Of a stretch of 64,000 bases of DNA, positions 1-64,000 are shown piece after piece. The notes under the pieces were generated by a model. It saw nothing but the letters and a program-made list of their open reading frames with translations, did not search any database and had not been told where the DNA came from. Every line of letters begins with the position of its first letter. Positions within the stretch are counted from its first letter, which is position 1. Source of the stretch: Candidatus Fervidifonticultor sextus (GTDB lineage: Bacteria; Sysuimicrobiota; Sysuimicrobiia; Sysuimicrobiales; Humicultoraceae); contig JAVKHQ010000005.1 of assembly GCA_031459875.1 (NCBI GenBank), positions 39,584 to 103,583 of the forward strand. Direction: 5' to 3'. Made by a program: the position numbers and the translations under genes.

Positions 1-831
1 GGGTGGGATCCCGGCAAACACGTGGCTGAGTCCCGGCGCCGACCGCACCGCGGCGCTGCGCACCACGTCCACCCGTGAGATGGCATTCTCCCGTGAGAAC
101 ACCACACGGGCATCGGGGAGACGGCGGAGCTGGCTGAGGCTCTTGTACGGCGACAGGGGGAGTTCGACGGGCAGGGTCGCCCCGAGCGCGGTGACCACGG
201 CCAGGGCGGCAGCCCCCAGCGTCTTGGGGGCCCACGCGCGCCGGTGCGAGGCCGCCCACAGGATGGCGCTCCCGGCCGCCGCGGCCGCCCCCGAGGCGAT
301 CATGCAGCCCGGTCCCCCCAGCGTTTCCAGCAGCGGCACCGCAGCCAGCGCGCCGCCCGCCGCGCCAAGGAATGAGGCGGCATAGAGGCTGCTGGCGCGA
401 TGGGGAAACCCGGCCAGTAGCACGCCGGTCACCAGGCCGCCGAAGAAGAAGGGTAGGACGAGTGCCGCCACCACGACCGCCAGGAACAGCCACTGGGTTG
501 GATCCAGGGCGACCAGGTAGGCGTCGGCGGGGACCGTGACGACCGCCAGCAGCGCCAGACCGACCGACGGCGCCACCGCCAAGGCTGCCCACGCCGCGGT
601 CGGCAGCGGCGCGCCGCGCAGCACCGGGACGACGGCCAGCGCGGTCCCGCTGGCCCCGAAGCCCAGCAGCCCCAGGCCCACGGCCATGAAGGCGAAGTGG
701 TGCCACTGCACGAAGGAGAAGATCCGCGTGAGGGCGACCTGCTCGATCAGCGTGGCGGCGGCGACCAGCGCGACGCCCGCGTGGACACCCGCGCCGGCGG
801 CCCCGCCCCCCTGGCGGCGTGGCTCGGTCAC
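1..831 (-). CDS. Polyamine aminopropyltransferase (spermidine synthase)-like membrane protein. N-terminal part only; the gene continues beyond the window start.
   Basis: My own reverse-complement translation gives ...VALVAAATLIEQVALTRIFSFVQWHHFAFMAVGLGLLGFGASG..., the aAL-YQV-W-R / fM-GLALG membrane motif of spermidine-synthase-family membrane proteins. Likely GTG start at 831. The ORF track omits it because its stop lies outside the window. Confidence 0.45.
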   Translation of the reverse strand, partial: MTEPRRQGGGAAGAGVHAGVALVAAATLIEQVALTRIFSFVQWHHFAFMAVGLGLLGFGASGTALAVVPVLRGAPLPTAAWAALAVAPSVGLALLAVVTVPADAYLVALDPTQWLFLAVVVAALVLPFFFGGLVTGVLLAGFPHRASSLYAASFLGAAGGALAAVPLLETLGGPGCMIASGAAAAAGSAILWAASHRRAWAPKTLGAAALAVVTALGATLPVELPLSPYKSLSQLRRLPDARVVFSRENAISRVDVVRSAAVRSAPGLSHVFAGIPP

Positions 832-879
832 GGCATGGCCTTCGCGGCCGCCGCGGGGCGGTCCTACCGCGCCGGGCGC

Positions 880-925
880 GAAGGATCTTTTCGGATGCCC
901 AGGAGAATTTCAGAAGGATTTTTTC
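880..925. promoter_or_regulatory. Two 13-nt direct repeats, GAAGGATCTTTTC at 880-892 and GAAGGATTTTTTC at 913-925, spaced 33 bp centre to centre, in an AT-richer divergent promoter region. Candidate operator.
   Basis: Seen directly in the sequence. It lies between the divergent starts at 831 (minus) and 949 (plus). Confidence 0.35.
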
Positions 926-948
926 ATCCCCTCCCGAAGGGAACCCCG

Positions 949-1812
949 ATGCCCCCCGAGCCGTCCGCAGGGATCGGGAGCCTGACGCGCCTGCGCGAGA
1001 TGCGCCCGCGGCTGGCTCACGCCGAACGCAGGCTGGCCACCTACATCCTCAAGCACCCCCGCCAGGTCCTGGATTCCTCCATTACCCTGGTGGCTGGCCG
1101 CGCTGGGGTCAGCGAGGCCACCGTTGTCCGGCTGTGTCGGCGCATCGGATGCCGCGGCTACCAGGACCTGCGGATCCGTCTGGCCGCCGACTTGGTCCTG
1201 CCGCCCCGCCAGCTCTACCAGGAGATCGAGCCCGCAGACGACGCGACGGCGGTGAAGCGCAAGGTCTTCGGGCTGTCGGTGCGCGCCCTGGAGGAGACGC
1301 TGGATGTCCTGGACGATCGGGCCCTGGAGAGCGCCGTCGAGGCGATCACCGGCGCGCGCCGTGTGGACTTCTACGGCGTGGGCGCCTCGGGGCTCGTGGC
1401 GCTGGATGCCCACCAGAAGTTCCTGCGCATCGGCGTCGAGGCCCAGGCCTTCACCGACCCCCACGTCCAGGCGGCCTCGGCGGCGCTGTTGCGCAAGGGC
1501 GACGTCGCCGTGGGGATCTCCGAGTCGGGGTCGACCCGCGACACGGTGCACGCCCTGGGCGTGGCGCGGGCGGCGGGGGCCACCACCATCGCCATCACCC
1601 GCTACGGGCCGTCACCCATCGCCAAGGTGGCGCAGATCCGGCTGCACACCCTCTCGCCCGAGAGCGGCATTCGGGGCGGGGCGCTGGCCAGCCGCATCGC
1701 GCAGCTCGCCGTCGTCGACGCCCTGATGGTCGCTGTGGCCCTGCGCCGCTACGACGCGACGCTGGCGGCCCTGCGGGCCACGCGCGACGCGGTGGCGGAG
1801 AAGAAGTTCTGA
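949..1812 (+). CDS. MurR/RpiR-family transcriptional regulator (HTH plus SIS domain).
   Basis: HPRQVLDSSITLVAGRAGVSEATVVRLCRRIGCRGYQDLRI is an HTH_6 motif, followed by an SIS-like VDFYGVGASG segment. I chose the ATG at 949 with a GAAGGGAA RBS over the longer track ORF. Confidence 0.8.
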   Translation: MPPEPSAGIGSLTRLREMRPRLAHAERRLATYILKHPRQVLDSSITLVAGRAGVSEATVVRLCRRIGCRGYQDLRIRLAADLVLPPRQLYQEIEPADDATAVKRKVFGLSVRALEETLDVLDDRALESAVEAITGARRVDFYGVGASGLVALDAHQKFLRIGVEAQAFTDPHVQAASAALLRKGDVAVGISESGSTRDTVHALGVARAAGATTIAITRYGPSPIAKVAQIRLHTLSPESGIRGGALASRIAQLAVVDALMVAVALRRYDATLAALRATRDAVAEKKF

Positions 1813-2360
1813 TGGCCTCCTCCCTGGTCATCCGCCGGCTGCGGGCAGAGGACGTGGAGCCCTGCGCCCGGATCATCGCGGGCGATCCCCTCTGGCAGCG
1901 CTATGAGGTGAGGCTCCCGCAGGCACGGCGGATGGTGCGCGCCGCACTGGCCGCATCCCGGCGCGGCGGACCGGCAGCCCGGGCGGCGGGAGAGTTCGCC
2001 GTGGCGCGCACGAGGGGGCAGGTGGTCGGCTTCGTCTGGTTCCGGCTGGACGGCACCTTCCACCACAGCGGCTACGTCCGACTGCTGGGCGTCGCGCCCC
2101 ACGCGCGCGGGCGCGGGGTCGGCAGGCGCCTGATGGCGCATGCCGAGCGACGCCTGTTTGCGGCGGGCCCGAACGTGTTCCTCCTGTGCTCGGACTTCAA
2201 CAGCGGGGCCCAGGCCTTCTACGAGAAACTGGGCTACACCACGGTCGGGGCGATTCCCGACTACATCGTGCGGGGGGTGACCGAGCGGCTGTACCGGAAG
2301 ACCCGGGGTCCCATCGTGACCCGGGAGACGAGAGACCACCGAAGGAGGCGAAGCCAGTGA
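1812..2360 (+). CDS. GNAT-family N-acetyltransferase.
   Basis: RGVGRRLMAHAE...AQAFYEKLGY is a GNAT acetyl-CoA-binding motif. Its ATG overlaps the upstream stop as TGATG. Confidence 0.8.
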   Translation: MASSLVIRRLRAEDVEPCARIIAGDPLWQRYEVRLPQARRMVRAALAASRRGGPAARAAGEFAVARTRGQVVGFVWFRLDGTFHHSGYVRLLGVAPHARGRGVGRRLMAHAERRLFAAGPNVFLLCSDFNSGAQAFYEKLGYTTVGAIPDYIVRGVTERLYRKTRGPIVTRETRDHRRRRSQ

Positions 2361-3871
2361 GAGTCCGCTGGGCGTTGTGGGTGCTCGTGGTCGGGCTCGT
2401 GCTGCCGGCCCTGCCGGCCGGCGCCGGCCCGGCCGGGACGACGTTCACCATCGGGGTGGACCAGGAGGTCGTGGGACTGGACCCCAACCTGGTCACCGCG
2501 TTCTCCTCGTTCCGCCGCATCGACTTCCTCTACAACAAGCTGGTCCGCTACAACGACCGGCTGGAGATCGAGCCCGACCTGGCCGAGTCCTGGGAGTTCC
2601 CCGACCCCCGCACCGCGATCTTCCGGCTGCGGCGCGGGGTCAGGTTCCACAGCGGCGCCGAGATGACCGCCGACGACGTGAAGTTCACCCTGGAGCGGGT
2701 GCTGGATCCCGCAACCCGCTCGCCGGGCCGGTCGTTCATCGACGTGATCACCGCGGTCGATGCCGTCGACCGCTACACGGTCCGGGTGCGGATGCGCTTC
2801 CCGCTGGCCTCGCTGCTGTCCGGCCTGGCCTCGGCCAACCTCTCCATCGTCGAGCGGGCGGCGGTCCAGCAGCACGGCAACCTGCAGCGCACCGTGGCCG
2901 GCACAGGCCCCTACATGATGGCCGAGTGGGTGCCGGACAACTTCATGCGACTGGTCCGCCACCCCAACTACTTCCGCCGCGGGCTCCCCAGGATCGACAC
3001 GATCATCATCCGCGTCATCCCCGACCAGGCCTCCCTGCTGGCCGGCGTGCGGACCCGCGCCCTGGACATGGCCACGATCAACCAGGGCCCGGTGATCACC
3101 CAGGCGAAGCGTGAGACGGGCATCGTCGTGTTGCAGAAGGCCGGGATCAACCTCAGGATCTTCTCCTTCAACACCACCCGCCGGCCCTTCGATGACGCGC
3201 GGGTGCGCTACGCCTTCTCCTGGGCCATCGACCGCCAGGCAATCGTGAACACCGCGGAGTTCGGCTACGCCACGGTCTCCGGGCCCATTCCGGCCTCGAC
3301 GCCGTGGGCCACGCCCGCCTCCAGGTTTCCCTCCTACACCCAGAACCTCGCCCGCGCCAGGCAACTGCTGGCCGAGGCCGGATACCCGCAGGGCTTCGCG
3401 ACGCGCATCGTCACCTCGCCCACCTATGAGGGCGGCATCGCGGTGGCCCAGGTCATCCAGGAGCAGTTGCGGGCGATCGGCGTCACCGCCACGCTGGACA
3501 CCATCGAGTGGGGCACCTACATCAACCGCTGGGTGGCCCGCGACTTCGACACCATGGTCGAGCTGCGCGGCGGCGACCCGGACCCCGACCGGTTCCTGTA
3601 CCGGACCTTCCACAGTACCGGCGCGGTCAACAACTTTCTGTTCAAGGACGCGGGCATCGATCGGCTGCTGGAGCGCGGCCGGGTCAACCTGGATGCCGAC
3701 GCCCGCAAGCCGATCTACGCGGAGCTGGAGCGCGCGCTGATCGAGGCCGCGCCGGCCCTGTTCCTCTACGTGCCGATGGAGACGCAGGTCCTCCAGGGCT
3801 ACGTGCGGGGGTTCAGGCTCATCGGCAACGGCGCGCTGTACTATCTGGAGGAGGCGACGGTCGAGCGGTAG
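2357..3871 (+). CDS. ABC transporter substrate-binding protein, family 5 (peptide/nickel, Dpp/Opp-like).
   Basis: Signal peptide VRVRWALWVLVVGLVLPALPAGAG. SBP_bac_5-like regions. The GTG start overlaps the previous stop as GTGA, with a GAAGGAGG RBS 8 nt upstream. Confidence 0.8.
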   Translation: MRVRWALWVLVVGLVLPALPAGAGPAGTTFTIGVDQEVVGLDPNLVTAFSSFRRIDFLYNKLVRYNDRLEIEPDLAESWEFPDPRTAIFRLRRGVRFHSGAEMTADDVKFTLERVLDPATRSPGRSFIDVITAVDAVDRYTVRVRMRFPLASLLSGLASANLSIVERAAVQQHGNLQRTVAGTGPYMMAEWVPDNFMRLVRHPNYFRRGLPRIDTIIIRVIPDQASLLAGVRTRALDMATINQGPVITQAKRETGIVVLQKAGINLRIFSFNTTRRPFDDARVRYAFSWAIDRQAIVNTAEFGYATVSGPIPASTPWATPASRFPSYTQNLARARQLLAEAGYPQGFATRIVTSPTYEGGIAVAQVIQEQLRAIGVTATLDTIEWGTYINRWVARDFDTMVELRGGDPDPDRFLYRTFHSTGAVNNFLFKDAGIDRLLERGRVNLDADARKPIYAELERALIEAAPALFLYVPMETQVLQGYVRGFRLIGNGALYYLEEATVER

Positions 3872-3940
3872 CGCCCTGCCCCCCCTACACCGTGCGGCCG
3901 GGGCCCAGGGAGCGCGGGACCCGGCTGCCGGACTTCGCCG

Positions 3941-4888
3941 ATGCAACGCTATCTGGCCGCGCGTCTGCTGGCACTGATCCCGGTGCTGCTGGGCATCCTC
4001 GTGGTCGTGTTCCTGCTGATCCGGCTGATCCCGGGGGACGCCATCCAGTTGTTCCTGGGCACGCAGGTGGAGATGACGCCCGAGCAGATGGCGGAACTCC
4101 GGCGCTTCTTCGGGGTGGATCGGCCCATCTGGGTCCAGTTCGCCGACTACCTGGGCCGGGTGCTGCGCGGCGATCTCGGCGTGTCGCTGAGGACCGCTCG
4201 ACCGGTGCTGTCCGATATCCTGCAGCGACTGCCCCTGTCCTTCCAGCTCGCCACGCTGAGCCTGGTGGTGGCCGTGGTGATCGCGATGCCGCTGGGTGTC
4301 CTCTCGGCCGTCACCCGCAATTCGGCGTTCGACGTCGTCGCGCGGATCGCCGGCCTGCTGGGGCTCTCTATCCCCAACTTCTGGTTGGGCGCCATGCTGA
4401 TCCTCGTCTTCTCGCGCTACCTCCACGTTGCGTTGGGGCAGTATGTGCCGATCACGCAGGACCCCCTGGGCACGCTGCAGAGCCTCTACCTGCCCGCGCT
4501 GGCGCTGGGCACGGCGATCGCGGCGATCCTGATGCGCTACGTCCGGTCGTCGCTGCTAGAGGTGCTGGGGCAGGAGTACATCCGCACCGCCCGCGGCAAG
4601 GGGCTGAGGGGCACGGCGGTGATGCTCCGCCACGCCCTGCCCAACGCCATGATCCCGGTGGTCACCGTCATCGGCTTCCAGATGGGCTACCTGCTGGGCG
4701 GCACGGTGGTGATCGAGGAGATCTTCGCCCTGCCCGGGATGGGCCGGCTGGCGCTGCAGGCCATCTTCCAGCGCGACTACCCGGTGGTGCAGGGCGTGGT
4801 GCTGGTCGTCGCCCTGCTGTTTGTGCTCACCAACCTCGTCGTGGACCTCCTCTATGCCTGGATCGACCCCCGCATCCGCTACGCCTGA
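3941..4888 (+). CDS. ABC transporter permease (DppB/OppB-like).
   Basis: N-terminus MQRYLAARLLALIPVLLGILVVVFLLIRLIPGD, and the BPD permease EAA-like region. Confidence 0.85.
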   Translation: MQRYLAARLLALIPVLLGILVVVFLLIRLIPGDAIQLFLGTQVEMTPEQMAELRRFFGVDRPIWVQFADYLGRVLRGDLGVSLRTARPVLSDILQRLPLSFQLATLSLVVAVVIAMPLGVLSAVTRNSAFDVVARIAGLLGLSIPNFWLGAMLILVFSRYLHVALGQYVPITQDPLGTLQSLYLPALALGTAIAAILMRYVRSSLLEVLGQEYIRTARGKGLRGTAVMLRHALPNAMIPVVTVIGFQMGYLLGGTVVIEEIFALPGMGRLALQAIFQRDYPVVQGVVLVVALLFVLTNLVVDLLYAWIDPRIRYA

Positions 4889-5759
4889 GATGGCGGCCAC
4901 GCCGCCGGCCGAGGCGCCCCGCCTGCGCACGTGGCGGTGGTGGGCTCGCCGGTTCGTGCGCAACCGCGTGGCGCCCATCGGCCTGGTCATCGTCGCCGCG
5001 AGCATCGCGGTGGCGCTGCTGGCGCCGGCCATCGCGCCCCGGGACGTCCGCGCCATGTCGCCGCCCGATGCCCTCTCGCCGCCGGGGCGGCTCTTCTGGT
5101 TCGGCACCGACGAGTTCGGCCGCGACGTATTCAGCCGCGTCCTGGTCGGCTCCCGGATCTCCCTGGTGGTCGCGTGCCTCTCGGTGCTCACGGCCCTGGC
5201 CATGGGCACGACGGTCGGCCTGACCGCGGGGTTCTACGGCGGGTGGTGGGATGCGGTGTCGATGCGGGCGATGGACGTCATCTTCGCCTTCCCGGCGATC
5301 CTGCTGGCCATTGCCATCATGGCGGTCCTGGGCACGAGCCTCTTTAACCTGGTCATCGCCATCGGGATCGTCTACACGCCGCAGTTCGCCCGGGTCGCGC
5401 GGGCTGCGGCGCTGACGGTGCGGGCCCTGGAGTTCGTGGACGCCGCCCGCGCGCTGGGTCTGAGCAACGTGCGCATCATCGCCCGTCACGTCATTCCCAA
5501 CGTCCTCGCGCCGATCACCGTGCAGATCTCCCTCAGCCTCTCGCTGGCGATCCTTTCGGAGTCGGCGCTGTCCTTCCTGGGCTTGGGCACGCAGCCGCCG
5601 ACCCCCTCGTGGGGGAACATGCTGAGCGAGGGCCGGCAGTTCCTCGAACTCGCCCCCTGGAACGCGGTGTTCCCCGGGCTGGCCATCATGGTGGTCGTGC
5701 TGGGGTTCAACCTGCTGGGCGACGGCCTGCGCGATCTGCTCGACCCGAGGCTCCGGTGA
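4889..5759 (+). CDS. ABC transporter permease (DppC/OppC-like).
   Basis: Typical DppC N-terminus and transmembrane pattern. ATG at 4889, directly after the stop of the upstream permease. Confidence 0.8.
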
Positions 5760-6967
5760 CAGCCTCCGACCGTCCGGGTCCTGCGTCGCGGGCCGGGGGG
5801 GCGGCCCGCCGCGTGCGGGAAGCGGTGCGGGCGCATCTGCGCGAGGGGGTGGCGCAGGGCGTCTTCCCGGGCGCGGTCGCCGCCGTGATCTGGAGAGGGG
5901 CCACGCTGGCGCTGGAGGCGCATGGCTTCGCCCAGGTGGTGCCGTACTGCCGGGCGATGACCCCGCAGACGATCTTCGACCTCGCCAGCGTCACCAAGCC
6001 GGTCGTCACCACCACGGCCGTCCTCCAGTTGTGGGAGCGCGGGATCCTCGACGTGGACGCGCCGGTCTGCCGCTACCTGCCAGGGTTCGCCGACGGCGGG
6101 AAGGAGCGGGTCACCGTGCGGCACCTGCTGGCCCACACCTCGGGCCTGCCGGCGTGGGAGATGCTCTATCTTCCGGCCCCCTCCGCGCTTTGCGGCGGGA
6201 GCGGCGCGCGAGCCCGGGCATGCCGTTCCATCGACGAGGCGGTGGCGCGCATCTGTGCGACGCCGGCCGCCGCATCCCCGGGTGTGTCGGTGAACTACAG
6301 CGATCTCGGCTTCATCGTGCTGGGCCATCTCGTCCAGCGCGCCAGCGGCGAGGACCTGGAGGCCTACGCCCGGCGCCACATCTTCGGTCCCCTGGGTATG
6401 CGTTGGACCCGCTTCGTCCCGCCGGCCGGGTGGCGGTCGCGGTGCGCCGCCACCGAGATGGGCAACGCTTATGAACGGGAGAAGGCCGCGGCGCTGGGGC
6501 TGGGCCGGCGATTCCCCTGGCGCACCTACCTCCTCCGCGGGGAGGTCCACGACGGCAACGCCTGGTACCTGGGACGCGGCGTGGCCGGGCACGCCGGGCT
6601 GTTCGGCACGGCCGCCGACCTGGGGCGCTTCGGAATGGCGATGCTCCGGGGGGGATCACTGGACGGCGTGCGGATCCTGGGGCGCAGGACGGTCCGGGAG
6701 GCCACGTGCACCCAGACGCCGCACACCGCCGGGCCCCCCCGCGGGCTCGGGTGGGCGCTGGCGGGCGCGCCGTTTGCGGGATCCCGCGCGTCCCCCTCGG
6801 CGTTCGGGCACACGGGGTTTGTCGGCACGTCGGTGCTGGTCGACCCCGATCGCGACCTGGTCGTCGTGCTGCTCACCAACCGGGTCCACCCCTCGGCGTC
6901 GAATGAGGCCATCCAGGGCTTCAGAGCGACCTTCCACGACGCGGTGATCGGGGCGCTCGATGCCTGA
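5756..6967 (+). CDS. Serine hydrolase of the beta-lactamase fold (class C/AmpH-like; esterase or D-aminopeptidase type).
   Basis: SVTK (SxxK) active-site motif and HTGFVGTSVLVDP; GTG start overlapping stop. Confidence 0.75.
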   Translation: MTASDRPGPASRAGGAARRVREAVRAHLREGVAQGVFPGAVAAVIWRGATLALEAHGFAQVVPYCRAMTPQTIFDLASVTKPVVTTTAVLQLWERGILDVDAPVCRYLPGFADGGKERVTVRHLLAHTSGLPAWEMLYLPAPSALCGGSGARARACRSIDEAVARICATPAAASPGVSVNYSDLGFIVLGHLVQRASGEDLEAYARRHIFGPLGMRWTRFVPPAGWRSRCAATEMGNAYEREKAAALGLGRRFPWRTYLLRGEVHDGNAWYLGRGVAGHAGLFGTAADLGRFGMAMLRGGSLDGVRILGRRTVREATCTQTPHTAGPPRGLGWALAGAPFAGSRASPSAFGHTGFVGTSVLVDPDRDLVVVLLTNRVHPSASNEAIQGFRATFHDAVIGALDA

Positions 6968-7934
6968 AGCCCTCATCGCCGGGGTGGACGGCGGCGCGTC
7001 CAAGACCCGCGCGGCGGTCCTCAGCGCCGGCGGGAAGGTGCTGGCCACCTCCACGGTGCCCTCGGCCAGCGCCTACCACCGCGAGGCCGAAGAGGCGGCC
7101 GAAATCGTCGTCGCATCCGTCCGGGAGGCGATGGCGGCGGCCGGGATCGGCGGGCCGCTGGCGGCGCTGGGCGCGGGGCTGGCGGGGGCCGACGACCCCG
7201 CGATCCGCGCGCGGCTGGAACGCACGCTCGCCGGCGCCGGGCTGGCGGCCAGCGTGCTGGTCGATCACGACGCCGCCGCAGCACTGGCCGGCGGCACGGC
7301 GCTGGAACCGGGGATCGTTGTGGTCGCGGGGACCGGATCCATCGCCTTCGGCGTGGATGCGGAAGGTCGGCGGGCCCGCGCCGGCGGGTGGGGACCGCTG
7401 CTGGACGACGAGGGGAGCGGCTACGCGATCGGCCGGGCGGTGTTGCGCGCGGCGATGCGGGCGTTCGACGGCCGCAGCGAGACCACCGCGCTGGCCGAGT
7501 CCGTGCGCCAGCATTTCGGGCTCGGGTCCCTGGCCGGGCTGAAGATGGCAGTGCGTGGCCTGGGGATCGACGAGGTGGCCGCGATCGCACCGCTGGCTGT
7601 GGATGCGGCCCAAAGCGGCGACGCCGTGGCGAATCGGATCCTGCAGCGTGCCGGCCGGCACCTCGCCGCGATGGTGGCGGCGGTGGCGGCGCAACTCGGC
7701 TGGCGGGAAGTGCCGTTTCCGCTGGTGGCAGCCGGCGGGGCCTTCGAAGCCGGCGCCCTGATTCTCCACCCGCTGGCCCAGGCCCTGGAGGCGGCGGGTT
7801 ACCGGGCGGGCCTGCAGCCCGCCCGCTTTCCCCCTGAGGTCGGGGCCGCACTCCTGGCGGCACGGGCGGCAGGGCTCGATGCGGCCGGATTGATCCGCGC
7901 GCTGGCGCGCGAGGGGGGCGGACGGGGCCCATGA
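6960..7934 (+). CDS. BadF/BadG/BcrA/BcrD-type ATPase, a GlcNAc/MurNAc-kinase-like sugar kinase (MurK-like).
   Basis: N-terminus MPEALIAGVDGGASKTR resembles the ROK/BadF phosphate-1 motif. It sits immediately upstream of murQ. Confidence 0.75.
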   Translation: MPEALIAGVDGGASKTRAAVLSAGGKVLATSTVPSASAYHREAEEAAEIVVASVREAMAAAGIGGPLAALGAGLAGADDPAIRARLERTLAGAGLAASVLVDHDAAAALAGGTALEPGIVVVAGTGSIAFGVDAEGRRARAGGWGPLLDDEGSGYAIGRAVLRAAMRAFDGRSETTALAESVRQHFGLGSLAGLKMAVRGLGIDEVAAIAPLAVDAAQSGDAVANRILQRAGRHLAAMVAAVAAQLGWREVPFPLVAAGGAFEAGALILHPLAQALEAAGYRAGLQPARFPPEVGAALLAARAAGLDAAGLIRALAREGGGRGP

Positions 7935-7959
7935 GGCGGCCCAATCGCAAGGGGCGGGA

Positions 7960-8913
7960 GTGGTGAGTGTGGTGCATTCCGAAGGAGACTCCTCTCCGGT
8001 CGACTACGCCGTGCTGGGGACGGAGCAGCGCAATCCACGGTCGCGGGAACTCGACCGGCTCTCTACGGAAGAGATCCTGCGATTGATCAACGAGGAAGAC
8101 CGCCGCGTGCCCGAGGCTGTGGCCGCCGAGATCCCCAACATCGCGCGGGCGGTGGACCAGGTGGTCCGGGCGCTAAGGGCCGGCGGCCGCGTCATCTATG
8201 TCGGCGCCGGGACCAGCGGGCGGGTCGGCCTCCTCGACGCCCTGGAGTGGCCCCCCACCTTCGGGGTGGATCCGGAGGTGATCCGGGCTGTCGTCGCCGG
8301 CGGTGCGTCGGCAGCCATCGAGGCCGCCTCGCCGTTCGAAGACGACCCCGCGGCAGGCGCCGCGGAGATCGCCGGGCTGGGGGCGGGCCCGAGGGACGTG
8401 GTCGTGGGGATCGCCGCCAGCGGCGTGACCCCCTTCGTGATGGGTGCCGTCCAGGAAGCCCGGCGCCGCGGGTGCGCCATCGTCGGCCTCAGCAACGTCC
8501 CGGGCTCTCCGCTGGCAGCGGCGGCCGATGTGGCCATCACCCCCGTCGTGGGCCCGGAGGTCCTCACAGGCTCCACGCGGATGAAGGCCGGGACCTCCCA
8601 GAAACTCGTCCTCAACATGCTGAGCACCGCGGCCATGGTGCGGCTGGGCAAGGTCTACAGCAACCTCATGGTGGACCTCTCGCCCAGCAACCGGAAACTG
8701 GCGGCCCGGGCGCAGCGCATCGTCGCCGAGGCCACCGGCCTGGACCTGGAGACCAGCAGCCGGCTGCTGGAGCAGTCCGGGGGACGGGCGAAGGTGGCCA
8801 TTGTCATGGGACTGGCCGGCGTCGGCCGGGAGGAGGCCGAGCGGCTGCTGGCTCGCTGTGGCGGGCTCGTGCGCGAGGCGGTGCAGCAGGGGCGCGATGC
8901 GGGCCGTCGCTGA
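7960..8913 (+). CDS. murQ: N-acetylmuramic acid 6-phosphate etherase.
   Basis: SIS-domain sequence VIYVGAGTSGRVGLLDALEWPPTFG with the MurQ C-terminal region. GTG start. Confidence 0.9.
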   Translation: MVSVVHSEGDSSPVDYAVLGTEQRNPRSRELDRLSTEEILRLINEEDRRVPEAVAAEIPNIARAVDQVVRALRAGGRVIYVGAGTSGRVGLLDALEWPPTFGVDPEVIRAVVAGGASAAIEAASPFEDDPAAGAAEIAGLGAGPRDVVVGIAASGVTPFVMGAVQEARRRGCAIVGLSNVPGSPLAAAADVAITPVVGPEVLTGSTRMKAGTSQKLVLNMLSTAAMVRLGKVYSNLMVDLSPSNRKLAARAQRIVAEATGLDLETSSRLLEQSGGRAKVAIVMGLAGVGREEAERLLARCGGLVREAVQQGRDAGRR

Positions 8914-10090
8914 TCTCGCCCGGCGCGATCCCAAGCGCGTCATCGGCCTGATCGCGGGAACCTCGGGCGACGGCGTAGACGCGGCCCTGGTCGAGGTGGC
9001 CGGCGCCGGGCTGCAGGCGCGCGTGCGGCTGGTCGCCGGGCTCACGCTGCCGTTCCCCCCTGACGACCGCGATGAACTCTTCCGGCTGTTCGATCCCGCC
9101 GCGGCCACCGTGGACCGGCTGTGCCGGTTCGACTTCAGGCTGGGCGAGCTCTTTGCCCAGGCGGCGCTGGCCGTGATGGCCCAATCCGGCCTGACCCCTC
9201 CGGAGGTGGACCTCATCGGATCGGCCGGACAGACGGTCTGGCACATCCCGGCCCCGCAGGGCGCGACGCTGCAGATCGGCGAGCCCGCGGTCATCGCCGA
9301 GCGGACCGGCCTGCCCGTCGTGGCGGATTTCCGGGTCGCCGACGTCGCCGCCGGCGGCCACGGCGCGCCGCTGGTCCCGTACTTCGACCTCGTCGTCTTC
9401 CGCCATCCCGCGCGGTCGCGCGCCGTCCAGAACATCGGCGGCATCGGCAACGTGACCTACCTGCCGGCCCGTCCGCCCGACGGGTGCGCCATCGACGACG
9501 TGCTCGCCTTCGACACCGGGCCCGGCACCATGGTCATCGACGCGGTCATCTCGGCGCTCACCGATGGGCGGGAGCGCTTCGACCGGGACGGCGCATTGGC
9601 CGGGGCCGGCCGCGTGGACGAGGCCTGGCTGGCCGACCTGCTGGATGACCCGTTCTTCCGCCAGGCGCCGCCCAAAACGACGGGCCGGGAGGTCTACGGG
9701 CAGGCCTTTGCGGCCCGCCTGCTGGAGGAGGGGATCCGGCGCCGCCTGATGCCGGAAGACATCGTCGCGACCGTCTCGGCGCTGACGGCCGACTCCATCG
9801 TGCGCGCCTACCGCGACTTCCTGTGGCCGCGGGGCGCGCCGGACGAGGTCGTGCTGTCCGGCGGCGGCGCCTACAACCGCTTCCTGCGCGAGCGGATCGC
9901 CCGGGGCGTGGGCGCGCCGGTGCGGCTCGCCGAGGAGTTCGGCGTGGACGGGAAACTCAAGGAGGCCATGGCGTTCGCCCTATTGGCCTCGGACGCGGTC
10001 GCGGGCCTGGCGACCAACGTGCCCCAAGCTACGGGGGCGTCGGGGCCGCGGGTGTTGGGCAAGTTCGTGCCGGGACCGCGCATGGTATAG
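8897..10090 (+). CDS. anmK: Anhydro-N-acetylmuramic acid kinase.
   Basis: N-terminus MRAVADLARRDPKRVIGLIAGTSGDGVDAALVEV is a typical AnmK N-terminus. ATG at 8897 overlaps the murQ 3' end. Confidence 0.85.
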   Translation: MRAVADLARRDPKRVIGLIAGTSGDGVDAALVEVAGAGLQARVRLVAGLTLPFPPDDRDELFRLFDPAAATVDRLCRFDFRLGELFAQAALAVMAQSGLTPPEVDLIGSAGQTVWHIPAPQGATLQIGEPAVIAERTGLPVVADFRVADVAAGGHGAPLVPYFDLVVFRHPARSRAVQNIGGIGNVTYLPARPPDGCAIDDVLAFDTGPGTMVIDAVISALTDGRERFDRDGALAGAGRVDEAWLADLLDDPFFRQAPPKTTGREVYGQAFAARLLEEGIRRRLMPEDIVATVSALTADSIVRAYRDFLWPRGAPDEVVLSGGGAYNRFLRERIARGVGAPVRLAEEFGVDGKLKEAMAFALLASDAVAGLATNVPQATGASGPRVLGKFVPGPRMV

Positions 10091-10097
10091 TAAGCCG

Positions 10098-11759
10098 ATG
10101 TTCCGAGAGGTGCTCCGCCGCCAGATCCGGGACGCCATCGTCCGCGCCATGGCGTCGGGGACGCTCGTCCCCGGGGACGTGCCGGAGGTGGACGTCGAGG
10201 TCCCCCGGGACCGGCGCTTCGGCGACTACGCCACCAACGCCGCCATGGTGCTGGCCAGGGGCACCGGACGGTCCCCCCGCGAGGTCGCCCGGGCGCTGAT
10301 CGAGGCCTGGGCGCCGTCCTCTGACCGCATCGGCCGCCTGGAGGTGGCCGGACCGGGCTTCATCAACATCACCCTGGCGTGGCCCTGGCGCCAAGACCTG
10401 GTCGCGTCGATCCGCCGGCTCGGCGATGCCTACGGCCTCCAGACCGTAGGCGCCGGCCGGCGCGTCAACGTCGAGTTCGTCAGCGCCAACCCCACGGGCC
10501 CGCTCCACGTCGGCGCCGGCCGCAACGCCGTCATCGGCGACGTGGTGGCCAACCTGCTTGCGGCGCTGGGCTACGCCACCTCGCGCGAGTACTACATCAA
10601 CGACGCCGGACAGCAGGTGTTGAACCTGGCGCGCTCCGTGGAGGCCCACTACTTCGCGCTCTTCAACCAGCCCAGGCCCTTCCCCGACGACGGCTACCGC
10701 GGCCAGTACGTGGCGGACCTGGCCCGGACGATCGCCGCGGCCGATGGGGACCGGTGGCTTCGGGCCTCCGAGGAAGACCGGCTCGAGCACTTCCGCGACG
10801 TCAGCGTCGCGACCATCCTGGCCGACATCCGGGAGGTGCTCGAGCGCTTTGGGGTTCGGTTCGACGTCTGGTTCAGCGAGCGGAGCCTGATTCGCTCAGG
10901 CGCCGTGGACCGGGTCCTGGCCGACCTGCAGGCGCGCGGCTATGTCTACGAGGCCGACGGCAAGCTCTGGTTTCGCTCCACGGCGTTCGGCGATGACAAG
11001 GACCGGGTCATCGTCAAGCCCTCCGGCGAGTGGACGTATTTCGGGAGCGACATCGCCTACCACCTGGACAAGCGGGCCCGCGGCGCCGACCTGATGATCA
11101 ATGTCTGGGCCATCGACCACATCGGGGATGTCGCCCGCGTGAAGGGCGGGCTCGCAGCCCTCGGGGTCCCGGAAGACGCGCTGGAGATCATCATCTACCA
11201 GCACGTCCGGCTGAAGAACGAGGGCGAGGCGCTGCGGATGTCCAAGCGCGCGGGAGAGTTCGTGACCCTGCGCGACCTCATCGACGCGGTGGGGGTGGAC
11301 GCCGCGCGGTACTTCTTCGCCATGGTCTCCCCGTCGGTGCCCATGGACTTCGACGTCGCGCTGGCCCTGCGGCCCTCGCCGGACAACCCGGTCTACTACG
11401 TGCAGTACGCCCACGCCCGCATCGCCGGCATCCTGCGCGAGGCGGCCGCCGCCGGCCGTCAGGCCGGGGAGGCGCCGCCGCTCCATCGCCTGGAGCACGA
11501 CCGCGAAGCGGCCCTGATCCACACGCTGGCGGAGCTGCCCGAGGTGATCCGGACCGCCGGCCTGCGCCGCGAGCCCCACCGGCTGTGCGCGTTCGCCCGG
11601 GAGGTCGCCGAGGCCTTCCACCTGTTCTACACCCACTGCCGGGTCCTCACCGACGATGCGGAGCTGTCGGCCGCCCGCCTGGCCCTGGTCGAGGCGACCC
11701 GGGTCGTGCTCCGGCGCCTCCTGGGCCTGCTGGGGGTCTCGGCGCCGGAACGGATGTAG
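10098..11759 (+). CDS. argS: Arginine--tRNA ligase.
   Basis: SANPTGPLHVGAGRNAVIGD (HIGH-like region); protein of 553 aa. Confidence 0.9.
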   Translation: MFREVLRRQIRDAIVRAMASGTLVPGDVPEVDVEVPRDRRFGDYATNAAMVLARGTGRSPREVARALIEAWAPSSDRIGRLEVAGPGFINITLAWPWRQDLVASIRRLGDAYGLQTVGAGRRVNVEFVSANPTGPLHVGAGRNAVIGDVVANLLAALGYATSREYYINDAGQQVLNLARSVEAHYFALFNQPRPFPDDGYRGQYVADLARTIAAADGDRWLRASEEDRLEHFRDVSVATILADIREVLERFGVRFDVWFSERSLIRSGAVDRVLADLQARGYVYEADGKLWFRSTAFGDDKDRVIVKPSGEWTYFGSDIAYHLDKRARGADLMINVWAIDHIGDVARVKGGLAALGVPEDALEIIIYQHVRLKNEGEALRMSKRAGEFVTLRDLIDAVGVDAARYFFAMVSPSVPMDFDVALALRPSPDNPVYYVQYAHARIAGILREAAAAGRQAGEAPPLHRLEHDREAALIHTLAELPEVIRTAGLRREPHRLCAFAREVAEAFHLFYTHCRVLTDDAELSAARLALVEATRVVLRRLLGLLGVSAPERM

Positions 11760-11790
11760 GCCTGCCCGCGCCGCCCCGCGGCCGAGGCTA

Positions 11791-11816
11791 CTTGCACGGT
11801 CCGGCGTGGTATGCTA
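11791..11816 (+). promoter_or_regulatory. Promoter with an extended -10 element, TGgTATGCT at 11807-11815, for the SLH gene. It gives an approximately 187-nt 5' leader.
   Basis: The same TGnTATGCT motif recurs at 38328-38336 and 48091-48099. An upstream TTGCAC at 11792-11797 is too close to serve as its -35. Confidence 0.4.
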
Positions 11817-12008
11817 GGAATATCTGGGGGCAGTGTCGCCGGCGACTGGTGTGTGGTCGCCACCCGTCGTCACCATTCTCCGACCAGGTTTCAATCCAGG
11901 ACTTCCGGGGTCGAATCCCAGACAGTCCATGCTCCACAGCGACAGGTCAGACGAGACGGGTAGACGGCCAGGAACCGCCGCGGCCCCGGCGGGGGAGGCA
12001 GGGCATTC

Positions 12009-13505
12009 ATGAACAGGTGCGTGCGCGCGGCGGCAGCCATCGCGCTGCTGGCGGTGGCTGCGGCTCCGGCCGCCGCCCAGATCTTCACGGACATGGCCAA
12101 CCACCCCGCACGCCGGGCGGCGGAGCGCCTGGCGGCCAAGGGCGTCGTGACGCGGCTGCCGGACGGCCGGCTGGCGCCCGATGACCCGCTGACCCGGCTG
12201 GATGTGGCGGTCTTCCTGGCCCGGGTCCTGGGAATTCCCACCGGCGGCATTCCCTACCTCGACTTCCGGGACACCGATCAGATCCCGCCTGGGGATCGGG
12301 CCGCCGTGGCGGCCGCGTCGATCATGGGCACGGTCTCGGCGACGCGGGTGGAGATCCGGAAGGGGACCGTCGTCTACACGCTCACCACGAACAAGACCGT
12401 CTACGCGCCCGATGAGCCGGTGCAATTGAATTTCTCCATCGCCAACGAGGGGCCCGGCGTGCCCACGGAGATCCTGTCTGCCGACCGCGGCCGCCCCCGC
12501 GTGAGGCTCTCGGAGCGCGACGGGGCGAAGGTCGGCTACCAGGGCGAAGTCTACGTCGAGACCAGGACCCCCCAGGGCACCCGGCGCGATCGGGTGGCCC
12601 GCATCCAGATCAAGGAGTTCCGGCCGGACGGCGCGATCGTGGACATCGTGGACCAGGGCTCGGTCGAGTGGAAGCCGGGGCTGAAGGCCCTCTACCTCCA
12701 GGACGTCTGGTTCGAGTACTCGTCCACCCAGTTCTACGATTTCGTGATCCGCGACGCGGACGGCAACGAGATGGCCCGCTGGTCCCTCAACCGGCCGTTC
12801 CAGCCCGTCGCCCAGCCCATCCCCCTGGCCGCCGGAACGGCCATCCAGGACGCCACGCGCTGGAGGCAGCTGGATCAGAACGACCGGCCCGTCCGGCCCG
12901 GGCGGTACGAGCTGGTCGCCGTCCACACCACCAAGGAGAACCCCACCGAGCTGTCCATCACGTTCCAGCGGGGGATCATCGCGCCCTTCCCCGACAACAC
13001 CTTCCGACCCAGGCAGCCGGTGACGCGGGCCGATCTCGCGGTGTTTATCGTGCGGGCCATGGGGCTGGAGACCGAGGCGCGCCGCCGGACCAACGACCCC
13101 CTCCAGGTGGCTGACGCCCGTGACATCCCGGCCGAGGCGCGCGGCAGCGTGGTGGTCGCCCTGGAGAAGAAGGCGCTCCTGCCATTGCCCGACAACACCT
13201 TCCGGCCAGCCCGCACAGCCACCCGGGGTGACGCCGTGCTCGGGCTCAACGGGCTCATGGAAGCGCTGGGCCGCTACGACTACACCACGGCCACGCTGCG
13301 CGAGGTCCGCGGCGGCCCCCCGCCGGTCGTGGTCGTGGAGGACGCCAACAAGCAGATCCGCTCCCACCGGGTCGCCGTGGTGAGCGCCATCTACCGCAAC
13401 GACCAGGTCGTCCTGCTCCTCCAGCTGCGGCCGGGGGACCAGCTCAAGATGCTCAAGCCCACCGACGCAGGCGAGGTCATGTACATCGAGGCGACCGGGA
13501 GGTAG
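12009..13505 (+). CDS. Cell-surface protein with three SLH domains and a central BsuPI-like (intracellular proteinase inhibitor-like) domain.
   Basis: Signal peptide. SLH motifs FTDMANHP...RLDVAVFLARVLG, FPDNTFRPRQPVTRADLAVFIVRAMG and LPDNTFRPARTATRGDAV. Confidence 0.8.
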   Translation: MNRCVRAAAAIALLAVAAAPAAAQIFTDMANHPARRAAERLAAKGVVTRLPDGRLAPDDPLTRLDVAVFLARVLGIPTGGIPYLDFRDTDQIPPGDRAAVAAASIMGTVSATRVEIRKGTVVYTLTTNKTVYAPDEPVQLNFSIANEGPGVPTEILSADRGRPRVRLSERDGAKVGYQGEVYVETRTPQGTRRDRVARIQIKEFRPDGAIVDIVDQGSVEWKPGLKALYLQDVWFEYSSTQFYDFVIRDADGNEMARWSLNRPFQPVAQPIPLAAGTAIQDATRWRQLDQNDRPVRPGRYELVAVHTTKENPTELSITFQRGIIAPFPDNTFRPRQPVTRADLAVFIVRAMGLETEARRRTNDPLQVADARDIPAEARGSVVVALEKKALLPLPDNTFRPARTATRGDAVLGLNGLMEALGRYDYTTATLREVRGGPPPVVVVEDANKQIRSHRVAVVSAIYRNDQVVLLLQLRPGDQLKMLKPTDAGEVMYIEATGR

Positions 13506-13510
13506 CGGCC

Positions 13511-14185
13511 ATGGAGTTCTTCCTCGACACGGCCAACCTGGAGGAGATCCGGACGGCGCAGTCCTGGGGCATTCTGGACGGCGTCACGACCAACCCCACC
13601 CTCGTCGCCAGGGAAGGCCGGGACCACAAGGCGCTGATCCAGGAGATCTGCGCCCTCGTGCCGGGTCCGGTCAGCGTCGAGACCACCACCGCCGACGCCG
13701 AGGGGATGGTCCGTGAGGGCGAGGTCTTCGCCACCTGGGCGCCCAACGTGGTGGTGAAGGTGCCGGTGACCCCAGAGGGGATCAGGGCCGCGAGGGCGCT
13801 GGGGGCCAAGGGCATCCCCGTGAACGTGACGTTGGTCTTCTCGCTGCCCCAGGCGCTGATCGCGGCCAAGGCGGGCGCCCGGTTCGTCAGCCCCTTTGTG
13901 GGCCGGCTCGACGACGCCGGTAGCGACGGCATGCAGGTCGTTCGGGACATCTGCACCGCCTTCGCCCACTACAAGTTTGGGACCAGGGTGCTCGCCGCCA
14001 GCCTGCGCCACCCGGTGCACGTCGTCCAGGCGGCCCTGGCCGGGGCGCAGGTGGCCACGATGCCCTTCAAGGTGATGGAGCAACTCTTCAAGCATCCGAT
14101 GACCGACGTCGGGCTCGAGCGGTTCCTGGCGGACGCCCGCCGGCTGGCCGCCGAACTCGAAGCGCGCAAGACGGCGCGGGTCTAG
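13511..14185 (+). CDS. tal: Transaldolase / fructose-6-phosphate aldolase family (short Tal/Fsa type).
   Basis: MEFFLDTANLEEIRTAQSWGILDGVTTNPTL...VKVPVT. Confidence 0.85.
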   Translation: MEFFLDTANLEEIRTAQSWGILDGVTTNPTLVAREGRDHKALIQEICALVPGPVSVETTTADAEGMVREGEVFATWAPNVVVKVPVTPEGIRAARALGAKGIPVNVTLVFSLPQALIAAKAGARFVSPFVGRLDDAGSDGMQVVRDICTAFAHYKFGTRVLAASLRHPVHVVQAALAGAQVATMPFKVMEQLFKHPMTDVGLERFLADARRLAAELEARKTARV

Positions 14186-14215
14186 ACGCGGCCGTCGCGG
14201 GAATAGATCGGAGAG

Positions 14216-15490
14216 GTGAGCGTTGACGTGCCGATCGCAGAACTGGAGGCCAAGACCCTGACAGAGCTCCAGGACATGGCCAAGGAGCTCAACATCCCCA
14301 ACTACCGGCGGTACCGGAAGCAGGAGCTGATCATGCGCGTGCTCCAGGTGCAGACCGAGGCCGCGGGGCTGCTGATCCGCTCGGGCATCCTGGAGATCAT
14401 GCCCGAAGGGTACGGGTTCCTGCGGACCAACGGCTACCTGCCGGGCAACGAGGACATCTACGTGTCGCCCTCGCAGATCAAGCGGTTCGGCCTGCGGGTG
14501 GGCGACGAGGTGCTGGGGCAGGTCCGGCCGCCCAAGGACAACGAGAAGTACTTCGCGCTGCTGCGCGTGGAGGCGGTCAACGGGCTGGACCCCGAGCAGG
14601 CGCGCACGCGTCCCGGTTTCGAGCAGTTGACGCCGGTCTTCCCCCACGAGCGCATCAAGCTGGAACTGCCCGAATCCGACCTCACCGTGCGGGTGGTCGA
14701 TCTGTTCTCGCCCATCGGCAAGGGCCAGCGCGGCATGATCGTCTCGCCGCCCAAGGCCGGCAAGACCACGCTGCTCAAGAAGATCGGGCAGTCCATCGTC
14801 CAGAACCACAGCGAGATCTATCTGATGGTCCTGCTCCTCGACGAGCGGCCGGAAGAGGTTACCGACATGCGCCGCTCGGTCGAGGCGGAGGTCATCGCCA
14901 GCACCTTCGACCGCGCCCCCGAGGAGCACATCCAGGTGGCCGACCTGGTCCTGGAGCGCGCCAAGCGTCTGGTCGAGGGCGGCCGGGACGTCGTCATCCT
15001 GCTGGACTCCCTGACGCGCTTCTCCCGCGCCAACAACCTGGTCATCCCGCCGTCGGGCCGCACGCTGTCCGGCGGCCTGGATCCCGCGGCCCTGCACCGG
15101 CCGAAGCGGTTCTTCGGCGCGGCCCGCAAGATCGAGGAGGGCGGGAGCCTGACCATCATCGCCACGGCCCTGATCGACACCGGCAGCCGGATGGACGACG
15201 TCATCTACGAAGAGTTCAAGGGCACTGGCAACATGGAACTGCACCTCAACCGCAAACTGCAGGAGCGCCGGACCTTCCCGGCCATCGACATCAAGATGTC
15301 GGGCACGCGGCGCGAGGAGCTGTTGCTCACCGACGAAGAACTGCGCAAGGTCTGGGTGCTGCGCAAGAGTCTGGAGCAGCTCGACACCGTGGCCATGACC
15401 GAGCTCATCCTGGACCGCCTGCGCAAGACCCCCAACAACGCGGCGTTCCTGCGGTCGATCGTCAAGAGCTCGGAGGAGAACGGCGCCTAA
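14216..15490 (+). CDS. rho: Transcription termination factor Rho.
   Basis: N-terminal Rho_N region ([14 protein letters not shown]), RNA-binding domain and ATPase Walker A motif [11 protein letters not shown]. Confidence 0.92.
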
Positions 15491-15520
15491 ACTCCCAGGC
15501 CTCCCCCATGGGGCGCACCT

Positions 15521-15553
15521 CGACGCCCGGCAGGAGGACGCGGCCGGGCGTCG
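15521..15553 (+). terminator. Perfect 11-bp GC-rich hairpin (CGACGCCCGGC / GCCGGGCGTCG, 11-nt loop) 30 nt after the rho stop. Candidate terminator or attenuator-like structure.
   Basis: Seen directly in the sequence; it has no U-tract. Confidence 0.35.
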
Positions 15554-15696
15554 AATACTAGTGGCACTCCGCAGCAGGCTGGTTCGTCTGGGTTTCCTCG
15601 CACGACCGCACGCCGCCCGCGCGTGCGCAACATGCCGGTCGAATATCCAGCCCGGCGCAGGCCGGTGCGTCTGGCTGGGACAGGTAGGAGGCAGCA

Positions 15697-16770
15697 TTGC
15701 GCACAGCGGCACGGCTGGCGTGCGTGGCGGTGGTCCTGGCGCTGGCGACGGCGCTGGGGGTGCCGGAGCCGGTGGCCTCCCAGCCTCCGGTGCGATCCAG
15801 GGCCGATCGGACAGTCGTCCAGCCGCTGCACGACCTCTCGGCGCTCCACCCGCCGGTGGCCCGCGACGGCCGGCTGGTGTCGGCTGGGGCGCGGCCCCGG
15901 GGCCCGGTCGCCGGCGCTCCCGGAATCGGGGTCCCGCGGGCCAGCGCCCTCCCGGCGCGTGTCACGCCGCCGCGGGTCCACACCGTGCGCAGCGGCGACA
16001 CCCTGTGGGGCATCGCCAGGCGGTACGGGGTCACAGTGGAACGCCTGGCCGAAGCAAACCGAATCCAGGCGACCTCGACGCTGGCGACGGGGCGGTCCCT
16101 GGTGATTCCGCCCCAGGGAGGCGGGCAGGCCCCCGCAGCCCGGGCGACCTCGCGGCCTGCGCCGCCGCGTCCCGCACCCGTCACCCATATCGTCCAGCCG
16201 GGCGACACGTTGTGGGACATCGCCAGCCGGTACGGGACGCGCGTGGAAGACCTGATGGCCTACAACGACCTGGGCGACTCCGAGTGGATCAGGCCCGGCC
16301 AGCGGTTGATCATCTCGGGCCGCGCGCTCCCCAGGCACCGCCAGGTGGCCGCGCAGTCTCGCAGCGCCCGCCGGGCGCCGGCGGGGGAGATCGAGGCGCT
16401 GGCCGGGGGCCTGGCCTGGCCCGCGCGCGGGACCCTCACCTCGCGGTTCGGCTGGCGGTACCGGCGCCACCACGACGGGATTGACATCGCCAGTCCCCGC
16501 GGGACGCCGATCTTTGCCGCGCGCGACGGCGTGGTGGAGTTCGCGGGGTGGAAGGCCGGGTACGGCCGCGTCGTCATCGTCAGCCACGGGGGCGGTCTGG
16601 TGACGGTCTACGGACACGCGTCGAGCCTGCTCGTTAAAGCCGGCGAGTCGGTCAGGAAGGGCCAGGTGATCGCGCGCGTCGGCTGCACCGGTTCCTGCAC
16701 CGGGTCGCACCTCCACTTCGAAGTCCGCCACAACGGCCGACCGATCAACCCGCTGCCCTACCTGCAGTAG
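15697..16770 (+). CDS. Peptidoglycan hydrolase with two LysM domains and a C-terminal M23 (LytM) peptidase domain.
   Basis: VHTVRSGDTLWGIARRYGV and HIVQPGDTLWDIASRYG are LysM motifs. The M23 region carries HHDGIDI and GSHLHFEV. TTG start 7 nt after an AGGAGG RBS. Confidence 0.85.
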   Translation: MRTAARLACVAVVLALATALGVPEPVASQPPVRSRADRTVVQPLHDLSALHPPVARDGRLVSAGARPRGPVAGAPGIGVPRASALPARVTPPRVHTVRSGDTLWGIARRYGVTVERLAEANRIQATSTLATGRSLVIPPQGGGQAPAARATSRPAPPRPAPVTHIVQPGDTLWDIASRYGTRVEDLMAYNDLGDSEWIRPGQRLIISGRALPRHRQVAAQSRSARRAPAGEIEALAGGLAWPARGTLTSRFGWRYRRHHDGIDIASPRGTPIFAARDGVVEFAGWKAGYGRVVIVSHGGGLVTVYGHASSLLVKAGESVRKGQVIARVGCTGSCTGSHLHFEVRHNGRPINPLPYLQ

Positions 16771-16821
16771 TCCATCGAAGCCCCGCCTGCCGTCGGGTGC
16801 CTCGACGGCCCAGGGGTGGTC

Positions 16822-16830
16822 TGGTATACT
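16822..16830 (+). promoter_or_regulatory. Extended -10 element, TGgTATACT, upstream of rpmE.
   Basis: Seen directly in the sequence. Confidence 0.4.
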
Positions 16831-16869
16831 CCGGGTGTTGCCATTTGCGACTTTCCGAGGAGCGGTTCC

Positions 16870-17073
16870 ATGAAGGCCGGGATCCACCCTGAGTACCACC
16901 AGGCCCGCGTCACCTGCGCGTGCGGCGAGACCTTTGTCACCGGGTCGACCAAGAAGTCAATCCGGGTGGAGATCTGCTCGAAGTGCCATCCTTTCTACAC
17001 GGGCCAGCGCAAGTTCGTTGACGCCGAGGGCCGCGTGCAGAAGTTCGCCCGCAAGTACGGCCTGAAGGTCTAG
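16870..17073 (+). CDS. rpmE: 50S ribosomal protein L31.
   Basis: [22 protein letters not shown]...[12 protein letters not shown] chose the ATG at 16870 (GAGGAG RBS) rather than the longer track ORF. Confidence 0.9.
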
Positions 17074-17084
17074 CCTGGCCCGAA

Positions 17085-17885
17085 CTACTGCCGATCCAGC
17101 CACGCGAAAAAGTCTTTCTCGAACTCTTCCACCGGGCGACCGAAGACGGCCTCAAACTGGGTCGGGAAGACCGTGTCACCCGGCGCATAGAGCGCGATGA
17201 TCTTGGGCCACCCGGCGGTCTCGTGCAGGTAGATGCCCAGGGCTGCCGCGATGCGATAGAAATCCCCCAACGTCCTCGCATCCGGCGTCCCGATTCCGAT
17301 CTGCCGGATGGAGAAGGCAGGCTGGTTCTTCCTGGCCTGCTGGGACCGGGGGAGTTGCGTGGCCTTCACGTACGCCGGAAAGTTAATGACCCTCCGTTCG
17401 TCCATGACCTTCAGCTTGTGTAGCTCGGCCGGCCCTTCCCAGAAAGCAAAGGGAGTTCTGCGGCGATCCATCCGCGACTGGCGCTGGTACAGGTGGAACA
17501 TCTCGTGCGGGACGGTCCACCAAACCTGCAGGTCGGGCCGCGCGGTATAACTGCGAATGTACTCGAGGTTCAACGCGAAGGCCCCCAGGGCCGACTGACC
17601 GCTGTAGAGGTGGGATCGCCGCTCCGCGGTCGGCCGGTCGAACAACCCGAACTCCACGAGGACGTCGGCGAAGTCGGCCTTTGTGGCGCAGAGGTAGGCC
17701 TTTGGGGGCCCATCCAGCACCACGCCGAGCCTCCTCAGAGACGCCAGGCTGTGCAGCGTCGCCTGCTGGACGGCCTGGACCACGGCGGGCTCCACCTGGC
17801 CGCGCTGCACGATCTCGAACGGCAGTTGGGCGAGGGTCGGGTGGAGTGCCAGGGTCGTGGCGATTGCGCACACCACCAGGCTCAA
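17085..17885 (-). CDS. Secreted hypothetical protein with an HEXXH motif (putative zinc metallopeptidase).
   Basis: Signal-peptide-like N-terminus. VPHEMFHLYQ carries the HEXXH motif. TTG start. Confidence 0.55.
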   Translation of the reverse strand: MSLVVCAIATTLALHPTLAQLPFEIVQRGQVEPAVVQAVQQATLHSLASLRRLGVVLDGPPKAYLCATKADFADVLVEFGLFDRPTAERRSHLYSGQSALGAFALNLEYIRSYTARPDLQVWWTVPHEMFHLYQRQSRMDRRRTPFAFWEGPAELHKLKVMDERRVINFPAYVKATQLPRSQQARKNQPAFSIRQIGIGTPDARTLGDFYRIAAALGIYLHETAGWPKIIALYAPGDTVFPTQFEAVFGRPVEEFEKDFFAWLDRQ

Positions 17886-18118
17886 GGAGCGGCGGTGGGT
17901 CAGTCTTCTTGAGTCGTGCGTGATCGTAGGAAGTCCCCCCTCCGGTGTGACGTCGCGTTCTACGTCCTCCGGTCTACGGCGCCTCCAGGCGAGCCGCGAC
18001 GGATTCCGGAACGGGGTTCGTAAGTTGCAGGCTGAAGGCCCGCGACGAGCCAGGGCAGGATCGCCTGGCTGATTCCGTCCGCCATCATCGCCCCATCGGC
18101 CATCGCCGCGTGGCGCCG

Positions 18119-18168
18119 CCGGACCCCGCCAGTCCTGAGGGGGGCCCTGCCAGACGGGCGGGGTCCGG
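18119..18168 (-). terminator. 12-bp perfect GC stem (CCGGACCCCGCC / GGCGGGGTCCGG) with a 26-nt loop, 8 nt downstream of the PCu(A)C stop. Candidate terminator.
   Basis: Seen directly in the sequence; it has no U-tract. Confidence 0.35.
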
Positions 18169-18175
18169 TCGCCGC

Positions 18176-18691
18176 CTACGGCGCCGACATGCGCACGGGT
18201 ACCGAGATGGCCACCGCTCCCGCCCGCTCGAAGTGCAGCGTCACGGCGAGCCGCTCCCCCTCTTTGAGGTCGCGCTTGAGTCCCAGCAGCATGATGTGGA
18301 GCCCACCCGGACGCAGCTGCGCCCGTCCGCGAGCAGGGACCACGATGGCCGGCACCTTGTGCATGCGACTCATGCCGCCCTCCATGCGCGTCTCATGGAG
18401 TTCCACCGCGGCGGCGACCCCGGCGTCGGCGCGCAACAGCCGGTCAGCCTGCGAGCCGGTGTTGTGAATGACCATGTAGATCGCCGAGGCGCCAGGTCCC
18501 ATCTCCGTGCCTTTCCCATGGACACCGGCGGGTGCCGCGACGCCCGGCCGTGCCCAGGCCTTCTCGATCCTGATCGATGACGCAGGCGACGCGGCATCGC
18601 CCGAGATGGTGGCGGCTCCGATAAACACGGCAGCGGCAACGAGGGGCGCACCCGAGAGCCACAGGTGCCTCATCTGACGTGACAGGTACAT
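18176..18691 (-). CDS. Copper chaperone PCu(A)C (DUF461), intact copy.
   Basis: HETRMEGGMSRMHKV is the H(M)X10MX21HXM-type Cu(I) motif. Start chosen at the ATG 10 nt after an AAGGAG RBS. Confidence 0.8.
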   Translation of the reverse strand: MYLSRQMRHLWLSGAPLVAAAVFIGAATISGDAASPASSIRIEKAWARPGVAAPAGVHGKGTEMGPGASAIYMVIHNTGSQADRLLRADAGVAAAVELHETRMEGGMSRMHKVPAIVVPARGRAQLRPGGLHIMLLGLKRDLKEGERLAVTLHFERAGAVAISVPVRMSAP

Positions 18692-18745
18692 CTCTGGATC
18701 ACTCCTTTGCCAATCGGTCGCGACGCGAAGTCGGGCGTGTTGCAT

Positions 18746-19330
18746 CTAGTGCCTGAGCAGCTGACGGACGTCGTGTGCCACGTCGGCCGCGGTGGCCTCG
18801 TGGCTCACATTCAGACGCCAGCGTCCCTCCCGGTCGATGACGGGGACGTTCGTCGAGTGCGCTATGAGGTACCCCGCTGCGCTGTTGCGTACCGGGACCT
18901 TCTGGAACGCGGCGCCGAAGAATCGGTAGGTCGCGGCCAACAGATGCGGGGGGCCTGTCAGACCTACGAACTCGGGGCTGAACAGACGGAGGTACCGGTC
19001 GAGGAACGCCGGGGTGTCAACCTCGGGGTCGAGCGTGATGAACACGAAGCGGACTCGCGCGGCGTCCGTCCCCAGTATCTTGGCGACGTCCCGGAACATC
19101 CCCAGGGTGAGCGGACAGACGTCCGGGCACCTGGTGTAGCCAAAGAAGACCAGGACGACGCGCCCCCGTTGCTCGGCGAGGTTGAACGGCCGCCCGTGCT
19201 GGTCGCTCAGCACGAGCCTCGGGACCGGGCGCGCAGGGTCGAGTTCGCGGGCTCGGAAGCTTGGGCGGTGGCACGCGGAGAGGAGCAGCACGGCCAAGCC
19301 GCTGGCGATCCATCTGATCCATCGGGCCAT
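18746..19330 (-). CDS. SCO1/SenC-family copper chaperone (thioredoxin fold); likely lipoprotein.
   Basis: CPDVCP is the CxxxC motif. LLLSAC is a lipobox-like sequence. GGGAGG RBS 6 nt before the ATG at 19330. Confidence 0.8.
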   Translation of the reverse strand: MARWIRWIASGLAVLLLSACHRPSFRARELDPARPVPRLVLSDQHGRPFNLAEQRGRVVLVFFGYTRCPDVCPLTLGMFRDVAKILGTDAARVRFVFITLDPEVDTPAFLDRYLRLFSPEFVGLTGPPHLLAATYRFFGAAFQKVPVRNSAAGYLIAHSTNVPVIDREGRWRLNVSHEATAADVAHDVRQLLRH

Positions 19331-19425
19331 AACTAGCCTCCCGCGAAAGGTGTCTACCACGACGCCGCACCGCAACACGCCGGGAGTCGACGGCGTGGAG
19401 TGGCGGGCCGCAGTGGTGAGTCGGA

Positions 19426-19941
19426 TTAGGCTGGGCGGTGGGCTCGAGGCGGAGGGTCCGGAACGGGGAGGGGGATGGGCATGAGGCCCGGCGAGACCGG
19501 GCGGGCGACCCGTTCGGTCGGCGGTGGCGCTCCCGGCATCACTGTCGCTGGCGCCGTGGCGACGGCCAGGCCCGAGACGCTGAGGACCTGCGCGCCATGG
19601 GCGGTCCCGGGAAGGACGGACACGACACGCGGCAGTTCAGAAATTCGTCGGCTGCCGTGCGGGGGCCACGCCGCGCTCTTCCCGTTCTCACCATGATGTC
19701 CGGGGGATCCGCGCTGCCGGTCGTGGCCGTGGCGACGGTGGTGGGCGAGCGCGTCGGCGCGCTGCGCAGGCGTACCGCCGATCACCACGTGCAGGTGGTA
19801 CGGGTCGCGCTCCACCGCCTGCGTGTCGGCGACCGGGACGATCAGTCGCAAGACCATCGCCGGCAACGCAACCGCGGCCACAACCAGGAACGGACCCGGA
19901 CGGCTTGAGCGATCTGCCGGCGCCGCGCGACATGGGAACAT
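19426..19941 (-). CDS. Uncharacterized His-rich single-pass membrane protein, paralog 1 of 3.
   Basis: TM helix FLVVAAVALPAMVLRLIV, then DPYHLHVVIGGTPAQRADALAHHRRHGHD and a C-terminal PDPPPR. Conserved with the proteins at 46480-46998 and 48798-49277. Start uncertain. Confidence 0.5.
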   Translation of the reverse strand: MFPCRAAPADRSSRPGPFLVVAAVALPAMVLRLIVPVADTQAVERDPYHLHVVIGGTPAQRADALAHHRRHGHDRQRGSPGHHGENGKSAAWPPHGSRRISELPRVVSVLPGTAHGAQVLSVSGLAVATAPATVMPGAPPPTERVARPVSPGLMPIPLPVPDPPPRAHRPA

Positions 19942-20348
19942 GCCTGGCCGGTGTTCGACAGTGGTAGGATGAAGTCCTCCCCCCTTCCAACCCGATGCAG
20001 ACATGGACATCCGGACGACGGCCCGCGGCAAGCGCGATGGCACCATCGTGCGCCACCTGCAGCTCGCCCACAACGAGCGGGGTCCGCGGACCGGAATGCC
20101 CCGGGCCCGCGTCCTGTCCCGGCAATCCGGGCCAACCTGGGAAGCGCCCGGAACTCCAAGGTGGCGGGCTCACCGGCCCTCACGACGACAGCCCGGGATG
20201 TGGGAACCACCGCCAGGTCGGCGGAGAACGCCACGACGTCCCACGCGCCCGGCACCACCCGCAGGTGGGCCCTCCCCGTCGCGTGTCCCGTGGTCATTGC
20301 ACCGGCCCGCGCGTCATGGCAGTGTCCCAGCTTCGATCATGGTCCGTA

Positions 20349-20978
20349 TCAGGGCTTCTGGCTGATAGCCAGCCGCCCGTACCTCTCTGGAAGGAACACG
20401 CCCACGTTCCGCGGCCACCAGAAGCTGGGGCCACGGTCGTAGTTGTCCCAGTAGTGCAATCCGGTGGCCACCGTCCCGCCGAGTGCAACACCGATCTCCT
20501 CCAATGGGACCGACAGCTCGTACATCATGTGGCGCGCTGCGGGCGGGCCCATCGCCGCGCCCCGTGCGCGGCTGTCGAAGTGAAATGTCCGTCGGCCTCG
20601 CGCATCGATGCGGTCCGTGCGCAGCCGGCCGTCGCCATAGAGCCAGTAGCCGACCTCGCCCTTGAACCAGATGGCCATGTTGTCGAAGCCGGTGTGGGGA
20701 GGGCTGGACGCCGTGGTGTTGGTGATGTCGTGGATGGCGTCGACACCCACGTAAAGCCGCTCCGTATCGTTCATGACGAGGAAGACGCACCGCGCACCCC
20801 CATCGCGGCTGGCCAGGGTCAGGCGGGCCGCTGCCCGCCACTCGTCCTCTCCGACGACCCCGTCGATGTCAGGCGGCGTGACCGCGTAAGGACTCTGGAG
20901 CACCTCCTGCCCACCGGCTCCTCCCGCGAGGAGACCGGCGATCGCCAGAAGTGCGCCAGCGGCCCCGACCCGTCTCAT
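20349..20978 (-). CDS. Secreted hypothetical protein.
   Basis: Signal peptide MRRVGAAGALLAIAGLLAGGAGG; no recognised domain. Confidence 0.5.
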   Translation of the reverse strand: MRRVGAAGALLAIAGLLAGGAGGQEVLQSPYAVTPPDIDGVVGEDEWRAAARLTLASRDGGARCVFLVMNDTERLYVGVDAIHDITNTTASSPPHTGFDNMAIWFKGEVGYWLYGDGRLRTDRIDARGRRTFHFDSRARGAAMGPPAARHMMYELSVPLEEIGVALGGTVATGLHYWDNYDRGPSFWWPRNVGVFLPERYGRLAISQKP

Positions 20979-21037
20979 ATCACCTGCTCCGGGTTTGGGA
21001 CGCGGATGGGGGGCGTCCGTTCACGTTTGGTCCACCG

Positions 21038-21601
21038 CTATGGCATTCGTGGAATCTGCGACGCAGGCCAGAGACCATCGGCGGATCCCGCCGGGAAGAC
21101 TTGCAAGTAGTAGACCGTATTGGCTGGTACGGGCAGCGGCACACCCGTTTGTGTGTAGCCGCCAATGGCTAACCCAATGTGGTCATACACGGCGACGATG
21201 AAACCGGTCCTGTCGCTGAGAAGCCAGCGGAAGCTGGGGGTGCCATATACCTGCCACGCGGTCTGAAGGGGAGTGCCCAAGGCCACACCCTCGGCTGTAC
21301 GGAACCGGATCGCCTCACCAGCCCCCTGGAGCAGCAGGGCTACCACTTGATCGGTGTCGCGACGGACGAGGGCAACGAGCGCCCAGCGCTGTCCCTGCGG
21401 TCCGAACGTCCATCCTATGGCCGCGAGGGTCGGGTTGGCCGCCGCCCCCAGGTTCTGCGGGAGCCCCAGTTGCATGCGCAGTGCCGCGCCCGTCACGCCG
21501 AGCCGGTAGGGGCCGATGCGGTCCCCAGGTACCATCACCGAGTCCTCCGGCGTGGCGGCGGCGCCTGGGAGCCAGGCGAAGGTGGCGCCTGCCAGCGTCA
21601 T
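21038..21601 (-). CDS. Secreted hypothetical protein, paralog A (tandem with 21699-22181). Start uncertain.
   Basis: Shares PGDRIGPYRLG and FRTAEGVALG with paralog B. The long track ORF is truncated here so that it does not overlap paralog B. Confidence 0.45.
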   Translation of the reverse strand: MTLAGATFAWLPGAAATPEDSVMVPGDRIGPYRLGVTGAALRMQLGLPQNLGAAANPTLAAIGWTFGPQGQRWALVALVRRDTDQVVALLLQGAGEAIRFRTAEGVALGTPLQTAWQVYGTPSFRWLLSDRTGFIVAVYDHIGLAIGGYTQTGVPLPVPANTVYYLQVFPAGSADGLWPASQIPRMP

Positions 21602-21698
21602 GAGCAGAAGCGCGAGTCTCGTAGCGGGCGTCGAGCCGCCGCCGATCCGCCTGTGCGCAGGGTCGATGACGGGTGCTGGCGACCCAGGCGGTCTTTGG

Positions 21699-22181
21699 CT
21701 ACTGGGATTTGTGATCAAAGACCCCAATGGCAATGATCCTGCCCTCTTTGGTCTGCACATAGAGCCCAATTCTCCAGTAGGCGCGCGCTTCGACATTTCC
21801 CGGATATTGGTGGCGCCATTCCGGTCGACCGAAGCGGTCGAGCTCTGAACCAGGACTGCCAAGGCCGACGCCATCGGCCGTCCTGAAGACCCGGTTCGCC
21901 TCAGAGTCGAGGAGCGTCGCGGCCGAGACCGTGTGGGTCGCGTTGAAGAACGAGAAGTAGATACGCTTGTCCCGCCAGAGCATGCCGTAGGACTGAGGCA
22001 TGGTGGTCGAACCTCGTTCCCCGACCGACCCCATCAGGCCGATCACGCCGGCCAGCGTCATGCCCAGATTGTAGGGTCCGATGCGTTTGCCAGGGACGAT
22101 CAGGGTGCCGTCTTCAACCTGCGCAGCGGCCAATGTGTGCGCCGCCAGGATGCTGACGAGAACCGCGAGTCCTTTCCGCAT
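21699..22181 (-). CDS. Secreted hypothetical protein, paralog B.
   Basis: Signal peptide MRKGLAVLVSILAAHTLAAA. Contains PGKRIGPYNLG and FRTADGVGLG. Confidence 0.55.
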   Translation of the reverse strand: MRKGLAVLVSILAAHTLAAAQVEDGTLIVPGKRIGPYNLGMTLAGVIGLMGSVGERGSTTMPQSYGMLWRDKRIYFSFFNATHTVSAATLLDSEANRVFRTADGVGLGSPGSELDRFGRPEWRHQYPGNVEARAYWRIGLYVQTKEGRIIAIGVFDHKSQ

Positions 22182-22316
22182 GACGCCACTCCACGAGAAG
22201 GTCGCGCCCGGTCACCCGGTCAGCTGACGGCCTACCTGTCTTGAATTGTTCAGCAGGCCCGGACGGCCCGCAAGGAGAAACATTCGCAAAACTTCGCAGG
22301 TCGTGGGGGACATCCG

Positions 22317-23675
22317 ATGCTCCGCCTCTCGCTCACGGACAGGCGGGTTACCGCAGAAGGGCGGCCGCTGGCCCTCAGCCCGGCGTTTTTCCAACTGTAC
22401 TGCCTGCTGGCCTACGAGCGCGCCTCCGGCCGTGATCGGTTCGTCACCGTCCGCGACGTCCGGCGCCTCTCCCGGTGGGGACGAGCCACCCCCGACAGCA
22501 TCGGGAAGAGCATTCACCGCCACGTCCGCCGGGCGCAGCGCGCCGGATGGGACCTCATCGAGTCTCCGCCCAGGGCAGCGACGAAGTTGTTTCGGCTGAA
22601 GGACGCCCATGTCGTATTCGATACGCCGCTGTCCGCCGTCGAGAGTTTCCTCGGCCTCGATCTCGCCGTCACGACTCCATCGTACCCGTGGCCCGGCGGG
22701 CGATCGCCGGCCGTCGATAGGATGTTCAGGTTCTTGTGGGCGATGGTGCGGGCACGGATGGAGCTGGAGCGCGGCGACTTAGTCAGAGCCCGGTCCATGA
22801 TCGAGGAGGCCGAACGGGTAGAAGGACAGCGCCCCAGAGACCGCATCCTGCTCCTCCTGCTGACCTCCAGCATCCTGGAGCACGAAGGGCGGTTCGACGA
22901 AGCGCTGGCGAAGGCGCAGGATGCCCTGGCAATGTGCCGCGCTCACGGCGGCGATTACCTGACGCTGGCCCGCGCCTGCATCCGGGTGGGGTTCCTGGGC
23001 GCAATGCTGCGGCAGCCGCACCGCTACGGGGAAGCCCGCGACCTGTACCTGGAAGCCCAGAGGCTCATCGAGGGTTCCCAGCACCTGATCGAGCTCTCGC
23101 AGATCGCCACGGGGCTCGGACATCTGGCTCGGAGGGCACACGATCTGGATGATGCGCTGGCCTACTTCATCCGCGCCCTCGAGTACGCCGCGGCGGAGGC
23201 CTGGGGGTGGGGCATTCAGGCAGGTCTGTTCAATCTGGGCCTGGTCCAGGCGGAGCGCGGTGACAGCCTGCAAGACCAGCGCGCCCGCCAGGCCGCCTAC
23301 CTGGAGGCCCGCGCCTGGTTGGAGCGAGCGGTGGAGTTTGTGGACCGGACCGGCATCGGCCGGTATTCCAGCGAAGGGCTGTCGGTGATGGCCCACGTCC
23401 TGCTGCGCCTGGGCCGAGGTAGAGCGGCCGTCGTCTGGGCCAGAGCGGCCCTGGATCGCGCACGGGCGGTGCAGAACAGGAAGAGCCGGGCCGTGGCACT
23501 GGAAACCCTCGGAGAGGCCCTCTGCGCCATTGGTGACCGGGCAGAGGGAATCAGGGCGCTGCGGGAAGCATACTCCGAGTATGGGGCCATGGGCTTCGAG
23601 CCCGATGCCCGGCGCGTCCTGCACCTGATCGCTGAAGCCAGGAGCCGCCGGCGGGGCGGCAAGCCCCGACCGTGA
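22317..23675 (+). CDS. Transcriptional regulator with an N-terminal OmpR/SARP-type winged helix and TPR-like helical repeats.
   Basis: N-terminus [26 protein letters not shown]...VTVRDV is wHTH-like. The remainder is alpha-helical repeats rich in A, L and R. Confidence 0.55.
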
Positions 23676-23700
23676 CGGTTACAGGCGGACAGGGGATGGC

Positions 23701-24285
23701 ATGAGCGGCACCGGCGGGAACATCGAGGTTATCTGCGGGAGTATGTTCAGCGGGAAGACTGAGGAGTTGATCCGTCGGGTGCGGCGCGCCCAGATCGCCC
23801 GGCAGCGGGTTCAGGTGTTCAAGCACGCGCTGGACGACCGCTACGCGGTCGGGGCGATCACCTCCCATGACGGCGGGCGCATCGAGGCGGTGCCGGTCAC
23901 CACCAGCGCGGAGATCCTGGCGCAGGTGCATTCTGAGACCGGCGTGGTGGCCGTCGACGAGGTCCAGTTCCTCGACGACGGCATCCGCCAGGTGGCCCAG
24001 ACCCTCGCCGCCCGCGGCGTCCGCGTGATCCTGGCCGGTCTGGATGTGGACTTTCGCGGCGAACCGTTCGGTCCGATGGGGTATCTGCTGGCGGTCGCCG
24101 AGGAGGTCACCAAACTGCAGGCCATCTGCATGATCTGCGGAGCGCCGGCCACCCGGACACAGCGCCTGGTGGACGGCCGGCCCGCGCACTACACCGACCC
24201 GGTGATCTTCATCGGCGCCGGCGAAGCCTACCAGGCCCGCTGCCGGCGCTGCCACGAGGTGCCGGGCCGGCCGGGCGAACCCTGA
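23701..24285 (+). CDS. tdk: Thymidine kinase.
   Basis: P-loop [14 protein letters not shown]. Zinc ribbon CMICGAPA...CRRCH. Confidence 0.9.
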
Positions 24286-24294
24286 CTGTGCGGG

Positions 24295-24325
24295 TTCGCG
24301 GGCGGCTGGGGTCCCGTACTATAAT
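24295..24325 (+). promoter_or_regulatory. prfA promoter: consensus -10 TATAAT at 24320-24325, with a weak -35.
   Basis: Seen directly in the sequence. Confidence 0.4.
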
Positions 24326-24341
24326 CGGGACGGTGAACTCG

Positions 24342-25421
24342 ATGGATGCCAGACTCAAGGCCCGCCTGGAGGCGCTGGAGGCCCGCTACGAGGCCCTGGC
24401 GGCCCAGATGGCCGACCCGGCGGTGCTGGCGGATCAGGCCCGCTACCAGGAGGCGGCGCGGGAGTACGCCGAACTGGAGGGGACGGTGACGCGTTTCCGC
24501 GCGTACCGCGAAGCCAGCCGCCAGGCCGCCGAGGCCGAGGCGATGGCGCGGGAGGAGGCCGACCCCGACCTCCGCGAAATGGCGAGGGGTGAGGTCGCCC
24601 GGCTGGCGGAACGGCTCGCCGGCCTGGAGGCCGACCTCCAGCGCCGGCTGCTGCCGCCTGACCCCCTCGACGAGCGCCACATCATCGTCGAAATCCGGGC
24701 CGGGACCGGCGGCGACGAGGCCGCGCTCTTTGCCGGGGACCTGCTCCGCATGTACACGCGCTACGCCGAGCGCCACCGCTGGAAGTCCGAGGTGCTCTCG
24801 GCGAGCCCGACCGGCATCGGGGGGTTCAAGGAGGTCGTCGTGGCCATCGCCGGCCGGGGCGCCTACAGCCGGCTGAAGTACGAGAGCGGCGTCCACCGCG
24901 TCCAGCGGGTCCCGGTGACCGAGTCGTCCGGCCGCATCCACACCTCCACGGCGACCGTGGCGGTCCTGCCCGAGGCTGAGGAAGTGGACGTCGTCGTCCG
25001 GCCCGAGGACCTGGAGATCGAGACCTACCGGGCCGGGGGGGCCGGGGGCCAGAACGTCAACAAGGTCGAGACGGCGGTCCGCATCAGGCACCGGCCCACC
25101 GGTCTGGTCGTGACCTGTCAGGACGAGCGCTCGCAGTTCCAGAACCGCGAGAAGGCCATGCGCATCCTGCGGGCGCACCTGCTGGAGCGGGCCGAGCGCG
25201 AGCAGGCCGAGGCGATCGCGAGGCAGCGCCGCCAGCAGGTGGGCACGGCGGAGCGCAGCGAGAAGATCCGGACCTACAACTTTCCCCAGAACCGGGTCAC
25301 CGACCACCGCATCGGTCTCAGTCTCCACCGGCTCGAGACTGTGCTGGACGGCGACCTCGACGAGTTGATCGAGGCCCTCACCGCCGCCGATCGGGCCGCC
25401 CAGCTCGCCGCGGTGGACTGA
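24342..25421 (+). CDS. prfA: Peptide chain release factor 1.
   Basis: GGQ motif ([17 protein letters not shown]) and PxT region. I chose the ATG at 24342 ([10 protein letters not shown]...). Confidence 0.9.
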
Positions 25422-25445
25422 TCCCCCGGGAACCTGACTGCCGCC

Positions 25446-26303
25446 GTGAGGACCGTCGCCGAGGCCTGGATGGCCGGCCGCGAGCACCTGGCCGCATTGG
25501 GCGTGGAGGAGGCCGCGATCACCGCGGAAGTCCTGCTCCGGCACGCCCTGGGCTGGACCCGCACCGAACTCTATCTGGCCTGGCACCGCCCCCTCGACGA
25601 GGCGGCCTGGACGCGCTTCCAGGCCCTCCTGGACGCCCGGGCGGCAGGACGGCCGGTGGCATATATCGTCGGCCGGCGGGAGTTCATGGCACTGGACTTT
25701 CTGGTGGATGAACGGGTCCTCATCCCCAGGCCCGAAACCGAGGTGCTGGTGGAGGCGGCGCTGGAGGCGGTCCGCGACGTCCCGGCACCGGCCATCGCCG
25801 ACATCGGCACCGGCAGCGGCGCTATCGCCGTGAGCCTGGCGGTCCTGCGTCCGGACGCCGCCATCGTCGCCACGGACCTCTCCCAGGATGCCCTGGAGGT
25901 GGCCCGGACCAACGCCGACCGGCACGGCGTGGCCGACCGGATCCGCTTCCTCCAGGGCGACCTGTTAGCCCCGGTCGCCGCCGCCGGCATGCGCCTGGAC
26001 CTGGTGGCCTGCAACCCCCCCTACGTCTCCCCTGAGGCGGCGGGGGGGCTGCCCAGGGAGATCCGGGAGTTCGAGCCGGCCGTCGCGGTGGTGGCTCCCG
26101 GGGACCCCCTGGACCTCCACCGCCGGCTGGTCACCACGGCGCCCGGGGTCCTGCGGCCACGAGGCTGGCTGGTGGTGGAGGTCGGAGCAGGCCAGGCCCC
26201 GCGTGTGGTCGAACTGTTCAATCAGGCGGGCGCCTACGAGGCTCCAGTCACAAGACGGGATGGCCTCGGGTGGGATCGGGTCGTGGCCGCGCGCATCCGG
26301 TGA
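25446..26303 (+). CDS. prmC: Release-factor glutamine N5-methyltransferase.
   Basis: NPPY motif (VACNPPYV) and DIGTGSGAI SAM-binding motif. Confidence 0.88.
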   Translation: MRTVAEAWMAGREHLAALGVEEAAITAEVLLRHALGWTRTELYLAWHRPLDEAAWTRFQALLDARAAGRPVAYIVGRREFMALDFLVDERVLIPRPETEVLVEAALEAVRDVPAPAIADIGTGSGAIAVSLAVLRPDAAIVATDLSQDALEVARTNADRHGVADRIRFLQGDLLAPVAAAGMRLDLVACNPPYVSPEAAGGLPREIREFEPAVAVVAPGDPLDLHRRLVTTAPGVLRPRGWLVVEVGAGQAPRVVELFNQAGAYEAPVTRRDGLGWDRVVAARIR

Positions 26304-26306
26304 GCC

Positions 26307-26804
26307 ATGAATGAGAAAGGCCGACCGGCGAACTACTACGCGCTCACCTTCCAGCCGGCGGTGGATCGATCTCAGGAGCCCATCGTGATCCTCCGAGTGG
26401 ATCCGCGCGATGATGCCGTGCCGCGCAGGGCGGTGGAGGTGCTCCGCGCAGGCGGGCTGATCGTCTTTCCCGCCGACGACGGCTACCTGGTCGGGTGCTC
26501 GGCGCTGGATCCTGAAGCGGTCCAACGGCTGTGCGAGGTCACCGGTGTCAGGCGCGAGGCCCTCACCTATTTCGCCGGCTCGCCGGAGCACGCCGCCCGC
26601 CTGGACGCGCCGACCCGCCCGCTCCACCATCCCGTACCGCTGGCGCTGATGCGCGCCACCGGAGTGCCGCTGGCGGCGACGCCCTGCCGGCCCGATGGGC
26701 CACCGGCGCCGTCGGCCCAGCACGCCGTCTTCATCCTGGGGGACGCCGCGGATCTGGTTTTGGACGCCGGACCGATCCGGCAGCCGGCTCCCGCAGGCAG
26801 GTAA
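26307..26804 (+). CDS. Protein with a YrdC/Sua5 domain only (L-threonylcarbamoyladenylate synthase family, short form).
   Basis: LIVFPADDGYLVGCSALDPEAVQRL; only 165 aa, with no Sua5 C-terminal domain. Confidence 0.65.
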   Translation: MNEKGRPANYYALTFQPAVDRSQEPIVILRVDPRDDAVPRRAVEVLRAGGLIVFPADDGYLVGCSALDPEAVQRLCEVTGVRREALTYFAGSPEHAARLDAPTRPLHHPVPLALMRATGVPLAATPCRPDGPPAPSAQHAVFILGDAADLVLDAGPIRQPAPAGR

Positions 26805-26808
26805 GACC

Positions 26809-27264
26809 GTGCGCATCGTGATCGGAGGTGACCACGCGGGGGTGCTCCTCAAGGCGGAGATCGCGCGCCTGCTGCTGGAACTGGGTCACGAGGTGCGAGA
26901 TCTGGGTACCAACACCGTGCAGCCGGTGGACTACCCCGACTACTGCATCCCGGTGGCCGAGGCGGTCGCGCGCGGGGAGGCCGATCGGGGCATCATCTTC
27001 GGCGGGACGGGCAACGGCGAGGCCATGGCGGCCAACAAGGTGATGGGGATTCGATGCGCCGTCTGCCACGATGTCACCACGGCGCGCCTGGCGCGATCCC
27101 ACAACGACGCCAACATGCTCGCGCTGGGCGCCCGGATCGTGGGGACCGAGGTCGCCAAGGAGATCGTCCGGACGTTCCTGGCAACCCCGTTTGAAGGGGG
27201 ACGGCACATCCCGAGGATCGAGAAGATTCACAGGTACGAGCGGGAGCGCAGGCTCCCGCCGTAG
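26809..27264 (+). CDS. rpiB: Ribose-5-phosphate isomerase B.
   Basis: (M)RIVIGGDHAG...GGTGNGEAMAANK...CHD. GTG start at 26809. Confidence 0.88.
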   Translation: MRIVIGGDHAGVLLKAEIARLLLELGHEVRDLGTNTVQPVDYPDYCIPVAEAVARGEADRGIIFGGTGNGEAMAANKVMGIRCAVCHDVTTARLARSHNDANMLALGARIVGTEVAKEIVRTFLATPFEGGRHIPRIEKIHRYERERRLPP

Positions 27265-27303
27265 CACGACGAGGCCGGCATACTTCAGGGGAGGTGACAG
27301 GGG

Positions 27304-27717
27304 ATGCCTGATACGGTCCGTCTGGTGGACTACTACTATGTCACAGTGCCCGACAAGCCGGGCGAGGGAGCGCGCGCCCTCAGTTATCTCAAGGAGGCCG
27401 GCGTGAACCTCATGACCCTGCATGCCTTTCCCAGCGGCCGCCGGGCGCAGGTGGACTTCGTGCCTTCGGACGCGGCCGCGTTTCGCACCGCGGCGCGGAA
27501 GGCGGGGTGGAAGCTCGTGGGCCCGAAGAAGGCGTTCCTGATCGAGGGCGAAGACCGGGTCGGTGCCCTGGTGGACTACTTCACGAAGCTGGGCGAGGCG
27601 AAGATCAACGTCACCGCCTCCACTGCCATCGCCGCCGGCATGGGCCGGTTCGGCGCCATCCTCTGGGTGAAGGCGCGCGACGTCAAGCGGGCGGCCAAGG
27701 CCCTGGGCGTCGGGTAG
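27304..27717 (+). CDS. Small protein with an ACT-like domain.
   Basis: YYYVTVPDKPGEGARALSYLKEAGVNL is an ACT-like beta-alpha-beta-beta-alpha-beta pattern. Confidence 0.5.
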   Translation: MPDTVRLVDYYYVTVPDKPGEGARALSYLKEAGVNLMTLHAFPSGRRAQVDFVPSDAAAFRTAARKAGWKLVGPKKAFLIEGEDRVGALVDYFTKLGEAKINVTASTAIAAGMGRFGAILWVKARDVKRAAKALGVG

Positions 27718-27738
27718 GCTCCACCGGCAACAGGAGTG

Positions 27739-27775
27739 CAGACCGGGCCGGGATTCCCGGCCCGGTCTGTTGGAC
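27739..27775. terminator. Bidirectional intrinsic terminator between convergent genes: 14-bp perfect stem (CAGACCGGGCCGGG / CCCGGCCCGGTCTG) with an ATTC loop, followed by TTGGACTGG.
   Basis: Seen directly in the sequence between the ACT-domain gene (plus strand) and glyA (minus strand). Confidence 0.6.
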
Positions 27776-27783
27776 TGGTATCC

Positions 27784-29112
27784 TCACGCGATCCCCGGGA
27801 CCGGGAACCGGCGACACCACGCCCGGACCTCCTCCCGGACCGCCGCCAGACGGGCGTTGGCCCGGAGGGCGGTGCGGAACGTCCTCAGCACCTGACTCCG
27901 CGCCTCGCGGTCCTCCGGCAACTGGTATTCGCGGATCTCGTCGTGCACCAGGGCCATCCACTGCGCCAGTTGGATCATCTCGGGTTCGCGCATGCCGCGG
28001 GTGGTGGCTGCCGGCGTCCCCAGGCGGATGCCTGAGGGGTAGAAGGCCGAGGATGGTTCGCCCGGGACGGTGTTCTTGTTGACCGTGATCCCCACGGCGT
28101 CGAGGGCCTCCTGCATGAAGACGCCCCGGCCGATCCCGCCGGGTCGGAGGTCGACGAGCAGCATGTGGTTGTCGGTGCCGCCTGTCACCAGTGTAAACCC
28201 TCGTTCCGCAAGCGCCGCCGCCAGCGCCCTGGCGTTGGCCACGATCTGCGCCGCGTAGGCTGCGAACTCCGGCTTCATCGCTTCTCCCAGACACACGGCG
28301 ATCGCCGCTGTGGTGTGGTCGTGGGGCCCCCCCTGCAGGCCGGGGAAGACGGCGCGGTCGATCTTCTCGGCCAGGTCGGGATCCTTGGCCAGGCCGCGGT
28401 CGGTGACCAGGATCATGGCGCCCCTGGGCCCCCGCAGCGTCTTGTGGGTCGTGGTGGTGATGATGTGGGCGTGCGGGGTCGGGCTGGGGTGGACGCCGCC
28501 GGCGACCAGGCCGGCGATATGGGCGATGTCCGCGGCGAAGTAGGCGCCCACCTCATCGGCCACGGCGGCGAACTCGGCAAACGGAAATTCGCGCACATAG
28601 GCGGTGGCCCCGCACCAGATCAGCCGGGGCCGGTGCTCCCGCGCCAGACGCCGGACCTCGTCCAGATCGATGTACCCGTCGGCCCGGACGTGGTAGGGGA
28701 CGCTCCGGTAGTAGGTGCCAGTGGCGCTGACCTTCCAACCGTGGGTCAGGTGTCCGCCGTCGGGCAGGTTCTGGCCCATGACGACGTCCCCGGGCTGGCA
28801 GGTGGCCAGGTAGACGGCCAGGTTGGCCGGGCTGCCGGAGTAGGGCTGGACGTTGGCGTGCGGCACGCCGAACAGCGCCCGGGCGCGCTGCTGCGCCAGG
28901 CGCTCGACCTCGTCGACGACCTCGTTGCCCCCGTAGTAGCGCCGCCCGGGATACCCCTCAGAATACTTGTTGGTGAGCACGCTGCCCATCGCCTCGAGCA
29001 CCGCGGCCGAGACGTAGTTCTCGGAGGGGATCAGTTCAACCCCGTCCCGCTGCCGGGCCCGCTCGCGCTCGAGCATGGCATACAGCTCTGGATCGTGGGT
29101 CTGAAGCACCAT
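27784..29112 (-). CDS. glyA: Serine hydroxymethyltransferase.
   Basis: [37 protein letters not shown], and the PLP-lysine region [13 protein letters not shown]. Confidence 0.93.
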
Positions 29113-29256
29113 CAGGACGCCTCCCGAACGCCGGGATCACCGGACCAGGCCTTCTTTCGGTGCGCAAAGACCGTCTGCCTCCAAAGGCTCATGGTGCCGC
29201 AACAGAAGGGCGGAGGCGACCGCGGGGGAGGAGGGGTGCGTTGCGGCCGCAGCGAA

Positions 29257-29292
29257 GCCGGTACCATCCCCTCCCGCGCAGGAGGTACCGGC
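29257..29292 (+). promoter_or_regulatory. 9-bp perfect hairpin (GCCGGTACC / GGTACCGGC, 18-nt loop) overlapping the upp SD and ending at the ATG. Possible translational control element.
   Basis: Seen directly in the sequence; the GGAGG RBS lies inside the structure. Confidence 0.3.
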
Positions 29293-29922
29293 ATGCCCAC
29301 CGTGCACATCTTCGACCACCCGCTGATCCGGCACAAGCTCACGATCCTCCGGGACAAGCGCACCGGCCACAAGGAGTTCCGCGAACTGACCGAGGAACTG
29401 GCGATGCTCATGGCCTTTGAGGTGACCCGCGCCCACCCGGTGCGGGAGGTGGAGGTGGAGACGCCGCTGGCGAAGACCACGGGCTGGACCATCGCCGGCC
29501 AGGAGATCGCCGCCATCCCGATCCTGCGGGCCGGGCTCGTCATGGAGTCCGCCATCACCCGGCTGATTCCCACCGCGCGGGTCGGCCACATCGGCATCTA
29601 CCGGGAGCACGACACCCTCCAACCGGTCCAGTACTACGCCAAGCTCCCGCCCGACATCGCCGAGCGGGAGGCCATGATCCTGGACCCGATGCTGGCCACC
29701 GGCGGCTCCATCGTGGCCGCCATCGACATCCTCAAGCATAGCGGCTGCCGGACGATCAAGGTCATGGCCATCATCTCCGCCCCGGAGGGGATCAAGAAAG
29801 TCCACGACGCGCATCCTGATGTGGACATCTACACGGCGGCGGTGGACAGCCACCTGAACGAGAAGGGCTACATCGTCCCGGGGCTGGGTGACGCCGGCGA
29901 CCGGCTCTTCGGGACGAAGTAG
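29293..29922 (+). CDS. upp: Uracil phosphoribosyltransferase.
   Basis: [21 protein letters not shown]...[11 protein letters not shown], 209 aa. ATG 7 nt after GGAGG. Confidence 0.92.
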
Positions 29923-29955
29923 CCTCAGTCCACCGTCAGCCGAGGTCGTCGCGGG

Positions 29956-30759
29956 ATGTCGGTCTGGGTCGGGACCTCCGGATACGCCTACGCGCACTGG
30001 CGGGGAGTCCTCTATCCTGCAGACCTTCCGCCACGGCGCTGGCTGGCGCACTACGCGGCCGCGTTCGAGGCGGTCGAGTTGAACGTCACGTTCTACCGCC
30101 TGCCCCGGGCGTCCGCCTTCGAGGCCTGGCGCCAGGGGACGCCGGCCGGATTCCGGTTCGCGGTGAAGGGGAGCCGGTTCATCACCCACCTGAAGCGGCT
30201 GGGAGACGCAGGAGAGGCACTCGCGACGTTCTTCGAGCCGGTCCGACGGCTGGGGCCGAAGCTGGCAGCCGTACTCTGGCAGCTGCCCCCGCGGTTCCGG
30301 GCGGACCCCGACCGGCTCGACCGGTTCCTGAGCCAGGCCGCCCGGGCCGCCGGACGCGTCCGCCGCGCCGGGCCGGTCCGGCACGCGCTGGAGTTCCGCG
30401 ACCGGTCGTGGTTCAATGAGGCTGTCTATGAGGTGCTCCGGCGCCACGATGCCGCGCTCGTGCTGGCCGACGCTCCATTCGAGGTGGTCACCGCGCCGCT
30501 GCGGGCGGCCCCCGGGGGGCGGCTCGACACTGTCAGGGTCCCGGTGGTGAGTTCGTGGATGTACCTGCGCCGCCACGGGTCGCGGGGGGACGGCCGCCTT
30601 TCCTACACGGAGGCAGAACTGCGCCGCGATGCCGAGGCCATCGCCGCCTGGGCGCGTCGAGGTGACGTCTTCGTCTTCTTCAACAACGACTATGCCGGGC
30701 ACGCGGTCCGCAATGCCGCCACGCTCCAGCGGCTCGTCGGTGCCCTGATGGCGGGATGA
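29956..30759 (+). CDS. DUF72 (UPF0759/YecE-like) family protein.
   Basis: VGTSGYAYAHWRGVLYP...FYRLP. Confidence 0.75.
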   Translation: MSVWVGTSGYAYAHWRGVLYPADLPPRRWLAHYAAAFEAVELNVTFYRLPRASAFEAWRQGTPAGFRFAVKGSRFITHLKRLGDAGEALATFFEPVRRLGPKLAAVLWQLPPRFRADPDRLDRFLSQAARAAGRVRRAGPVRHALEFRDRSWFNEAVYEVLRRHDAALVLADAPFEVVTAPLRAAPGGRLDTVRVPVVSSWMYLRRHGSRGDGRLSYTEAELRRDAEAIAAWARRGDVFVFFNNDYAGHAVRNAATLQRLVGALMAG

Positions 30760-32525
30760 ATGTTCCGCAGGCCGCCGTGGCCCTGATCTGCGTGGCGCTG
30801 GCGGTCGCCCTGGGGAGCCTTCCCACCGGCGCCGTCGTCGGCCGGCGCCTGCGCGGGGTGGACCTGCGGCGCCTCTCGCCCCACAACCTCGGACTGGGCA
30901 CCGTGGCCGCCCTGGTCGGCGTCCCGGTCCTCGGGCTGGTGGTGGTCCTGGACCTCCTCAAGGGGATGCTGGCCGTCACGGTCGCCTGGGCGCTGGCGCC
31001 GTCGGCATGGACCCTGGCCGCCGCCTCCGCCGGCGCCATGGCGGGCCACGCGTGGGGGCCGTTTCGGTTCCTGGCGCCACCGGTGGCGGCGCGGCTCAAG
31101 GGCGTCGCCGTGGCCTCCGGCACCGTAGTGATGCTGGCCTGGCTGGGGCAGGTCCCGTGGACCTCGGTGGCGATCCCGGCGGCCGTCGGCGGCGGCACGC
31201 TGGCGGCCCCCCGGGCGTTTGGCCCGCGGTGGGGCTACCTGTCGCTGGCGGCCGTGCTGGCTGCCGCCAGCCTGCCGGTGGCGCTCTGGGCGCTGCGCGC
31301 GCCGGTGCCCTACCTCGTCCTCGCGCTGGCCTACGCGGTCCTGACCCTCTGGAACCACAAAGAGCACCTGCTGCGCATCGCCGACGGCGTCGAGCCCCGC
31401 CTGGGCGAGCGCCTGCCGCTGCCGGGCCTGGACAGCGAGGCGGTCTGCGCGTTCCTCATCCACCCCATGACCGTGCGGGACTTCTGGGAAGCCCGACGGT
31501 TCCGGTGGCTCGGGCCGCTGTACCGGCGCGGCCTGATCCCCGACCGGGTCGTGCGCCAGCTGGCGCGCCTTGCCCGCCCGATGAAGGTCGACGACTGGCA
31601 CCCCATCATCACCGCCGACGGCCGTCGCGCCCGCGTCTACCTGATCGGCGCGCCGCTGCTGCCCGACATGATCCGCTCGGACCCGGCGCTGGCGGTCCGC
31701 CGGGCGGTCCAGGCCGCGCACCTGGCATCGAACCTGGGCGCGACCGTGCTGGGCCTGGGCGCCTTCTGGTCGGTCGTCGGCCACAAGGGCACCGATGTGC
31801 AGGCTCAGGCTCCGATCGCCATCACCAACGGCGGCGCCTATACCGCCGGGACTGTCAGGATGGCCATCCCGCTGGTCCTGGACCGGCTGCGCGGGCGGGG
31901 CGTCGAGGTCTCTCGCGCGGTCGCCGCGGTCGTGGGGGCCAACGGGGTCGTCGGCTTCGGCATCTGCCGGGCCGTGGCAGACCGCGTGGGCCGCCTCATC
32001 ATGATCGGGACGGATCAGGAGCGGCTGGAGCGGTCGAGGGAACTGTTGCTGCGCCGGTATCCCAAAACCACGATCGAGGCCACGACGGATCTCGTGCGGC
32101 TGCGCCAGGCCGACGTCATTTTCACGGCCACCTCCGATCCGCGGCCAGTCATCTTTGCCGACCACGTCCGGCCCGGGTGCCTGCTCTTCGACCTGGGCCG
32201 GCCTCCTGATGTGGACGAGTCGGTGCGGACCGTCCCCGGTGTCGAGGTCATCCCCGGAGGGGTCGTCCGGCTGCCCGGGGATCCTCGGGGACGCATCGAG
32301 GATCTGGGCTACGGCCCCGGGCTGGTGCCCGCCTGCCTGGCCGAGACCATCATCATCGCCCTGGACGGCTGCTTCGACCGCAGGAGCCTGGGCGACCGCA
32401 CGCGCAGCGAGGACGTGGACTTCTTTGTCAGTCGCGCCAGCGACCTGGGGTTTCAGGTGCTGACCGCGCTTCCTCCGGCGGTCCGTCCAGGAGTCCCGTC
32501 CCCAGGAGTGGAACCCCATCCCTGA
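30756..32525 (+). CDS. Fusion protein: N-terminal PlsY-family (acyl-phosphate:G3P acyltransferase-like) membrane domain joined to a C-terminal acyl-ACP-reductase (AAR)-like NAD(P)-binding domain.
   Basis: N-terminal region carries HNLGLGT, LDLLKG and GHAWGPF...KGVAVASG, cf. PlsY GSGNLGATN / LDILKG / H..F..KGGKAVAT. C-terminal region carries LGLGAFWSVV, TNGGAYTAG, AVVGANGVVGFGICRAV and LIMIGTDQERLERSRELL, cf. cyanobacterial AAR. Single uninterrupted 589-aa ORF. Confidence 0.6.
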   Translation: MNVPQAAVALICVALAVALGSLPTGAVVGRRLRGVDLRRLSPHNLGLGTVAALVGVPVLGLVVVLDLLKGMLAVTVAWALAPSAWTLAAASAGAMAGHAWGPFRFLAPPVAARLKGVAVASGTVVMLAWLGQVPWTSVAIPAAVGGGTLAAPRAFGPRWGYLSLAAVLAAASLPVALWALRAPVPYLVLALAYAVLTLWNHKEHLLRIADGVEPRLGERLPLPGLDSEAVCAFLIHPMTVRDFWEARRFRWLGPLYRRGLIPDRVVRQLARLARPMKVDDWHPIITADGRRARVYLIGAPLLPDMIRSDPALAVRRAVQAAHLASNLGATVLGLGAFWSVVGHKGTDVQAQAPIAITNGGAYTAGTVRMAIPLVLDRLRGRGVEVSRAVAAVVGANGVVGFGICRAVADRVGRLIMIGTDQERLERSRELLLRRYPKTTIEATTDLVRLRQADVIFTATSDPRPVIFADHVRPGCLLFDLGRPPDVDESVRTVPGVEVIPGGVVRLPGDPRGRIEDLGYGPGLVPACLAETIIIALDGCFDRRSLGDRTRSEDVDFFVSRASDLGFQVLTALPPAVRPGVPSPGVEPHP

Positions 32526-32547
32526 GGCACTACCCCAGGAGAGGCCC

Positions 32548-33384
32548 ATGCGCGTGGGACTGGCGCAGTACGGATCGTCGGCCGACAAGGCCGCCAACCT
32601 GATCCAGGCAGCAGAAGTGGCCCGGGAGGCCGGCCGCCGGGGCGTGGACCTGCTCGTCTTCCACGAGGTCTACATGTACCGCCGGCCCCCGGAGGCGACG
32701 GTGCCGCCTGCGGAGGTCGCCGAGCCCCTGGACGGGCCGTTCATGCAGGGCGTGCGGCGCGCGGCGGCGGAGCACCGGCTCCACCTAGTCATGGGCCTGT
32801 TGGAACGGGCGCCGGGCGAATCCTACCGGGCGTACAACACCGCCGTCCTGGTCGCGCCTTCAGGCCAGGTGCTGGCCGTCTACCGCAAGGTGCACCTCTA
32901 CGACGCCTTCGACGGCAGGGAGTCCGAATCGTTCGTGCCCGGCGACGCACCGCCGCCGGTCGCCGACACCCCGCTGGGCCGCATCGGATTGCAGATCTGT
33001 TACGATATCCGGTTCCCCGAGTGGTCGCGGCTGCTCGCGCTGCAGGGCGCCGAGTACCTGGTGGTGCCGACGCGGTGGGTACCCGGCCCGCTGAAGGAGG
33101 AGCACTGGCTCACGCTGGTGCGGGCCCGCGCCATCGAGAACACCTGCTGGGTGATCGCCGCTGCCGACGTCCCGCCGTATCGCCTGGGCCGGTCGGTGGT
33201 CGTGGATCCCATGGGGGTGGTGGTCGCCGACGGCGGGGAGGAGGCGGGGCTGGTGACGGTGGATGTGGATCCCGATCGGGTGCGGCGCGTCCGCGCGAAG
33301 AACCCGTCGCTGCTCTTCCGCCGCCCCGACCTCTATGGGGCGCTGGCGGAGAAGGGCGTGGCGGCGGCGAACCGTAGGGAGTAG
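32548..33384 (+). CDS. Carbon-nitrogen hydrolase family protein (nitrilase/amidase superfamily).
   Basis: MRVGLAQY...E (catalytic Glu region), ...K, and ICYDIRFPE (catalytic Cys). Confidence 0.8.
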   Translation: MRVGLAQYGSSADKAANLIQAAEVAREAGRRGVDLLVFHEVYMYRRPPEATVPPAEVAEPLDGPFMQGVRRAAAEHRLHLVMGLLERAPGESYRAYNTAVLVAPSGQVLAVYRKVHLYDAFDGRESESFVPGDAPPPVADTPLGRIGLQICYDIRFPEWSRLLALQGAEYLVVPTRWVPGPLKEEHWLTLVRARAIENTCWVIAAADVPPYRLGRSVVVDPMGVVVADGGEEAGLVTVDVDPDRVRRVRAKNPSLLFRRPDLYGALAEKGVAAANRRE

Positions 33385-33433
33385 GTTCGTCACGTTCCGG
33401 GGGGTGCGGAGCCGCAGAGAGTGGGGAGGCTGC

Positions 33434-34756
33434 ATGACCAAAGAGGAAGTCCTCCGTCAGGCCGATGCCCGCGGCGTCCGGTTCGTCCGCCTCCAGTTCA
33501 CCGACATCCTGGGAACCCTCAAGAACGTCGAGATCCCGGTAGAACAACTGGAGAAGGCCTTGGATCGCGAGATCATGTTCGACGGCTCCTCCATCGAGGG
33601 GTTCGTGCGCATCGAAGAGTCGGACATGCTCCTGGTCCCCGACCCTGCGACGTTTGCCGTCTTTCCGTGGAAAGACCAGGAGGGCGTCACCGCGCGACTG
33701 ATCTGCGACGTCTACACGTCAGACGGTGAGCCGTTCCCCGGCGACCCGCGACACGTGTTGCGCCGGGCCATCGAGGCGGCGTCCGGACAGGGATTCGCGA
33801 TGATGGCCGGGCCGGAGTGCGAGTTCTTTCTCTTCCCGACCGATGCGGCCGGGCAGCCGGTGCTGGCCACCCACGACCGGGCGGGGTACTTCGATCTGGC
33901 GCCCCTGGACAAGGGCGAGGAGGCCCGCGCCGACATGGTGACGGCGCTGACCGCCATGGGCTTCGAGGTGGAGGCGGGGCACCACGAGGTCGCCCACGGA
34001 CAGCACGAAATCGACTTCAAGTACACCGACGTGCTGCGGACTGCCGACAACGTGGCCACCTTCCGGTTCGTCGTACGGACGATCGCCGGGCGCCACGGGC
34101 TGCACGCGACGTTCATGCCCAAGCCGATCGCCGGCATCAACGGATCGGGGATGCACACCCACCAGTCGCTGTACCGCGGCGGGCGCAATGCCTTCTACGA
34201 TCCGGACGGCGCCTACCAGCTCAGTGCGACCTGCCTGCACTACGTCGGGGGCCTGCTGGAACACGCCCGCGGGATGGCGGCGGTCACCAACCCCCTGGTG
34301 AACTCCTACAAGCGGCTGGTGCCGGGCTACGAGGCTCCGATCTACATCGCCTGGGCGGAGCGCAACCGCTCGCCGCTGGTGCGGATCCCGGCGGCGCGGG
34401 GCGAGGCCACGCGGGTCGAACTGCGGATGCCGGACCCTTCCTGCAACCCCTATCTGGCGTTGGCGGTCATGCTGATGGCGGGGTTGGACGGGATCGCCCG
34501 GAGGCTGGATCCTGGTCCACCGCTCAACCGCAACATCTACGCGATGACCGAGGACGAACTTGAGCGGTTGCAGATCCGCGTTCTCCCCCGGAACCTGGAC
34601 GAGGCCGTGCGCGAGATGCTCGCCGACCCGCTGGTCTCTAGCGCGCTGGGGGACCACATCGTCGAGCACCTGACCCGCGCGAAACGGCTGGAGTGGCGGG
34701 AGTACCTCGCCCAGGTCCACGCATGGGAGGTGAACCGGTATCTGGCCACCTTCTAG
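33434..34756 (+). CDS. glnA: Glutamine synthetase (type I-like, GlnA).
   Basis: MTKEEVLRQADARGVRFVRLQFTDILGTLKNVEIP...; GS catalytic regions; 440 aa. GGGGAGG RBS. Confidence 0.9.
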   Translation: MTKEEVLRQADARGVRFVRLQFTDILGTLKNVEIPVEQLEKALDREIMFDGSSIEGFVRIEESDMLLVPDPATFAVFPWKDQEGVTARLICDVYTSDGEPFPGDPRHVLRRAIEAASGQGFAMMAGPECEFFLFPTDAAGQPVLATHDRAGYFDLAPLDKGEEARADMVTALTAMGFEVEAGHHEVAHGQHEIDFKYTDVLRTADNVATFRFVVRTIAGRHGLHATFMPKPIAGINGSGMHTHQSLYRGGRNAFYDPDGAYQLSATCLHYVGGLLEHARGMAAVTNPLVNSYKRLVPGYEAPIYIAWAERNRSPLVRIPAARGEATRVELRMPDPSCNPYLALAVMLMAGLDGIARRLDPGPPLNRNIYAMTEDELERLQIRVLPRNLDEAVREMLADPLVSSALGDHIVEHLTRAKRLEWREYLAQVHAWEVNRYLATF

Positions 34757-34785
34757 GCCAGACTCCCCGAGCGAGAGGTGACGGG

Positions 34786-35226
34786 ATGAGGCCGTCCTGG
34801 GACGAGTATTTCCTGCGGATCGCCCAACTGGCGTCCACGCGCTCGACCTGTCTGCGCCGGCACGTCGGCGCGGTGGTCGTCAAGGATCGCATGGTGTTGT
34901 CCACGGGGTACAACGACACGCCGCGCGGACTGCCCAACTGCGGCGACGGCGGCTGCGCGCGGTGCGCCAGCGACGCGCCCACCGGCGTCGGCCTGGACAC
35001 CTGCCTGTGTCTCCATGCCGAACAGAATGCGATCATCCAGGCCGCCTATCACGGTGTCAGCATCAACGGCGCGAGCATCTACGTTACCCACCAGCCCTGT
35101 CTGACCTGCGCCAAGATGATCCTCAACGCCGGAATCCGCCGGGTAGTCTTCGCCGGCGACTACCCCGACCCCACCGCGCGGGAGATGCTGGAGGCCGCGG
35201 GGGTTGAATTGGTGCGCATGATGTGA
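34786..35226 (+). CDS. dCMP deaminase (ComEB-like cytidine/deoxycytidylate deaminase).
   Basis: CLHAEQNAI...HQPCLTCAKMI is the HAE/PCxxC zinc motif. Confidence 0.85.
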   Translation: MRPSWDEYFLRIAQLASTRSTCLRRHVGAVVVKDRMVLSTGYNDTPRGLPNCGDGGCARCASDAPTGVGLDTCLCLHAEQNAIIQAAYHGVSINGASIYVTHQPCLTCAKMILNAGIRRVVFAGDYPDPTAREMLEAAGVELVRMM

Positions 35227-35261
35227 TAGGGTAGGCGTAGTCGACATAGTTGCGTGTTCGG

Positions 35262-35298
35262 ACGGGCGGTGTTGACTGCAGCACCGCCCGTTTCATGT
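35262..35298 (+). terminator. Intrinsic terminator: 10-bp stem (ACGGGCGGTG / CACCGCCCGT) with a 10-nt loop, followed by TTCATGTGT.
   Basis: Seen directly in the sequence, 36 nt after the deaminase stop. Confidence 0.5.
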
Positions 35299-35405
35299 GT
35301 CCGCAGCGTTCGTCCCTCATCCAGGGCCGGGTGAACCGGTGGGCACGCGCAGGATGCCGGCTCAATCCGGCCCGGTTTTCCCGGGTCCAGTAGGAGGAAG
35401 CGACA

Positions 35406-36539
35406 ATTTCCACCATCACGCGCGAGACCGCGTTCGGCGGCCTCGCCCTGCGCCCGGAAACCGTCCGGGCCCTCTTTCGTCTGGGGTGGACCGAACCCAC
35501 TCCGATTCAGGGGAAGGTCATCCCCAGGCTCCTGGCCGGAGCCGACGTGGCCGGCCAGGCCCAGACCGGGTCCGGCAAGACTGGAGCGTTTGCGATTCCC
35601 CTGGTCGAGCGCCTCGACCGGGCGGCCCGGAGGATCCAGGCCCTGGTCCTGGCGCCGACCCGCGAACTGGCCCTGCAGATCGCCGGCGTCGTGCGCGACC
35701 TGGGCGGCCCCGCCGCGCGCGTGGCGACCCTCTACGGCGGCCAGCCCATCGAGCGCCAGTGCAGCGCCCTGCGCGGCGGCACACAGGTGGCGGTGGCCAC
35801 GCCCGGCCGGCTGCTCGACCACCTCAACCGGCGCACGATCCGACTCGACGCCGTCGCGTTCCTGGTCCTGGACGAGGCCGACCGGATGCTGGAGGCGGGC
35901 TTCCTGCCCGACGTCGAGGCGATCCTCCGTCACGTGCCGCGCGAGCGGCAGACGGCGCTGTTCTCAGCCACGCTGCCTCCGGCGGTCAGCGAGATCGCGA
36001 CCCGGCACATGCGGAATCCGGTCTGGATCCGGATTGCCGCGCCGACGCCGACCGTCCAGACCGTCACCCAGTATTACCTGGAGGTCGCCGAGCAGGACAA
36101 GGTCCGGGCGCTGCGGCTGCTGCTGACCAGCGGCGAGGTCCCCTCCGCCCTGGTGTTCCGGCGCACGCGGCGGGGCACCGACCGGCTGGCCAAGGTCCTC
36201 CGCGACCGCGGGATCCCCGTCGAGGTGCTCCACGGCGACATGACGCAGGGCGCACGGCTGCGGGCGCTGGAGGCGTTCGCCCGGGGGAAGGTCCGGGTGC
36301 TCATCGCCACCAACGTGGCCGCCCGGGGGCTCGACCTGCCCGATATCTCCCACGTCATCAACTTCGACATGCCTGAGGATGTTGAGACCTACATCCACCG
36401 GGTCGGCCGGACGGCCCGCATGGGTCGGGACGGGGAGGCGATCACCTTCGTGGGACAGTACGATGTGGAGACCTTCGACCTGATCCAGCGCCGGCTCGGG
36501 GGGGCGCTCCGACCGCACCCGCTGCCGCTGTACCGGTAG
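35406..36539 (+). CDS. DEAD-box ATP-dependent RNA helicase. No canonical start codon; the putative ATT start at 35406 lies 8 nt after an AGGAGG RBS.
   Basis: Q-motif (FGGLALRPETVRALFRLGWTEPTPIQ), motif I (AQTGSGKT), DEAD-box (VLDEADRM), SAT and HRVGRTAR. Between the in-frame TAG at 35391 and the first GTG at 35547 there is no ATG, GTG or TTG, yet the Q-motif is encoded in that stretch. Confidence 0.6.
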   Translation: MSTITRETAFGGLALRPETVRALFRLGWTEPTPIQGKVIPRLLAGADVAGQAQTGSGKTGAFAIPLVERLDRAARRIQALVLAPTRELALQIAGVVRDLGGPAARVATLYGGQPIERQCSALRGGTQVAVATPGRLLDHLNRRTIRLDAVAFLVLDEADRMLEAGFLPDVEAILRHVPRERQTALFSATLPPAVSEIATRHMRNPVWIRIAAPTPTVQTVTQYYLEVAEQDKVRALRLLLTSGEVPSALVFRRTRRGTDRLAKVLRDRGIPVEVLHGDMTQGARLRALEAFARGKVRVLIATNVAARGLDLPDISHVINFDMPEDVETYIHRVGRTARMGRDGEAITFVGQYDVETFDLIQRRLGGALRPHPLPLYR

Positions 36540-36555
36540 GCTCTGGGGGTCGATC

Positions 36556-36599
36556 GGGAAGGGGCGGTGCACCGTCCCTTCTCTTCTGTGCTTCTTTGG
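36556..36599. terminator. Bidirectional intrinsic terminator: 28-nt imperfect hairpin (GGGAAGGGGCGG-TGCA-CCGTCCCTTCTC) followed by a T-rich tract, TTCTGTGCTTCTTTGG.
   Basis: Seen directly in the sequence between the convergent helicase and pit genes. Confidence 0.6.
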
Positions 36600-36610
36600 C
36601 CTTTGACCCG

Positions 36611-37609
36611 TTAGAAGATCCGGCGCAGGAGAAACGCCACCAGCCCGCCGATCAGCGCGCAGGCCGGGAACGTGAGGATCCAGGCCGCCACGATCTCGAG
36701 CCCGACGCCCCACCGCACCGCTGAGAACCGGCGTGTGGCGCCGACCCCCATGATCGCCGTATTGATGGTGTGAGTGGTGCTCACCGGGATGCCCAACCGG
36801 GTGGCCGTCTCGATGGCTGAAGCCGCGGCGGTCTCGGCGGCGAAGCCCTGGTAGGGCTCCAGTTTCGTCACCCGCATGCCCATGGTGTGGACGATCCGCC
36901 ACCCGCCCAGCGCGGTGCCGACCCCCATGGTGGCCGCGCAGGTCAGGATGACCCACAGGGGGACCCGGAACTCCGGCAGGACCCCGCCCAGCACGAGGGT
37001 CAGGGTGAAGACGCCGATGAACTTCTGGCCGTCGTTGCTCCCGTGGCTGAAGGCCATGAACGCGGCCGAGCAGATCTGCAGGCGGCCGAAGAGCCGGCGG
37101 GCCGCACCCAGTGATGTGCGCCTGAATGTCCACGAGATGGCCAGGAGCAGCAGGAACCCCCCTGCAAACCCCAGCACGCTGGAGAACCCCAGCCCGACCA
37201 GGACCTTCTGCCAGCCCTCCCACAGCAGCACGTCGGGACCGGCGGTGGCCAGCCCGGCCCCCGACAGGGCGGCGACGAGGGCGTGGCTCTCGCTGGTAGG
37301 CAGCCCGTGGAGCCACGCCAGGGTGCTCCACACCACGATGGCCAGCATCGCCGCCGCGATCGTGACCGGGTCGACGACCTCGGCCCGCACGATGCCCTTG
37401 CCGATGGTCGCCGCGACCGCGGTCCCCGACATCGCCCCGAGCGCGTTCAACACCGTCGCCATCCCCACCGCCACCGACGGCGTGAGCACCCGCGTCGAGA
37501 CCACGGTCGCGATCGCGTTGGGCGCATCCGTCCAGCCGTTGACGAACTCGGCCGCCAGGACCAGCAGGAGCACGGGGACCAGGCCGGCGGGGAAGACGGT
37601 CTCGCTCAC
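36611..37609 (-). CDS. pit: Inorganic phosphate transporter, PiT family.
   Basis: GWTDAPNAIATVVSTRVL and the C-terminal repeat GIPVSTTHTINTAIMGVG. GTG start overlaps the DUF47 stop as GTGA. Confidence 0.85.
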   Translation of the reverse strand: MSETVFPAGLVPVLLLVLAAEFVNGWTDAPNAIATVVSTRVLTPSVAVGMATVLNALGAMSGTAVAATIGKGIVRAEVVDPVTIAAAMLAIVVWSTLAWLHGLPTSESHALVAALSGAGLATAGPDVLLWEGWQKVLVGLGFSSVLGFAGGFLLLLAISWTFRRTSLGAARRLFGRLQICSAAFMAFSHGSNDGQKFIGVFTLTLVLGGVLPEFRVPLWVILTCAATMGVGTALGGWRIVHTMGMRVTKLEPYQGFAAETAAASAIETATRLGIPVSTTHTINTAIMGVGATRRFSAVRWGVGLEIVAAWILTFPACALIGGLVAFLLRRIF

Positions 37610-38223
37610 AGGTTCTTGGCCCGGATGCCCTGGAGCAGGTGTGCCACATGCTCGCACTGGTCGGTGGCCTCTTCCAGGGTCTCGTAGACTTCTTTCCACT
37701 TGATGACGTCGATGGGGTTCCCGACGTCGGTGAACAGGGTGGCGATGGCCTCGCGCTGCATGCGGTCGGCGAGGTTCTCCAGGCGATTGATCTCGCGGAC
37801 TGTTCCTTCGATGCGTTCCAGGTGTCGGAGGTTCCCGATGGCCTCCGCCACGGCCTCGCACTGGCTGACGATGATGTGCGCCAGTTCCCTCGCCTCGGCC
37901 GTGGAATGGGGAATCCGGTAGACGGCCATGCGGGCCGACGAGGCTTCGATCCAGTCCACGACGTCGTCCAGTTGCTTGGCCAGCCCAAAAAGGTCCTCCC
38001 GATCCAGCGGAACGACGAAGGTTCGGTTGAGGCGGTCGATGATCGCGTGGGTGATCTCGTCCCCCCGGTCCTCCAGCCCTTTGATCGCCTGGGCCTGACG
38101 CTCGACGTCCCGGTAGTCGTCCAGCAGGCCCTTGAGCAGCCGCGCCGACTCCAGGACGTTGGCGGCGGACTGGTTGAACAGGTCGAAGAAGACTTCCTCG
38201 CGGGGCAGGAGCCGCAGCGCCAT
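37606..38223 (-). CDS. DUF47 (PhoU-like, YkaA-type) accessory protein to the phosphate transporter.
   Basis: PhoU-like helical repeats; classic ykaA-pit gene pairing. Confidence 0.8.
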   Translation of the reverse strand: MALRLLPREEVFFDLFNQSAANVLESARLLKGLLDDYRDVERQAQAIKGLEDRGDEITHAIIDRLNRTFVVPLDREDLFGLAKQLDDVVDWIEASSARMAVYRIPHSTAEARELAHIIVSQCEAVAEAIGNLRHLERIEGTVREINRLENLADRMQREAIATLFTDVGNPIDVIKWKEVYETLEEATDQCEHVAHLLQGIRAKNL

Positions 38224-38327
38224 CGGAATCCCTCCAATCGTGAACTCGTGCCATACTTCGGCGGCGTTCCGTCACGGCCTCCATCACGCCCTCTGGCGTC
38301 GCTGGAGGCCCCTGCGGGCAGCAGACG

Positions 38328-38336
38328 TGCTATGCT
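38328..38336 (+). promoter_or_regulatory. Extended -10 element, TGcTATGCT, upstream of the ECF S-component gene.
   Basis: Seen directly in the sequence. Confidence 0.35.
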
Positions 38337-38360
38337 CAGAGGCGGCATTGTGGAGGCACC

Positions 38361-39005
38361 GTGAAGACCCGCGAGGTCGCATTGACCGGCTTGATGGCGG
38401 CGCTGGTGCTGGTGATCACCCGTGCCTTCGTCCTGCCCATCCCGCAGACCAAGGGGTTCTTCAACCTGGGCGAGGCCGGGGTGTACCTGGCGGCGGTGCT
38501 GTTCGGCCCCCGCGTCGGCGCCCTGGCCGGCGGCATCGGGTCGGCCCTGGCCGACCTCACGCTGGGCTACGCCCAGTACGCGCCCTTCACGCTGGTCATC
38601 AAGGGCATCGAAGGCGCGTTGGTGGGCACCATCGCCCGCGGCGCCCGGGCGGCCTGGGTCCCCGGGCTCGCCGTCGGCGCGGCTGCGGCGGTGTGGCTGT
38701 TCTCGATGGAGGCCTTTGCCATCCGGATCGCTGCCGCATGTCTGTTGGTCGCGGCTCTGGTCGGGCTGGCGCTGCTGGCCCGCAGGCCGGAGGGCCGGGC
38801 GCCCGCCCGCCTGGCCGGCATGATCAGCGGAGGGTTGGTCATGGTGGCGGGCTACTTCACCACGCAGGCCTATGTGCTGGGGCTGGGGGCGCCGGTCGCC
38901 CTGGTGGAGGTTCCCTACAACCTGGTGCAGGTGGTGGTGGGGGTGGTGGCCGGCCTGGCAGCCGTGGCGACGGTTGAACGTGCCCTCCTTGCGCCGCCTC
39001 CGTAA
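38361..39005 (+). CDS. ECF transporter S (substrate-specific) component; substrate unknown.
   Basis: FFNLGEAGVYLAAVLFGPRVGALAGGIGSALADL; about six transmembrane segments. GTG start after a GGAGG RBS. Confidence 0.65.
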   Translation: MKTREVALTGLMAALVLVITRAFVLPIPQTKGFFNLGEAGVYLAAVLFGPRVGALAGGIGSALADLTLGYAQYAPFTLVIKGIEGALVGTIARGARAAWVPGLAVGAAAAVWLFSMEAFAIRIAAACLLVAALVGLALLARRPEGRAPARLAGMISGGLVMVAGYFTTQAYVLGLGAPVALVEVPYNLVQVVVGVVAGLAAVATVERALLAPPP

Positions 39006-39029
39006 ACATCCGACCCTCGAGGAGTGGGT

Positions 39030-39431
39030 ATGCCCAGGGTTCTGTTCGTCTGAGCGCACAACACCGCCCGCTCGCAGATGGCGGAGGGGCTGTTCAACGC
39101 CCTGGCGCCGGCGGGCTGGGAGGCGCGGTCCGCGGGGACGGACCCACAAGGCGCCGTGCGACCCGAGGCCATCGAGGTCATGCGCGAGGTCGGCATCGAC
39201 ATCAGCCACCACCATCCGAAGGCCATCGCCGACGCCATGGCGCCCGACGTGCGGCTCGTCGTGGGGCTGTGCGCCGAGGAGGCCTGCCCGGTCGTTCCCG
39301 GCACGCGCAGCCTCCACTGGCCGCTGCCGAACCCCTCGGGCCGGCCGATCGGTGTCTTTCGGGAAGTCCGCGACGACCTGGCGCACCGCATCCGTGCACT
39401 CATCCGGGAACTGACGGAGGAGGCCCCATGA
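39030..39431 (+). CDS. arsC: Thioredoxin-coupled arsenate reductase / LMW-PTP family (ArsC). It has an in-frame TGA at 39051-39053 at the catalytic CX5R cysteine position. Candidate selenoprotein (Sec); otherwise a nonsense pseudogene.
   Basis: MPRVLFV[TGA]AHNTARSQMAEGLF aligns to B. subtilis ArsC [20 protein letters not shown]. The downstream Cys pair CAEEACP is retained. A hairpin CCGCC(11-nt loop)GGCGG at 39064-39084 starts 10 nt after the TGA, which is a SECIS-like position. ATG at 39030 with a GGAGTGGG RBS. Confidence 0.55.
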
Positions 39432-39937
39432 CCGACCGTCTCGAGTCTGTGCTCGCCCGCGTGGAAGTGCCCCGCGGCAGCCGCAACAAGTACGAGGTTG
39501 ACCCGGAGCGCGGCGCGATCCGCCTCAACCGCGTCCTGTACTCGCCGCTGCACTACCCGGCCGACTACGGCTTTTTGGAGGACACGCTGGCCGAAGACGG
39601 CGACCACCTGGACGTCCTGATCTTCACCTACGAGCCGACCTTTCCGGGCTGTCTGGTGGACGTCCGCCCCATCGGCGTGCTGGACATGCGCGACGAGAAG
39701 GGCCACGACCAGAAGATCCTCGCGGTGCCGGCGGGGGATCCGCGTTTTGATGGGGTGACCGACCTGGAGCACGTCCCTTCCCACTTCCTCAAGGAGGTCA
39801 CGCACTTCTTCACGGTCTACAAGGAACTGGAACAGAAGCCCGTCGAGATTTACGGCTGGGCTGGCGCGCAGGAGGCGCGGCGGCTGGTGGGCGAGGCTGC
39901 TCGGCGATTCGCCGAGGCGGTGGAGGCCAGCCGATAA
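39428..39937 (+). CDS. ppa: Inorganic pyrophosphatase (family I).
   Basis: RNKYEVD...DYGF...DGDHLDVL; 169 aa. ATG overlaps the arsC stop as ATGA. Confidence 0.9.
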   Translation: MTDRLESVLARVEVPRGSRNKYEVDPERGAIRLNRVLYSPLHYPADYGFLEDTLAEDGDHLDVLIFTYEPTFPGCLVDVRPIGVLDMRDEKGHDQKILAVPAGDPRFDGVTDLEHVPSHFLKEVTHFFTVYKELEQKPVEIYGWAGAQEARRLVGEAARRFAEAVEASR

Positions 39938-39967
39938 GGGCGGCGGGCTGCGGCCTGCGGCGGCCCG

Positions 39968-40969
39968 CTAGAGCACCAGGCCCCGCGACGCGGCGAACGC
40001 CTCCACCTCGTCGCGCCGGGGCATCGCCGGCTGCGCCCCCATCCGGGTGACCGAGAGCGCCGCCGCGGCGTTGGCGAAGCGGACAGCCTCAGCCAGCGCC
40101 TTCCCCCCGGCCAGCGCCACAGCCAGCGCCCCGGCGAACGCGTCGCCGGCGGCCGTGGAATCCACGGCCTCGACCGGGATCCCGCCGACCCGTCCGCGCG
40201 TCTGGGGCGTGGCGAGGTAGGCGCCCCTGGCCCCGAGTTTGATGACGGCGGCTTTGGCCCCCCGCGCGAGCAGCCGGTCTGCGGCCTCGGCGGCCGACCG
40301 GTCATCGTCTGGCGTGACGCCGGTCAGGAACTGTGCCTCCACCTCGTTAGGATTGATCACGGAGAGCAGCGGGTAGAGGTCGGCAGGGAGCGGTTGTGGT
40401 GGGGCCGGGTCGAGGATCACCTGGCAGCCCGCGGCGTTGGCGAGTCGGACAGCCTGGCGGATCGCGTCCAGCGGGACTTCCAGTTGCACCAGCAGGACGC
40501 TCCCCGTCGCCACGACCCTCCGGGCGGCCAGGACATCGTCGGCGGACAGCCGCAGGTTGGCGCCCGGCGCGACGACGATGGTGTTGCGGCCCTGCGCGTC
40601 CACCGTGATGAAGGCCACGCCGGTGGCCGCCTCCGGGTCCACCCTGACGTGGGCTACGTCGATTCCCTCCGAGGCCAGACCCTCGCGGAGCCTCGTCCCG
40701 AAGGCATCGCCGCCGACGCATCCCACCATGGCGACCCGGGCGCCGAGCCGGGCGGCGGCCAGCGCCTGGTTGGCGCCCTTGCCGCCTTGGAACATGGCGA
40801 ACTCGCCGCCGGAGATCGTCTCGCCGACCTCCGGCAGCCTGGGGGACCGGACGACCATGTCGATGTTGAGACTGCCGACGACCGCGATCGCGGGTTTGGG
40901 CGCAGGTGCGCCGTCGCGCCTGTGGGCGGATCCGGCGGCCCGCGGCGACGGCCGTCTACGCGCGCGCAT
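39968..40969 (-). CDS. Ribokinase / PfkB-family sugar kinase.
   Basis: IAVVGSLNIDMV, GGKGANQA, and the C-terminal DTTAAGDAF. Confidence 0.8.
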   Translation of the reverse strand: MRARRRPSPRAAGSAHRRDGAPAPKPAIAVVGSLNIDMVVRSPRLPEVGETISGGEFAMFQGGKGANQALAAARLGARVAMVGCVGGDAFGTRLREGLASEGIDVAHVRVDPEAATGVAFITVDAQGRNTIVVAPGANLRLSADDVLAARRVVATGSVLLVQLEVPLDAIRQAVRLANAAGCQVILDPAPPQPLPADLYPLLSVINPNEVEAQFLTGVTPDDDRSAAEAADRLLARGAKAAVIKLGARGAYLATPQTRGRVGGIPVEAVDSTAAGDAFAGALAVALAGGKALAEAVRFANAAAALSVTRMGAQPAMPRRDEVEAFAASRGLVL

Positions 40970-41101
40970 GTCCGGGCAGTCTGCATAGGGTCATGGGGAG
41001 CAGTCTCCTCTCTGTCGGTGTGCTACGCCGCCGCGGGGAGGTCTCCTGGGCGTCCGGCGTCCCCCAGGGACCGTCGGGGGTGACCGCGAACTGACAGGCC
41101 C

Positions 41102-41740
41102 ATGGGCCGGTGGCGCGCGCTCGCCGCGTTCGATGTCGTCTTCCTGGCCCTGAGCCTGCTGGCGCCCGGGGCCGTGGGCACGCGGTGGTGGCGCCGGCAG
41201 GCCTCGTGGCGCTACCGGAGGCTCGCGCCCCACTACGACGCGAAGATCATCGCGCGGACCCCGGGATACCGCGCTCCCCTGGAGGCGGCCCTGGGGCGGT
41301 TGTCGCCTCCGTATGGGCGCATCCTCGACGTCGGCACGGGCACCGGCACCGTGGCCCTCGAAGTCGCGCGTCGTTTCCCCGGCTCGTGCGTGTGCGCGTG
41401 CGACGTCTCAGGGGAGATGCTGCGCGTGGCCCGCCAGCGGGCGCAGGGGCTGGGCCTGCGGATCGCCTGGCAGCAGGCGAACGGGACGAGGCTGCCCTAC
41501 CGGAATGCCAGCTTCGACCTCGTCCTCCTGCAGAACGCGCCGCCGGCCTTCGCGGAGCTGGCCCGGGTACTGAAGCCCGGGGGGACCCTGGTCTTGTGTT
41601 TCACCAAGGGCGGCGGGCTCCCCGGGTTCCTCGAGCGCCGCCTGGTCCGACGGCTGGGAGCGCTGGGGATTCCGGTGGTGGAACTCCGCCGGGTCGCAAG
41701 CGGGCTCTACGTCCTCGCGCGCCGGTCGGCCGGTTCGTAA
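41102..41740 (+). CDS. Class I SAM-dependent methyltransferase.
   Basis: ILDVGTGTGTVALEVARR (motif I). Confidence 0.75.
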   Translation: MGRWRALAAFDVVFLALSLLAPGAVGTRWWRRQASWRYRRLAPHYDAKIIARTPGYRAPLEAALGRLSPPYGRILDVGTGTGTVALEVARRFPGSCVCACDVSGEMLRVARQRAQGLGLRIAWQQANGTRLPYRNASFDLVLLQNAPPAFAELARVLKPGGTLVLCFTKGGGLPGFLERRLVRRLGALGIPVVELRRVASGLYVLARRSAGS

Positions 41741-42331
41741 CTATCGGCCCTCCAGGAGCGCTCGCGCGTCCGCCGCGAGGTCTGCGGCCAGAACGCCCCA
41801 TGGATACGAGAACCGGATCGTCCCGTGCCGGTCGATGAGGTAGATCGCCGTGGCATGGCCGATGCGGGCGTCCTCACCCGACCCGGCCGCCGCGTAGGGA
41901 GCGGGATAGACATTGAACGCCCGGTAGAGACGCGCCAGGACCTCTCGCGCGCCGGTGAGGCCGACGAAGTCCGGGTGGAAGATCGAAACGTACCAGCGCA
42001 ATCGCTCGGGCGTGTCGCGATCCGGATCAGTGGTGACGAAGAGCACGCGCACGTGCGCCGCGTCCACCCCGAGCAACGCCCGTGCCTGTCTGAGGGTGAC
42101 CAGCGTGGTCGGGCATACGTCGGGACAGAGCGTGTAGCCGAACGCGAGGAACACCACCATGCCTCGCAGCGCATCGAGCGAGAACGGGCGACGGTGACCA
42201 TCGAGCAGGGTGACCGCTGCCGGGAGCGGTTCGCGGACCGGCAGCCCGCGGAAGGCCGGTGGGGCCGCCCGCAGGCAGGCCCCACCCAGCAACGTCAGGC
42301 CCACGAGCGCGCAGGCCCACACCCCGCGCAT
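41741..42331 (-). CDS. SCO1/SenC-family copper chaperone (third, divergent copy).
   Basis: CPDVCP is the CxxxC motif; thioredoxin fold. Confidence 0.8.
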   Translation of the reverse strand: MRGVWACALVGLTLLGGACLRAAPPAFRGLPVREPLPAAVTLLDGHRRPFSLDALRGMVVFLAFGYTLCPDVCPTTLVTLRQARALLGVDAAHVRVLFVTTDPDRDTPERLRWYVSIFHPDFVGLTGAREVLARLYRAFNVYPAPYAAAGSGEDARIGHATAIYLIDRHGTIRFSYPWGVLAADLAADARALLEGR

Positions 42332-42332
42332 C

Positions 42333-42716
42333 TCAGGGGACCACCCGGAGCGTCGCCTGCATCCCGGCTTCCCGGTGCCCGGGGATGCTGCAGTACACCA
42401 CGTAGGCTCCCGGCGCCAACCGGGCTTTCACCTGCACGGTCTTGCCGGCAGGGAAGGGTTTGGCCTCCGCGACAATCTTCTTCGCCGCATTCTCGACGAC
42501 AAAGTCGTGCTCGACGGCTCCGGCGTTCCGCACAGTGAATGTGACCTCGCCGGCCTTCGCCAGCAGGTCCCTGGGTTCGTAGACGAACTCCCGGGCGACC
42601 ACGGTCACCGACAGGGAGGGCGAGGCGGGCGGCGGTGCCGGAGCCGCCGATGGCGTGTGTGCCGCGGTCATCCCCAGGATCGTCAGCGCCATGCCAACCC
42701 GGCGTACGATACGCAT
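42333..42716 (-). CDS. Small type-1 (blue) copper cupredoxin.
   Basis: Signal peptide; CSIPGHREAGM carries the C-x-P-G-H...M ligand motif. Confidence 0.7.
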   Translation of the reverse strand: MRIVRRVGMALTILGMTAAHTPSAAPAPPPASPSLSVTVVAREFVYEPRDLLAKAGEVTFTVRNAGAVEHDFVVENAAKKIVAEAKPFPAGKTVQVKARLAPGAYVVYCSIPGHREAGMQATLRVVP

Positions 42717-42745
42717 GCTGAACCCCTCCGATCTGGACCGCGCCG

Positions 42746-44266
42746 TCAGTGCGCCGGCCGCGGCTTGATGACGAGGACCCCGTTGCCACCCCAGGCGTCC
42801 GGCCCCAGGTGGACGTCCCCCGCCTTCCGCGGGGGAGAGACGGATAGGTCGACCACCGTGAGTACCGGCGCGTACTTGTTGGTCACGTAGGCCAAAAACC
42901 CGCCGCCCTGCTTGAAGCCGTAGGCCACGCCGTGGGCGCCCTTGTACGCCGGCACTTCGCTGACGACCCGAATCTTCGATGGATCGTCGTAGTCGACCGC
43001 GATCACGCTGGCGTTGGCGGTCCCGGTGTTGGCCACGACGACGTAGCGGCCGTCCGGGCTGAACGGCGACTGAATGGGCACGGCGCCGACCCGCACGATC
43101 TTGACCACCTTGGGGTTCTTCGGATCGCGCAGGTCCTGGAAGATCAGGCGGCCCTGGAGGAGCTTGTCGTGGGTCAACAACACGGTGGTGGTGACCGCGT
43201 AGCGCTTGTTGGGCGAGATCGCCGCGTACAGAGGCAGGTTGGCGCCGAATGCCTTCCCGTCGAGATCGGTCACCTTCGACAGGTCCACCGTGGTCAGCAC
43301 CTTCTCCGCGTCCAGGTCGATGATCGACATCTGCCCCGAGAGCGCGTTCGCGACGACCATGAGCTTGCCGTCGGGCGAGATCCAGCCGCCGTGCGGTCCG
43401 AGGGGCACCTCGATGTAGCGCACCGGGACCTGGGCCGCCGGTACGGCGGGATCCACCGCCTTGACGAGATCGAGCACGGCAATCCGGTTCGCCGCGTTGA
43501 TGGTCACCACGACCTTGCCCTGGGGCGTGGTGTGGGTGTGCGCGGGGGACTCGCCGACCGGGATGCGGTTCTTGACGATGCGCCGGGTCCGGGCGTCGAT
43601 GATGGTCAGGTAGTTCTGATGCCAGTTGGTCTGGACGACGTAGCGCTCGTCCCAGGAGACCATGGCGTTGTGCGGGTTGTTGAAGTCGCCGTCGATGACC
43701 GCCTTCACCTTCATCGTGGCGGCATCCACCACCGTGACGGTGCCCGGCGCCTCGCGGTTGGGTCGGGTCTGGAACTGCGTGTCCACCCACACCTCGCCTC
43801 GGCCTCGCACGCGCGGTGGCACCAGGCCGGTGGGGCTGGCCGGCGGCCACGGCTTGATGAACTGCGGCAGGGGGTTCGCGCCGACCGCGATCTGCCCGTC
43901 CATGTAGGGATGGATGGCGCAGACGTAGACGTAGACCCCCGGCTTGGTGAACTGCTGGCGCGCCGTGCCCTTGCGGCCCACGATGGTGATGGTCTTCGCC
44001 GGTTCGTCGAAGCCGGTGAGGAAGGTGATGGTGTGGAGCGTCCGGGCATCAGAGAACGACCAGACGACCTCGTCGCCCGGCTCCACGCGCAGCGTCTGTG
44101 GGAAGAACCACGGCGCGAACTCGCTGACGACGACGGCGTTCTTTGGCAGGGCGGGCGGTGGCGCGCCGCCCGGGGCCTCGGGCGCGGAGCGCGCGATCCC
44201 GGCCGGCCCGGCGATCACCGCGGCCGCGATGGCGAACACCAGCAGGCTCCTGCTCAGCGTCGGCAT
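42746..44266 (-). CDS. Secreted cupredoxin domain fused to a YVTN-family beta-propeller.
   Basis: N-terminal region YVYVCAIHPYMDGQ has the C-x2-H-x2-M cupredoxin site. This is followed by repeated YVVVAN / AVTTT propeller blades. Signal peptide after the ATG at 44266. Confidence 0.7.
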   Translation of the reverse strand: MPTLSRSLLVFAIAAAVIAGPAGIARSAPEAPGGAPPPALPKNAVVVSEFAPWFFPQTLRVEPGDEVVWSFSDARTLHTITFLTGFDEPAKTITIVGRKGTARQQFTKPGVYVYVCAIHPYMDGQIAVGANPLPQFIKPWPPASPTGLVPPRVRGRGEVWVDTQFQTRPNREAPGTVTVVDAATMKVKAVIDGDFNNPHNAMVSWDERYVVQTNWHQNYLTIIDARTRRIVKNRIPVGESPAHTHTTPQGKVVVTINAANRIAVLDLVKAVDPAVPAAQVPVRYIEVPLGPHGGWISPDGKLMVVANALSGQMSIIDLDAEKVLTTVDLSKVTDLDGKAFGANLPLYAAISPNKRYAVTTTVLLTHDKLLQGRLIFQDLRDPKNPKVVKIVRVGAVPIQSPFSPDGRYVVVANTGTANASVIAVDYDDPSKIRVVSEVPAYKGAHGVAYGFKQGGGFLAYVTNKYAPVLTVVDLSVSPPRKAGDVHLGPDAWGGNGVLVIKPRPAH

Positions 44267-44332
44267 GACGACACCCCCGTTCGTCAGGTGATCGTGCGGT
44301 CTGACAGCGTGCACTCGGACCTCTTGCATGGC

Positions 44333-45004
44333 TCATCTCGCCGCCTGGACGAACGTCCTCCATGTGCGCGCCGCGCCTGCGGCGGAGGCCGGCGCGTGGT
44401 CGGGACAGTCGATCCGCAGGGCGCGGTCGCCGAAGGCGGCGTCCACGAACGCACAGTGATGCGGGCGGGCGGGATCGGCGTGCACGTGCGGCCGAAAGTA
44501 CCGGCAGGTGACGCACATCCGGCTCGGGGCGATCTGCCCAGACTCCTGGAGGGCGCGGATCACCTTCACCAGGGCGCGCAGCAGGGCGGCCTGCTCGGTT
44601 ACCCCGAGCGTGTCGACCGCAGCGTGCACGGCTTCGCCCCAGCTCAACGCCCGACCCGCTTCGCGACGACCCGCGGGTGTGAGGACAATGAGCCGGCCAC
44701 GGCCGTCGCCACCGACGGCGTGCTTGGCGACAAGCCCTTTCCGCGCCAGGGTGGTGACCGCCTGGCTCGCGCTCGCCCTGGTGACGCCCAGCGCGGCCGC
44801 GACGGCGGAGAGGCGCTGGCCACCGGGATGGCGGCGCAACATGGTGAGGATCAGCCCCTGCGTCGGCGTGAGGCCGCGTGGCCCGGCGCCACGCCACGAC
44901 GCCTGCCGCAGCGCCAGAGCGATCCTGCTCAGGCCGGCGGTGACGCGTTGCCGCAGGGGCTCGCCGTCGACCTCAACCCGGGTGAACGCCGACCTGGAGA
45001 CCAT
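44333..45004 (-). CDS. MarR-family winged-helix regulator with a Cys/His-rich C-terminal tail; possible metal (copper) sensor.
   Basis: LTPTQGLILTMLRRH...LSAVAAALGVTRASASQAVTTLARKGLV is a MarR wHTH. The tail reads MCVTCRYFRPHVH...HHCAF...RIDCPDH. Confidence 0.65.
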   Translation of the reverse strand: MVSRSAFTRVEVDGEPLRQRVTAGLSRIALALRQASWRGAGPRGLTPTQGLILTMLRRHPGGQRLSAVAAALGVTRASASQAVTTLARKGLVAKHAVGGDGRGRLIVLTPAGRREAGRALSWGEAVHAAVDTLGVTEQAALLRALVKVIRALQESGQIAPSRMCVTCRYFRPHVHADPARPHHCAFVDAAFGDRALRIDCPDHAPASAAGAARTWRTFVQAAR

Positions 45005-45254
45005 GTTGGTTAAGTCTCCTAACGACTCGTTGCCTCCCGGGTTCGACACAGAGGTCGAGGTTCCTGCACGCCTCCGACGGACCGCGGAGGCACGCCAACC
45101 TTCGGGCCAGTGGACGCCCGCCAAGAGGGGGCCGCCACGGGCGCCGGCACCGGGGAGCATGATGTCGCTCTCCGGGACAGGGCCGTGGGTGATCCCGCGG
45201 GCGCGATTCCTCGGTTGGTCGGCGGGTGCGGGCCCGGCGCCGTCCGGCCGAAGG

Positions 45255-45764
45255 TCAGGGCGCCGCCATTCGCACCGGCACCCGGACCGCCACCGCCCCG
45301 GCCTGCTCGAAGTGCAGCGTCGCTGTGAACCGATCCCCCTCCCGAAGGTCGCGCTTGAGGCCAAGCAGCATGATGTGGAGGCCGCTTGGCCGCAGCGTCA
45401 CCCGGCCGCCCGCGGGCACCACAATAGCCGGCAGCTTGTGCATGCGACTCATGCCGCCCTCCATGCGCGTCTCGTGGAGCTCCACGGCGGCGGCAACGTC
45501 GGTCTCGGCACGCACCAGACGATCACCCCTCGGTCCGGTGTTGTGGATGGTCATGTAGATCGCCGACGTGCCGGGGCCCATGGCCATGGTGGTCCCGTGG
45601 GCACCGGCGGGAGCCGCGATGCCTGGCCGCGCCTAGGCGTCCTCGATGCGGATAGGCGAGGCCGGCGGCGCCGCTTCGCTGGCAGCGATGGCGGCCATGA
45701 ACACCACTGCGGTGAAGAGGGCCGTGCCTCGCAGCCACGAGATTCTCAAGCACATCAAGTCCAT
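45255..45764 (-). pseudogene. PCu(A)C copper chaperone paralog interrupted by an in-frame TAG at 45633-45635, where the intact copy has TGG.
   Basis: The single reading frame 45764-45255 encodes MDLMCLRISWLRGTALFTAVVFMAAIAASEAAPPASPIRIEDA*ARPGIAAPAGAHGTTMAMGPGTSAIYM...HETRMEGGMSRMHKL. It aligns residue-for-residue with the intact copy (...IRIEKAWARPG...). Confidence 0.6.
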
Positions 45765-45813
45765 ACTCATCACTCCTTTCCAGCCCGCACCAATGCCAAG
45801 TCGGGCGTCGAGC

Positions 45814-46389
45814 CTAGTGCCGCAACAGCTGCCGGATGTCGTGTACCAGGTCGTCCGCGGTGGCCTCGTGGCTCAGATTCAGACGCCAGCGGCCCTGCCG
45901 GTCGATGACGGCGATGTTCGCCGAGTGCGCCACGAGGTACCCCGCCGCGCTCTTGGGCACCGGGACCTTCTCGAACGCCGCGCCGAAGAATCGGTACGTG
46001 GTGGTCAGTGCGTCCGGGGGGCCCGCCAGGCCCACGAACTCCGGATGGAACAGCCGCAGGTACCGGTCGAGGAACGCCGGCGTGTCGATTTCCTGGTCCA
46101 CCGTGACGAATACGAAGCGAACCCGTGCGGCATCCGCCCCGAGCCTCTCGGCGACCTGGCGGAAGACCCCGAGTACGAGGGGGCAGACATCCGGGCACCG
46201 GGTGTACCCGAAGAAGATCAGGACGACCCGACCCCGCTGCCCGGCCAGGTTGAACGGGTGCCCATGTTGGTCGGTGAGCGTGAGCGCCGGCACCGGACGG
46301 GGAGGATCGAGCACGCGGCCCCGGAAGGTCGGGCGCTGGCAGGCTGAGACCAGCAGCACCAACAGGCCGACGGCGATCCATCTGGACAT
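45814..46389 (-). CDS. SCO1/SenC-family copper chaperone, second copy (about 80% identical to 18746-19330); lipoprotein-like.
   Basis: CPDVCP; lipobox-like VSAC. GGGAGG RBS 6 nt before the ATG at 46389. Confidence 0.8.
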   Translation of the reverse strand: MSRWIAVGLLVLLVSACQRPTFRGRVLDPPRPVPALTLTDQHGHPFNLAGQRGRVVLIFFGYTRCPDVCPLVLGVFRQVAERLGADAARVRFVFVTVDQEIDTPAFLDRYLRLFHPEFVGLAGPPDALTTTYRFFGAAFEKVPVPKSAAGYLVAHSANIAVIDRQGRWRLNLSHEATADDLVHDIRQLLRH

Positions 46390-46479
46390 GGGTGACCTCC
46401 CTCGAAAAGCGTTCAGCGCGGCACACGTCACGGCGTCCCCGCCGATGGGGCGGAGCGCGGGCCGCAGTGACCTCGGTGA

Positions 46480-46998
46480 CTAGGCGAGAGGGTCTGGTCG
46501 GGGCGGGGGATCCGGGACGGGAATGGCGACCCGGGCGACGCGCGGCGGGGCCAGACCTGCGATCTGTCCGGTGGCCCGGGGGGCGGGGGGCCCCGCAGGC
46601 GCCGCCACCGTTGCGACCGACAGGCCGGTCGTGCTCAGGACCATCGCGCCCGAGGCAGTCCCGGGAAGGACCGACACGACGCGCGGGACTTGGGGGTCGC
46701 CCTGGGCCATTCGTTGGGTCTGCCCCCCGCCCGTCCAGTGTCGTCCCGGATGTCCGGCGGAGCCGTGCGGTCTGTCGTGGTCGTGGTGACGGTGGTGGGC
46801 GAGTGCTTCAGCGCGCTGCGCGGGGGTGCCGCCGATGACGAGATGCAGGTGGTAGGGATCGCGCTCCACCGCCTGCGTGTTGGCGATGGGCAGGATCAGC
46901 CGCGCGATGGTCACCAGCAACAGGCCCGTGCCCGCAGCCTGGCGTGGCGACGAGCGATCCCAGCGGGCGACCAATGTCGCGCGAGGCACGAGCATCAT
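46480..46998 (-). CDS. Uncharacterized His-rich single-pass membrane protein, paralog 2 of 3.
   Basis: TM helix LLLVTIARLILPIA, then DPYHLHLVIGGTPAQRAEALAHHRHHDHDRPHG and a C-terminal PDPPPRP. Confidence 0.5.
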   Translation of the reverse strand: MMLVPRATLVARWDRSSPRQAAGTGLLLVTIARLILPIANTQAVERDPYHLHLVIGGTPAQRAEALAHHRHHDHDRPHGSAGHPGRHWTGGGQTQRMAQGDPQVPRVVSVLPGTASGAMVLSTTGLSVATVAAPAGPPAPRATGQIAGLAPPRVARVAIPVPDPPPRPDPLA

Positions 46999-47011
46999 GC
47001 TGTACCCGCTC

Positions 47012-47041
47012 ATTATAGTCGGTCGCCGCACCAGCGTGCAA
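47012..47041 (-). promoter_or_regulatory. Near-consensus sigma-A-type promoter: TTGCAC, 18-nt spacer, TATAAT (on the minus strand), driving the His-rich/SCO/PCuAC array. The first ATG of that gene lies about 8 nt past the predicted TSS.
   Basis: Seen directly in the sequence: reverse complement of GTGCAA at 47036-47041 and ATTATA at 47012-47017. Confidence 0.45.
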
Positions 47042-47127
47042 CGCACAGAGGGGAGGAGAGGGGCGGACGCACCCGGGGAAGTCACGTCCCGTCGCCGGGA
47101 GAGATCGCGGCAGGTCGCGTGAACTCG

Positions 47128-48042
47128 TTAGCGCGTCTTCAGGTAGCGGAGAAGCCCCAGCGCGCTCAGCCGCGTGGACATGATCGTCTCGAACCGGGCC
47201 ACGCGGTCTGGCCCGTCGAGCCGGGCGGCTTCGACCGCCATCACGTGGCGCATCCGGCGCGCGATCGCGTCTTCATCAGCGCCGTCCTCCAGGGCCACGC
47301 GGACCAGTTCCACCGCCGCGTGCAGGCGCTGCTGCAACTGCGCCAGCAGCTCCTCGACCCAGGTGTGCGCGCCGAAGTGCGTCAGCAGGAGCCGCCGCGC
47401 TCCAAGCCCCTGCAGGCGCCCGATGGTGGCATCCCACGCCGGGACGTCGAGTTCGGGGGGTGGGGTCGGGGGGCGGACGTAGCGGGATCCCGGCAGCGCC
47501 ACGCCGGCCGCGTCCCCGGTGAAGAGGTCCCCGGAGGCGCGATCGAAGTAGACGACGTGATGACGGGCGTGGCCGGGGGTATCGAAGACGGCCAGCCGAC
47601 GCGACCCCAGCAACACCTCCGCCCCCTCGCCGATGACGCGGATCCGCTCGTGGGGCACCGGGGCCACCTCGCCGAAGAGCCGCTCCAGGTCCGCGCCGTA
47701 CAGCCGCCGGGCGCTGGCCATCAGCCGCGAGGGATCCGCCAGGTGGGGCGCGCCCACCGGGTGCACGTAGACCTCCAGATGCGGGAACCGACGCACGAGG
47801 ACGCCGGTGGCGCCCGCATGGTCCAGGTGAATGTGGGTCACGGCCAGGGCCTGGAGGTCTTCGGGCTCCACCCCCGCGGCCCGCACGCTCTCCAGGAGGG
47901 TCTCCACGGTAGACGCCGGCCCGGTCTCGATCAGGGCCGGCCGGTCGCCCGTCAGCAGGTAGGCGCCGATGGCCTGCGGGGTCCCTTCGTAGTCGGTGTC
48001 AATCAGAACGAGATCGTCGGCCAGGCGTTCGATGCGCGGCAT
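47128..48042 (-). CDS. MBL-fold metallo-hydrolase.
   Basis: THIHLDHAG carries the HxHxDH motif. Confidence 0.8.
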   Translation of the reverse strand: MPRIERLADDLVLIDTDYEGTPQAIGAYLLTGDRPALIETGPASTVETLLESVRAAGVEPEDLQALAVTHIHLDHAGATGVLVRRFPHLEVYVHPVGAPHLADPSRLMASARRLYGADLERLFGEVAPVPHERIRVIGEGAEVLLGSRRLAVFDTPGHARHHVVYFDRASGDLFTGDAAGVALPGSRYVRPPTPPPELDVPAWDATIGRLQGLGARRLLLTHFGAHTWVEELLAQLQQRLHAAVELVRVALEDGADEDAIARRMRHVMAVEAARLDGPDRVARFETIMSTRLSALGLLRYLKTR

Positions 48043-48090
48043 GGGTCGTCCCCCGGTGAGCGTCCGGCATCACAATAACACAGCCGGATG

Positions 48091-48099
48091 TGGTATGCT
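48091..48099 (+). promoter_or_regulatory. Extended -10 element, TGgTATGCT, in the divergent region, driving the DUF3105 / CopC / CopD plus-strand array.
   Basis: Seen directly in the sequence. Confidence 0.4.
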
Positions 48100-48143
48100 C
48101 ACCTGCGAGATTGCCACGCGAGCCTCAGGTGAGGGGTTGCGGC

Positions 48144-48794
48144 ATGTCACCAGGCGGCAAGGCTACCCGGGAGGCGAAGCGACAGCGCCGTGAGGCGGCG
48201 CTCGCGGCCCGGCGCGAAGAGCAGCGTCGGCTCCAGGCCCGGCGGCGACGGCGGGCGCTGGCCGTCTACGGGGGCATCGCCTTGATCGTGGTGGCCGGCG
48301 TGGGGTTGCTGACGCTCTCGGCGCTCCGCCCTCAGTCCAGCATCTTGGGTGCCATCGGCGGCTTCGGGAAGCCGTCTGGCCTGGAGGGGGTCCAGGTGTT
48401 TGCGGACCAGGGCGCGGCCCACATCACCCTGGGCCAGGCGCACCCTCCGTACAACTCCAATCCGCCCACCTCGGGATGGCACACTCCCTTCACCGCCCCC
48501 TGGGGAGTGCACCGCACGTCGATCGCGGACGAGATCATCGTCCACAACCTGGAGCACGGCGGCATCTGGATTTCATACAGGGACGCATCCGACACGGCGC
48601 TGGTGGAGAGGCTGGAAGCCCTGGTGTCCCGCTACCGCTCCAAGGTGATCCTGACGCCGCGGTCCAATAACGACAGCCGGATCGCCGTGGCCGCCTGGAC
48701 GCGCCTGCTGAAACTCGACGAGTACGACGAGCGGAAGATCGTGGCCTTCATCAACGCCTTCAAGAACAAGGGACCGGAGATGGTCCCTGACTGA
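48144..48794 (+). CDS. DUF3105 domain protein with an N-terminal Arg-rich segment and a TM helix.
   Basis: TM helix LAVYGGIALIVVAGVGLLTL, then GWHTPF...HNLEHGGIWISY. Confidence 0.65.
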   Translation: MSPGGKATREAKRQRREAALAARREEQRRLQARRRRRALAVYGGIALIVVAGVGLLTLSALRPQSSILGAIGGFGKPSGLEGVQVFADQGAAHITLGQAHPPYNSNPPTSGWHTPFTAPWGVHRTSIADEIIVHNLEHGGIWISYRDASDTALVERLEALVSRYRSKVILTPRSNNDSRIAVAAWTRLLKLDEYDERKIVAFINAFKNKGPEMVPD

Positions 48795-48797
48795 GCG

Positions 48798-49277
48798 GTG
48801 GAGGACCGGCGGCTGATGGAGGCTGCACGTTGCGCCAGGGCGGCGGCCGTGGTCACGCGCCCGGTCCGAACGTCTCTGCTCCCCGTGTTCCTGGTCATCG
48901 TCCTTCTTGGTGCTTTCGATCCGGGTGCGGGGGAGCGGGGTCCTTCGCACGCACACATCGTAATCGGTGGCACCCCGGACGAGCAGGCGCGAGCCCTCGC
49001 TGCCCATTTGCGGGGCGCGCACTCGTCGGCCACCTCCCACGCCTGGCATGTGCTCTTCCGGGCCTCCGACGAGGCGACAGACCACCCCCACGTGATCTCC
49101 ATCAGCACGGGTGCGGTCGGTGCCTCCGTCCTCGGAGTCGGCGACGGGACCATGGTGGCCGCGCCCGCCAGCCGGGTGCCCCGCGCACCGCTGTCCGGCC
49201 GGGTTGTGCCCCTGCAGTCCGCGGCGCCGGCCGAAGCCGATCGGACCGTCCCTGATCCGCCTCCTCGCCTCACCTGA
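48798..49277 (+). CDS. Uncharacterized His-rich single-pass membrane protein, paralog 3 of 3 (divergent).
   Basis: TM helix LLPVFLVIVLLGAF, then PSHAHIVIGGTPDEQARALAAHLRGAH and a C-terminal PDPPPRLT. Confidence 0.45.
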   Translation: MEDRRLMEAARCARAAAVVTRPVRTSLLPVFLVIVLLGAFDPGAGERGPSHAHIVIGGTPDEQARALAAHLRGAHSSATSHAWHVLFRASDEATDHPHVISISTGAVGASVLGVGDGTMVAAPASRVPRAPLSGRVVPLQSAAPAEADRTVPDPPPRLT

Positions 49278-49378
49278 ACCGTCCGGCTACACACATGGCA
49301 CGCTGGCGGACGGGCATCGCCCCCGGAGGTCGTGGTCCCGCCTGCGGGTCGATGCCCAGATCATGGGAGGTGGGCACT

Positions 49379-49813
49379 GTGAGAAGGCAGCTCCTTGTGC
49401 TGGCCCTGTGCGTCCCCCTGACCCTGGGCGTCATCGCGCCAGCCGTTCTCGGTCACCAGACGAAGGTGGTGGGCGGCAAGTACCGGGTAATCGTGGGGTT
49501 TGTCCGGGAGCCCGCCTTCACCGATGAGCGCAACGGCCTGGACCTGATCGTGCGCCGGGTTGAAGACAATGCCCCCGTGGAGCACCTCGAACGCAGCCTC
49601 TCGGCCGAACTGATCGCCCCAGGAGGCCAGGGCAGGCGGGCGCTGCGGCTTCGGCCGCAGTTCGGCCGGCCCGGCTACTACACCGACGACTTCATCCTGA
49701 CCCGTCCGGGTGTCTACCAGATCCGCGTGTGGGGCGTCATCGCTGACGTGCGCTTCGACGAGACGTTTGAGTCCCATGAGGTCAGGCCGCTCAGTGAGTT
49801 GCGGTTTCCGTAG
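49379..49813 (+). CDS. Putative periplasmic copper-binding protein (CopC-like / YcnI-like beta-sandwich). Assignment tentative.
   Basis: Signal peptide, then GHQTKVVGGKYRV. C-terminal GVYQIRVWGVI resembles the CopC G-Y-V-W-V pattern. GTG start with a GGGAGG RBS. Confidence 0.4.
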   Translation: MRRQLLVLALCVPLTLGVIAPAVLGHQTKVVGGKYRVIVGFVREPAFTDERNGLDLIVRRVEDNAPVEHLERSLSAELIAPGGQGRRALRLRPQFGRPGYYTDDFILTRPGVYQIRVWGVIADVRFDETFESHEVRPLSELRFP

Positions 49814-49814
49814 C

Positions 49815-50273
49815 ATGCGGGGATCGTTTCCCGAGACTGTCCTGGTCGGCGCCGCCCTGGCCCTCCTGGGGGCCGGGGCGGCTGCCGCCCACGCCTACCT
49901 CAGGGCCGCGGAGCCGGCCGAGGACAGCACGGTGGCGGTCGCCCCCAGCGAGGTTCGGCTTGTGTTCAGCGAACCCATCGAGGTCCGGTTCAGTACCTTC
50001 AAGGTCTATCGGGTGCCCGCTGATCCGGGGTGGGATCGGCGTCGCCTCAACGCGGCTGCAGGCGCCCTGGTCTCGGAGGTCCTTCGGCGTCGCGGTGACG
50101 AAGCCGACCGGGCGGATGCCGGCCTGGCGACGGCCGCACGTACGACCACCACCGTGACGCTACGCCTGCGTCCCCATCTGGCTCCCGGCGCCTACGCGGT
50201 GATGTGGCGGGTGCTGTCGATCGACACGCATGTCACCCAGGGCTTCTACGTGTTTCGGATCAGACCGAACTGA
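49815..50273 (+). CDS. copC: Copper resistance protein CopC.
   Basis: Mature N-terminal His (AAAAHAYL), EVRLVFSEPIEVRFSTFKVY, and GAYAVMWRVLSIDTHVTQGFYVF. Confidence 0.85.
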   Translation: MRGSFPETVLVGAALALLGAGAAAAHAYLRAAEPAEDSTVAVAPSEVRLVFSEPIEVRFSTFKVYRVPADPGWDRRRLNAAAGALVSEVLRRRGDEADRADAGLATAARTTTTVTLRLRPHLAPGAYAVMWRVLSIDTHVTQGFYVFRIRPN

Positions 50274-50294
50274 AGGGACGCGTCACCCGATCTC

Positions 50295-51998
50295 ATGGAC
50301 GTCCTCGCCAGGACCCTTTCCTACCTCGGCGCGACCCTGTTGATTGGTGCAGGGATCTTCGCCTTCTGGATCGGCCCCGAGATGGCCCGCAGCGCGGCGC
50401 GTGGGCGGATCCGCCTCGGCGCGCTGGCGGGAGTCTGCCTGCTGCTGGTGGGGACCGCACTGGGGGTGATCCGGGGACTCCTCCAGGCGCTGGGCGAACT
50501 GGGTCCGGCCATGGTACCGGCCTACCTTCTCGGGACCCGTCACGGCAACGCGGCCGCCGCCCGGATCGTGCTCGCCGTCCTGCTCGGGGTCATGGCGCCG
50601 GGCCGCGGCGGCCGACTCAGCAGGCCCGTCTTTCTGGGGCTCGCCGCCGGCCTGCTCGCGACTTTCAGCCTGACCAGCCACGCCGCCGGCCTCGGTCGGG
50701 TCTTCCCGATCCTGGCGGACCTGGTCCACCTTTCCGGCGCCGCCGTGTGGGCCGGCGTCGTGCTCTACCTGGCATGGGCTCCAGTCTGGGTGCCCAGCCT
50801 GCCGCAGGGCGCCCCCGGAGATTCTCTGAGCCAGGCCGTGCGGCAGACCTCCGCGATCGGACTGGCCTGCGTCCTCCTGCTCGTTGCGACCGGCGCCTAC
50901 GCGGCCGCCCTGCACCTCTGGGGCCCCGTGGCGCTCTCGGCCACCCCGTACGGCCGGACCCTCGCGGGCAAACTCGCGGCCATCGCCCTGCTGCTGGCAA
51001 TCGCTGCGGTGAACCGTTGGGTGCTCACTCCTGGTCTTGGGCGGCCCGGATTCCTCGGGGCGACTGGCCGCCTGCTGAAGGTCGAGTCGCTGGTTCTGGC
51101 CGCCGTCTTGTCCCTGACTGCCCTGCTCACCACGCGCCCGCTGCCCGAGCCGCCGGCCTCCGTGGAGGGCGTCGTGACCATCAATGAGGTGGCTGGCCCC
51201 TGGCTGGTGCGGGGGAGCCTGGCTCCGGCGATTCCCGACGGGCTCACCCTTGAGTTGACGGTCCGCCGCGCTGGCGGCGCCCTCCCGGTGGGCCCGATGT
51301 CCGTGGAAGCCGTGATGACCATGCAGGGGCATCCGATGCCGCCGGTGGTCATCCGGCCGACGGCCACCGGTCCGGGAAGTTTCCGCGCCGCTGTCTCGCT
51401 GCCGATGGCTGGCGCGTGGGACCTCGCTATCGTCCTGCCGGGCGCCGTCCTCCGTGTTCCCGTCATGGCTCGCAGCGGTCCGGGGGGCGGCTCAGGGTGG
51501 GCTCCAGTGCTGCCAGGTCTCCTGCTGGCGGTCGCCGCCTCGGTCGTTGCGGGTGCCATGCTCGACCGGGCAGGCCTCCACACGCAGACAGGCCGGCTGG
51601 CCGCCCTCACAGGAGGCGCCCTGCTGGCGGTCGGCCTGACCTTCGCCGTCCGCGCCGCAGCCCCCGCCACCTCGCCGGGCGGGATCCCTGACCGGCAGAA
51701 TCCCATCGCCCCGACGGCGGAGTCGCTGGCCGCCGGAGAACGCCTCTACCGGCAGCATTGCCAGGCCTGCCACGGGCTCACCGGAGCCGGCGACGGTCCG
51801 GCCGCCGCAGCGCTCCGCCCGCCGCCGGCGGACCTGCGGGTGCACATGGCGGCGGGGCACACCGACGGCCAGCTCTTCCACTGGATCAGCGAGGGCATGC
51901 CCGGGACCGCCATGCCAGCCTTCAAGAATATCCTCTCCGAGGAGGACCGCTGGCATGTGTTGAACTTCATCAAATCGTTCGCCCTCAGCGATCGGTAA
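50295..51998 (+). CDS. CopD-family membrane protein fused to a C-terminal mono-haem cytochrome c domain.
   Basis: Multi-TM CopD region. C-terminal region LYRQHCQACHG has the CxxCH haem-binding motif; ...GMPGTAMPAF is Met-ligand-like. Confidence 0.75.
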   Translation: MDVLARTLSYLGATLLIGAGIFAFWIGPEMARSAARGRIRLGALAGVCLLLVGTALGVIRGLLQALGELGPAMVPAYLLGTRHGNAAAARIVLAVLLGVMAPGRGGRLSRPVFLGLAAGLLATFSLTSHAAGLGRVFPILADLVHLSGAAVWAGVVLYLAWAPVWVPSLPQGAPGDSLSQAVRQTSAIGLACVLLLVATGAYAAALHLWGPVALSATPYGRTLAGKLAAIALLLAIAAVNRWVLTPGLGRPGFLGATGRLLKVESLVLAAVLSLTALLTTRPLPEPPASVEGVVTINEVAGPWLVRGSLAPAIPDGLTLELTVRRAGGALPVGPMSVEAVMTMQGHPMPPVVIRPTATGPGSFRAAVSLPMAGAWDLAIVLPGAVLRVPVMARSGPGGGSGWAPVLPGLLLAVAASVVAGAMLDRAGLHTQTGRLAALTGGALLAVGLTFAVRAAAPATSPGGIPDRQNPIAPTAESLAAGERLYRQHCQACHGLTGAGDGPAAAALRPPPADLRVHMAAGHTDGQLFHWISEGMPGTAMPAFKNILSEEDRWHVLNFIKSFALSDR

Positions 51999-52003
51999 CC
52001 TGA

Positions 52004-53038
52004 ATGCGTGCTTCCCGCCGTCGCCATCTCCATCGGGCCGCCCTGCTGGCAAGTCTGCTGGCTGCCTTTTCGGGTTGCCAGCAGGCGCCGCCGGCCCACG
52101 GGCCGGCGCTCCCGCTGGTCAGGCCTGTACCGGACGCTCCGGGCAGGCTGCTCTACACGAAACTGCGGCCCGATGCCCGGAGCGCGTTTATGACCTTCGA
52201 GCCGGCCACCGGGGCGCTCGCGGAGCTGGTCGTGTTCCCGCCGGGTGTGATCGCGGGGATGCCCGCCGCCTCACCCGATGGGGCCCAGGTGGCCTACAGC
52301 GCCTACCGACCCGGAAAGGATCCGACGGATCCCGGCGGCACCGATCTCTACGTGATGGATGCCACTGGCGCGCGCCAGCACCTCGTGGCCGCGCATCCGC
52401 AGGCGGGTGCCTCGCTGACCGAGCCGGCGTGGGCGCCAGACGGTCGAACCCTGTATGTCACCCACGTCGCCCGCGACGGCGCCATGCGGATCGAACGGAT
52501 CTCGCTGAGCGATCGGCGCCGACAGACCGTCATCGTCAACGCCTCGTACCCGACCGTCGCCCCTGACGGACGTGTGGGGTTCATCCGCATGGATCCGAGC
52601 CTCCGCATCCAAGAACTCTGGGTGGCACAGGCCGACGGGCGCGGGGCCCGTCGTATCGTGGCCGGCTCGCCGTTTGCCGGGATGGCCTTCCCCAGGTTTG
52701 CACCCTCAGCCGATCTCATCGTGTTTGCGGCCATCGGTGGTCCCGTCGGCTCGCCTTCGCCCCGATCCGAGCGTCCGGTGCCTCTCTGGCAGCGTGGACG
52801 GGCTGCCTTCGCCCACGCCGTCCCCTGGGACCTCTGGATCGTCGCTAGCGACGGGACGGGCCTGAGGCAGGTGACCAACCTGAAGGAGGACTACCCCGTT
52901 CCGGTCTGGTCCGCCGACGGGCACTGGATCGCCTTCACGGGCGAGTTCGGCCTCTACCTCCTCCGCCCCGCGGAGAAGCGGGTTGTGCGGGTCCACGATG
53001 AAGGGGCTGGGAGCGGCCTGGCGTGGCTGTCGCGCTAG
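52004..53038 (+). CDS. TolB-like beta-propeller (PD40 repeats) lipoprotein.
   Basis: Lipobox LAAFSGC. Repeats ASPDGAQVAY / WAPDGRTLYV / VAPDGRVGF. Confidence 0.65.
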   Translation: MRASRRRHLHRAALLASLLAAFSGCQQAPPAHGPALPLVRPVPDAPGRLLYTKLRPDARSAFMTFEPATGALAELVVFPPGVIAGMPAASPDGAQVAYSAYRPGKDPTDPGGTDLYVMDATGARQHLVAAHPQAGASLTEPAWAPDGRTLYVTHVARDGAMRIERISLSDRRRQTVIVNASYPTVAPDGRVGFIRMDPSLRIQELWVAQADGRGARRIVAGSPFAGMAFPRFAPSADLIVFAAIGGPVGSPSPRSERPVPLWQRGRAAFAHAVPWDLWIVASDGTGLRQVTNLKEDYPVPVWSADGHWIAFTGEFGLYLLRPAEKRVVRVHDEGAGSGLAWLSR

Positions 53039-53074
53039 GCGCCACCAGGCGTCCGCCCCCGGGCCGCGCCGGCC

Positions 53075-53102
53075 TTGCGCCGCCTGGGTTGCATGCTATA
53101 AT
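53075..53102 (+). promoter_or_regulatory. Promoter: TTGCGC, 16-nt spacer, TATAAT, upstream of rplY.
   Basis: Seen directly in the sequence. Confidence 0.5.
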
Positions 53103-53155
53103 GAACGCCGTTCGGGCCCCGATCCTCGGGGCTCGACTGTTGGAGGGAACCGCAC

Positions 53156-53893
53156 ATGGAACGGGTGACACTGAAGGCTCGGCCGCGTGAGGCACTCGGT
53201 AAAGGCGCCGCGCGCAGTCTTCGGCGGCAGGGGCTCGTCCCGGCGGTCGTCTACGGCCGCGGCCGGGACCCTCAGGCGGTCGCCGTCGATGCGAAGGCGC
53301 TGTCGGAGGCCCTGCACACCCACGCCGGTATGAACGTCCTGATCGATCTGGAGGTCCCAGACGGCGACGGCGCGGAGCCGACCACGGTCGTCGTCAAGGA
53401 GACCCAGCGGGACATCTTTCGGCATCACCTGATCCATGTGGACTTCCACGCCATCTCCCTGACCGAGACCATCGAGATGCATGTGCCGGTGGTGCTGAAG
53501 GGGACCGCCAGGGGGGTGGCCGAGGGCGGGGTGCTGGAGCACCACCTGCGCGAGGTCCTGGTCAAGTGTCTGCCGACGCAGATCCCGGACCAGCTCGAAC
53601 TGGATGTCACCGAGTTGCTGGTCGGCCGGTCCCTGCACGCCAGCGATCTGGTGGTCCCGGAAGGCGTCACGCTGCTTACGCCGCCCGATGAGGTGATCGT
53701 CACCGTCGTCGCGCCGCGGGTGCACGAGGAGGCGGCGCCCGCTGCGGCGGCCCCGGCGGAGGCCGCGGCGGCGGTCGAAAGCGCGCCGGCGCCCGAAGGG
53801 GCCGGGACCACGACGGCAGCCGGGAAGCCCCGGGCCGCCGACGCGGCGGCCGCGGCCGGCAAGCCGCGGGCAGCCGAAAGCGACAGGTCCTGA
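53156..53893 (+). CDS. rplY: 50S ribosomal protein L25 / general stress protein Ctc, with an Ala/Pro/Glu-rich C-terminal tail.
   Basis: MERVTLKARPREALGKGAARSLRRQGLVPAVVYG. Confidence 0.88.
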   Translation: MERVTLKARPREALGKGAARSLRRQGLVPAVVYGRGRDPQAVAVDAKALSEALHTHAGMNVLIDLEVPDGDGAEPTTVVVKETQRDIFRHHLIHVDFHAISLTETIEMHVPVVLKGTARGVAEGGVLEHHLREVLVKCLPTQIPDQLELDVTELLVGRSLHASDLVVPEGVTLLTPPDEVIVTVVAPRVHEEAAPAAAAPAEAAAAVESAPAPEGAGTTTAAGKPRAADAAAAAGKPRAAESDRS

Positions 53894-53968
53894 TCGCGCG
53901 CCGGGGCCACCGCCCCCCTGCGCCGCGCACCGGGTGCTCGCCCGAACGCGGATGGATGTCTTTTCGCC

Positions 53969-54568
53969 ATGCGGCTTATCGTGGGGCTGGGCAACCCCGG
54001 ACGGCGCTACCGCGGCACCCGGCACAACATCGGGTGGGAGGTCCTGGACCGCCTTGCCCGCACGCACGGCATTGCGATTGACGCCGAGGACGGCTGGGCC
54101 GAGGTCGGCCGGGGCACCATCGGCGGCCGCCGGGTGCTGCTGGCCCGGCCGCAGACCTACGTGAACGTCAGCGGCACGGCCGTGGCCGACCTCACCCGGC
54201 GCCATCGGGTCGCGCCATCGGACCTGCTTGTGATCGTCGACGACCTGGATCTCCCGGTGGGGTCGGTGCGCGTGCGGGAGAAGGGCGGCCACGGCGGCCA
54301 CAACGGCCTCCGCTCCATCATCGAGGCGCTCGGCACCACGGCGTTCCCCCGCATCCGGATCGGCATCGGCAGGCCGCCGGAAGGCGTCGACCCCGCCGAC
54401 TACGTGCTCGAACGACCGTCGGCCGACGAGCGGGCGCTCCTGGACGATGCCGTGGCCCGCGCCGCAGAGGGCGCGACGCTGTGGGTCACGGACGGCGTGC
54501 AGGCCGCCATGCGTCGCTGTCACATCCGGCGGCCTCAGGACGCTGTAGGGTCACAGGCACCGCTATAA
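53969..54568 (+). CDS. pth: Peptidyl-tRNA hydrolase.
   Basis: MRLIVGLGNPGRRYRGTRHNIGW...HNG. Confidence 0.9.
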   Translation: MRLIVGLGNPGRRYRGTRHNIGWEVLDRLARTHGIAIDAEDGWAEVGRGTIGGRRVLLARPQTYVNVSGTAVADLTRRHRVAPSDLLVIVDDLDLPVGSVRVREKGGHGGHNGLRSIIEALGTTAFPRIRIGIGRPPEGVDPADYVLERPSADERALLDDAVARAAEGATLWVTDGVQAAMRRCHIRRPQDAVGSQAPL

Positions 54569-54570
54569 TG
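54565..54570 (+). promoter_or_regulatory. -10 TATAAT overlapping the pth stop, 20 nt upstream of the msrP-like ATG (GGAGG RBS between).
   Basis: Seen directly in the sequence. Confidence 0.3.
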
Positions 54571-54589
54571 GCGGGATGGAGGCATCGTC

Positions 54590-55168
<579 letters not shown>

Positions 55169-55201
55169 TCCTGGAGGCCCCCGCGTCAGGGCGCCGCGGC
55201 G

Positions 55202-56428
55202 TTGGCTGACGTCGGCCGCCGCGGCCTCTGGTCGGCGTTTGCCACCCTGCGCCACCGCAACTTCCGGCTGCTGTGGACCGGCCTGCTGGTCTCGCAGACC
55301 GGGTCGTGGATGCAGTTCATCGCGCTCGGTTACCTGGTCGACCAGCTCACGAAGGCACCGATCTATCTCGGTCTGTTGGGGATCAGCCAGGCCGTCCCGC
55401 GCCTGCTGTTTGCGCTGATCGGCGGGGCGGCCGCCGACCGCTTCGACCGGCGCCGGGTGCTGCTGGCGACCAACCTGCTCCTCATGGGCTCGGCCATCCT
55501 GCTCTGGCTGCTGGCGTACACCGATCGCATTCAGGTCTGGCACGTCCTGCTCATCGGGGCGGTCAACTCGACGACCCAATCCTTCGACAATCCGTCGCGG
55601 CAGTCGATGGTCCCCCTCCTGGTCGGCGACCGCGAGCTGATGCCGGCCCTCAGCCTGAACACCATGGCTATGAACGGCTCGGGGATCTTCGGCCCGTCCA
55701 TCGGCGGCGTGGTGATCGCCCTGGTGGGGGTCGAGGGGTGCTTCTTTGTCAACGCCCTCTCATACGTCGCGGTGGTGGCGGCCCTGCTGCGGATGGAGAT
55801 CCCGCAGCAGGCCGCCGGGGGACGCCAGTCCATCGGCGCCGACATCCGTGAGGGCCTACGGCTCCTCGGCCAGAACCGCCACCTGCTGGCGATGCTGGGC
55901 GTCGTGGGCGTGCTGAGCTTCTTCGGCCGTCCCTACATCCGACTGATGCCCGCCGTGGCGCGGGAGGTGCTCGGAGTCGGCCCCACCGGCCTGGGCGTCC
56001 TGCAGGCCGCGCCGTCGGTCGGCACGATCCTGGCCGTCTTCGTCGTCGGCATCTTCGGGGAGACGGCCGGCAGGGGCCGGCTGCTGCTGGGTGCGGCGAT
56101 GACCACGGGGCTCGTGGTGGCGCTCTTCGGCGCGTCCACCTGGTTTGGTGTCTCGGTCGGTCTGTTGGTCCTCGCGGGCATCTCGCAGGCGCTGGCCATG
56201 GCCGCAGGCAACACGATCCTGCAGACCAGCGTCCGCCCGGATCAGCGCGGACGGATGATGGGCGTCTGGAGCATGGTGAACTTCGGGATGTTCGCGCTGG
56301 GCACGCTGCCGCTGGGCGCCCTGGCCGGCGCGGTCGGGGTGGGCCCGGCGCTGACGCTGGGCGGCGTCGTGGTGGTCGTGGTGGTCGGAATCCTGGCGCT
56401 GGCCGTGCCGCGGATCGCCCGCCTGTAG
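55202..56428 (+). CDS. MFS transporter.
   Basis: Twelve-TM pattern with the GAAADRFDRRRV loop motif. Confidence 0.8.
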   Translation: MADVGRRGLWSAFATLRHRNFRLLWTGLLVSQTGSWMQFIALGYLVDQLTKAPIYLGLLGISQAVPRLLFALIGGAAADRFDRRRVLLATNLLLMGSAILLWLLAYTDRIQVWHVLLIGAVNSTTQSFDNPSRQSMVPLLVGDRELMPALSLNTMAMNGSGIFGPSIGGVVIALVGVEGCFFVNALSYVAVVAALLRMEIPQQAAGGRQSIGADIREGLRLLGQNRHLLAMLGVVGVLSFFGRPYIRLMPAVAREVLGVGPTGLGVLQAAPSVGTILAVFVVGIFGETAGRGRLLLGAAMTTGLVVALFGASTWFGVSVGLLVLAGISQALAMAAGNTILQTSVRPDQRGRMMGVWSMVNFGMFALGTLPLGALAGAVGVGPALTLGGVVVVVVVGILALAVPRIARL

Positions 56429-56474
56429 CCGACGCGGCCGCAGGACTCAGCCCGCGGATCGCCCGGCGGCCCCC

Positions 56475-57716
56475 TCAGTCCGACACGCGGCCGAACACCA
56501 GCGCCGCGTTGATCCCGCCGAAGCCGAAGGAGTTGCTGAGCACGTAGTGGACCCGCTGGTGGCGTCCCCGGTGGGGCACGTAGTCCAGGTCGCACTCGGG
56601 GTCGGGCTCGTCGAGGTTGATGGTCGGTGGCAGGTAGTCGAAGCGCAGGGCCAGCATGCAGATGGCGGCCTCCACGGCGCCGGTGGCGCCCAGTGCGTGG
56701 CCGTGCATGGACTTGGTGCCGCTGGTGGGAATCCGGCGGGCGTGCTCGTGGAAGACCGCTTTGATCGCGCGGGTCTCCGTCGTGTCGTTGAGCGGCGTCG
56801 AGGAGCCGTGGGCGTTGATGTAGTCGATCCGCTCGGGCTCCAGCCGGGCGTCGGCCAGGGCCAGGCGCATGGCCCGCGCGGCCTGGTCCCCCGAGGGCAG
56901 CGGGGCGGTCATGTGGTGGGCATCGTTGGTGGACCCGTACCCCAGGACTTCCCCGTAGACCTCCGCCCCGCGCGCCCTGGCGTGCTCCAGGGATTCCAGC
57001 ACCAACACCGCCGCGGCCTCGCCCATCACGAAGCCGTCGCGGTCCTTGTCGAAGGGCCGGCAGGCCGCCGCGGGGTTCCCGTTGCGCGTGGACATGGACC
57101 GGATGAGGTCGAAGGCGCCGAAGATCATCGGGGTCAGCGGGCACTCGACCCCTCCGGCCAGCATGACGTCGGCGTCGCCGTGGCGGATCAGCCGCGCGGC
57201 CTCCCCGATGGCGATGGCGCCGGACGCGCACGAGTCGGAGTTGGCGCTGGTGGGACCGCAGACCCCGAGGTCGATGGCGATGTTGCACGACGCCGAGCCC
57301 CCGAAGACCGCCAGGGCCAGCGTGGGCTTCACCCGGCGGATGCCCTGGGCGAGGAAGACGTTGTACTGCTCTTCGGCGAACGCCGCGCCGCCCAGCGCCG
57401 TGCCGATGAACACCCCGGTGCGATCCCGGTCCACATGCACCAGGTCCAGGCCGGCGTCGGCCACGGCCTGGCGGGCACAGACCACGGCGAACTGCGCGAA
57501 GCGATCCAGGCGCCGGACCTGCTTCGCGTCCAGGTGGCGTGAGGGGTCGAAATCGGTGACCTCCGCCGCCACGTGACAGGAGAACGGCGAGGGATCGAAC
57601 CGTTCGACCCGCCGAATCCCGGGCCGGGCGGCCCGGATCCCCTCCAGCAGCCCCGCCGCTCCGCTGCCGATGGGCGTGATCGCGCCAAGACCGGTGACGA
57701 CAACCCGGTGGGTCAC
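56475..57716 (-). CDS. Beta-ketoacyl-[ACP] synthase II (FabF-type KAS).
   Basis: Active-site Cys (SANSDSCASG) and His/His regions. GTG start overlapping the upstream stop. Confidence 0.85.
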   Translation of the reverse strand: MTHRVVVTGLGAITPIGSGAAGLLEGIRAARPGIRRVERFDPSPFSCHVAAEVTDFDPSRHLDAKQVRRLDRFAQFAVVCARQAVADAGLDLVHVDRDRTGVFIGTALGGAAFAEEQYNVFLAQGIRRVKPTLALAVFGGSASCNIAIDLGVCGPTSANSDSCASGAIAIGEAARLIRHGDADVMLAGGVECPLTPMIFGAFDLIRSMSTRNGNPAAACRPFDKDRDGFVMGEAAAVLVLESLEHARARGAEVYGEVLGYGSTNDAHHMTAPLPSGDQAARAMRLALADARLEPERIDYINAHGSSTPLNDTTETRAIKAVFHEHARRIPTSGTKSMHGHALGATGAVEAAICMLALRFDYLPPTINLDEPDPECDLDYVPHRGRHQRVHYVLSNSFGFGGINAALVFGRVSD

Positions 57717-58201
57717 GGCGTCTCCCCTTCTGCCGGTCGGCCCGCCGTCGGGCCGCCCGCCAGGGCGGCCTCCGCGCGCGCCTTCACGGCCTCGAGCGTC
57801 CTGCGCGCGATGAACTGGATGAAGATCGGTCCCACGATCAGGTCGCTGACCAGACGGCCGATGACCGGCCATCGCATCGTCAGGTCGTGGACGAGTTCCA
57901 CGTCAACCGTGTTCCCGTCAGGTGCAAACCGCCACTCGACCTCCATGCCGCGGGTGATGCCCGAAAGATGGCGGAAGGTGATCCGTCGGTCCTCGGGCCG
58001 GGCCTCCTGGACCGCGGTCCAGCGGGCCGGCCAGAGGCGGATGCGACCGCCCATGGCGAAGACCAGACGGCGGGGGGTGCGCTCCAGGACCCGGCACCAG
58101 CGGTACTCGCGCAGCAACTGCGGCCAGGCCTCTACGTCGCGGGCCAGCGCGAAGACTTCCTCCAGCGGGGCGGCGATCCTGGTGCGGTGGACGGTGTGCA
58201 C
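57713..58201 (-). CDS. SRPBCC (polyketide cyclase/dehydrase, START-like) domain protein.
   Basis: VHRTRIAAPLEEVFALARDVEAWPQ. GTG start directly after the upstream stop. Confidence 0.6.
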   Translation of the reverse strand: MHTVHRTRIAAPLEEVFALARDVEAWPQLLREYRWCRVLERTPRRLVFAMGGRIRLWPARWTAVQEARPEDRRITFRHLSGITRGMEVEWRFAPDGNTVDVELVHDLTMRWPVIGRLVSDLIVGPIFIQFIARRTLEAVKARAEAALAGGPTAGRPAEGETP

Positions 58202-58203
58202 GG

Positions 58204-59400
58204 CTAGCCCCTGCGCCGCGGCCCCGCCACCAGGCGCGCCAGGGCAGCGGCCAAGAGGATGTCCCGCGCCGGCAGCACGCCGCTCACCACGCCCAGCAGG
58301 GCCCGGATCAGCGTCGGGTCGTCCGCCAGGCGGCGGAAGAGCGCCGCGGCCAGGCGCGGCCGTCTGACGATCCACTGGAGGAGGCGGCTCGTCTGCCAGG
58401 TGTCGCGGAAGGCGGCGCGGCGCGCGCGCTCGTAGGGCGCCAGCGCCGCCTGTGAGGCCGGACCTCCCCGCAGGGCGCCGTCTGCGGCGTCTGAGGCCAG
58501 TTCGGCCCCGCGCAGCGCCAGCGCGATCCCCTCTCCGGTCATGGGGTCGATCGGGCCGGCGGCGTCGCCGACGAGCAGCAGGCCGTCGCCGACCGCGGGT
58601 CGGCGGACGTGGCCGAGCGGGCCCACCGCGACGAACGGCGACAGCCGCCGGGCTCCGCGCACGATGCCGCGCAGGACCGGCAGACCGTCGCACAGGGCGT
58701 GGAAGAGGGCTGCGGGATCCCGACCCGCGCGCCGGAAAAGCGTCCGCGGCGCGGCCACCACGACGTTGCCGAATCCGCCGCCGTAGAGGGCTGCGCCGGC
58801 ATACCATCCCCCTCCCAGGTGCAGGTCGCCCCTGGGGACCGGGGCCTGAAGCCCCTCGAAGTGGGCGCCGACGGTGTAGCGGACGTCGGCCGGTGAGGCC
58901 AGCGGGCCGCAGTGCCGCGCCACCACGGAACGGATGCCGTCGGCGCCGACGACGAGGCGGGCGGCGAGACGTAGGGTGCGCCCGCGGTGCCTTCCGGTCA
59001 CCGCCGGCATCACCCCCGGTGTGACCCGGTCCACCCGGAATTCTTCGAGCACCAGGGCACCGGCTGAGGCCGCCGCGGACAGCACCGCATGGTCGAGGCG
59101 CTCGCGGGGGATCAACAGGCCGCGGCCCGACGGGAACGGCACCCAGGCCGCGGTCCCGTCGGGGCCGGCGAGGAACATGCCCGACAGCGACGTCCCGCCC
59201 GAGGCGACCGACCGGGCGATCCCCATCCGATCCAGCGCCGCGACCGCGGCGGGGTTCAGGTACTCGCCGCACGGCTTGGGCCGGGGGAACCTGGCCCGGT
59301 CCACAACGACGACGCGGTAGCCGCGGCGCGCCAGCAGCAGCGCCGTGGCGCTGCCTGCCGGCCCGGCGCCGACCACCAGCACGTCAGCGTCCGGGCCCAT
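58204..59400 (-). CDS. FAD-dependent oxidoreductase of the geranylgeranyl-reductase / aromatic-ring-hydroxylase family.
   Basis: DVLVVGAGPAGSATALLLARRGYRVVVVDR (dinucleotide fold) and a GDAAG motif. Confidence 0.75.
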   Translation of the reverse strand: MGPDADVLVVGAGPAGSATALLLARRGYRVVVVDRARFPRPKPCGEYLNPAAVAALDRMGIARSVASGGTSLSGMFLAGPDGTAAWVPFPSGRGLLIPRERLDHAVLSAAASAGALVLEEFRVDRVTPGVMPAVTGRHRGRTLRLAARLVVGADGIRSVVARHCGPLASPADVRYTVGAHFEGLQAPVPRGDLHLGGGWYAGAALYGGGFGNVVVAAPRTLFRRAGRDPAALFHALCDGLPVLRGIVRGARRLSPFVAVGPLGHVRRPAVGDGLLLVGDAAGPIDPMTGEGIALALRGAELASDAADGALRGGPASQAALAPYERARRAAFRDTWQTSRLLQWIVRRPRLAAALFRRLADDPTLIRALLGVVSGVLPARDILLAAALARLVAGPRRRG

Positions 59401-60130
59401 GGCCGGGCGGCCATCGGACGATGGCGGCCCGCTGGAGGCGGTGCCGCCGGATCTCTGCGCCCTCCAGCCCCGCGGCGCGCGCGAGGCCGTGGATCTCAGG
59501 CCAGGTGAAGGCACGCCGCACCGACAGCGGGCCGTCGTGGCGGGCGAGGCGCCCGCCGCCCACCAGCCACGTGTCCGCGACGGCGCCGAGGTAGGCCGGC
59601 CAGGAGCGCAGCACATCGTTCACCACGAATGCGCCGCGGGCCACCCGATCGATCTCCCGCAGGACCTGCACGGCACCGTCGAACGAGAAGTGGTGCAGGG
59701 CCAGCGCGCTGATGACGACATCCACGCTGCGGTCGGCGAAGGGCAGCGCGCACGCATCGCCGCGCAGCAGGGCCACGTCGGGCAGACCGCAGATGCCCTC
59801 CCGGGCAGCCTGCAGGATGTCCGGGTTGATGTCGAGGGCCCAGATCCGAACCGGCAGCCCTCTGGTGCGGGCCCAGGACGACACAGCCGCCGGGATGTCC
59901 GCGGACGCGGTCGCCACGTCCAGGATCGCCAGCGGCCGCCGGGAGAGGAGGACCGCGAACTGCTCCAGGTAGCCGAGGATCAGGCGGCACCCGCCGTACC
60001 AGCGGTTCGTGCGACGGATGGCCTCCAGCAGCGCGGCGAATTCCTTTGGGTCCTGCCCCGGCGTATCGAGGAACTCGGGCGCCTGGCTCTTGGGTGGATA
60101 GCGCAAGACGTCACCCCGCTGTGTAGACAA
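59384..60130 (-). CDS. Class I SAM-dependent methyltransferase.
   Basis: ILDVATASADIP...DVVISALALHHF. Confidence 0.65.
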   Translation of the reverse strand: MSTQRGDVLRYPPKSQAPEFLDTPGQDPKEFAALLEAIRRTNRWYGGCRLILGYLEQFAVLLSRRPLAILDVATASADIPAAVSSWARTRGLPVRIWALDINPDILQAAREGICGLPDVALLRGDACALPFADRSVDVVISALALHHFSFDGAVQVLREIDRVARGAFVVNDVLRSWPAYLGAVADTWLVGGGRLARHDGPLSVRRAFTWPEIHGLARAAGLEGAEIRRHRLQRAAIVRWPPGHGPGR

Positions 60131-60183
60131 ACGCCCTGTGGGAACAGTCTAGGGGAGGGACTGTAACGGGTCTATGACGACGC

Positions 60184-61590
60184 CTACGGCGAACGATCCG
60201 GAGGACGGCGCAGCGCGACCAGCATCGAGGACACGGTCCGCTCGCCGCCCCGGGGCAGGGCGCTGACCACGCGGCCGCCCACGACCAGGGTGGCCGAGCC
60301 ACCGCCGTCCAGGTTCATCGCCTGGATCGCGCCGAGGTCCCGCATCAGGGAGGCGAGTTCGGGCAGGTTCATGCCACGGCTCTGCCGGCCGTGCGCATCG
60401 ACCGTCACGAAGAGGACCTTGCCGGCCTGCGTGATGCCGATCGCCGACCGCGCCGTCCTGATGGCATAGAAGCCGGCGCCAAACCCTTCCCAGGCGTACG
60501 GGATGAACACCTGGCCGTCCCGCACTAACTGCGGCCCGCCCTGGACCGCGTGGTAGATCCCCGACGGCGCCAGCCTGAGGTCGACCTGCACGGATTCGCC
60601 GCGGACGAGACCCAGCAGCAGGTGCTGTTGCGATTCTGCCGTCGCCAGGGCATAGCCGTCGGCGGGGATCACCGGTCGGCCGCTGGTGAAACCCACGATG
60701 CGGTCCTTGCGGACGAGGCTCACCAGCGAGTGCGGCATCGTCAACGGCCCGAACTCCGGCGTGTAGACTGCCACGCCGCCTGACCGGGGCGGCCGATTGA
60801 CGGCGGTGATGGGGATCCTGACCCCGCGCTCGGTCAGCAGGTGCCCGCTGAACTCCACCGGCCCGATCCACGGCCGTCCGGCGGCGTCCACCGCGAAGAC
60901 GACCCGCCTGGGGTGTGGGGTCGACAGGACCCGGCCATCGATGACGATCAGGCCGATCGGCAGGCCCGCCCGTGTGAAGAAGTTGCCGTTGATGGCGGCG
61001 ATGGCCTCCAGGCGCGTGGCGGCCGTGCTGGTGGTCTCGGTGGCGGCGATGACGGCCCCGCCCAGGGCCGGCCGGATGACCACGGCCTGCGCCCGGGGAT
61101 CGAGGGTGGCCACGTGGACCCGGGCGCGGCCCGCCCGGGTCGGGACCCGCATGGCCCGGTAGGCCACGCTGGCCGGTAGCGGCACGACGCCCAGTGACTC
61201 GGGGAAGACCGCGACGGTCAGCAGCCGGGGGCCGGTGAACACCTTGAAGCGGGCGGCGGCACGCACGTCGATCTCGAGGCGCACCACCTCGGGAGCGAGG
61301 CGACGGAGCGAGACCCTTGAGACGATGCCGCCGGCCTCCAGGAAGCGGTCGACGTCGCCCTCGACGGACCAGAGATCGACGACGATGCCGCCCGGACCCG
61401 CCGTCGTCCGGTAGCGGACCGGCGCCGTGAGGGACGCCGTGATCATCGTGGCCCCACCATCGAGACGCCAGCGGAGGTCGGTGAGGCGGGCAGAGTGGTC
61501 GGTGGCGCCCGCACCGGGAGGGTCAGCCAGCAGGCCGATCCCGGCGGCAGCGACGAGGACGAGCGCGCGGTAGCGCAGAGTGCGAGGCAT
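60184..61590 (-). CDS. Secreted phosphodiester glycosidase family protein (DUF2233).
   Basis: Signal peptide MPRTLRYRALVLVAAAGIG, then NGNFF...NLDGGGSATLVV. Confidence 0.7.
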   Translation of the reverse strand: MPRTLRYRALVLVAAAGIGLLADPPGAGATDHSARLTDLRWRLDGGATMITASLTAPVRYRTTAGPGGIVVDLWSVEGDVDRFLEAGGIVSRVSLRRLAPEVVRLEIDVRAAARFKVFTGPRLLTVAVFPESLGVVPLPASVAYRAMRVPTRAGRARVHVATLDPRAQAVVIRPALGGAVIAATETTSTAATRLEAIAAINGNFFTRAGLPIGLIVIDGRVLSTPHPRRVVFAVDAAGRPWIGPVEFSGHLLTERGVRIPITAVNRPPRSGGVAVYTPEFGPLTMPHSLVSLVRKDRIVGFTSGRPVIPADGYALATAESQQHLLLGLVRGESVQVDLRLAPSGIYHAVQGGPQLVRDGQVFIPYAWEGFGAGFYAIRTARSAIGITQAGKVLFVTVDAHGRQSRGMNLPELASLMRDLGAIQAMNLDGGGSATLVVGGRVVSALPRGGERTVSSMLVALRRPPDRSP

Positions 61591-61834
61591 CGGCACATCC
61601 CGGGTCCGACGTGAAGGTGCAGGTGCGTACCGCTTGCCGTCATGTACGCCCTGCCGACGGGCGACTCCTGCCGAGCGCCCGGGTCCCGGCATCGCAGCAC
61701 CCATCCGGTATTCCTGATGCCCACCTCCGCGTCTTCGACCGCAGGGCCGCAGGGACCGATGCGCCTCCTTTCCAAAAAGAAAAGCGCCCGGCCCACGAGC
61801 CAGGACGCCTCGACCGCGCGACCTGGCAAGCCGC

Positions 61835-62248
61835 CTACTGGGTGGCGCGCCCGTGCCGCAACAGGATGCTGACATCCCGGGACGGCTGGCGCTCCTCCAC
61901 CCTGATCACGTAGAACTGCCGTCGCCGGCCGTCGGCGAGCAGCCGGAGGTAGACCCGCCCGGTGCGCTTCGGCGACTCGCTCTCGAAGGTCGAGGTCCAT
62001 CCCCGGATGGTGAGCGTCGCGTAGAAGTCCCGGACCTGTTCGAAGGAGGCCTGAGAGCGGAGTTCGACCTGCTGCCAGGCCGCCTGGGGAAACCCGAAGG
62101 ACTCGCCGGCAAACGTCGTGCTTCCGACCCGGGTCGCCCTCGGGAAGTAGGGCAGGTCGCCCAGCCGATCCGTACGCGTGCGGACGGCGATCACCGCGGC
62201 CGCCGCGAGCACCGTGACGACCGCGATCGCCACGATCGTGCGCCGCAC
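61835..62248 (-). CDS. Hypothetical membrane-anchored protein.
   Basis: N-terminal TM helix TIVAIAVVTVLAAAAVIAV. Confidence 0.45.
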   Translation of the reverse strand: MRRTIVAIAVVTVLAAAAVIAVRTRTDRLGDLPYFPRATRVGSTTFAGESFGFPQAAWQQVELRSQASFEQVRDFYATLTIRGWTSTFESESPKRTGRVYLRLLADGRRRQFYVIRVEERQPSRDVSILLRHGRATQ

Positions 62249-62249
62249 C

Positions 62250-62636
62250 CTAGCGCTCCCGCGCGATCCCAGAGGCGGGGCTCACCAGTCCGCTGACGAG
62301 GTCGGGGAGGTTGTGGACGACCGCGGAGTTGCTGACCACCCGATCACAGCCCGCAGCCAGGGCGGCTTCACGCCGACGGGTCTCGCGGTGGCCGCAGAAA
62401 CCCAGCACCGGGATGGGCGCGAGATCCGGCTCGGCCTTCAGGGCCTGGATGAAGAAGGCGGCCTCGCGCGAGGAGCCCGCCAGGTTCACGACGATGGCAT
62501 CGGGCCGGCGCTGACGGGCCAGGGTCAGGGCCTCGGGACCGACGCCGACCGCCCTCGCCTGCCACCCCGCCGCACGCGCCTGAGCCAGGAGGCGCGTGCA
62601 GGAGAGCAGGTTGTCGTCCACGATCAGGACGAACAC
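62250..62636 (-). CDS. Stand-alone response-regulator receiver (CheY-like) domain protein.
   Basis: (M)FVLIVDDNLLSCTRLLAQ...PDAIVVNL. GTG start overlaps the upstream stop. Confidence 0.65.
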   Translation of the reverse strand: MFVLIVDDNLLSCTRLLAQARAAGWQARAVGVGPEALTLARQRRPDAIVVNLAGSSREAAFFIQALKAEPDLAPIPVLGFCGHRETRRREAALAAGCDRVVSNSAVVHNLPDLVSGLVSPASGIARER

Positions 62637-62638
62637 CG

Positions 62639-62956
62639 CTACACCGGAATGCCCATCATCTGGAGCTGCAGCTTCCCCTCCGGCGTCACCCTGTCGGTCG
62701 TCCAGGGGGGGATCCACACGAAGGCGACGGACACCTTCTCGGCGCCGATGGCCTGGAGCTTGTTCTCGATCTCCGCGGCGATCATGGGCCCGACCGGGCA
62801 GCCGGGGGCCGTCAGCGTCATGGTGATCGCCACGTCCTCGCCGGACACCTGGAGGTCGTAGATGAGCCCCAGGTCCCAGACGTTGACGGGGATCTCAGGG
62901 TCGAACACCGTGCGGAGGACGTCGATCACCTGTTCGCGGGTGATGCCATCGTCCAT
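62639..62956 (-). CDS. DUF59 / MIP18-family Fe-S cluster assembly protein (SufT-like).
   Basis: VIDVLRTVFDPEIPVNVWDLGLIYDL...CP. Confidence 0.8.
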   Translation of the reverse strand: MDDGITREQVIDVLRTVFDPEIPVNVWDLGLIYDLQVSGEDVAITMTLTAPGCPVGPMIAAEIENKLQAIGAEKVSVAFVWIPPWTTDRVTPEGKLQLQMMGIPV

Positions 62957-63070
62957 CGAGAACTCCCCCCTCGGACCAGGAGGTGTCCGTGACCTGTCGG
63001 GCGCGGCCCGACTATTCTAGCCGTCGGGTCGGGCCGCCGTCAAACCAGGGGGATGAGGAGACCGGCACCG

Positions 63071-64000
63071 ATGAGACGCCTGCGACTCCTGCTGTGGGGA
63101 GCCATTGCGCTCCTGTTCGTTGTGGGGCCGACCGCCGCCCGCTGGTACACCGACTGGCTCTGGTTCGGTGAGGTCGGCTACCTGCGGGTGTTCTGGGTGC
63201 CGTTCCTCTCCCGGGTGGCGGTCACCGCGGTGGTCGCGGCCGGGCTGTGGCTGCTGTTCTTCCTGAACCTCCGGCCCGTGCTGCGAGCCGCCAGCGCGGA
63301 AACCGTCGAGATGACCTGGCGGGGGGGCACTTTCCGTCCCGTGCGCCCCCGGTGGGTCGGGATGACGGTCGGCGGGTGGGCCTGGGCGCTGGCGGCGGTG
63401 GCCTTCGTCGTCGGCCTGGGAGCCTCGCGTCACTGGGTGGCCGTCATGCAGTTCCTGCACGCCGCCCCCTTTGGCGAGGCGGACCCGCTGTTCGGCCGTG
63501 ATATCGGGTTCTATGTCTTCCGCGTGCCGGTCTACCGCTTCGTCGCCGACGGCCTGTTTGCCTGGCTGGTCCTCCTCACCGCGGCCGTGGCGCTGGGGTA
63601 CGGGGCCATCTACGGGCGCCTGATGATGCGGGGGGTGTGGCTGGGGCCGTCGGGCGTCCGGGCCCACCTCTCGATCCTGCTGGGGGCGGCGGTGCTCGTC
63701 CGGGGCGCGGGGTTCTGGCTGGATGCGCTGGAGTTGCTCTACTCGGAGCGTGGACCGGCGTTTGGCGCCTCGTTTACCGACGTCCATGCCGTGCTCCCCG
63801 CCCTGCGGGTGCTGACGGTCCTGTTCGTGCTCTGCGGGCTCCTGCTGGTGGCCAACGCCTGGCTGCGGACCGTGCGGCCGGCGCTGGTCACCATCGGGTT
63901 GATCCTCGTGGCGTGGATCGGCGGACTGGTCGTCTACCCCGGACTGGTCCAGGCGCTGCGGGTGCGCCCCAACGAACTCACCGCCGAGACGCCGTTCATC
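63071..64000 (+). CDS. UPF0182-family multi-pass membrane protein. N-terminal part only; the gene continues beyond the window end.
   Basis: My own translation gives MRRLRLLLWGAIALLFVVGPTAARWYTDWLWFGEVGYLRVFWVPFLSR.... The ORF track omits it because it is 3'-truncated. Confidence 0.6.
   Translation, partial: MRRLRLLLWGAIALLFVVGPTAARWYTDWLWFGEVGYLRVFWVPFLSRVAVTAVVAAGLWLLFFLNLRPVLRAASAETVEMTWRGGTFRPVRPRWVGMTVGGWAWALAAVAFVVGLGASRHWVAVMQFLHAAPFGEADPLFGRDIGFYVFRVPVYRFVADGLFAWLVLLTAAVALGYGAIYGRLMMRGVWLGPSGVRAHLSILLGAAVLVRGAGFWLDALELLYSERGPAFGASFTDVHAVLPALRVLTVLFVLCGLLLVANAWLRTVRPALVTIGLILVAWIGGLVVYPGLVQALRVRPNELTAETPFI

Follow-up and report, generated by a model that had tools for sequence, protein, structure and literature searches.

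We find that positions 39030-39431 of the window, by which we mean the whole 64,000-nucleotide (64-kb) stretch of DNA analysed, very probably encode a 133-residue thioredoxin-type arsenate reductase of the LMW-PTP fold whose predicted nucleophile is a selenocysteine (Sec) specified by the UGA at 39051-39053. The translation of this gene (Sec-arsC; 39030-39431) begins MPRVLFV-TGA-AHNTARSQMAEG..., and past the codon-8 TGA that follows MPRVLFV the frame (AHNTARSQMAEGLFNALAP...) stays open until the TGA at 39429-39431. A preliminary description of this DNA had placed the start at ATG 39030 behind a ribosome-binding site and the TGA at the nucleophile codon, followed by five residues and an arginine, and had noted a retained resolving pair in the motif CAEEACP and an ORF track that holds only a 117-aa remnant. 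All of this agrees with the sequence: the arginine is R14 (then S15), Cys81 and Cys86 are found in the translation, and the ORF list shows the remnant at 39078-39431 alone. The tblastn matches of homologous loci also begin at query residue 1 of Sec-arsC. The gene has the following parts:

39020..39023, plus strand: GGAG ribosome-binding site, 6 nt 5' of the ATG, seen directly in the sequence
39030..39431, plus strand: full Sec-arsC gene, 133 residues by translation, from ATG 39030 to the true stop TGA 39429-39431
39051..39053, plus strand: in-frame TGA, codon 8, taken as the selenocysteine codon, where the U-X5-R-S P-loop has its nucleophile
39051..39074, plus strand: P-loop codons U8-A-H-N11-T-A-R14-S15, of which N11, R14 and S15 are invariant
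39078..39431, plus strand: 117-aa "remnant" ORF from Met17, the product annotated by gene callers (mechanical ORF list)
39270..39287, plus strand: resolving Cys pair Cys81/Cys86 (CAEEAC), Cys81 at 39270-39272 and Cys86 at 39285-39287, from the pI258 alignment
39330..39332, plus strand: Asn101, at the position of the pI258 general-acid Asp105, from the alignment

The case for selenocysteine begins with the homologues. Our Sec-type set comprises 45-50 distinct sequences from metagenome contigs and from 32 species-level bacterial MAGs, the latter belonging to the CSP1-3/Sysuimicrobiota lineage ("Armatimonadota"). Aligning ArsC homologues at this position, as the preliminary description had suggested, placed TGA at codon 8 in 50 of 50 distinct Sec-type homologues (codon alignment) and a Cys codon, TGC or TGT, in all 78 Cys-type homologues, which are mostly archaeal. 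Counted by locus, TGA stands at the Cys codon in 32 of 32 bacterial species-representative loci and TGC or TGT in 47 archaeal-type loci, while metagenomes add 26 further TGA loci. Assemblies with the TGA-type gene include JAVKID01, JAVKIP01, JAVKJV01, JAVKIJ01, JAVKIE01, JAVKIH01 and VBAK01. All 49 Sec-type proteins fall into one clade of an NJ tree, and just two Cys forms are nested within it, L081 (TGT) and L083 (TGC), the first of which has synteny in common with the window.

A TGC-to-TGA nonsense mutation that killed an ordinary ArsC could in principle give the same picture in a single genome, since TGA is one nucleotide away from TGC or TGT; gene callers find only the 117-aa remnant, and the window is without Sec machinery genes (see below). 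Such a pseudogene is contradicted by the recurrence of the TGA across at least 32 species, in 50 distinct sequences with 59-95% protein identity, and by two paralogues within one MAG (L007 and L012) that have both kept it. The aligned start codon is ATG or GTG in 50 of 50 Sec-type homologues, and the upstream residues Val4 (49/50), Phe6 (50/50) and Val7 (48/50) are retained with synonymous codon variation, which occurs on both sides of the TGA; the start codon and the V-L-F-V before the TGA bear the mark of purifying selection. Downstream, the catalytic residues N11, R14 and S15 do not vary in any of 49 Sec-type and 78 Cys-type proteins, nor do C81 and C86 in the 49 Sec-type proteins. Because the TGA and its flanking coding sequence are conserved, the pseudogene reading is refuted, and we give it practically no chance of being correct. 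The codon-8 TGA goes far beyond chance, and almost certainly represents a conserved codon for selenocysteine and not a mutation.

The same conservation bears on a reading in which the UGA is a true stop and a working product, devoid of the P-loop nucleophile, starts at Met17. This product is the one annotated in 110 of the best 120 database homologues, and a purine-rich sequence precedes Met17. Yet 10 of 50 homologues have Ile or Val in place of Met at codon 17, and the codons used there include ATC and ATA, from which translation does not start. Moreover, conservation within the gene is among its highest in the eight P-loop codons that separate the UGA from Met17, the seven codons before the UGA are conserved together with the start codon, and a protein of the LMW-PTP fold that lacked its P-loop would have no active site. 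We regard a Met17 product as highly improbable.

Decoding of the UGA as selenocysteine would call for a SECIS element downstream, and the preliminary description had proposed a 5-bp hairpin for this role. Two RNA features, one contained in the other, were compared at this site:

39064..39084, plus strand: 5-bp hairpin, CCGCC (39064-39068), 11-nt loop, GGCGG (39080-39084); present, not conserved
39064..39123, plus strand: composite stem-loop of about 60 nt, MFE -39.6 kcal/mol

The 5-bp hairpin does exist, 10 nt after the TGA as described, but it is not conserved and its position and loop do not fit the bSECIS model. It is no better than expected by chance in a sequence of 71% G+C; its cells are 76.9% paired, and the two outer pairs fail to form in 18-22 of the 45 distinct Sec-type homologues. 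Among these 45 we found no compensatory change, and 500 of 500 shuffles matched the observed covariation. Measured against the bSECIS model as drawn in Fig. 2 of PMC13188914 (loop 3-9 nt, spacing 16-37 nt, energy limit -7.5 kcal/mol), its 11-nt loop and 15-nt spacing both lie outside. The hairpin was dropped as a SECIS because it is neither conserved nor covarying. Also discarded was an 8-bp hairpin that uses the GA of the UGA itself in some homologues (nt 2-9/16-23; 70.6% paired, equalled by shuffles).

The composite stem-loop re-uses both arms of the 5-bp hairpin, GGCGG serving as a 5' arm. Here, nt 14-22 after the U of the UGA pair with nt 60-69, the base stem being formed by GCCCGCU with GGCGGGC, and the stem encloses an inner hairpin (39079-39110) with the apical loop UGUUCAAC at 39091-39098. 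The 7-bp base stem (columns 16-22/68-74) has 94.9% of its cells paired in 45 Sec-type sequences as against 50.6% in 79 Cys-type sequences, and at least six of the seven pairs are present in 40/45 versus 4/79. Three double synonymous changes occur in these columns. At columns 18/72, both synonymous third positions, 41 sequences have C-G, three have G-C and one is mismatched (Fisher 2.8e-4). L026, L030 and L104 naturally carry a synonymous CGG-to-CGC change in the base stem. At GCC13 (46/48) and CGC14 (47/49) the synonymous choice is frozen, against background frequencies of 0.38 and 0.36. When nt 13-84 were folded against synonymous recodings, the mean z was -1.56 for the 45 Sec-type sequences (Wilcoxon 1e-12; z -1.99 for the window's own fold) and -0.04, not significant, for the Cys-type; the following 72 nt gave no significance in either type. 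Against dinucleotide shuffles the window fold is unremarkable (z -1.35). The two Cys revertants, L081 and L083, keep much of the composite stem-loop.

Set beside the Fig. 2 model, the window stem-loop has much in common with bSECIS elements: it lies within coding sequence directly 3' of the UGA, with an upper stem of 5 bp, an 8-nt loop bearing G at position 2 and then U, a spacing of 37 nt (equal to the limit) and an energy well below -7.5 kcal/mol. It differs from that model in its far greater length (about 60 nt), in the conserved stem at its base and in a spacing at or beyond the upper limit; its inner hairpin also varies among homologues in both register and loop. The register ranges over i+j = 86-93, and several homologues have as their strongest inner hairpin one that is spaced by 40 nt and whose loop does not start with G. 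RNAalifold on the codon alignment gave a weak consensus because the inner-hairpin register shifts among sequences. A bacterial SECIS scan had also been proposed in the preliminary description; with the strict model taken from that figure, the window stem-loop fits at the margin, but the scan does not separate the two types, matching 25 of 31 Sec-type and 33 of 48 Cys-type sequences, and is undiscriminating in so G+C-rich a gene. Rfam and ARAGORN returned no match on the window. The stem-loop at 39064-39123, specific to Sec-type genes, is our best candidate for the SECIS. The preference for selenocysteine over a pseudogene, already voiced before this analysis, is thus supported by clade-wide TGA, Cys elsewhere, selection on both sides of the codon and an RNA structure particular to the Sec-type genes.

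In our search for the machinery of selenocysteine insertion, neither the 64-kb window nor some 1 Mb of related loci yielded selA, selB, selD or tRNA-Sec. ARAGORN detected no tRNA-Sec on 32 loci, motif searches for SelA, SelD, SelB-like GTPase and Sec-FdhA gave no real match in the window or the loci, and a Pfam scan of the larger window ORFs returned housekeeping genes only, without Sec machinery. The other TGA-split ORFs in the window were just two ordinary gene junctions, prfA/prmC-like and copC/copD-like, and selA, selB and selD go unmentioned in the supplement of the CSP1-3 paper. A gene of a known selenoprotein family was, by contrast with these blanks in the window, found on seven related contigs that also bear Sec-arsC. 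It encodes a TIGR02187 PDO_seleno_TRX protein (219 bits; cutoff 185), a protein disulfide oxidoreductase that resembles the AhpF N-terminal domain, and its UxxC motif contains the TGA. The two genes share the same genomes and contigs, 4-7 kb apart, and in both an in-frame TGA takes the place of a redox Cys codon and is followed by a hairpin. They differ in that PDO_seleno_TRX has a thioredoxin fold with UxxC and belongs to a separate family, and in that its hairpin (9 bp, a 3-nt loop GGC/GGA, beginning 13 nt after the UGA) is compact and fits the consensus well, unlike the Sec-arsC element. Between the two genes lie an amidohydrolase, an ECF S component and an M20 peptidase, and no Sec genes. 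The TIGR02187 genes with TGA lend indirect support to the view that the CSP1-3/Sysuimicrobiota lineage decodes Sec.

These data also speak to the possibility that the UGA is decoded, but as something other than Sec, either by Trp/Cys near-cognate read-through or through lineage-wide reassignment. The lack of sel genes and tRNA-Sec in the 64-kb window is in its favour, and the downstream structure could in principle promote read-through. However, TGA terminates 14 of the 32 confident ORFs in the window, Sec-arsC included, and UGA is therefore not reassigned. The codon occupies the catalytic Cys position of a redox enzyme, where Trp would abolish activity, and Cys codons are the sole replacements observed there; the seven contigs with the TIGR02187 gene, a member of a curated selenoprotein family, its TGA at UxxC and its canonical hairpin likewise weigh against it. 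Non-Sec decoding is in our estimation improbable.

By family and fold, the protein belongs with the arsenate reductases of the LMW-PTP type. Pfam returned a single family, PF01451 (LMWPc, E 9e-21, residues 4-124), and NCBIfam returned LMW-PTP-type ArsC models alone (NF010053, TIGR02691, TIGR02689). The scores stay below the cutoffs, at 90.5 bits against 215 for NF010053 and 87.8 bits against the equivalog cutoff of 174.3, about half, for TIGR02691; by these scores the predicted Sec-arsC product is a distinct subfamily, not an equivalog of TIGR02691/NF010053. Among solved chains, pI258 ArsC and A. fulgidus ArsC come closest. In phmmer, S. aureus pI258 ArsC (PDB 1LJL/1LJU) matched with E 3e-22 (to 1LJU) to 1e-21, and the alignment puts the TGA on Cys10, Cys81 on Cys82 and Cys86 on Cys89. 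An AF2 model of a 76%-identical Cys form (pLDDT 93.5) reached TM 0.85 to 1LJU and 0.83 to 1Y1L.

The window protein shares its fold (PF01451, TIGR02691) with the ArsC proteins of pI258, B. subtilis and A. fulgidus (1Y1L). In common with pI258 ArsC, it has equivalents of Asn13, Arg16 and Ser17 in the C/U-X5-R-S P-loop and of Cys82 and Cys89; equivalents of Glu21, Ser36 and Asp65, which we take to be the pI258 K+ site, are present as well. It departs from the pI258 type in that UGA (Sec), and no Cys codon, encodes its nucleophile, Ala stands in place of the second P-loop Cys (Cys15), two residues fewer lie between Cys81 and Cys86, and the gene is outside any ars operon. The CX5R(S/T) P-loop is present as U8-AHNTA-R14-S15 provided that UGA is read as Sec. 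The general acid Asp105 of the D-P motif is replaced in the window by Asn (Asn101-Pro102), and across the Sec clade this position holds Asp in 28 proteins, Asn in 17, Ser in two, Gly in one and a gap in one (n=49).

The genes around Sec-arsC point to phosphate:

36611-37603, minus strand: PiT (PHO4), PF01384, E 4e-88
37606-38223, minus strand: PhoU-like DUF47 protein, PF01865, E 9e-31
38361..39005, plus strand: ECF-transporter S component, PF07155, E 5e-35, with its TAA stop at 39003-39005
39428..39937, plus strand: ppa, inorganic pyrophosphatase, PF00719, E 1e-54

The ECF S component (38361..39005) is immediately upstream of Sec-arsC, in the same frame. The Sec-arsC stop overlaps the ppa ATG (ATGA), from which translational coupling is predicted, and ppa follows directly 3' of Sec-arsC in at least 12 loci. 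The PiT/PhoU-like pair (36611..38223) is directly upstream of Sec-arsC in L002, L021, L022 and L025 and within a few kb in L009, L012 and L019. No ars operon genes were found near the window Sec-arsC.

Such neighbours, a phosphate importer, a PhoU-like protein and a pyrophosphatase in place of ars genes, raise the question of whether the selenoprotein might have another function, linked to phosphate metabolism: a Sec phosphatase (protein-Tyr/Arg or small-molecule) or a reductase of another oxyanion. The missed NCBIfam ArsC equivalog cutoffs and the Asn at the general-acid position in the window and in 17 of 49 clade members would also fit. On the other side, the Cys82/Cys89-equivalent pair, hallmark of the reductase disulfide cascade, is invariant in the clade and is not known from true LMW-PTPs. 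The top 20 PDB matches of the Cys-form AF2 model are all LMW-PTP-fold arsenate reductases, with phosphatases ranking lower. The phosphate-linked context is equally compatible with arsenate detoxification, because phosphate transporters are arsenate's route into cells. We consider a function other than arsenate reduction unlikely, if still a serious contender, and predict arsenate reduction by the Sec-arsC product from homology alone.

For a Sec-dependent arsenate reductase, we propose the following scheme. SelB·GTP·Sec-tRNA(Sec) would bind the 39064-39123 stem-loop and bring Sec to the UGA. The Sec8 selenolate, seated in the anion-binding loop U-X5-R-S, would attack arsenate; attack by Cys81 on the Se-As adduct would then free arsenite and produce a Se-S bond, which Cys86 would resolve to give a Cys81-Cys86 disulfide for reduction by thioredoxin. 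The enzyme may in this way detoxify arsenate brought in by phosphate uptake, a role suggested by the conserved adjacency of the PiT/PhoU-like importer and the pyrophosphatase to Sec-arsC.

Known Sec "arsenate reductases" have the ArsC/Spx thioredoxin-like fold (PMC1088965, PMC2398784, PMC13188914) and comprise PF03960/COG1393/TIGR00014 proteins with UxxS and NF041106/cd03032 "arsenate reductase-like" proteins with UxxC. The window protein shares with them the name arsenate reductase and the Sec/Cys comparative logic of its prediction, but its fold and family are unrelated and its motif is U-X5-R, not UxxS or UxxC; it matched neither TIGR00014 nor NF041106 in NCBIfam, nor PF03960 in Pfam. In a 2026 catalogue of 119 prokaryotic selenoprotein families, the sole ArsC is the unrelated thioredoxin-fold ArsC and none has the LMW-PTP fold. 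A Sec form of the tyrosine-phosphatase-fold ArsC is absent from current selenoprotein catalogues, and we judge that the Sec-type LMW-PTP-fold ArsC would be a new selenoprotein family. Taking all the elements jointly is more speculative, and we put the whole forward tentatively, with more doubt than confidence: Sec-arsC would be the first selenoprotein of the PTP superfamily (with a Sec P-loop nucleophile), would carry an unusually long SECIS outside the bacterial consensus, and would be tied to phosphate uptake (PiT/PhoU-like, pyrophosphatase) and not to an ars operon, as a housekeeping "arsenate proofreading" module of the uncultured hot-spring/soil phylum CSP1-3/Sysuimicrobiota, or else its substrate would not be arsenate.

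The finding would add the LMW-PTP/ArsC P-loop fold to the enzymes known to use selenocysteine and would mark the CSP1-3/Sysuimicrobiota lineage as selenium-using. It also implies that well over 100 database entries, including NCBI "arsenate reductase ArsC" records, have lost their N-terminal part at the active site through the reading of the UGA as a stop. The long, atypical stem-loop may serve to probe how far bacterial SECIS elements can stray from their consensus, and the window gene and the syntenic L081 Cys form make up a natural Sec/Cys pair with which the contribution of selenium to arsenate reduction could be probed.

The preliminary description of this region, a candidate selenocysteine (Sec) arsenate reductase gene (Sec-arsC) with TGA at codon 8, proved exact in its ATG, its GGAG, the position of the TGA and the frame running on to 39431, as did its remark that ORF calling finds only the portion beyond the TGA:

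39020-39023, + strand: GGAG preceding ATG 39030
39030-39431, + strand: predicted Sec-arsC gene, ATG 39030 to TGA 39429-39431
39051-39053, + strand: in-frame TGA, after MPRVLFV and before AHNTARSQMAEGLFNALAP
39078-39431, + strand: 117-residue ORF from Met17, the sole piece of the gene in the mechanical ORF list

The terminal TGA overlaps the ATG of the downstream gene. With Cys put at the in-frame TGA, the product falls into PF01451 (LMWPc, E 9e-21); its nearest NCBIfam models are thioredoxin-type arsenate reductases, against which it scores about half the equivalog cutoffs, and its top PDB matches are ArsC of S. aureus pI258 (E 3e-22) and of A. fulgidus (1Y1L). Alignment to pI258 ArsC places the TGA on the nucleophile Cys10, as had been proposed, and Cys81 and Cys86, the Cys pair said to be retained, on Cys82 and Cys89, while Asn101 lies at the general acid Asp105.

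TGA is otherwise an ordinary stop in the window, terminating 14 of 32 confident ORFs, this gene included. The rival readings are a nonsense pseudogene and a product initiated at Met17. Recoding was first strongly suggested by a search of 5.8 billion proteins: the annotated start of the best 120 homologues (60-95% identity) was the Met after the P-loop in 110 and lay between the TGA position and Met17 in seven; only P0002 and P0020 among these database proteins are full length with Cys. At the DNA level, with each GTDB species represented by a single genome, TGA stands at codon 8 in all 32 close-relative bacterial loci, together with an in-frame start codon and upstream M-x-x-V-L-F-V. These loci come from Ca. 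Fervidifonticultor, Calidihabitans, Geohabitans, 'Armatimonadota bacterium' and 'ANGP1' MAGs (59-95% identity), and a metagenome scan added 26 further TGA loci. The homologue alignment that the preliminary description had proposed as a check thus supports recoding, with TGA in 50/50 distinct Sec-type sequences and TGC or TGT (Cys-type) in all 47 more distant loci, mostly archaeal. Across the 50 Sec-type sequences codon 1 is always ATG or GTG, Val4, Phe6 and Val7 are retained despite synonymous codon changes, and N11, R14 and S15 are invariant; in 10 of them Ile or Val stands at position 17, encoded among others by ATC and ATA, which are unable to initiate. Together these observations exclude a pseudogene as well as a Met17-initiated product. 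We consider it very probable that the window TGA is a selenocysteine codon. One MAG (Ca. Fervidifonticultor secundus JZ-2_201808_bins_221) has two diverged paralogues, at L007 1398-1784 and L012 10001-10387 (73% and 66% identical to the window protein), with TGA in both. In a neighbour-joining tree, 49/49 Sec-type proteins form a single clade with only two nested Cys forms, one of which, at locus L081, has the gene order of the window and TGT, one base from TGA.

The 64-kb window contains no tRNA, Rfam family, selA, selB or selD. Its genes are housekeeping ones (prfA, glyA, upp, glnA, rho, argS, and genes for copper and phosphate), and it is about 94% identical in DNA to Ca. Fervidifonticultor octavus scaffold JAVKID010000060; the genus is placed in candidate phylum CSP1-3/Sysuimicrobiota (PMC11604079). 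Its copper-handling genes, at 18179-19636 (-), 41744-42331 (-) and 49256-51995 (+), encode a PCu(A)C-like protein, two SCO1/SenC proteins and a CopD-cytochrome c domain fusion, with a CopC-like ORF just before CopD in the same frame. On seven contigs bearing Sec-type arsC (L010 at 5516-6319, - strand; L020, L023, L028, L087, L094 and L105), a gene of the curated selenoprotein family TIGR02187 (PDO_seleno_TRX; 219 bits, cutoff 185) lies 4-7 kb from it, with an amidohydrolase, an ECF S component and an M20 peptidase between the two. This gene has TGA at U of ...VFVTPT-U-PHCP... and, starting 13 nt downstream, a 9-bp hairpin whose loop is GGC or GGA and in which a G-C pair is replaced, with compensation, by C-G from one contig to another. 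Its occurrence on these contigs is indirect evidence that the lineage decodes UGA as Sec. A second conserved in-frame TGA (...SSTAP-U-KFCSNPP...), common to two related ANGP1-type contigs (L015 2559, -; L031 6888, -), has high GC3 on both sides and may be an antisense artefact.

The hairpin first proposed as the SECIS element, CCGCC 39064-39068 with GGCGG 39080-39084, is present but not conserved: in 18-22 of 45 homologues the outer pairs are disrupted without compensation, and we rejected it for that reason. With a loop of 11 nt and a spacing of 15 nt it also lies beyond the published bSECIS model (as summarised in PMC13188914). A long composite stem-loop (72-nt fold) is found instead in 45/46 distinct Sec-type sequences:

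39064-39123: composite stem-loop, apical loop UGUUCAAC at 39091-39098, MFE -39.6 kcal/mol

Numbering from U of UGA, the 5' strand of the base stem is GCCCGCU (nt 16-22; Ala13-Arg14-Ser15 codons) and its partner GGCGGGC, located in most sequences at nt 68-74 (Trp-Arg-Ala codons); in the window register those codons read Trp-Glu-Ala, and GGCGGGC at nt 60-66 pairs instead. Within it sits an inner hairpin with 5' arm AUG-GCG-GAG-GGG-C and a loop over Leu-Phe-Asn codons. Base-stem cells are paired in 94.9% of cases in 45 Sec-type versus 50.6% in 79 Cys-type sequences, and at least six of seven pairs form in 40/45 versus 4/79. Columns 18 and 72, both synonymous third positions, are C-G in 41, G-C in three (exactly L026, L030 and L104) and mismatched in one (Fisher 2.8e-4). 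Synonymous codons are near-fixed in Sec-type genes (GTC7 44/47, GCC13 46/48, CGC14 47/49; backgrounds 0.36-0.41, binomial, relatedness ignored), while Arg14 and Arg31 codon choice is free in Cys-type genes. Against recodings preserving protein and codon usage, nt 13-84 are unusually stable in Sec-type sequences (mean z -1.56, Wilcoxon 1e-12; window -1.99) versus Cys-type (-0.04); neither group has excess stability in the next 72 nt. Pairing, covariation, frozen codons and z-scores are signal beyond coding constraints. Column-wise covariation of the inner hairpin is weak because its register varies between homologues. The window spacing of 37 nt is the limit of the bSECIS consensus, some homologues exceed it and lack G at the loop start, and the strict model fails to separate Sec-type from Cys-type genes; taken by itself, the window fold does not stand out from dinucleotide shuffles (z -1.35), and most of the structure persists in the two recent Cys revertants. 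For these reasons the stem-loop is an unproven SECIS candidate.

Two further features adjoin the UGA. The GTC preference at codon 7 (39048-39050; background 0.41), the Val 5' of UGA, is unconstrained in Cys-type genes and may reflect codon context influencing how UGA is decoded or terminates. Where Val-Gly succeeds the UGA in a homologue, GAGUGGGC pairs with GCCCGCUC in an 8-bp hairpin taking in the GA of UGA (window 39052-39073, nt 2-23) and competing with the base stem; it has no covariation support and just 5 bp in the window.

All residues of the pI258-type reaction centre are conserved in the Sec clade except the general acid: C81 and C86 are invariant alongside N11, R14 and S15, and the residue at position 101 varies (Asp 28, Asn 17, Ser two, Gly one, gap one). 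A confident AF2 model of the 76%-identical Cys form (pLDDT 93.5) has LMW-PTP-fold arsenate reductases as all of its best 20 PDB matches, with true phosphatases ranking lower. The protein is likely an arsenate reductase of the known three-step cascade type with Se for the first S, though phosphatase activity or another oxyanion substrate is possible. As an arsenate reductase, Sec8 would attack arsenate, Cys81 would free arsenite by making a Se-S bond, Cys86 would form the Cys81-Cys86 disulfide and thioredoxin would recycle the enzyme. Among 78 Cys-type homologues, the Cys81 column is Leu in 60, including most archaeal ones, Cys86 is kept in all, and Cys stands at the Cys15 position in 24; archaeal forms may use another resolving scheme, or the Cys81 column may be misaligned.

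Sec-arsC lies outside any ars operon. An inorganic pyrophosphatase gene follows directly 3' in at least 12 loci (ATGA overlap in the window), and the window, like several further loci, has a PiT (PHO4, E 4e-88) and PhoU-like DUF47 pair upstream. Since phosphate transporters let arsenate into cells, these neighbours suggest that phosphate uptake is linked to the removal of arsenate as a housekeeping function. About 1.5 kb (window 36765-38307), containing the DUF47 gene and most of PiT, is missing at position 9160 of L001, the Ca. F. octavus scaffold that elsewhere matches at 94% identity, through either deletion or an assembly difference. One database protein (P0113, 195 aa, JGI) joins LMWPc and pyrophosphatase domains, likely because a gene call extended across the ATGA overlap or because the two coupled genes are truly fused.

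'Arsenate reductase' selenoproteins were already recognised in the Sargasso Sea and GOS surveys (PMC1088965; PMC2398784; PMC13188914), but these are thioredoxin-fold ArsC/Spx proteins, either COG1393/PF03960/TIGR00014 with UxxS or cd03032/NF041106 with UxxC. No PF01451 or LMW-PTP entry appears among the 119 prokaryotic selenoprotein families and subfamilies of the 2026 catalogue, full-text searches of open-access literature turned up no LMW-PTP, or ArsC with that fold, described as containing Sec, and NCBI records name clade members 'arsenate reductase ArsC' in truncated form. We judge Sec-type LMW-PTP-fold ArsC to be a selenoprotein family that is new but of a familiar type, with Sec for a catalytic redox Cys; it adds no new principle, but is clearly relevant to selenium biologists, arsenic biologists and genome annotators.

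Follow-up and report, generated by a model that had tools for sequence, protein, structure and literature searches.

A chromosomal neighbourhood of probably three separately conserved copper modules in the hot-spring bacterium Candidatus Fervidifonticultor sextus

Gene content of the locus

The host is a hot-spring bacterium of the Sysuimicrobiota (CSP1-3), labelled 'Armatimonadota' at NCBI, and the window referred to below is the whole stretch of its DNA that was analysed (64 kb). Genes were taken from GC3 gene calling and domains from HMM searches (Pfam, NCBIfam). In brief, the following features were recorded in and around the ~11-kb copper-related stretch:

41741-42331, minus strand: SCO1/SenC lipoprotein (SCO #3; PF02630 2.4e-33, CPDVCP motif)
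42333-42716, minus strand: small secreted type-1 cupredoxin, 127 aa (Cupredoxin_1 2.2e-8, Copper-bind 4.2e-8)
42746-44329, minus strand: protein exported by Sec, with an amicyanin-like cupredoxin domain joined to a 7-bladed YVTN propeller (YNCE/YVTN match)
44333-45004, minus strand: MarR-family regulator, 223 aa (MarR_2 4.8e-13)
45010-45022, no strand: operator-like palindrome TTAGGAGACTTAA, 5 nt before the MarR start codon (ATG)
45255-45770, minus strand: PCuAC copy broken by a TAG codon (PF04314 3.9e-35 on the 3' part)
45814-46431, minus strand: SCO1/SenC lipoprotein (SCO #2; PF02630 1.6e-35, CPDVCP motif)
46480-47085, minus strand: His-rich single-pass membrane protein (likely start 46998; paralogues in the window)
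47128-48042, minus strand: cytoplasmic MBL-fold hydrolase with HxHxDH motif (PF00753, Lactamase_B, 1.6e-23)
48043-48143, no strand: 101-nt intergenic region separating the divergent MBL and DUF3105 genes (read from the sequence)
48144-48794, plus strand: membrane-anchored DUF3105 protein (PF11303 1.8e-28, one transmembrane segment)
48798-49277, plus strand: His-rich membrane protein #3, paralogous to those at 46480-47085 and 19426-20073
49295-49813, plus strand: secreted YtkA/CtaK-like protein (YtkA-like family; the invariant His is the first mature residue)
49815-50273, plus strand: CopC (PF04234 2.5e-18)
50295-51998, plus strand: CopD::cytochrome c (CopD 4.1e-14, Cytochrom_C 5.1e-13, YtkA 9e-4)
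52004-53038, plus strand: PD40-repeat (TolB-like fold) lipoprotein with lipobox (PD40 1.1e-13)
18176-20073, minus strand: intact paralogous triad His-rich–SCO–PCuAC, outside the island (blastn, phmmer)

The gene order and strands proposed in a first-pass annotation were recovered by the gene calling, and nearly all of its domain assignments were supported in the HMM check. Its counts were too high, as the stretch holds two SCO genes instead of three (the third lies outside, at 18746-19378) and only two type-1 sites instead of three, while the gene called 'CopC-like' had no CopC HMM match and belongs to the YtkA-like family. The statement that most genes lie within 30 nt of each other is true of the plus strand (1-21 nt) but not of the minus strand, where the gaps are 43-130 nt, with 250 nt before MarR.

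Synteny and modular organisation

The stretch had also been described as one island around one divergent promoter. On this reading a single co-regulated, possibly accessory 11-kb unit would be transcribed as two arrays from 48043-48143, with the MarR protein as island-wide regulator. The genes are indeed contiguous and all copper-related, those of the plus strand are tightly spaced, and the divergent MBL/DUF3105 arrangement is conserved in two relatives (L007, L009). However, Ca. Fervidifonticultor octavus (L007), the closest genome, is collinear only over 47129-49415 and 49839-61822 (94% DNA identity), and its synteny extends rightwards from the MBL gene, whose 3' end is its exact limit. Further, the 250-nt gap and a conserved palindrome lie before MarR, whereas no MarR-type palindrome was found in 48043-48143, a region that contains one 8-bp inverted repeat (48098-48105 / 48126-48133) and had no match to the sigma-70 consensus when scanned. 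One set of genes is found alone elsewhere and the middle segment is an internal duplication (see below). The comparison with relatives and flanks revealed no mobile or accessory features, as the GC content equals that of the flanks, the flanking genes are housekeeping genes, and neither tRNA genes nor flanking or terminal repeats were found for the region. We consider a single island highly improbable.

In our preferred reading, to which as a whole (including the functions proposed below) we assign a probability of roughly 70%, the ~11-kb stretch is a chromosomal neighbourhood of three copper modules, each conserved independently: module A (MarR–propeller–(cupredoxin)–SCO, with the conserved palindrome TTAGG-N3-YYTAA in front), module B (His-rich–SCO–PCuAC) and module C (MBL, divergent from DUF3105–His-rich–YtkA-like–CopC–CopD::cytochrome c–PD40). 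Together they would take up copper and then load it into exported cuproproteins; one such client, the propeller oxidoreductase of module A, would be encoded on the spot. Putative operon boundaries were placed from spacing and synteny.

Among the related loci, the genes shared by L001 are limited to propeller and SCO (86% and 75% DNA identity) within an unrelated neighbourhood, MarR-propeller-SCO is found in L002-L004, L016 and L018, and L015 carries MarR-propeller with a partial SCO match. In L014, MarR-propeller-cupredoxin-SCO is followed by a convergent CopC-CopD::cytochrome c-PD40 set, and a JGI contig has module B ~5 kb from the latter genes, so that the linkage of the copper modules appears loose but recurrent. 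Of the ~8 related loci whose flanks are long enough to judge, only 2 place modules A and C side by side, hence a functional link between these two is weak.

Module B, a duplicated, putative copper-insertion set

The His-rich/SCO/PCuAC segment is a diverged internal duplicate of the intact triad, with 73.9% blastn identity over 1720 nt between 18157-19867 and 45236-46921, and SCO #2 matches its paralogue (18746-19378) with a phmmer e-value of 3.8e-104. The triad is conserved in relatives, and in other contigs it adjoins Fur-ZnuABC. The His-rich protein at 46480-47085 carries the motif ERDPYHLHLVIGGTP...HHRHHDHD and a C-terminal VPDPPPR, and had no match in Pfam or NCBIfam; its family, with three members in the window (46480-47085, 48798-49277, 19426-20073), amounts to only 15 clusters among 5.8 billion proteins.

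In the PCuAC gene of the stretch, an in-frame TAG at 45633-45635 replaces a Trp (IEDA*ARP vs. IEKAWARP in the paralogue), while all copper-ligand motifs are intact. The dN/dS of its 3' part (0.25) is close to that of the SCO pair (0.29), and the stop codon would have been gained recently, although it could also be an assembly error; no independent assembly was found for comparison.

SCO and PCuAC are periplasmic copper-insertion chaperones, SCO classically for CuA, and the trio would form a periplasmic copper-insertion set. As in SCO/PCuAC pairs for CuA assembly (e.g., that of Thermus, or ScoI/PcuC of Bradyrhizobium), a SCO protein (CxxxC, His) is encoded beside a PCuAC protein (H(M)x10Mx21HxM), both exported or lipid-anchored. 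Here, in contrast, a lineage-restricted His-rich membrane protein stands in front, the set occurs twice, with a nonsense codon in one of the copies, and there is no CuA protein nearby.

Module C, a candidate copper importer

The MBL hydrolase, for which neither a signal peptide nor a transmembrane segment was detected, is encoded divergently from the plus-strand operon and is syntenic with module C in relatives, its position next to the DUF3105 gene being kept in L007 and L009. The YtkA-like gene, whose call in a 99%-identical relative begins at 49379 (144 aa), encodes a protein with a predicted fold resembling CrdA, P19 and CopC. One member of its family is fused to PCuAC, and in all four contexts inspected the family lies directly upstream of CopC-CopD, with a YcnK-like gene in between in L010; one of the four, a locus from Carboxydochorda, includes a YcnK-like (HTH_DeoR+NosL) regulator. 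Removal of its signal peptide (AAA|HAYL) would leave CopC with a His at the N-terminus, and the protein has a D-x-H motif. The c-type haem assigned to CopD in the first-pass annotation was confirmed (Cytochrom_C 5e-13, CQACH at residue 489), and the protein consists of ~8 TM, a weak YtkA-like periplasmic domain, 2 TM and a mono-haem cytochrome c, a fusion that is also present in relatives. The PD40 lipoprotein follows this gene in L007, L009, L014 and one JGI contig, and was rejected as TolB itself because its TolB equivalog score (51) is below the cut-off (343).

Module C resembles the YcnJ and AZY uptake systems, and may act as a split YcnJ/AZY-type importer in which CopC and the YtkA-like protein would each capture Cu(II) by an N-terminal histidine and pass it to the CopD membrane channel, where the haem c domain may reduce Cu(II) to Cu(I). 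The DUF3105 protein, the His-rich membrane protein and the PD40 lipoprotein would be accessory parts. The uptake systems ycnKJI of B. subtilis (YcnI and YcnJ, the latter being CopC-CopD-YtkA) and AZY of E. coli (YobA-YebZ-YebY) likewise combine a CopC bearing an N-terminal His with a CopD of 8 TM and an extracytoplasmic domain of YtkA type; in each case a further small secreted copper-binding protein is encoded with them, and there is no efflux pump (PMC11923076, PMC12362106, PMC13344008). Module C differs from them in having CopC and CopD as separate genes, a YtkA-like partner instead of YcnI/DUF1775 or YebY, a C-terminal cytochrome c on CopD and the three accessory genes, with no YcnK or CsoR regulator adjacent. 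YcnJ imports copper for haem-copper oxidases, and CtaK/YtkA acts with Sco (PMC13344008). Fusions of CopD to a cbb3-type cytochrome c make up ~4% of proteobacterial CopD, e.g., in Methylosinus trichosporium OB3b (PMC11923076); these run on into a Sco1/thioredoxin-like domain, whereas here the SCO genes are separate and a YtkA-like domain and two transmembrane helices precede the haem domain.

The same genes could be read as a periplasmic copper-tolerance system of 'resistance'-type CopC/CopD, a CopI-like cupredoxin and His-rich copper sponges. The names CopC and CopD were first given to resistance proteins, the window encodes three His-rich membrane proteins, and the small cupredoxin weakly matches CopI models (NF051440, 2.7e-8), but with 34 bits against a cut-off of 280. 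Moreover, P-type ATPase, multicopper oxidase and CuA motifs were absent across the entire 64 kb (motif check), as the first-pass annotation had noted for P1B ATPases and multicopper oxidases within the ~11-kb stretch, and neither a Cus-type pump nor CsoR/CueR was found among the Pfam-scanned genes (1-12 kb of the window being motif-checked only). Where CopCD is partnered by YtkA or YcnI, experiments have shown the system to be an importer (PMC12362106, PMC13344008, PMC11923076), and we regard tolerance as very unlikely. The earlier proposal of copper trafficking or cuproenzyme maturation, not efflux, thus holds given the missing efflux ATPase and multicopper oxidase, and is supported by the importer architecture of CopC/CopD with a YtkA-like partner.

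Module A, a putative copper enzyme with its regulator

The cupredoxin::propeller protein (likely start 44266, giving 506 aa) has the type-1 copper ligands H99, C137, H140 and M143 in its N-terminal domain and, at the propeller hub, H220, H264, H313 and H466 plus H237, Q185 and Q420. Among 81 family members (28-91% identity), the type-1 ligands are kept in 72-79 and the four hub histidines in 79-80. Each of these histidines is residue 2-3 of the innermost strand in the AF2 (AlphaFold) model, distributed over four blades.

No characterised member of this family was found, and four candidate identities were rejected: NosZ (score 32 vs. a cut-off of 625), L-NosZ (64 vs. 700, though the best NCBIfam match, 6.4e-18), thiocyanate dehydrogenase (different ligand set, generic propeller-level similarity only) and cd1 nitrite reductase (neither haem c nor d1 haem machinery). 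Like NosZ (clades I, II) and L-NosZ (clade III), the protein is periplasmic and combines a 7-bladed propeller bearing innermost-strand histidines with a cupredoxin electron-entry domain; in contrast to these, its domains stand in the opposite order, its cupredoxin site is mononuclear type-1 (one Cys) and not CuA, the hub has 4-5 His and not 7, and the nosDFYL/R genes are absent. Thiocyanate dehydrogenase (trinuclear copper, 7-bladed propeller) has no fused cupredoxin. Methylamine dehydrogenase/amicyanin and cytochrome cd1 nitrite reductase likewise pair a catalytic propeller with a small redox domain. The Cys-x2-His-x2-Met spacing of amicyanin is found in the present cupredoxin, but here cupredoxin and propeller form one chain and there is no TTQ light subunit.

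That the type-1 ligands are intact throughout the family implies redox catalysis, and the protein is probably an oxidoreductase in which the amicyanin-like domain would feed or drain a His-ringed hub metal site, with copper as the most likely metal. Four His ringing the hub of a 7-bladed propeller are also compatible with non-haem iron, as in the 4-His centre of carotenoid/stilbene-cleaving oxygenases. A hub without copper, i.e., such an iron centre or a YncE/BtuG-like ligand pocket with the cupredoxin as relay or relic, seems unlikely to us, since the gene is paired with a SCO copper chaperone in close relatives, a multicopper-oxidase-like gene precedes it in 14 distant loci, and the type-1 site has been retained.

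The small cupredoxin (His, Cys-x4-His-x4-Met; start codon checked) has an orthologue of 82% identity at the equivalent position in L014, while in L002 and L004 the cupredoxin gene is placed divergently; it is probably the redox partner of the propeller enzyme. SCO #3 lies directly downstream of both genes, and L001-L004, L014, L016, L018 and L019 all have a SCO gene after the one for the propeller. This attachment, found in nine loci of several contexts with a tenth as partial match, argues for a dedicated client relationship in which this SCO is probably the metallochaperone of the propeller enzyme.

Alternatively, the region could be a housekeeping assembly line for CuA/CuB respiratory enzymes encoded elsewhere, with the propeller protein accessory or confined to electron transfer. 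CuA assembly is an established role of SCO, PCuAC and YtkA/CtaK, the Qox and Cta oxidases are known to be supported by YcnJ (PMC13344008), Sysuimicrobiota include carriers of nosZ and nirK (PMC11604079), and the window is core chromosome. Since SCO is classically a CuA chaperone and the window has no CuA protein, SCO, PCuAC and the YtkA-like protein may serve respiratory oxidases elsewhere. Against this stand the SCO genes attached to the propeller gene in different contexts and the lack of any oxidase or NosZ gene in the 64 kb, and we treat it as a possible but less probable account. It overlaps with our preferred, three-module reading as far as modules B and C are concerned.

The MarR protein ends in a 60-aa tail with a Cys4/His set (C164-x2-C167, H182-H183-C184, C200, H203) that is ~80% conserved in the L002 orthologue, compared with 50% for the whole protein; no solved MarR structure reaches beyond residue ~154. 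A search of the 64 kb with TTAGGNNNYYTAA returned the palindrome at 45010-45022 as sole match. Eight related loci (L001-L004, L014-L016, L018) carry this motif ahead of MarR or the propeller gene, whereas the 83 other loci gave 2 single-strand matches only. MarR may thus be a repressor that binds TTAGGAGACTTAA at its own start codon and lets go of the DNA once the tail binds metal or becomes oxidised. The metal sensed would probably be Cu(I) arriving via CopD, although the tail could instead hold zinc or an Fe-S cluster. In E. coli, YebZ/YobA import provides the copper signal to MarR (PMC11923076).

Outside the bacteria, Nitrososphaerales have proteins of 40–44% identity to the propeller protein, and some ammonia-oxidising archaea carry the blue-copper/propeller enzyme too.

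Gene content of the copper region

The window has a G+C content of ~70%, and genes were called by third-position GC (GC3) because such a GC content makes raw ORF lists noisy. The nearest public relatives are hot-spring MAGs of Candidatus Sysuimicrobiota (CSP1-3), genus Fervidifonticultor (PMC11604079), which carry the NCBI label Armatimonadota. The flanks of the stretch 41741-53038 (hereafter the island) are core chromosome, with PfkB, methyltransferase, pyrophosphatase, glutamine synthetase, RF1/PrmC and Rho genes on the left and L25/Ctc, Pth, molybdopterin oxidoreductase and FabF genes on the right.

Genes of the island (HMM match values in brackets)
41741-42331, minus strand: second SCO (2.4e-33)
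42333-42716, minus strand: small cupredoxin (2e-8)
42746-44329, minus strand: cupredoxin::propeller protein, 527 aa
44333-45004, minus strand: MarR (MarR_2 4.8e-13)
45255-45770, minus strand: PCuAC (3.9e-35)
45814-46431, minus strand: SCO (1.6e-35)
46480-47085, minus strand: His-rich single-pass membrane protein (no HMM match)
47128-48042, minus strand: MBL-fold hydrolase (PF00753 1.6e-23)
48144-48794, plus strand: DUF3105 protein (1.8e-28)
48798-49277, plus strand: His-rich protein #3
49295-49813, plus strand: secreted protein, 144-172 aa, YtkA-like family
49815-50273, plus strand: CopC (2.5e-18)
50295-51998, plus strand: CopD::cytochrome c (CopD 4e-14, Cytochrom_C 5e-13, CQACH at residue 489)
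52004-53038, plus strand: PD40-repeat lipoprotein (PD40 repeats)

Gene calling and HMM matches showed the gene catalogue of the first-pass annotation to be essentially right, and its proposal of copper trafficking or cuproenzyme maturation, as opposed to efflux, was upheld by a motif scan that returned no P-type ATPase, multicopper-oxidase or CuA motifs in the whole 64 kb. Some counts had to be corrected: the island holds two SCO genes instead of three, as the third sits outside it at 18746-19378, and two type-1 copper sites instead of three. The tight gene spacing described there holds only in part, as gaps on the minus strand are looser (43-130 nt, plus 250 nt before the MarR gene). For the lipoprotein at 52004-53038, termed TolB-like, the PD40 repeats and the likeness in fold stand, while an identity as TolB proper was rejected (TIGR02800, 51 bits vs a cut-off of 343). 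Elsewhere in the window, the minus-strand interval 58207-59619 (76% GC, strong AT skew) seemed gene-free under the GC3 filter and contains an FAD-dependent (geranylgeranyl-reductase-like) ORF that appears ordinary.

A mosaic of copper modules

Comparison with related loci suggests that the region is a mosaic of three modules: module A (MarR-propeller-(cupredoxin)-SCO), module B (His-rich-SCO-PCuAC) and module C (MBL / DUF3105-His-rich-YtkA-like-CopC-CopD::cyt c-PD40). The earlier picture of one island around one divergent promoter is not supported, since an internal duplication, a break in synteny and the stand-alone occurrence of module A speak against it. The synteny break was seen in Ca. 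Fervidifonticultor octavus (L007), which is 94% identical to the window over 47129-49415 and 49839-61822 and shares nothing left of the MBL stop codon, and a 99%-identical Logan contig (L009) has the same order MBL / DUF3105-His-X-CopC-CopD::cyt c-PD40-L25. What GCA_031459855 (L001) has in common with the window is limited to the propeller and SCO genes (86% and 75% DNA identity), which are placed there between GlnS/OsmC and GltX/Prs. MarR-propeller-SCO was found in five related loci (L002-L004, L016, L018), MarR-propeller-cupredoxin-SCO in L014, and MarR-propeller with merely a partial SCO match in L015, while the His-rich-SCO-PCuAC triad adjoins Fur-ZnuABC in other contigs. Linkage between modules is loose: L014 carries a paralogous CopC-CopD::cyt c-PD40 set convergent to module A, and in one JGI contig the triad lies ~5 kb from CopC-CopD::cyt c-PD40.

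The suggestion that the island might be accessory, i.e., a mobile genomic island gained or lost as one piece, was rejected on several grounds: the modules vary independently among relatives, with no presence or absence as a unit, and the composition is ordinary (GC 0.68-0.72, like the surroundings). An integrase or tRNA gene and flanking repeats would be further hallmarks of such an island. No tRNA genes were found in the window, where the Rfam scan gave 0 matches, and a repeat scan returned no flanking repeats or element boundaries, only GC-rich chance repeats. The promoter scan of the island yielded 0 sigma-70 consensus matches. The leader of the DUF3105 gene contains a perfect 8-bp inverted repeat at 48098-48105 / 48126-48133 (CTCACCTG...CAGGTGAG, 20-nt spacer).

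Module B, a duplicated chaperone triad

The segment 45236-46921 takes in PCuAC, SCO and the greater part of the His-rich gene. It is a 1.7-kb intrachromosomal duplicate of 18157-19867 (74% DNA identity), where all three genes are intact. Assignment to SCO1/SenC called for a PF02630 score over the gathering cut-off, a CxxxC motif with a distal His, and export or lipid anchoring. Both island SCO proteins were assigned to this family, with 122 and 115 bits vs a cut-off of 22.8, CPDVCP in both, and the lipoboxes VSAC and GGAC read from the sequence. PCuAC was judged by HMM match, by the copper-binding motif H(M)x10Mx21HxM and by whether the exported ORF is intact: PF04314 gave 120 bits vs 29.4 and HETRM...M...HIM is present, while the ORF is split by a stop codon. 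The gene had been called a pseudogene, and this was borne out, in the sequence as assembled, by a single in-frame TAG (45633-45635) in place of Trp in the conserved IE(D/K)AWARP, which severs the signal peptide from an otherwise intact PCuAC domain. Between the two copies, dN/dS was 0.25 for the part of PCuAC 3' of the stop, 0.29 for SCO and 0.58 for the His-rich gene; the first two values indicate that the island PCuAC was under purifying selection until recently, and the stop codon would be of recent origin or else an artefact of assembly. Exact-sequence look-ups of the 110-aa PCuAC fragment, the propeller protein (long start) and MarR found nothing on record.

The three His-rich paralogues (46480-47085, 48798-49277, 19426-20073) are single-pass membrane proteins of a lineage-restricted family with the motif ER.P.H.H.VIGGTP and a C-terminal VPDPPPR, represented by only 15 clusters among 5.8 billion proteins, 0 of them with a Pfam domain. 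Their genes are always followed by SCO-PCuAC or preceded by DUF3105, a domain on which the literature search gave nothing useful.

Module C, a predicted copper importer

CopC was identified by its PF04234 match (67 bits vs 23.3), a mature N-terminal His (AAA/HAYL cleavage) and a D-x-H Cu(II) site (SIDTH). For a CopD/YcnJ-type importer a PF05425 match, ~8 TM helices, a CopC that is adjacent or fused, and a YtkA domain were considered; the CopD::cyt c protein has 53 bits vs 32.1 for PF05425, nine hydrophobic segments, an adjacent CopC and a weak YtkA domain (20.2 bits vs 25.9), and it remains below the cut-off of the NCBIfam CopD equivalog (101 vs 195). Its domain order is ~8 TM helices, the weak YtkA-like domain, two TM helices and the haem domain, an arrangement that would place both soluble domains outside the membrane.

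The gene at 49295-49813, annotated earlier as CopC-like, is not CopC by sequence, as it lacks a CopC HMM match. It encodes a member of a family of ~145-aa proteins whose mature form, after cleavage at an AxA site, begins with an invariant His. Weak matches to PF13115 (YtkA) were obtained for 12 of 21 family homologues (best 1.2e-5) and none for the window protein itself; one homologue carries the UniRef name 'YtkA-like', another member is fused to PCuAC, and in predicted fold CrdA, P19 and CopC come closest. In the window, L009 and L011 the YtkA-like gene directly precedes CopC-CopD, and it lies slightly further away in the second set of L007 and in Carboxydochorda (L010), where one YcnK-like HTH_DeoR+NosL regulator gene intervenes. 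In its otherwise 94% identical region, L007 lacks most of the YtkA-like gene (window 49416-49838 vs L007 ~9545-9548), and a second, diverged YtkA-like-CopC-CopD set lies ~6 kb away (L007 1774-3437).

By analogy, module C is probably a copper importer, as it mirrors both B. subtilis YcnJ (CopC-CopD-YtkA) with YcnI and E. coli YobA-YebZ-YebY, which are copper importers by experiment (PMC12362106, PMC13344008, PMC11923076). The fusion of CopD to cytochrome c is not new, because such fusions have been reported in ~4% of proteobacterial CopDs (PMC11923076, section 9). In B. subtilis, YcnJ has no known associated reductase (PMC13344008), and the haem domain on CopD could be a candidate for this missing Cu(II) reductase. 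Module C, as a compact natural example of a YcnJ-like importer that is split and carries its own haem domain, bears on the YcnJ reductase question. Modules B and C can be recognised as versions of copper uptake and chaperone systems already known, and the bulk of the cluster is ordinary copper housekeeping.

Module A, a putative cuproenzyme family

The cupredoxin::propeller protein has a Sec-type signal lacking a twin-arginine motif, followed by an N-terminal domain with amicyanin-type ligand spacing (H99 ... C137-x2-H140-x2-M143) that matches amicyanin and pseudoazurin structures, and by a 7-bladed YVTN propeller (AF2 pLDDT 86). Of 81 aligned sequences (28-91% identity), 72-79 retain the type-1 ligands, and 79-80 retain H220, H264, H313 and H466, along with Q185, Q420, W181, W236 and K473. 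In the AF2 model, each of the four histidines is residue 2-3 of a blade's innermost strand, positions from which we infer that they would ring one mouth of the central tunnel. NosZ and thiocyanate dehydrogenase have copper clusters placed in the corresponding propeller region. The subfamily of the window and ammonia-oxidising archaea (AOA) adds H237, and most of the distant members have H315 and C465 instead.

Known propeller enzymes were considered and rejected. NosZ and L-NosZ, for which an equivalog HMM score above cut-off, a CuA site (two Cys) and seven CuZ histidines were taken as diagnostic, do not fit: the scores were 64.5 vs 700 for L-NosZ and 32 vs 625 and 24 vs 625 for NosZ, the CuA motif is absent, C137 is the single Cys ligand, 4-5 conserved hub histidines compare with seven in CuZ, and the domain order is reversed. 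For thiocyanate dehydrogenase, neither family membership nor the trinuclear copper ligand set was recovered. A cd1 nitrite reductase would have a haem c CxxCH domain and an 8-bladed d1 propeller, while here CxxCH is absent, the model is seven-bladed and the Cytochrom_D1 match extends over 85 residues only. The PDB, NCBIfam and the literature that could be searched yielded no characterised member of the propeller family, and literature searches on a YVTN + cupredoxin family and on an AOA propeller with plastocyanin/hydroxylamine or blue copper returned nothing relevant.

The family is widespread: the best 150 matches of an exhaustive profile search include dozens of full-length proteins that represent clusters at the 50% level, and at least 282 relatives were confirmed in a metagenome scan. 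In close relatives an SCO gene lies immediately downstream of the propeller gene, and in 14 distant loci (L025, L029, L033, L036, L040, L047, L048, L056, L066, L069, L072, L080, L084, L093) a multicopper-oxidase-like gene (Cu-oxidase_3) lies immediately upstream. The Cu-oxidase_3 protein (~345 aa) is encoded on the same strand, and the propeller members there have 28-35% identity; another distant subgroup is flanked by DUF6502, DUF5666 and unannotated ~296-aa proteins. From these chaperone and oxidase gene pairings and from the fused blue-copper domain, the propeller protein is best read as a copper redox enzyme. Module A would then represent an uncharacterised but widespread cuproenzyme family in which the enzyme is packaged with a likely redox partner, a likely metallochaperone, a putative regulator and a candidate operator, and it is probably here that further work would pay off.

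The closest non-bacterial relatives, 705-835 aa long, are from Nitrososphaerales, Nitrosocaldus and Nitrosomirales (38-44% identity over ~87% of the query). These AOA homologues (L005/L006 8001-10151; proteins P0016-P0051) have an extra ~150-aa N-terminal domain, are neighboured by housekeeping genes, and bear names of terrestrial/thermophilic Nitrososphaera, Nitrosocaldus and Nitrosomirales, with no marine Nitrosopumilus names among the matches. To our knowledge, the copper enzymes that act after ammonia monooxygenase in AOA have yet to be identified. Since AOA carry close homologues, an activity worked out in the bacterial operon could inform archaeal nitrification biochemistry. At long odds, the propeller protein might be the founding member, placed in a tractable operon, of an uncharacterised class of copper oxidoreductases of the periplasm that differs from NosZ, L-NosZ and thiocyanate dehydrogenase. 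In this class a type-1 entry site would be wired to a His-ringed 7-bladed hub metal centre, and the AOA proteins, which share 40-44% identity, could be one of the missing copper enzymes for a small N or S compound such as hydroxylamine, NO or N2O; if so, the dedicated SCO chaperone, the MarR with its new Cys4/His sensor tail and the operator would make this class directly testable.

A candidate operator of module A

The AT-rich near-palindrome TTAGGAGACTTAA at 45010-45022, just ahead of the MarR gene in this 70%-GC genome, is the sole match to its motif in the 64-kb window and is absent from the interval between the divergent MBL and DUF3105 genes (48043-48143). The element (A/G)TTAGG-N3-C(C/T)TAA(T/C) also precedes MarR in L002-L004, L014-L016 and L018, and L001, which lacks an adjacent MarR, has a perfect ATTAGGAGACCTAAT 133 nt upstream of the propeller gene.

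Palindrome sites in related loci
L001: 9856-9868
L002: 1612-1624
L014: 4654-4666
L015: 5263-5275
L016: 3084-3096
L018: 301-313

The palindrome is thus conserved in 8 related loci plus the window, with 2 single-strand matches in the other 83 loci; the spacer is N3, and a search with an N5 spacer gave 0 matches. This conservation marks it as a candidate operator. The regulator itself was assigned to the winged-helix MarR family by MarR_2 (49.5 bits vs 27) and the conserved palindrome upstream, and has a tail of 60 residues (CVTCRYF...HHCAF...DC.DH) that is ~80% conserved vs 50% elsewhere in the protein; no solved MarR structure with such a Cys/His tail was found. MarR may auto-repress module A and respond via this tail. 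In E. coli, MarR receives its copper signal through import of the CopC/CopD type (PMC11923076), a precedent that makes Cu(I) the leading candidate ligand of the tail, with zinc, Fe-S or thiol oxidation as lesser candidates.
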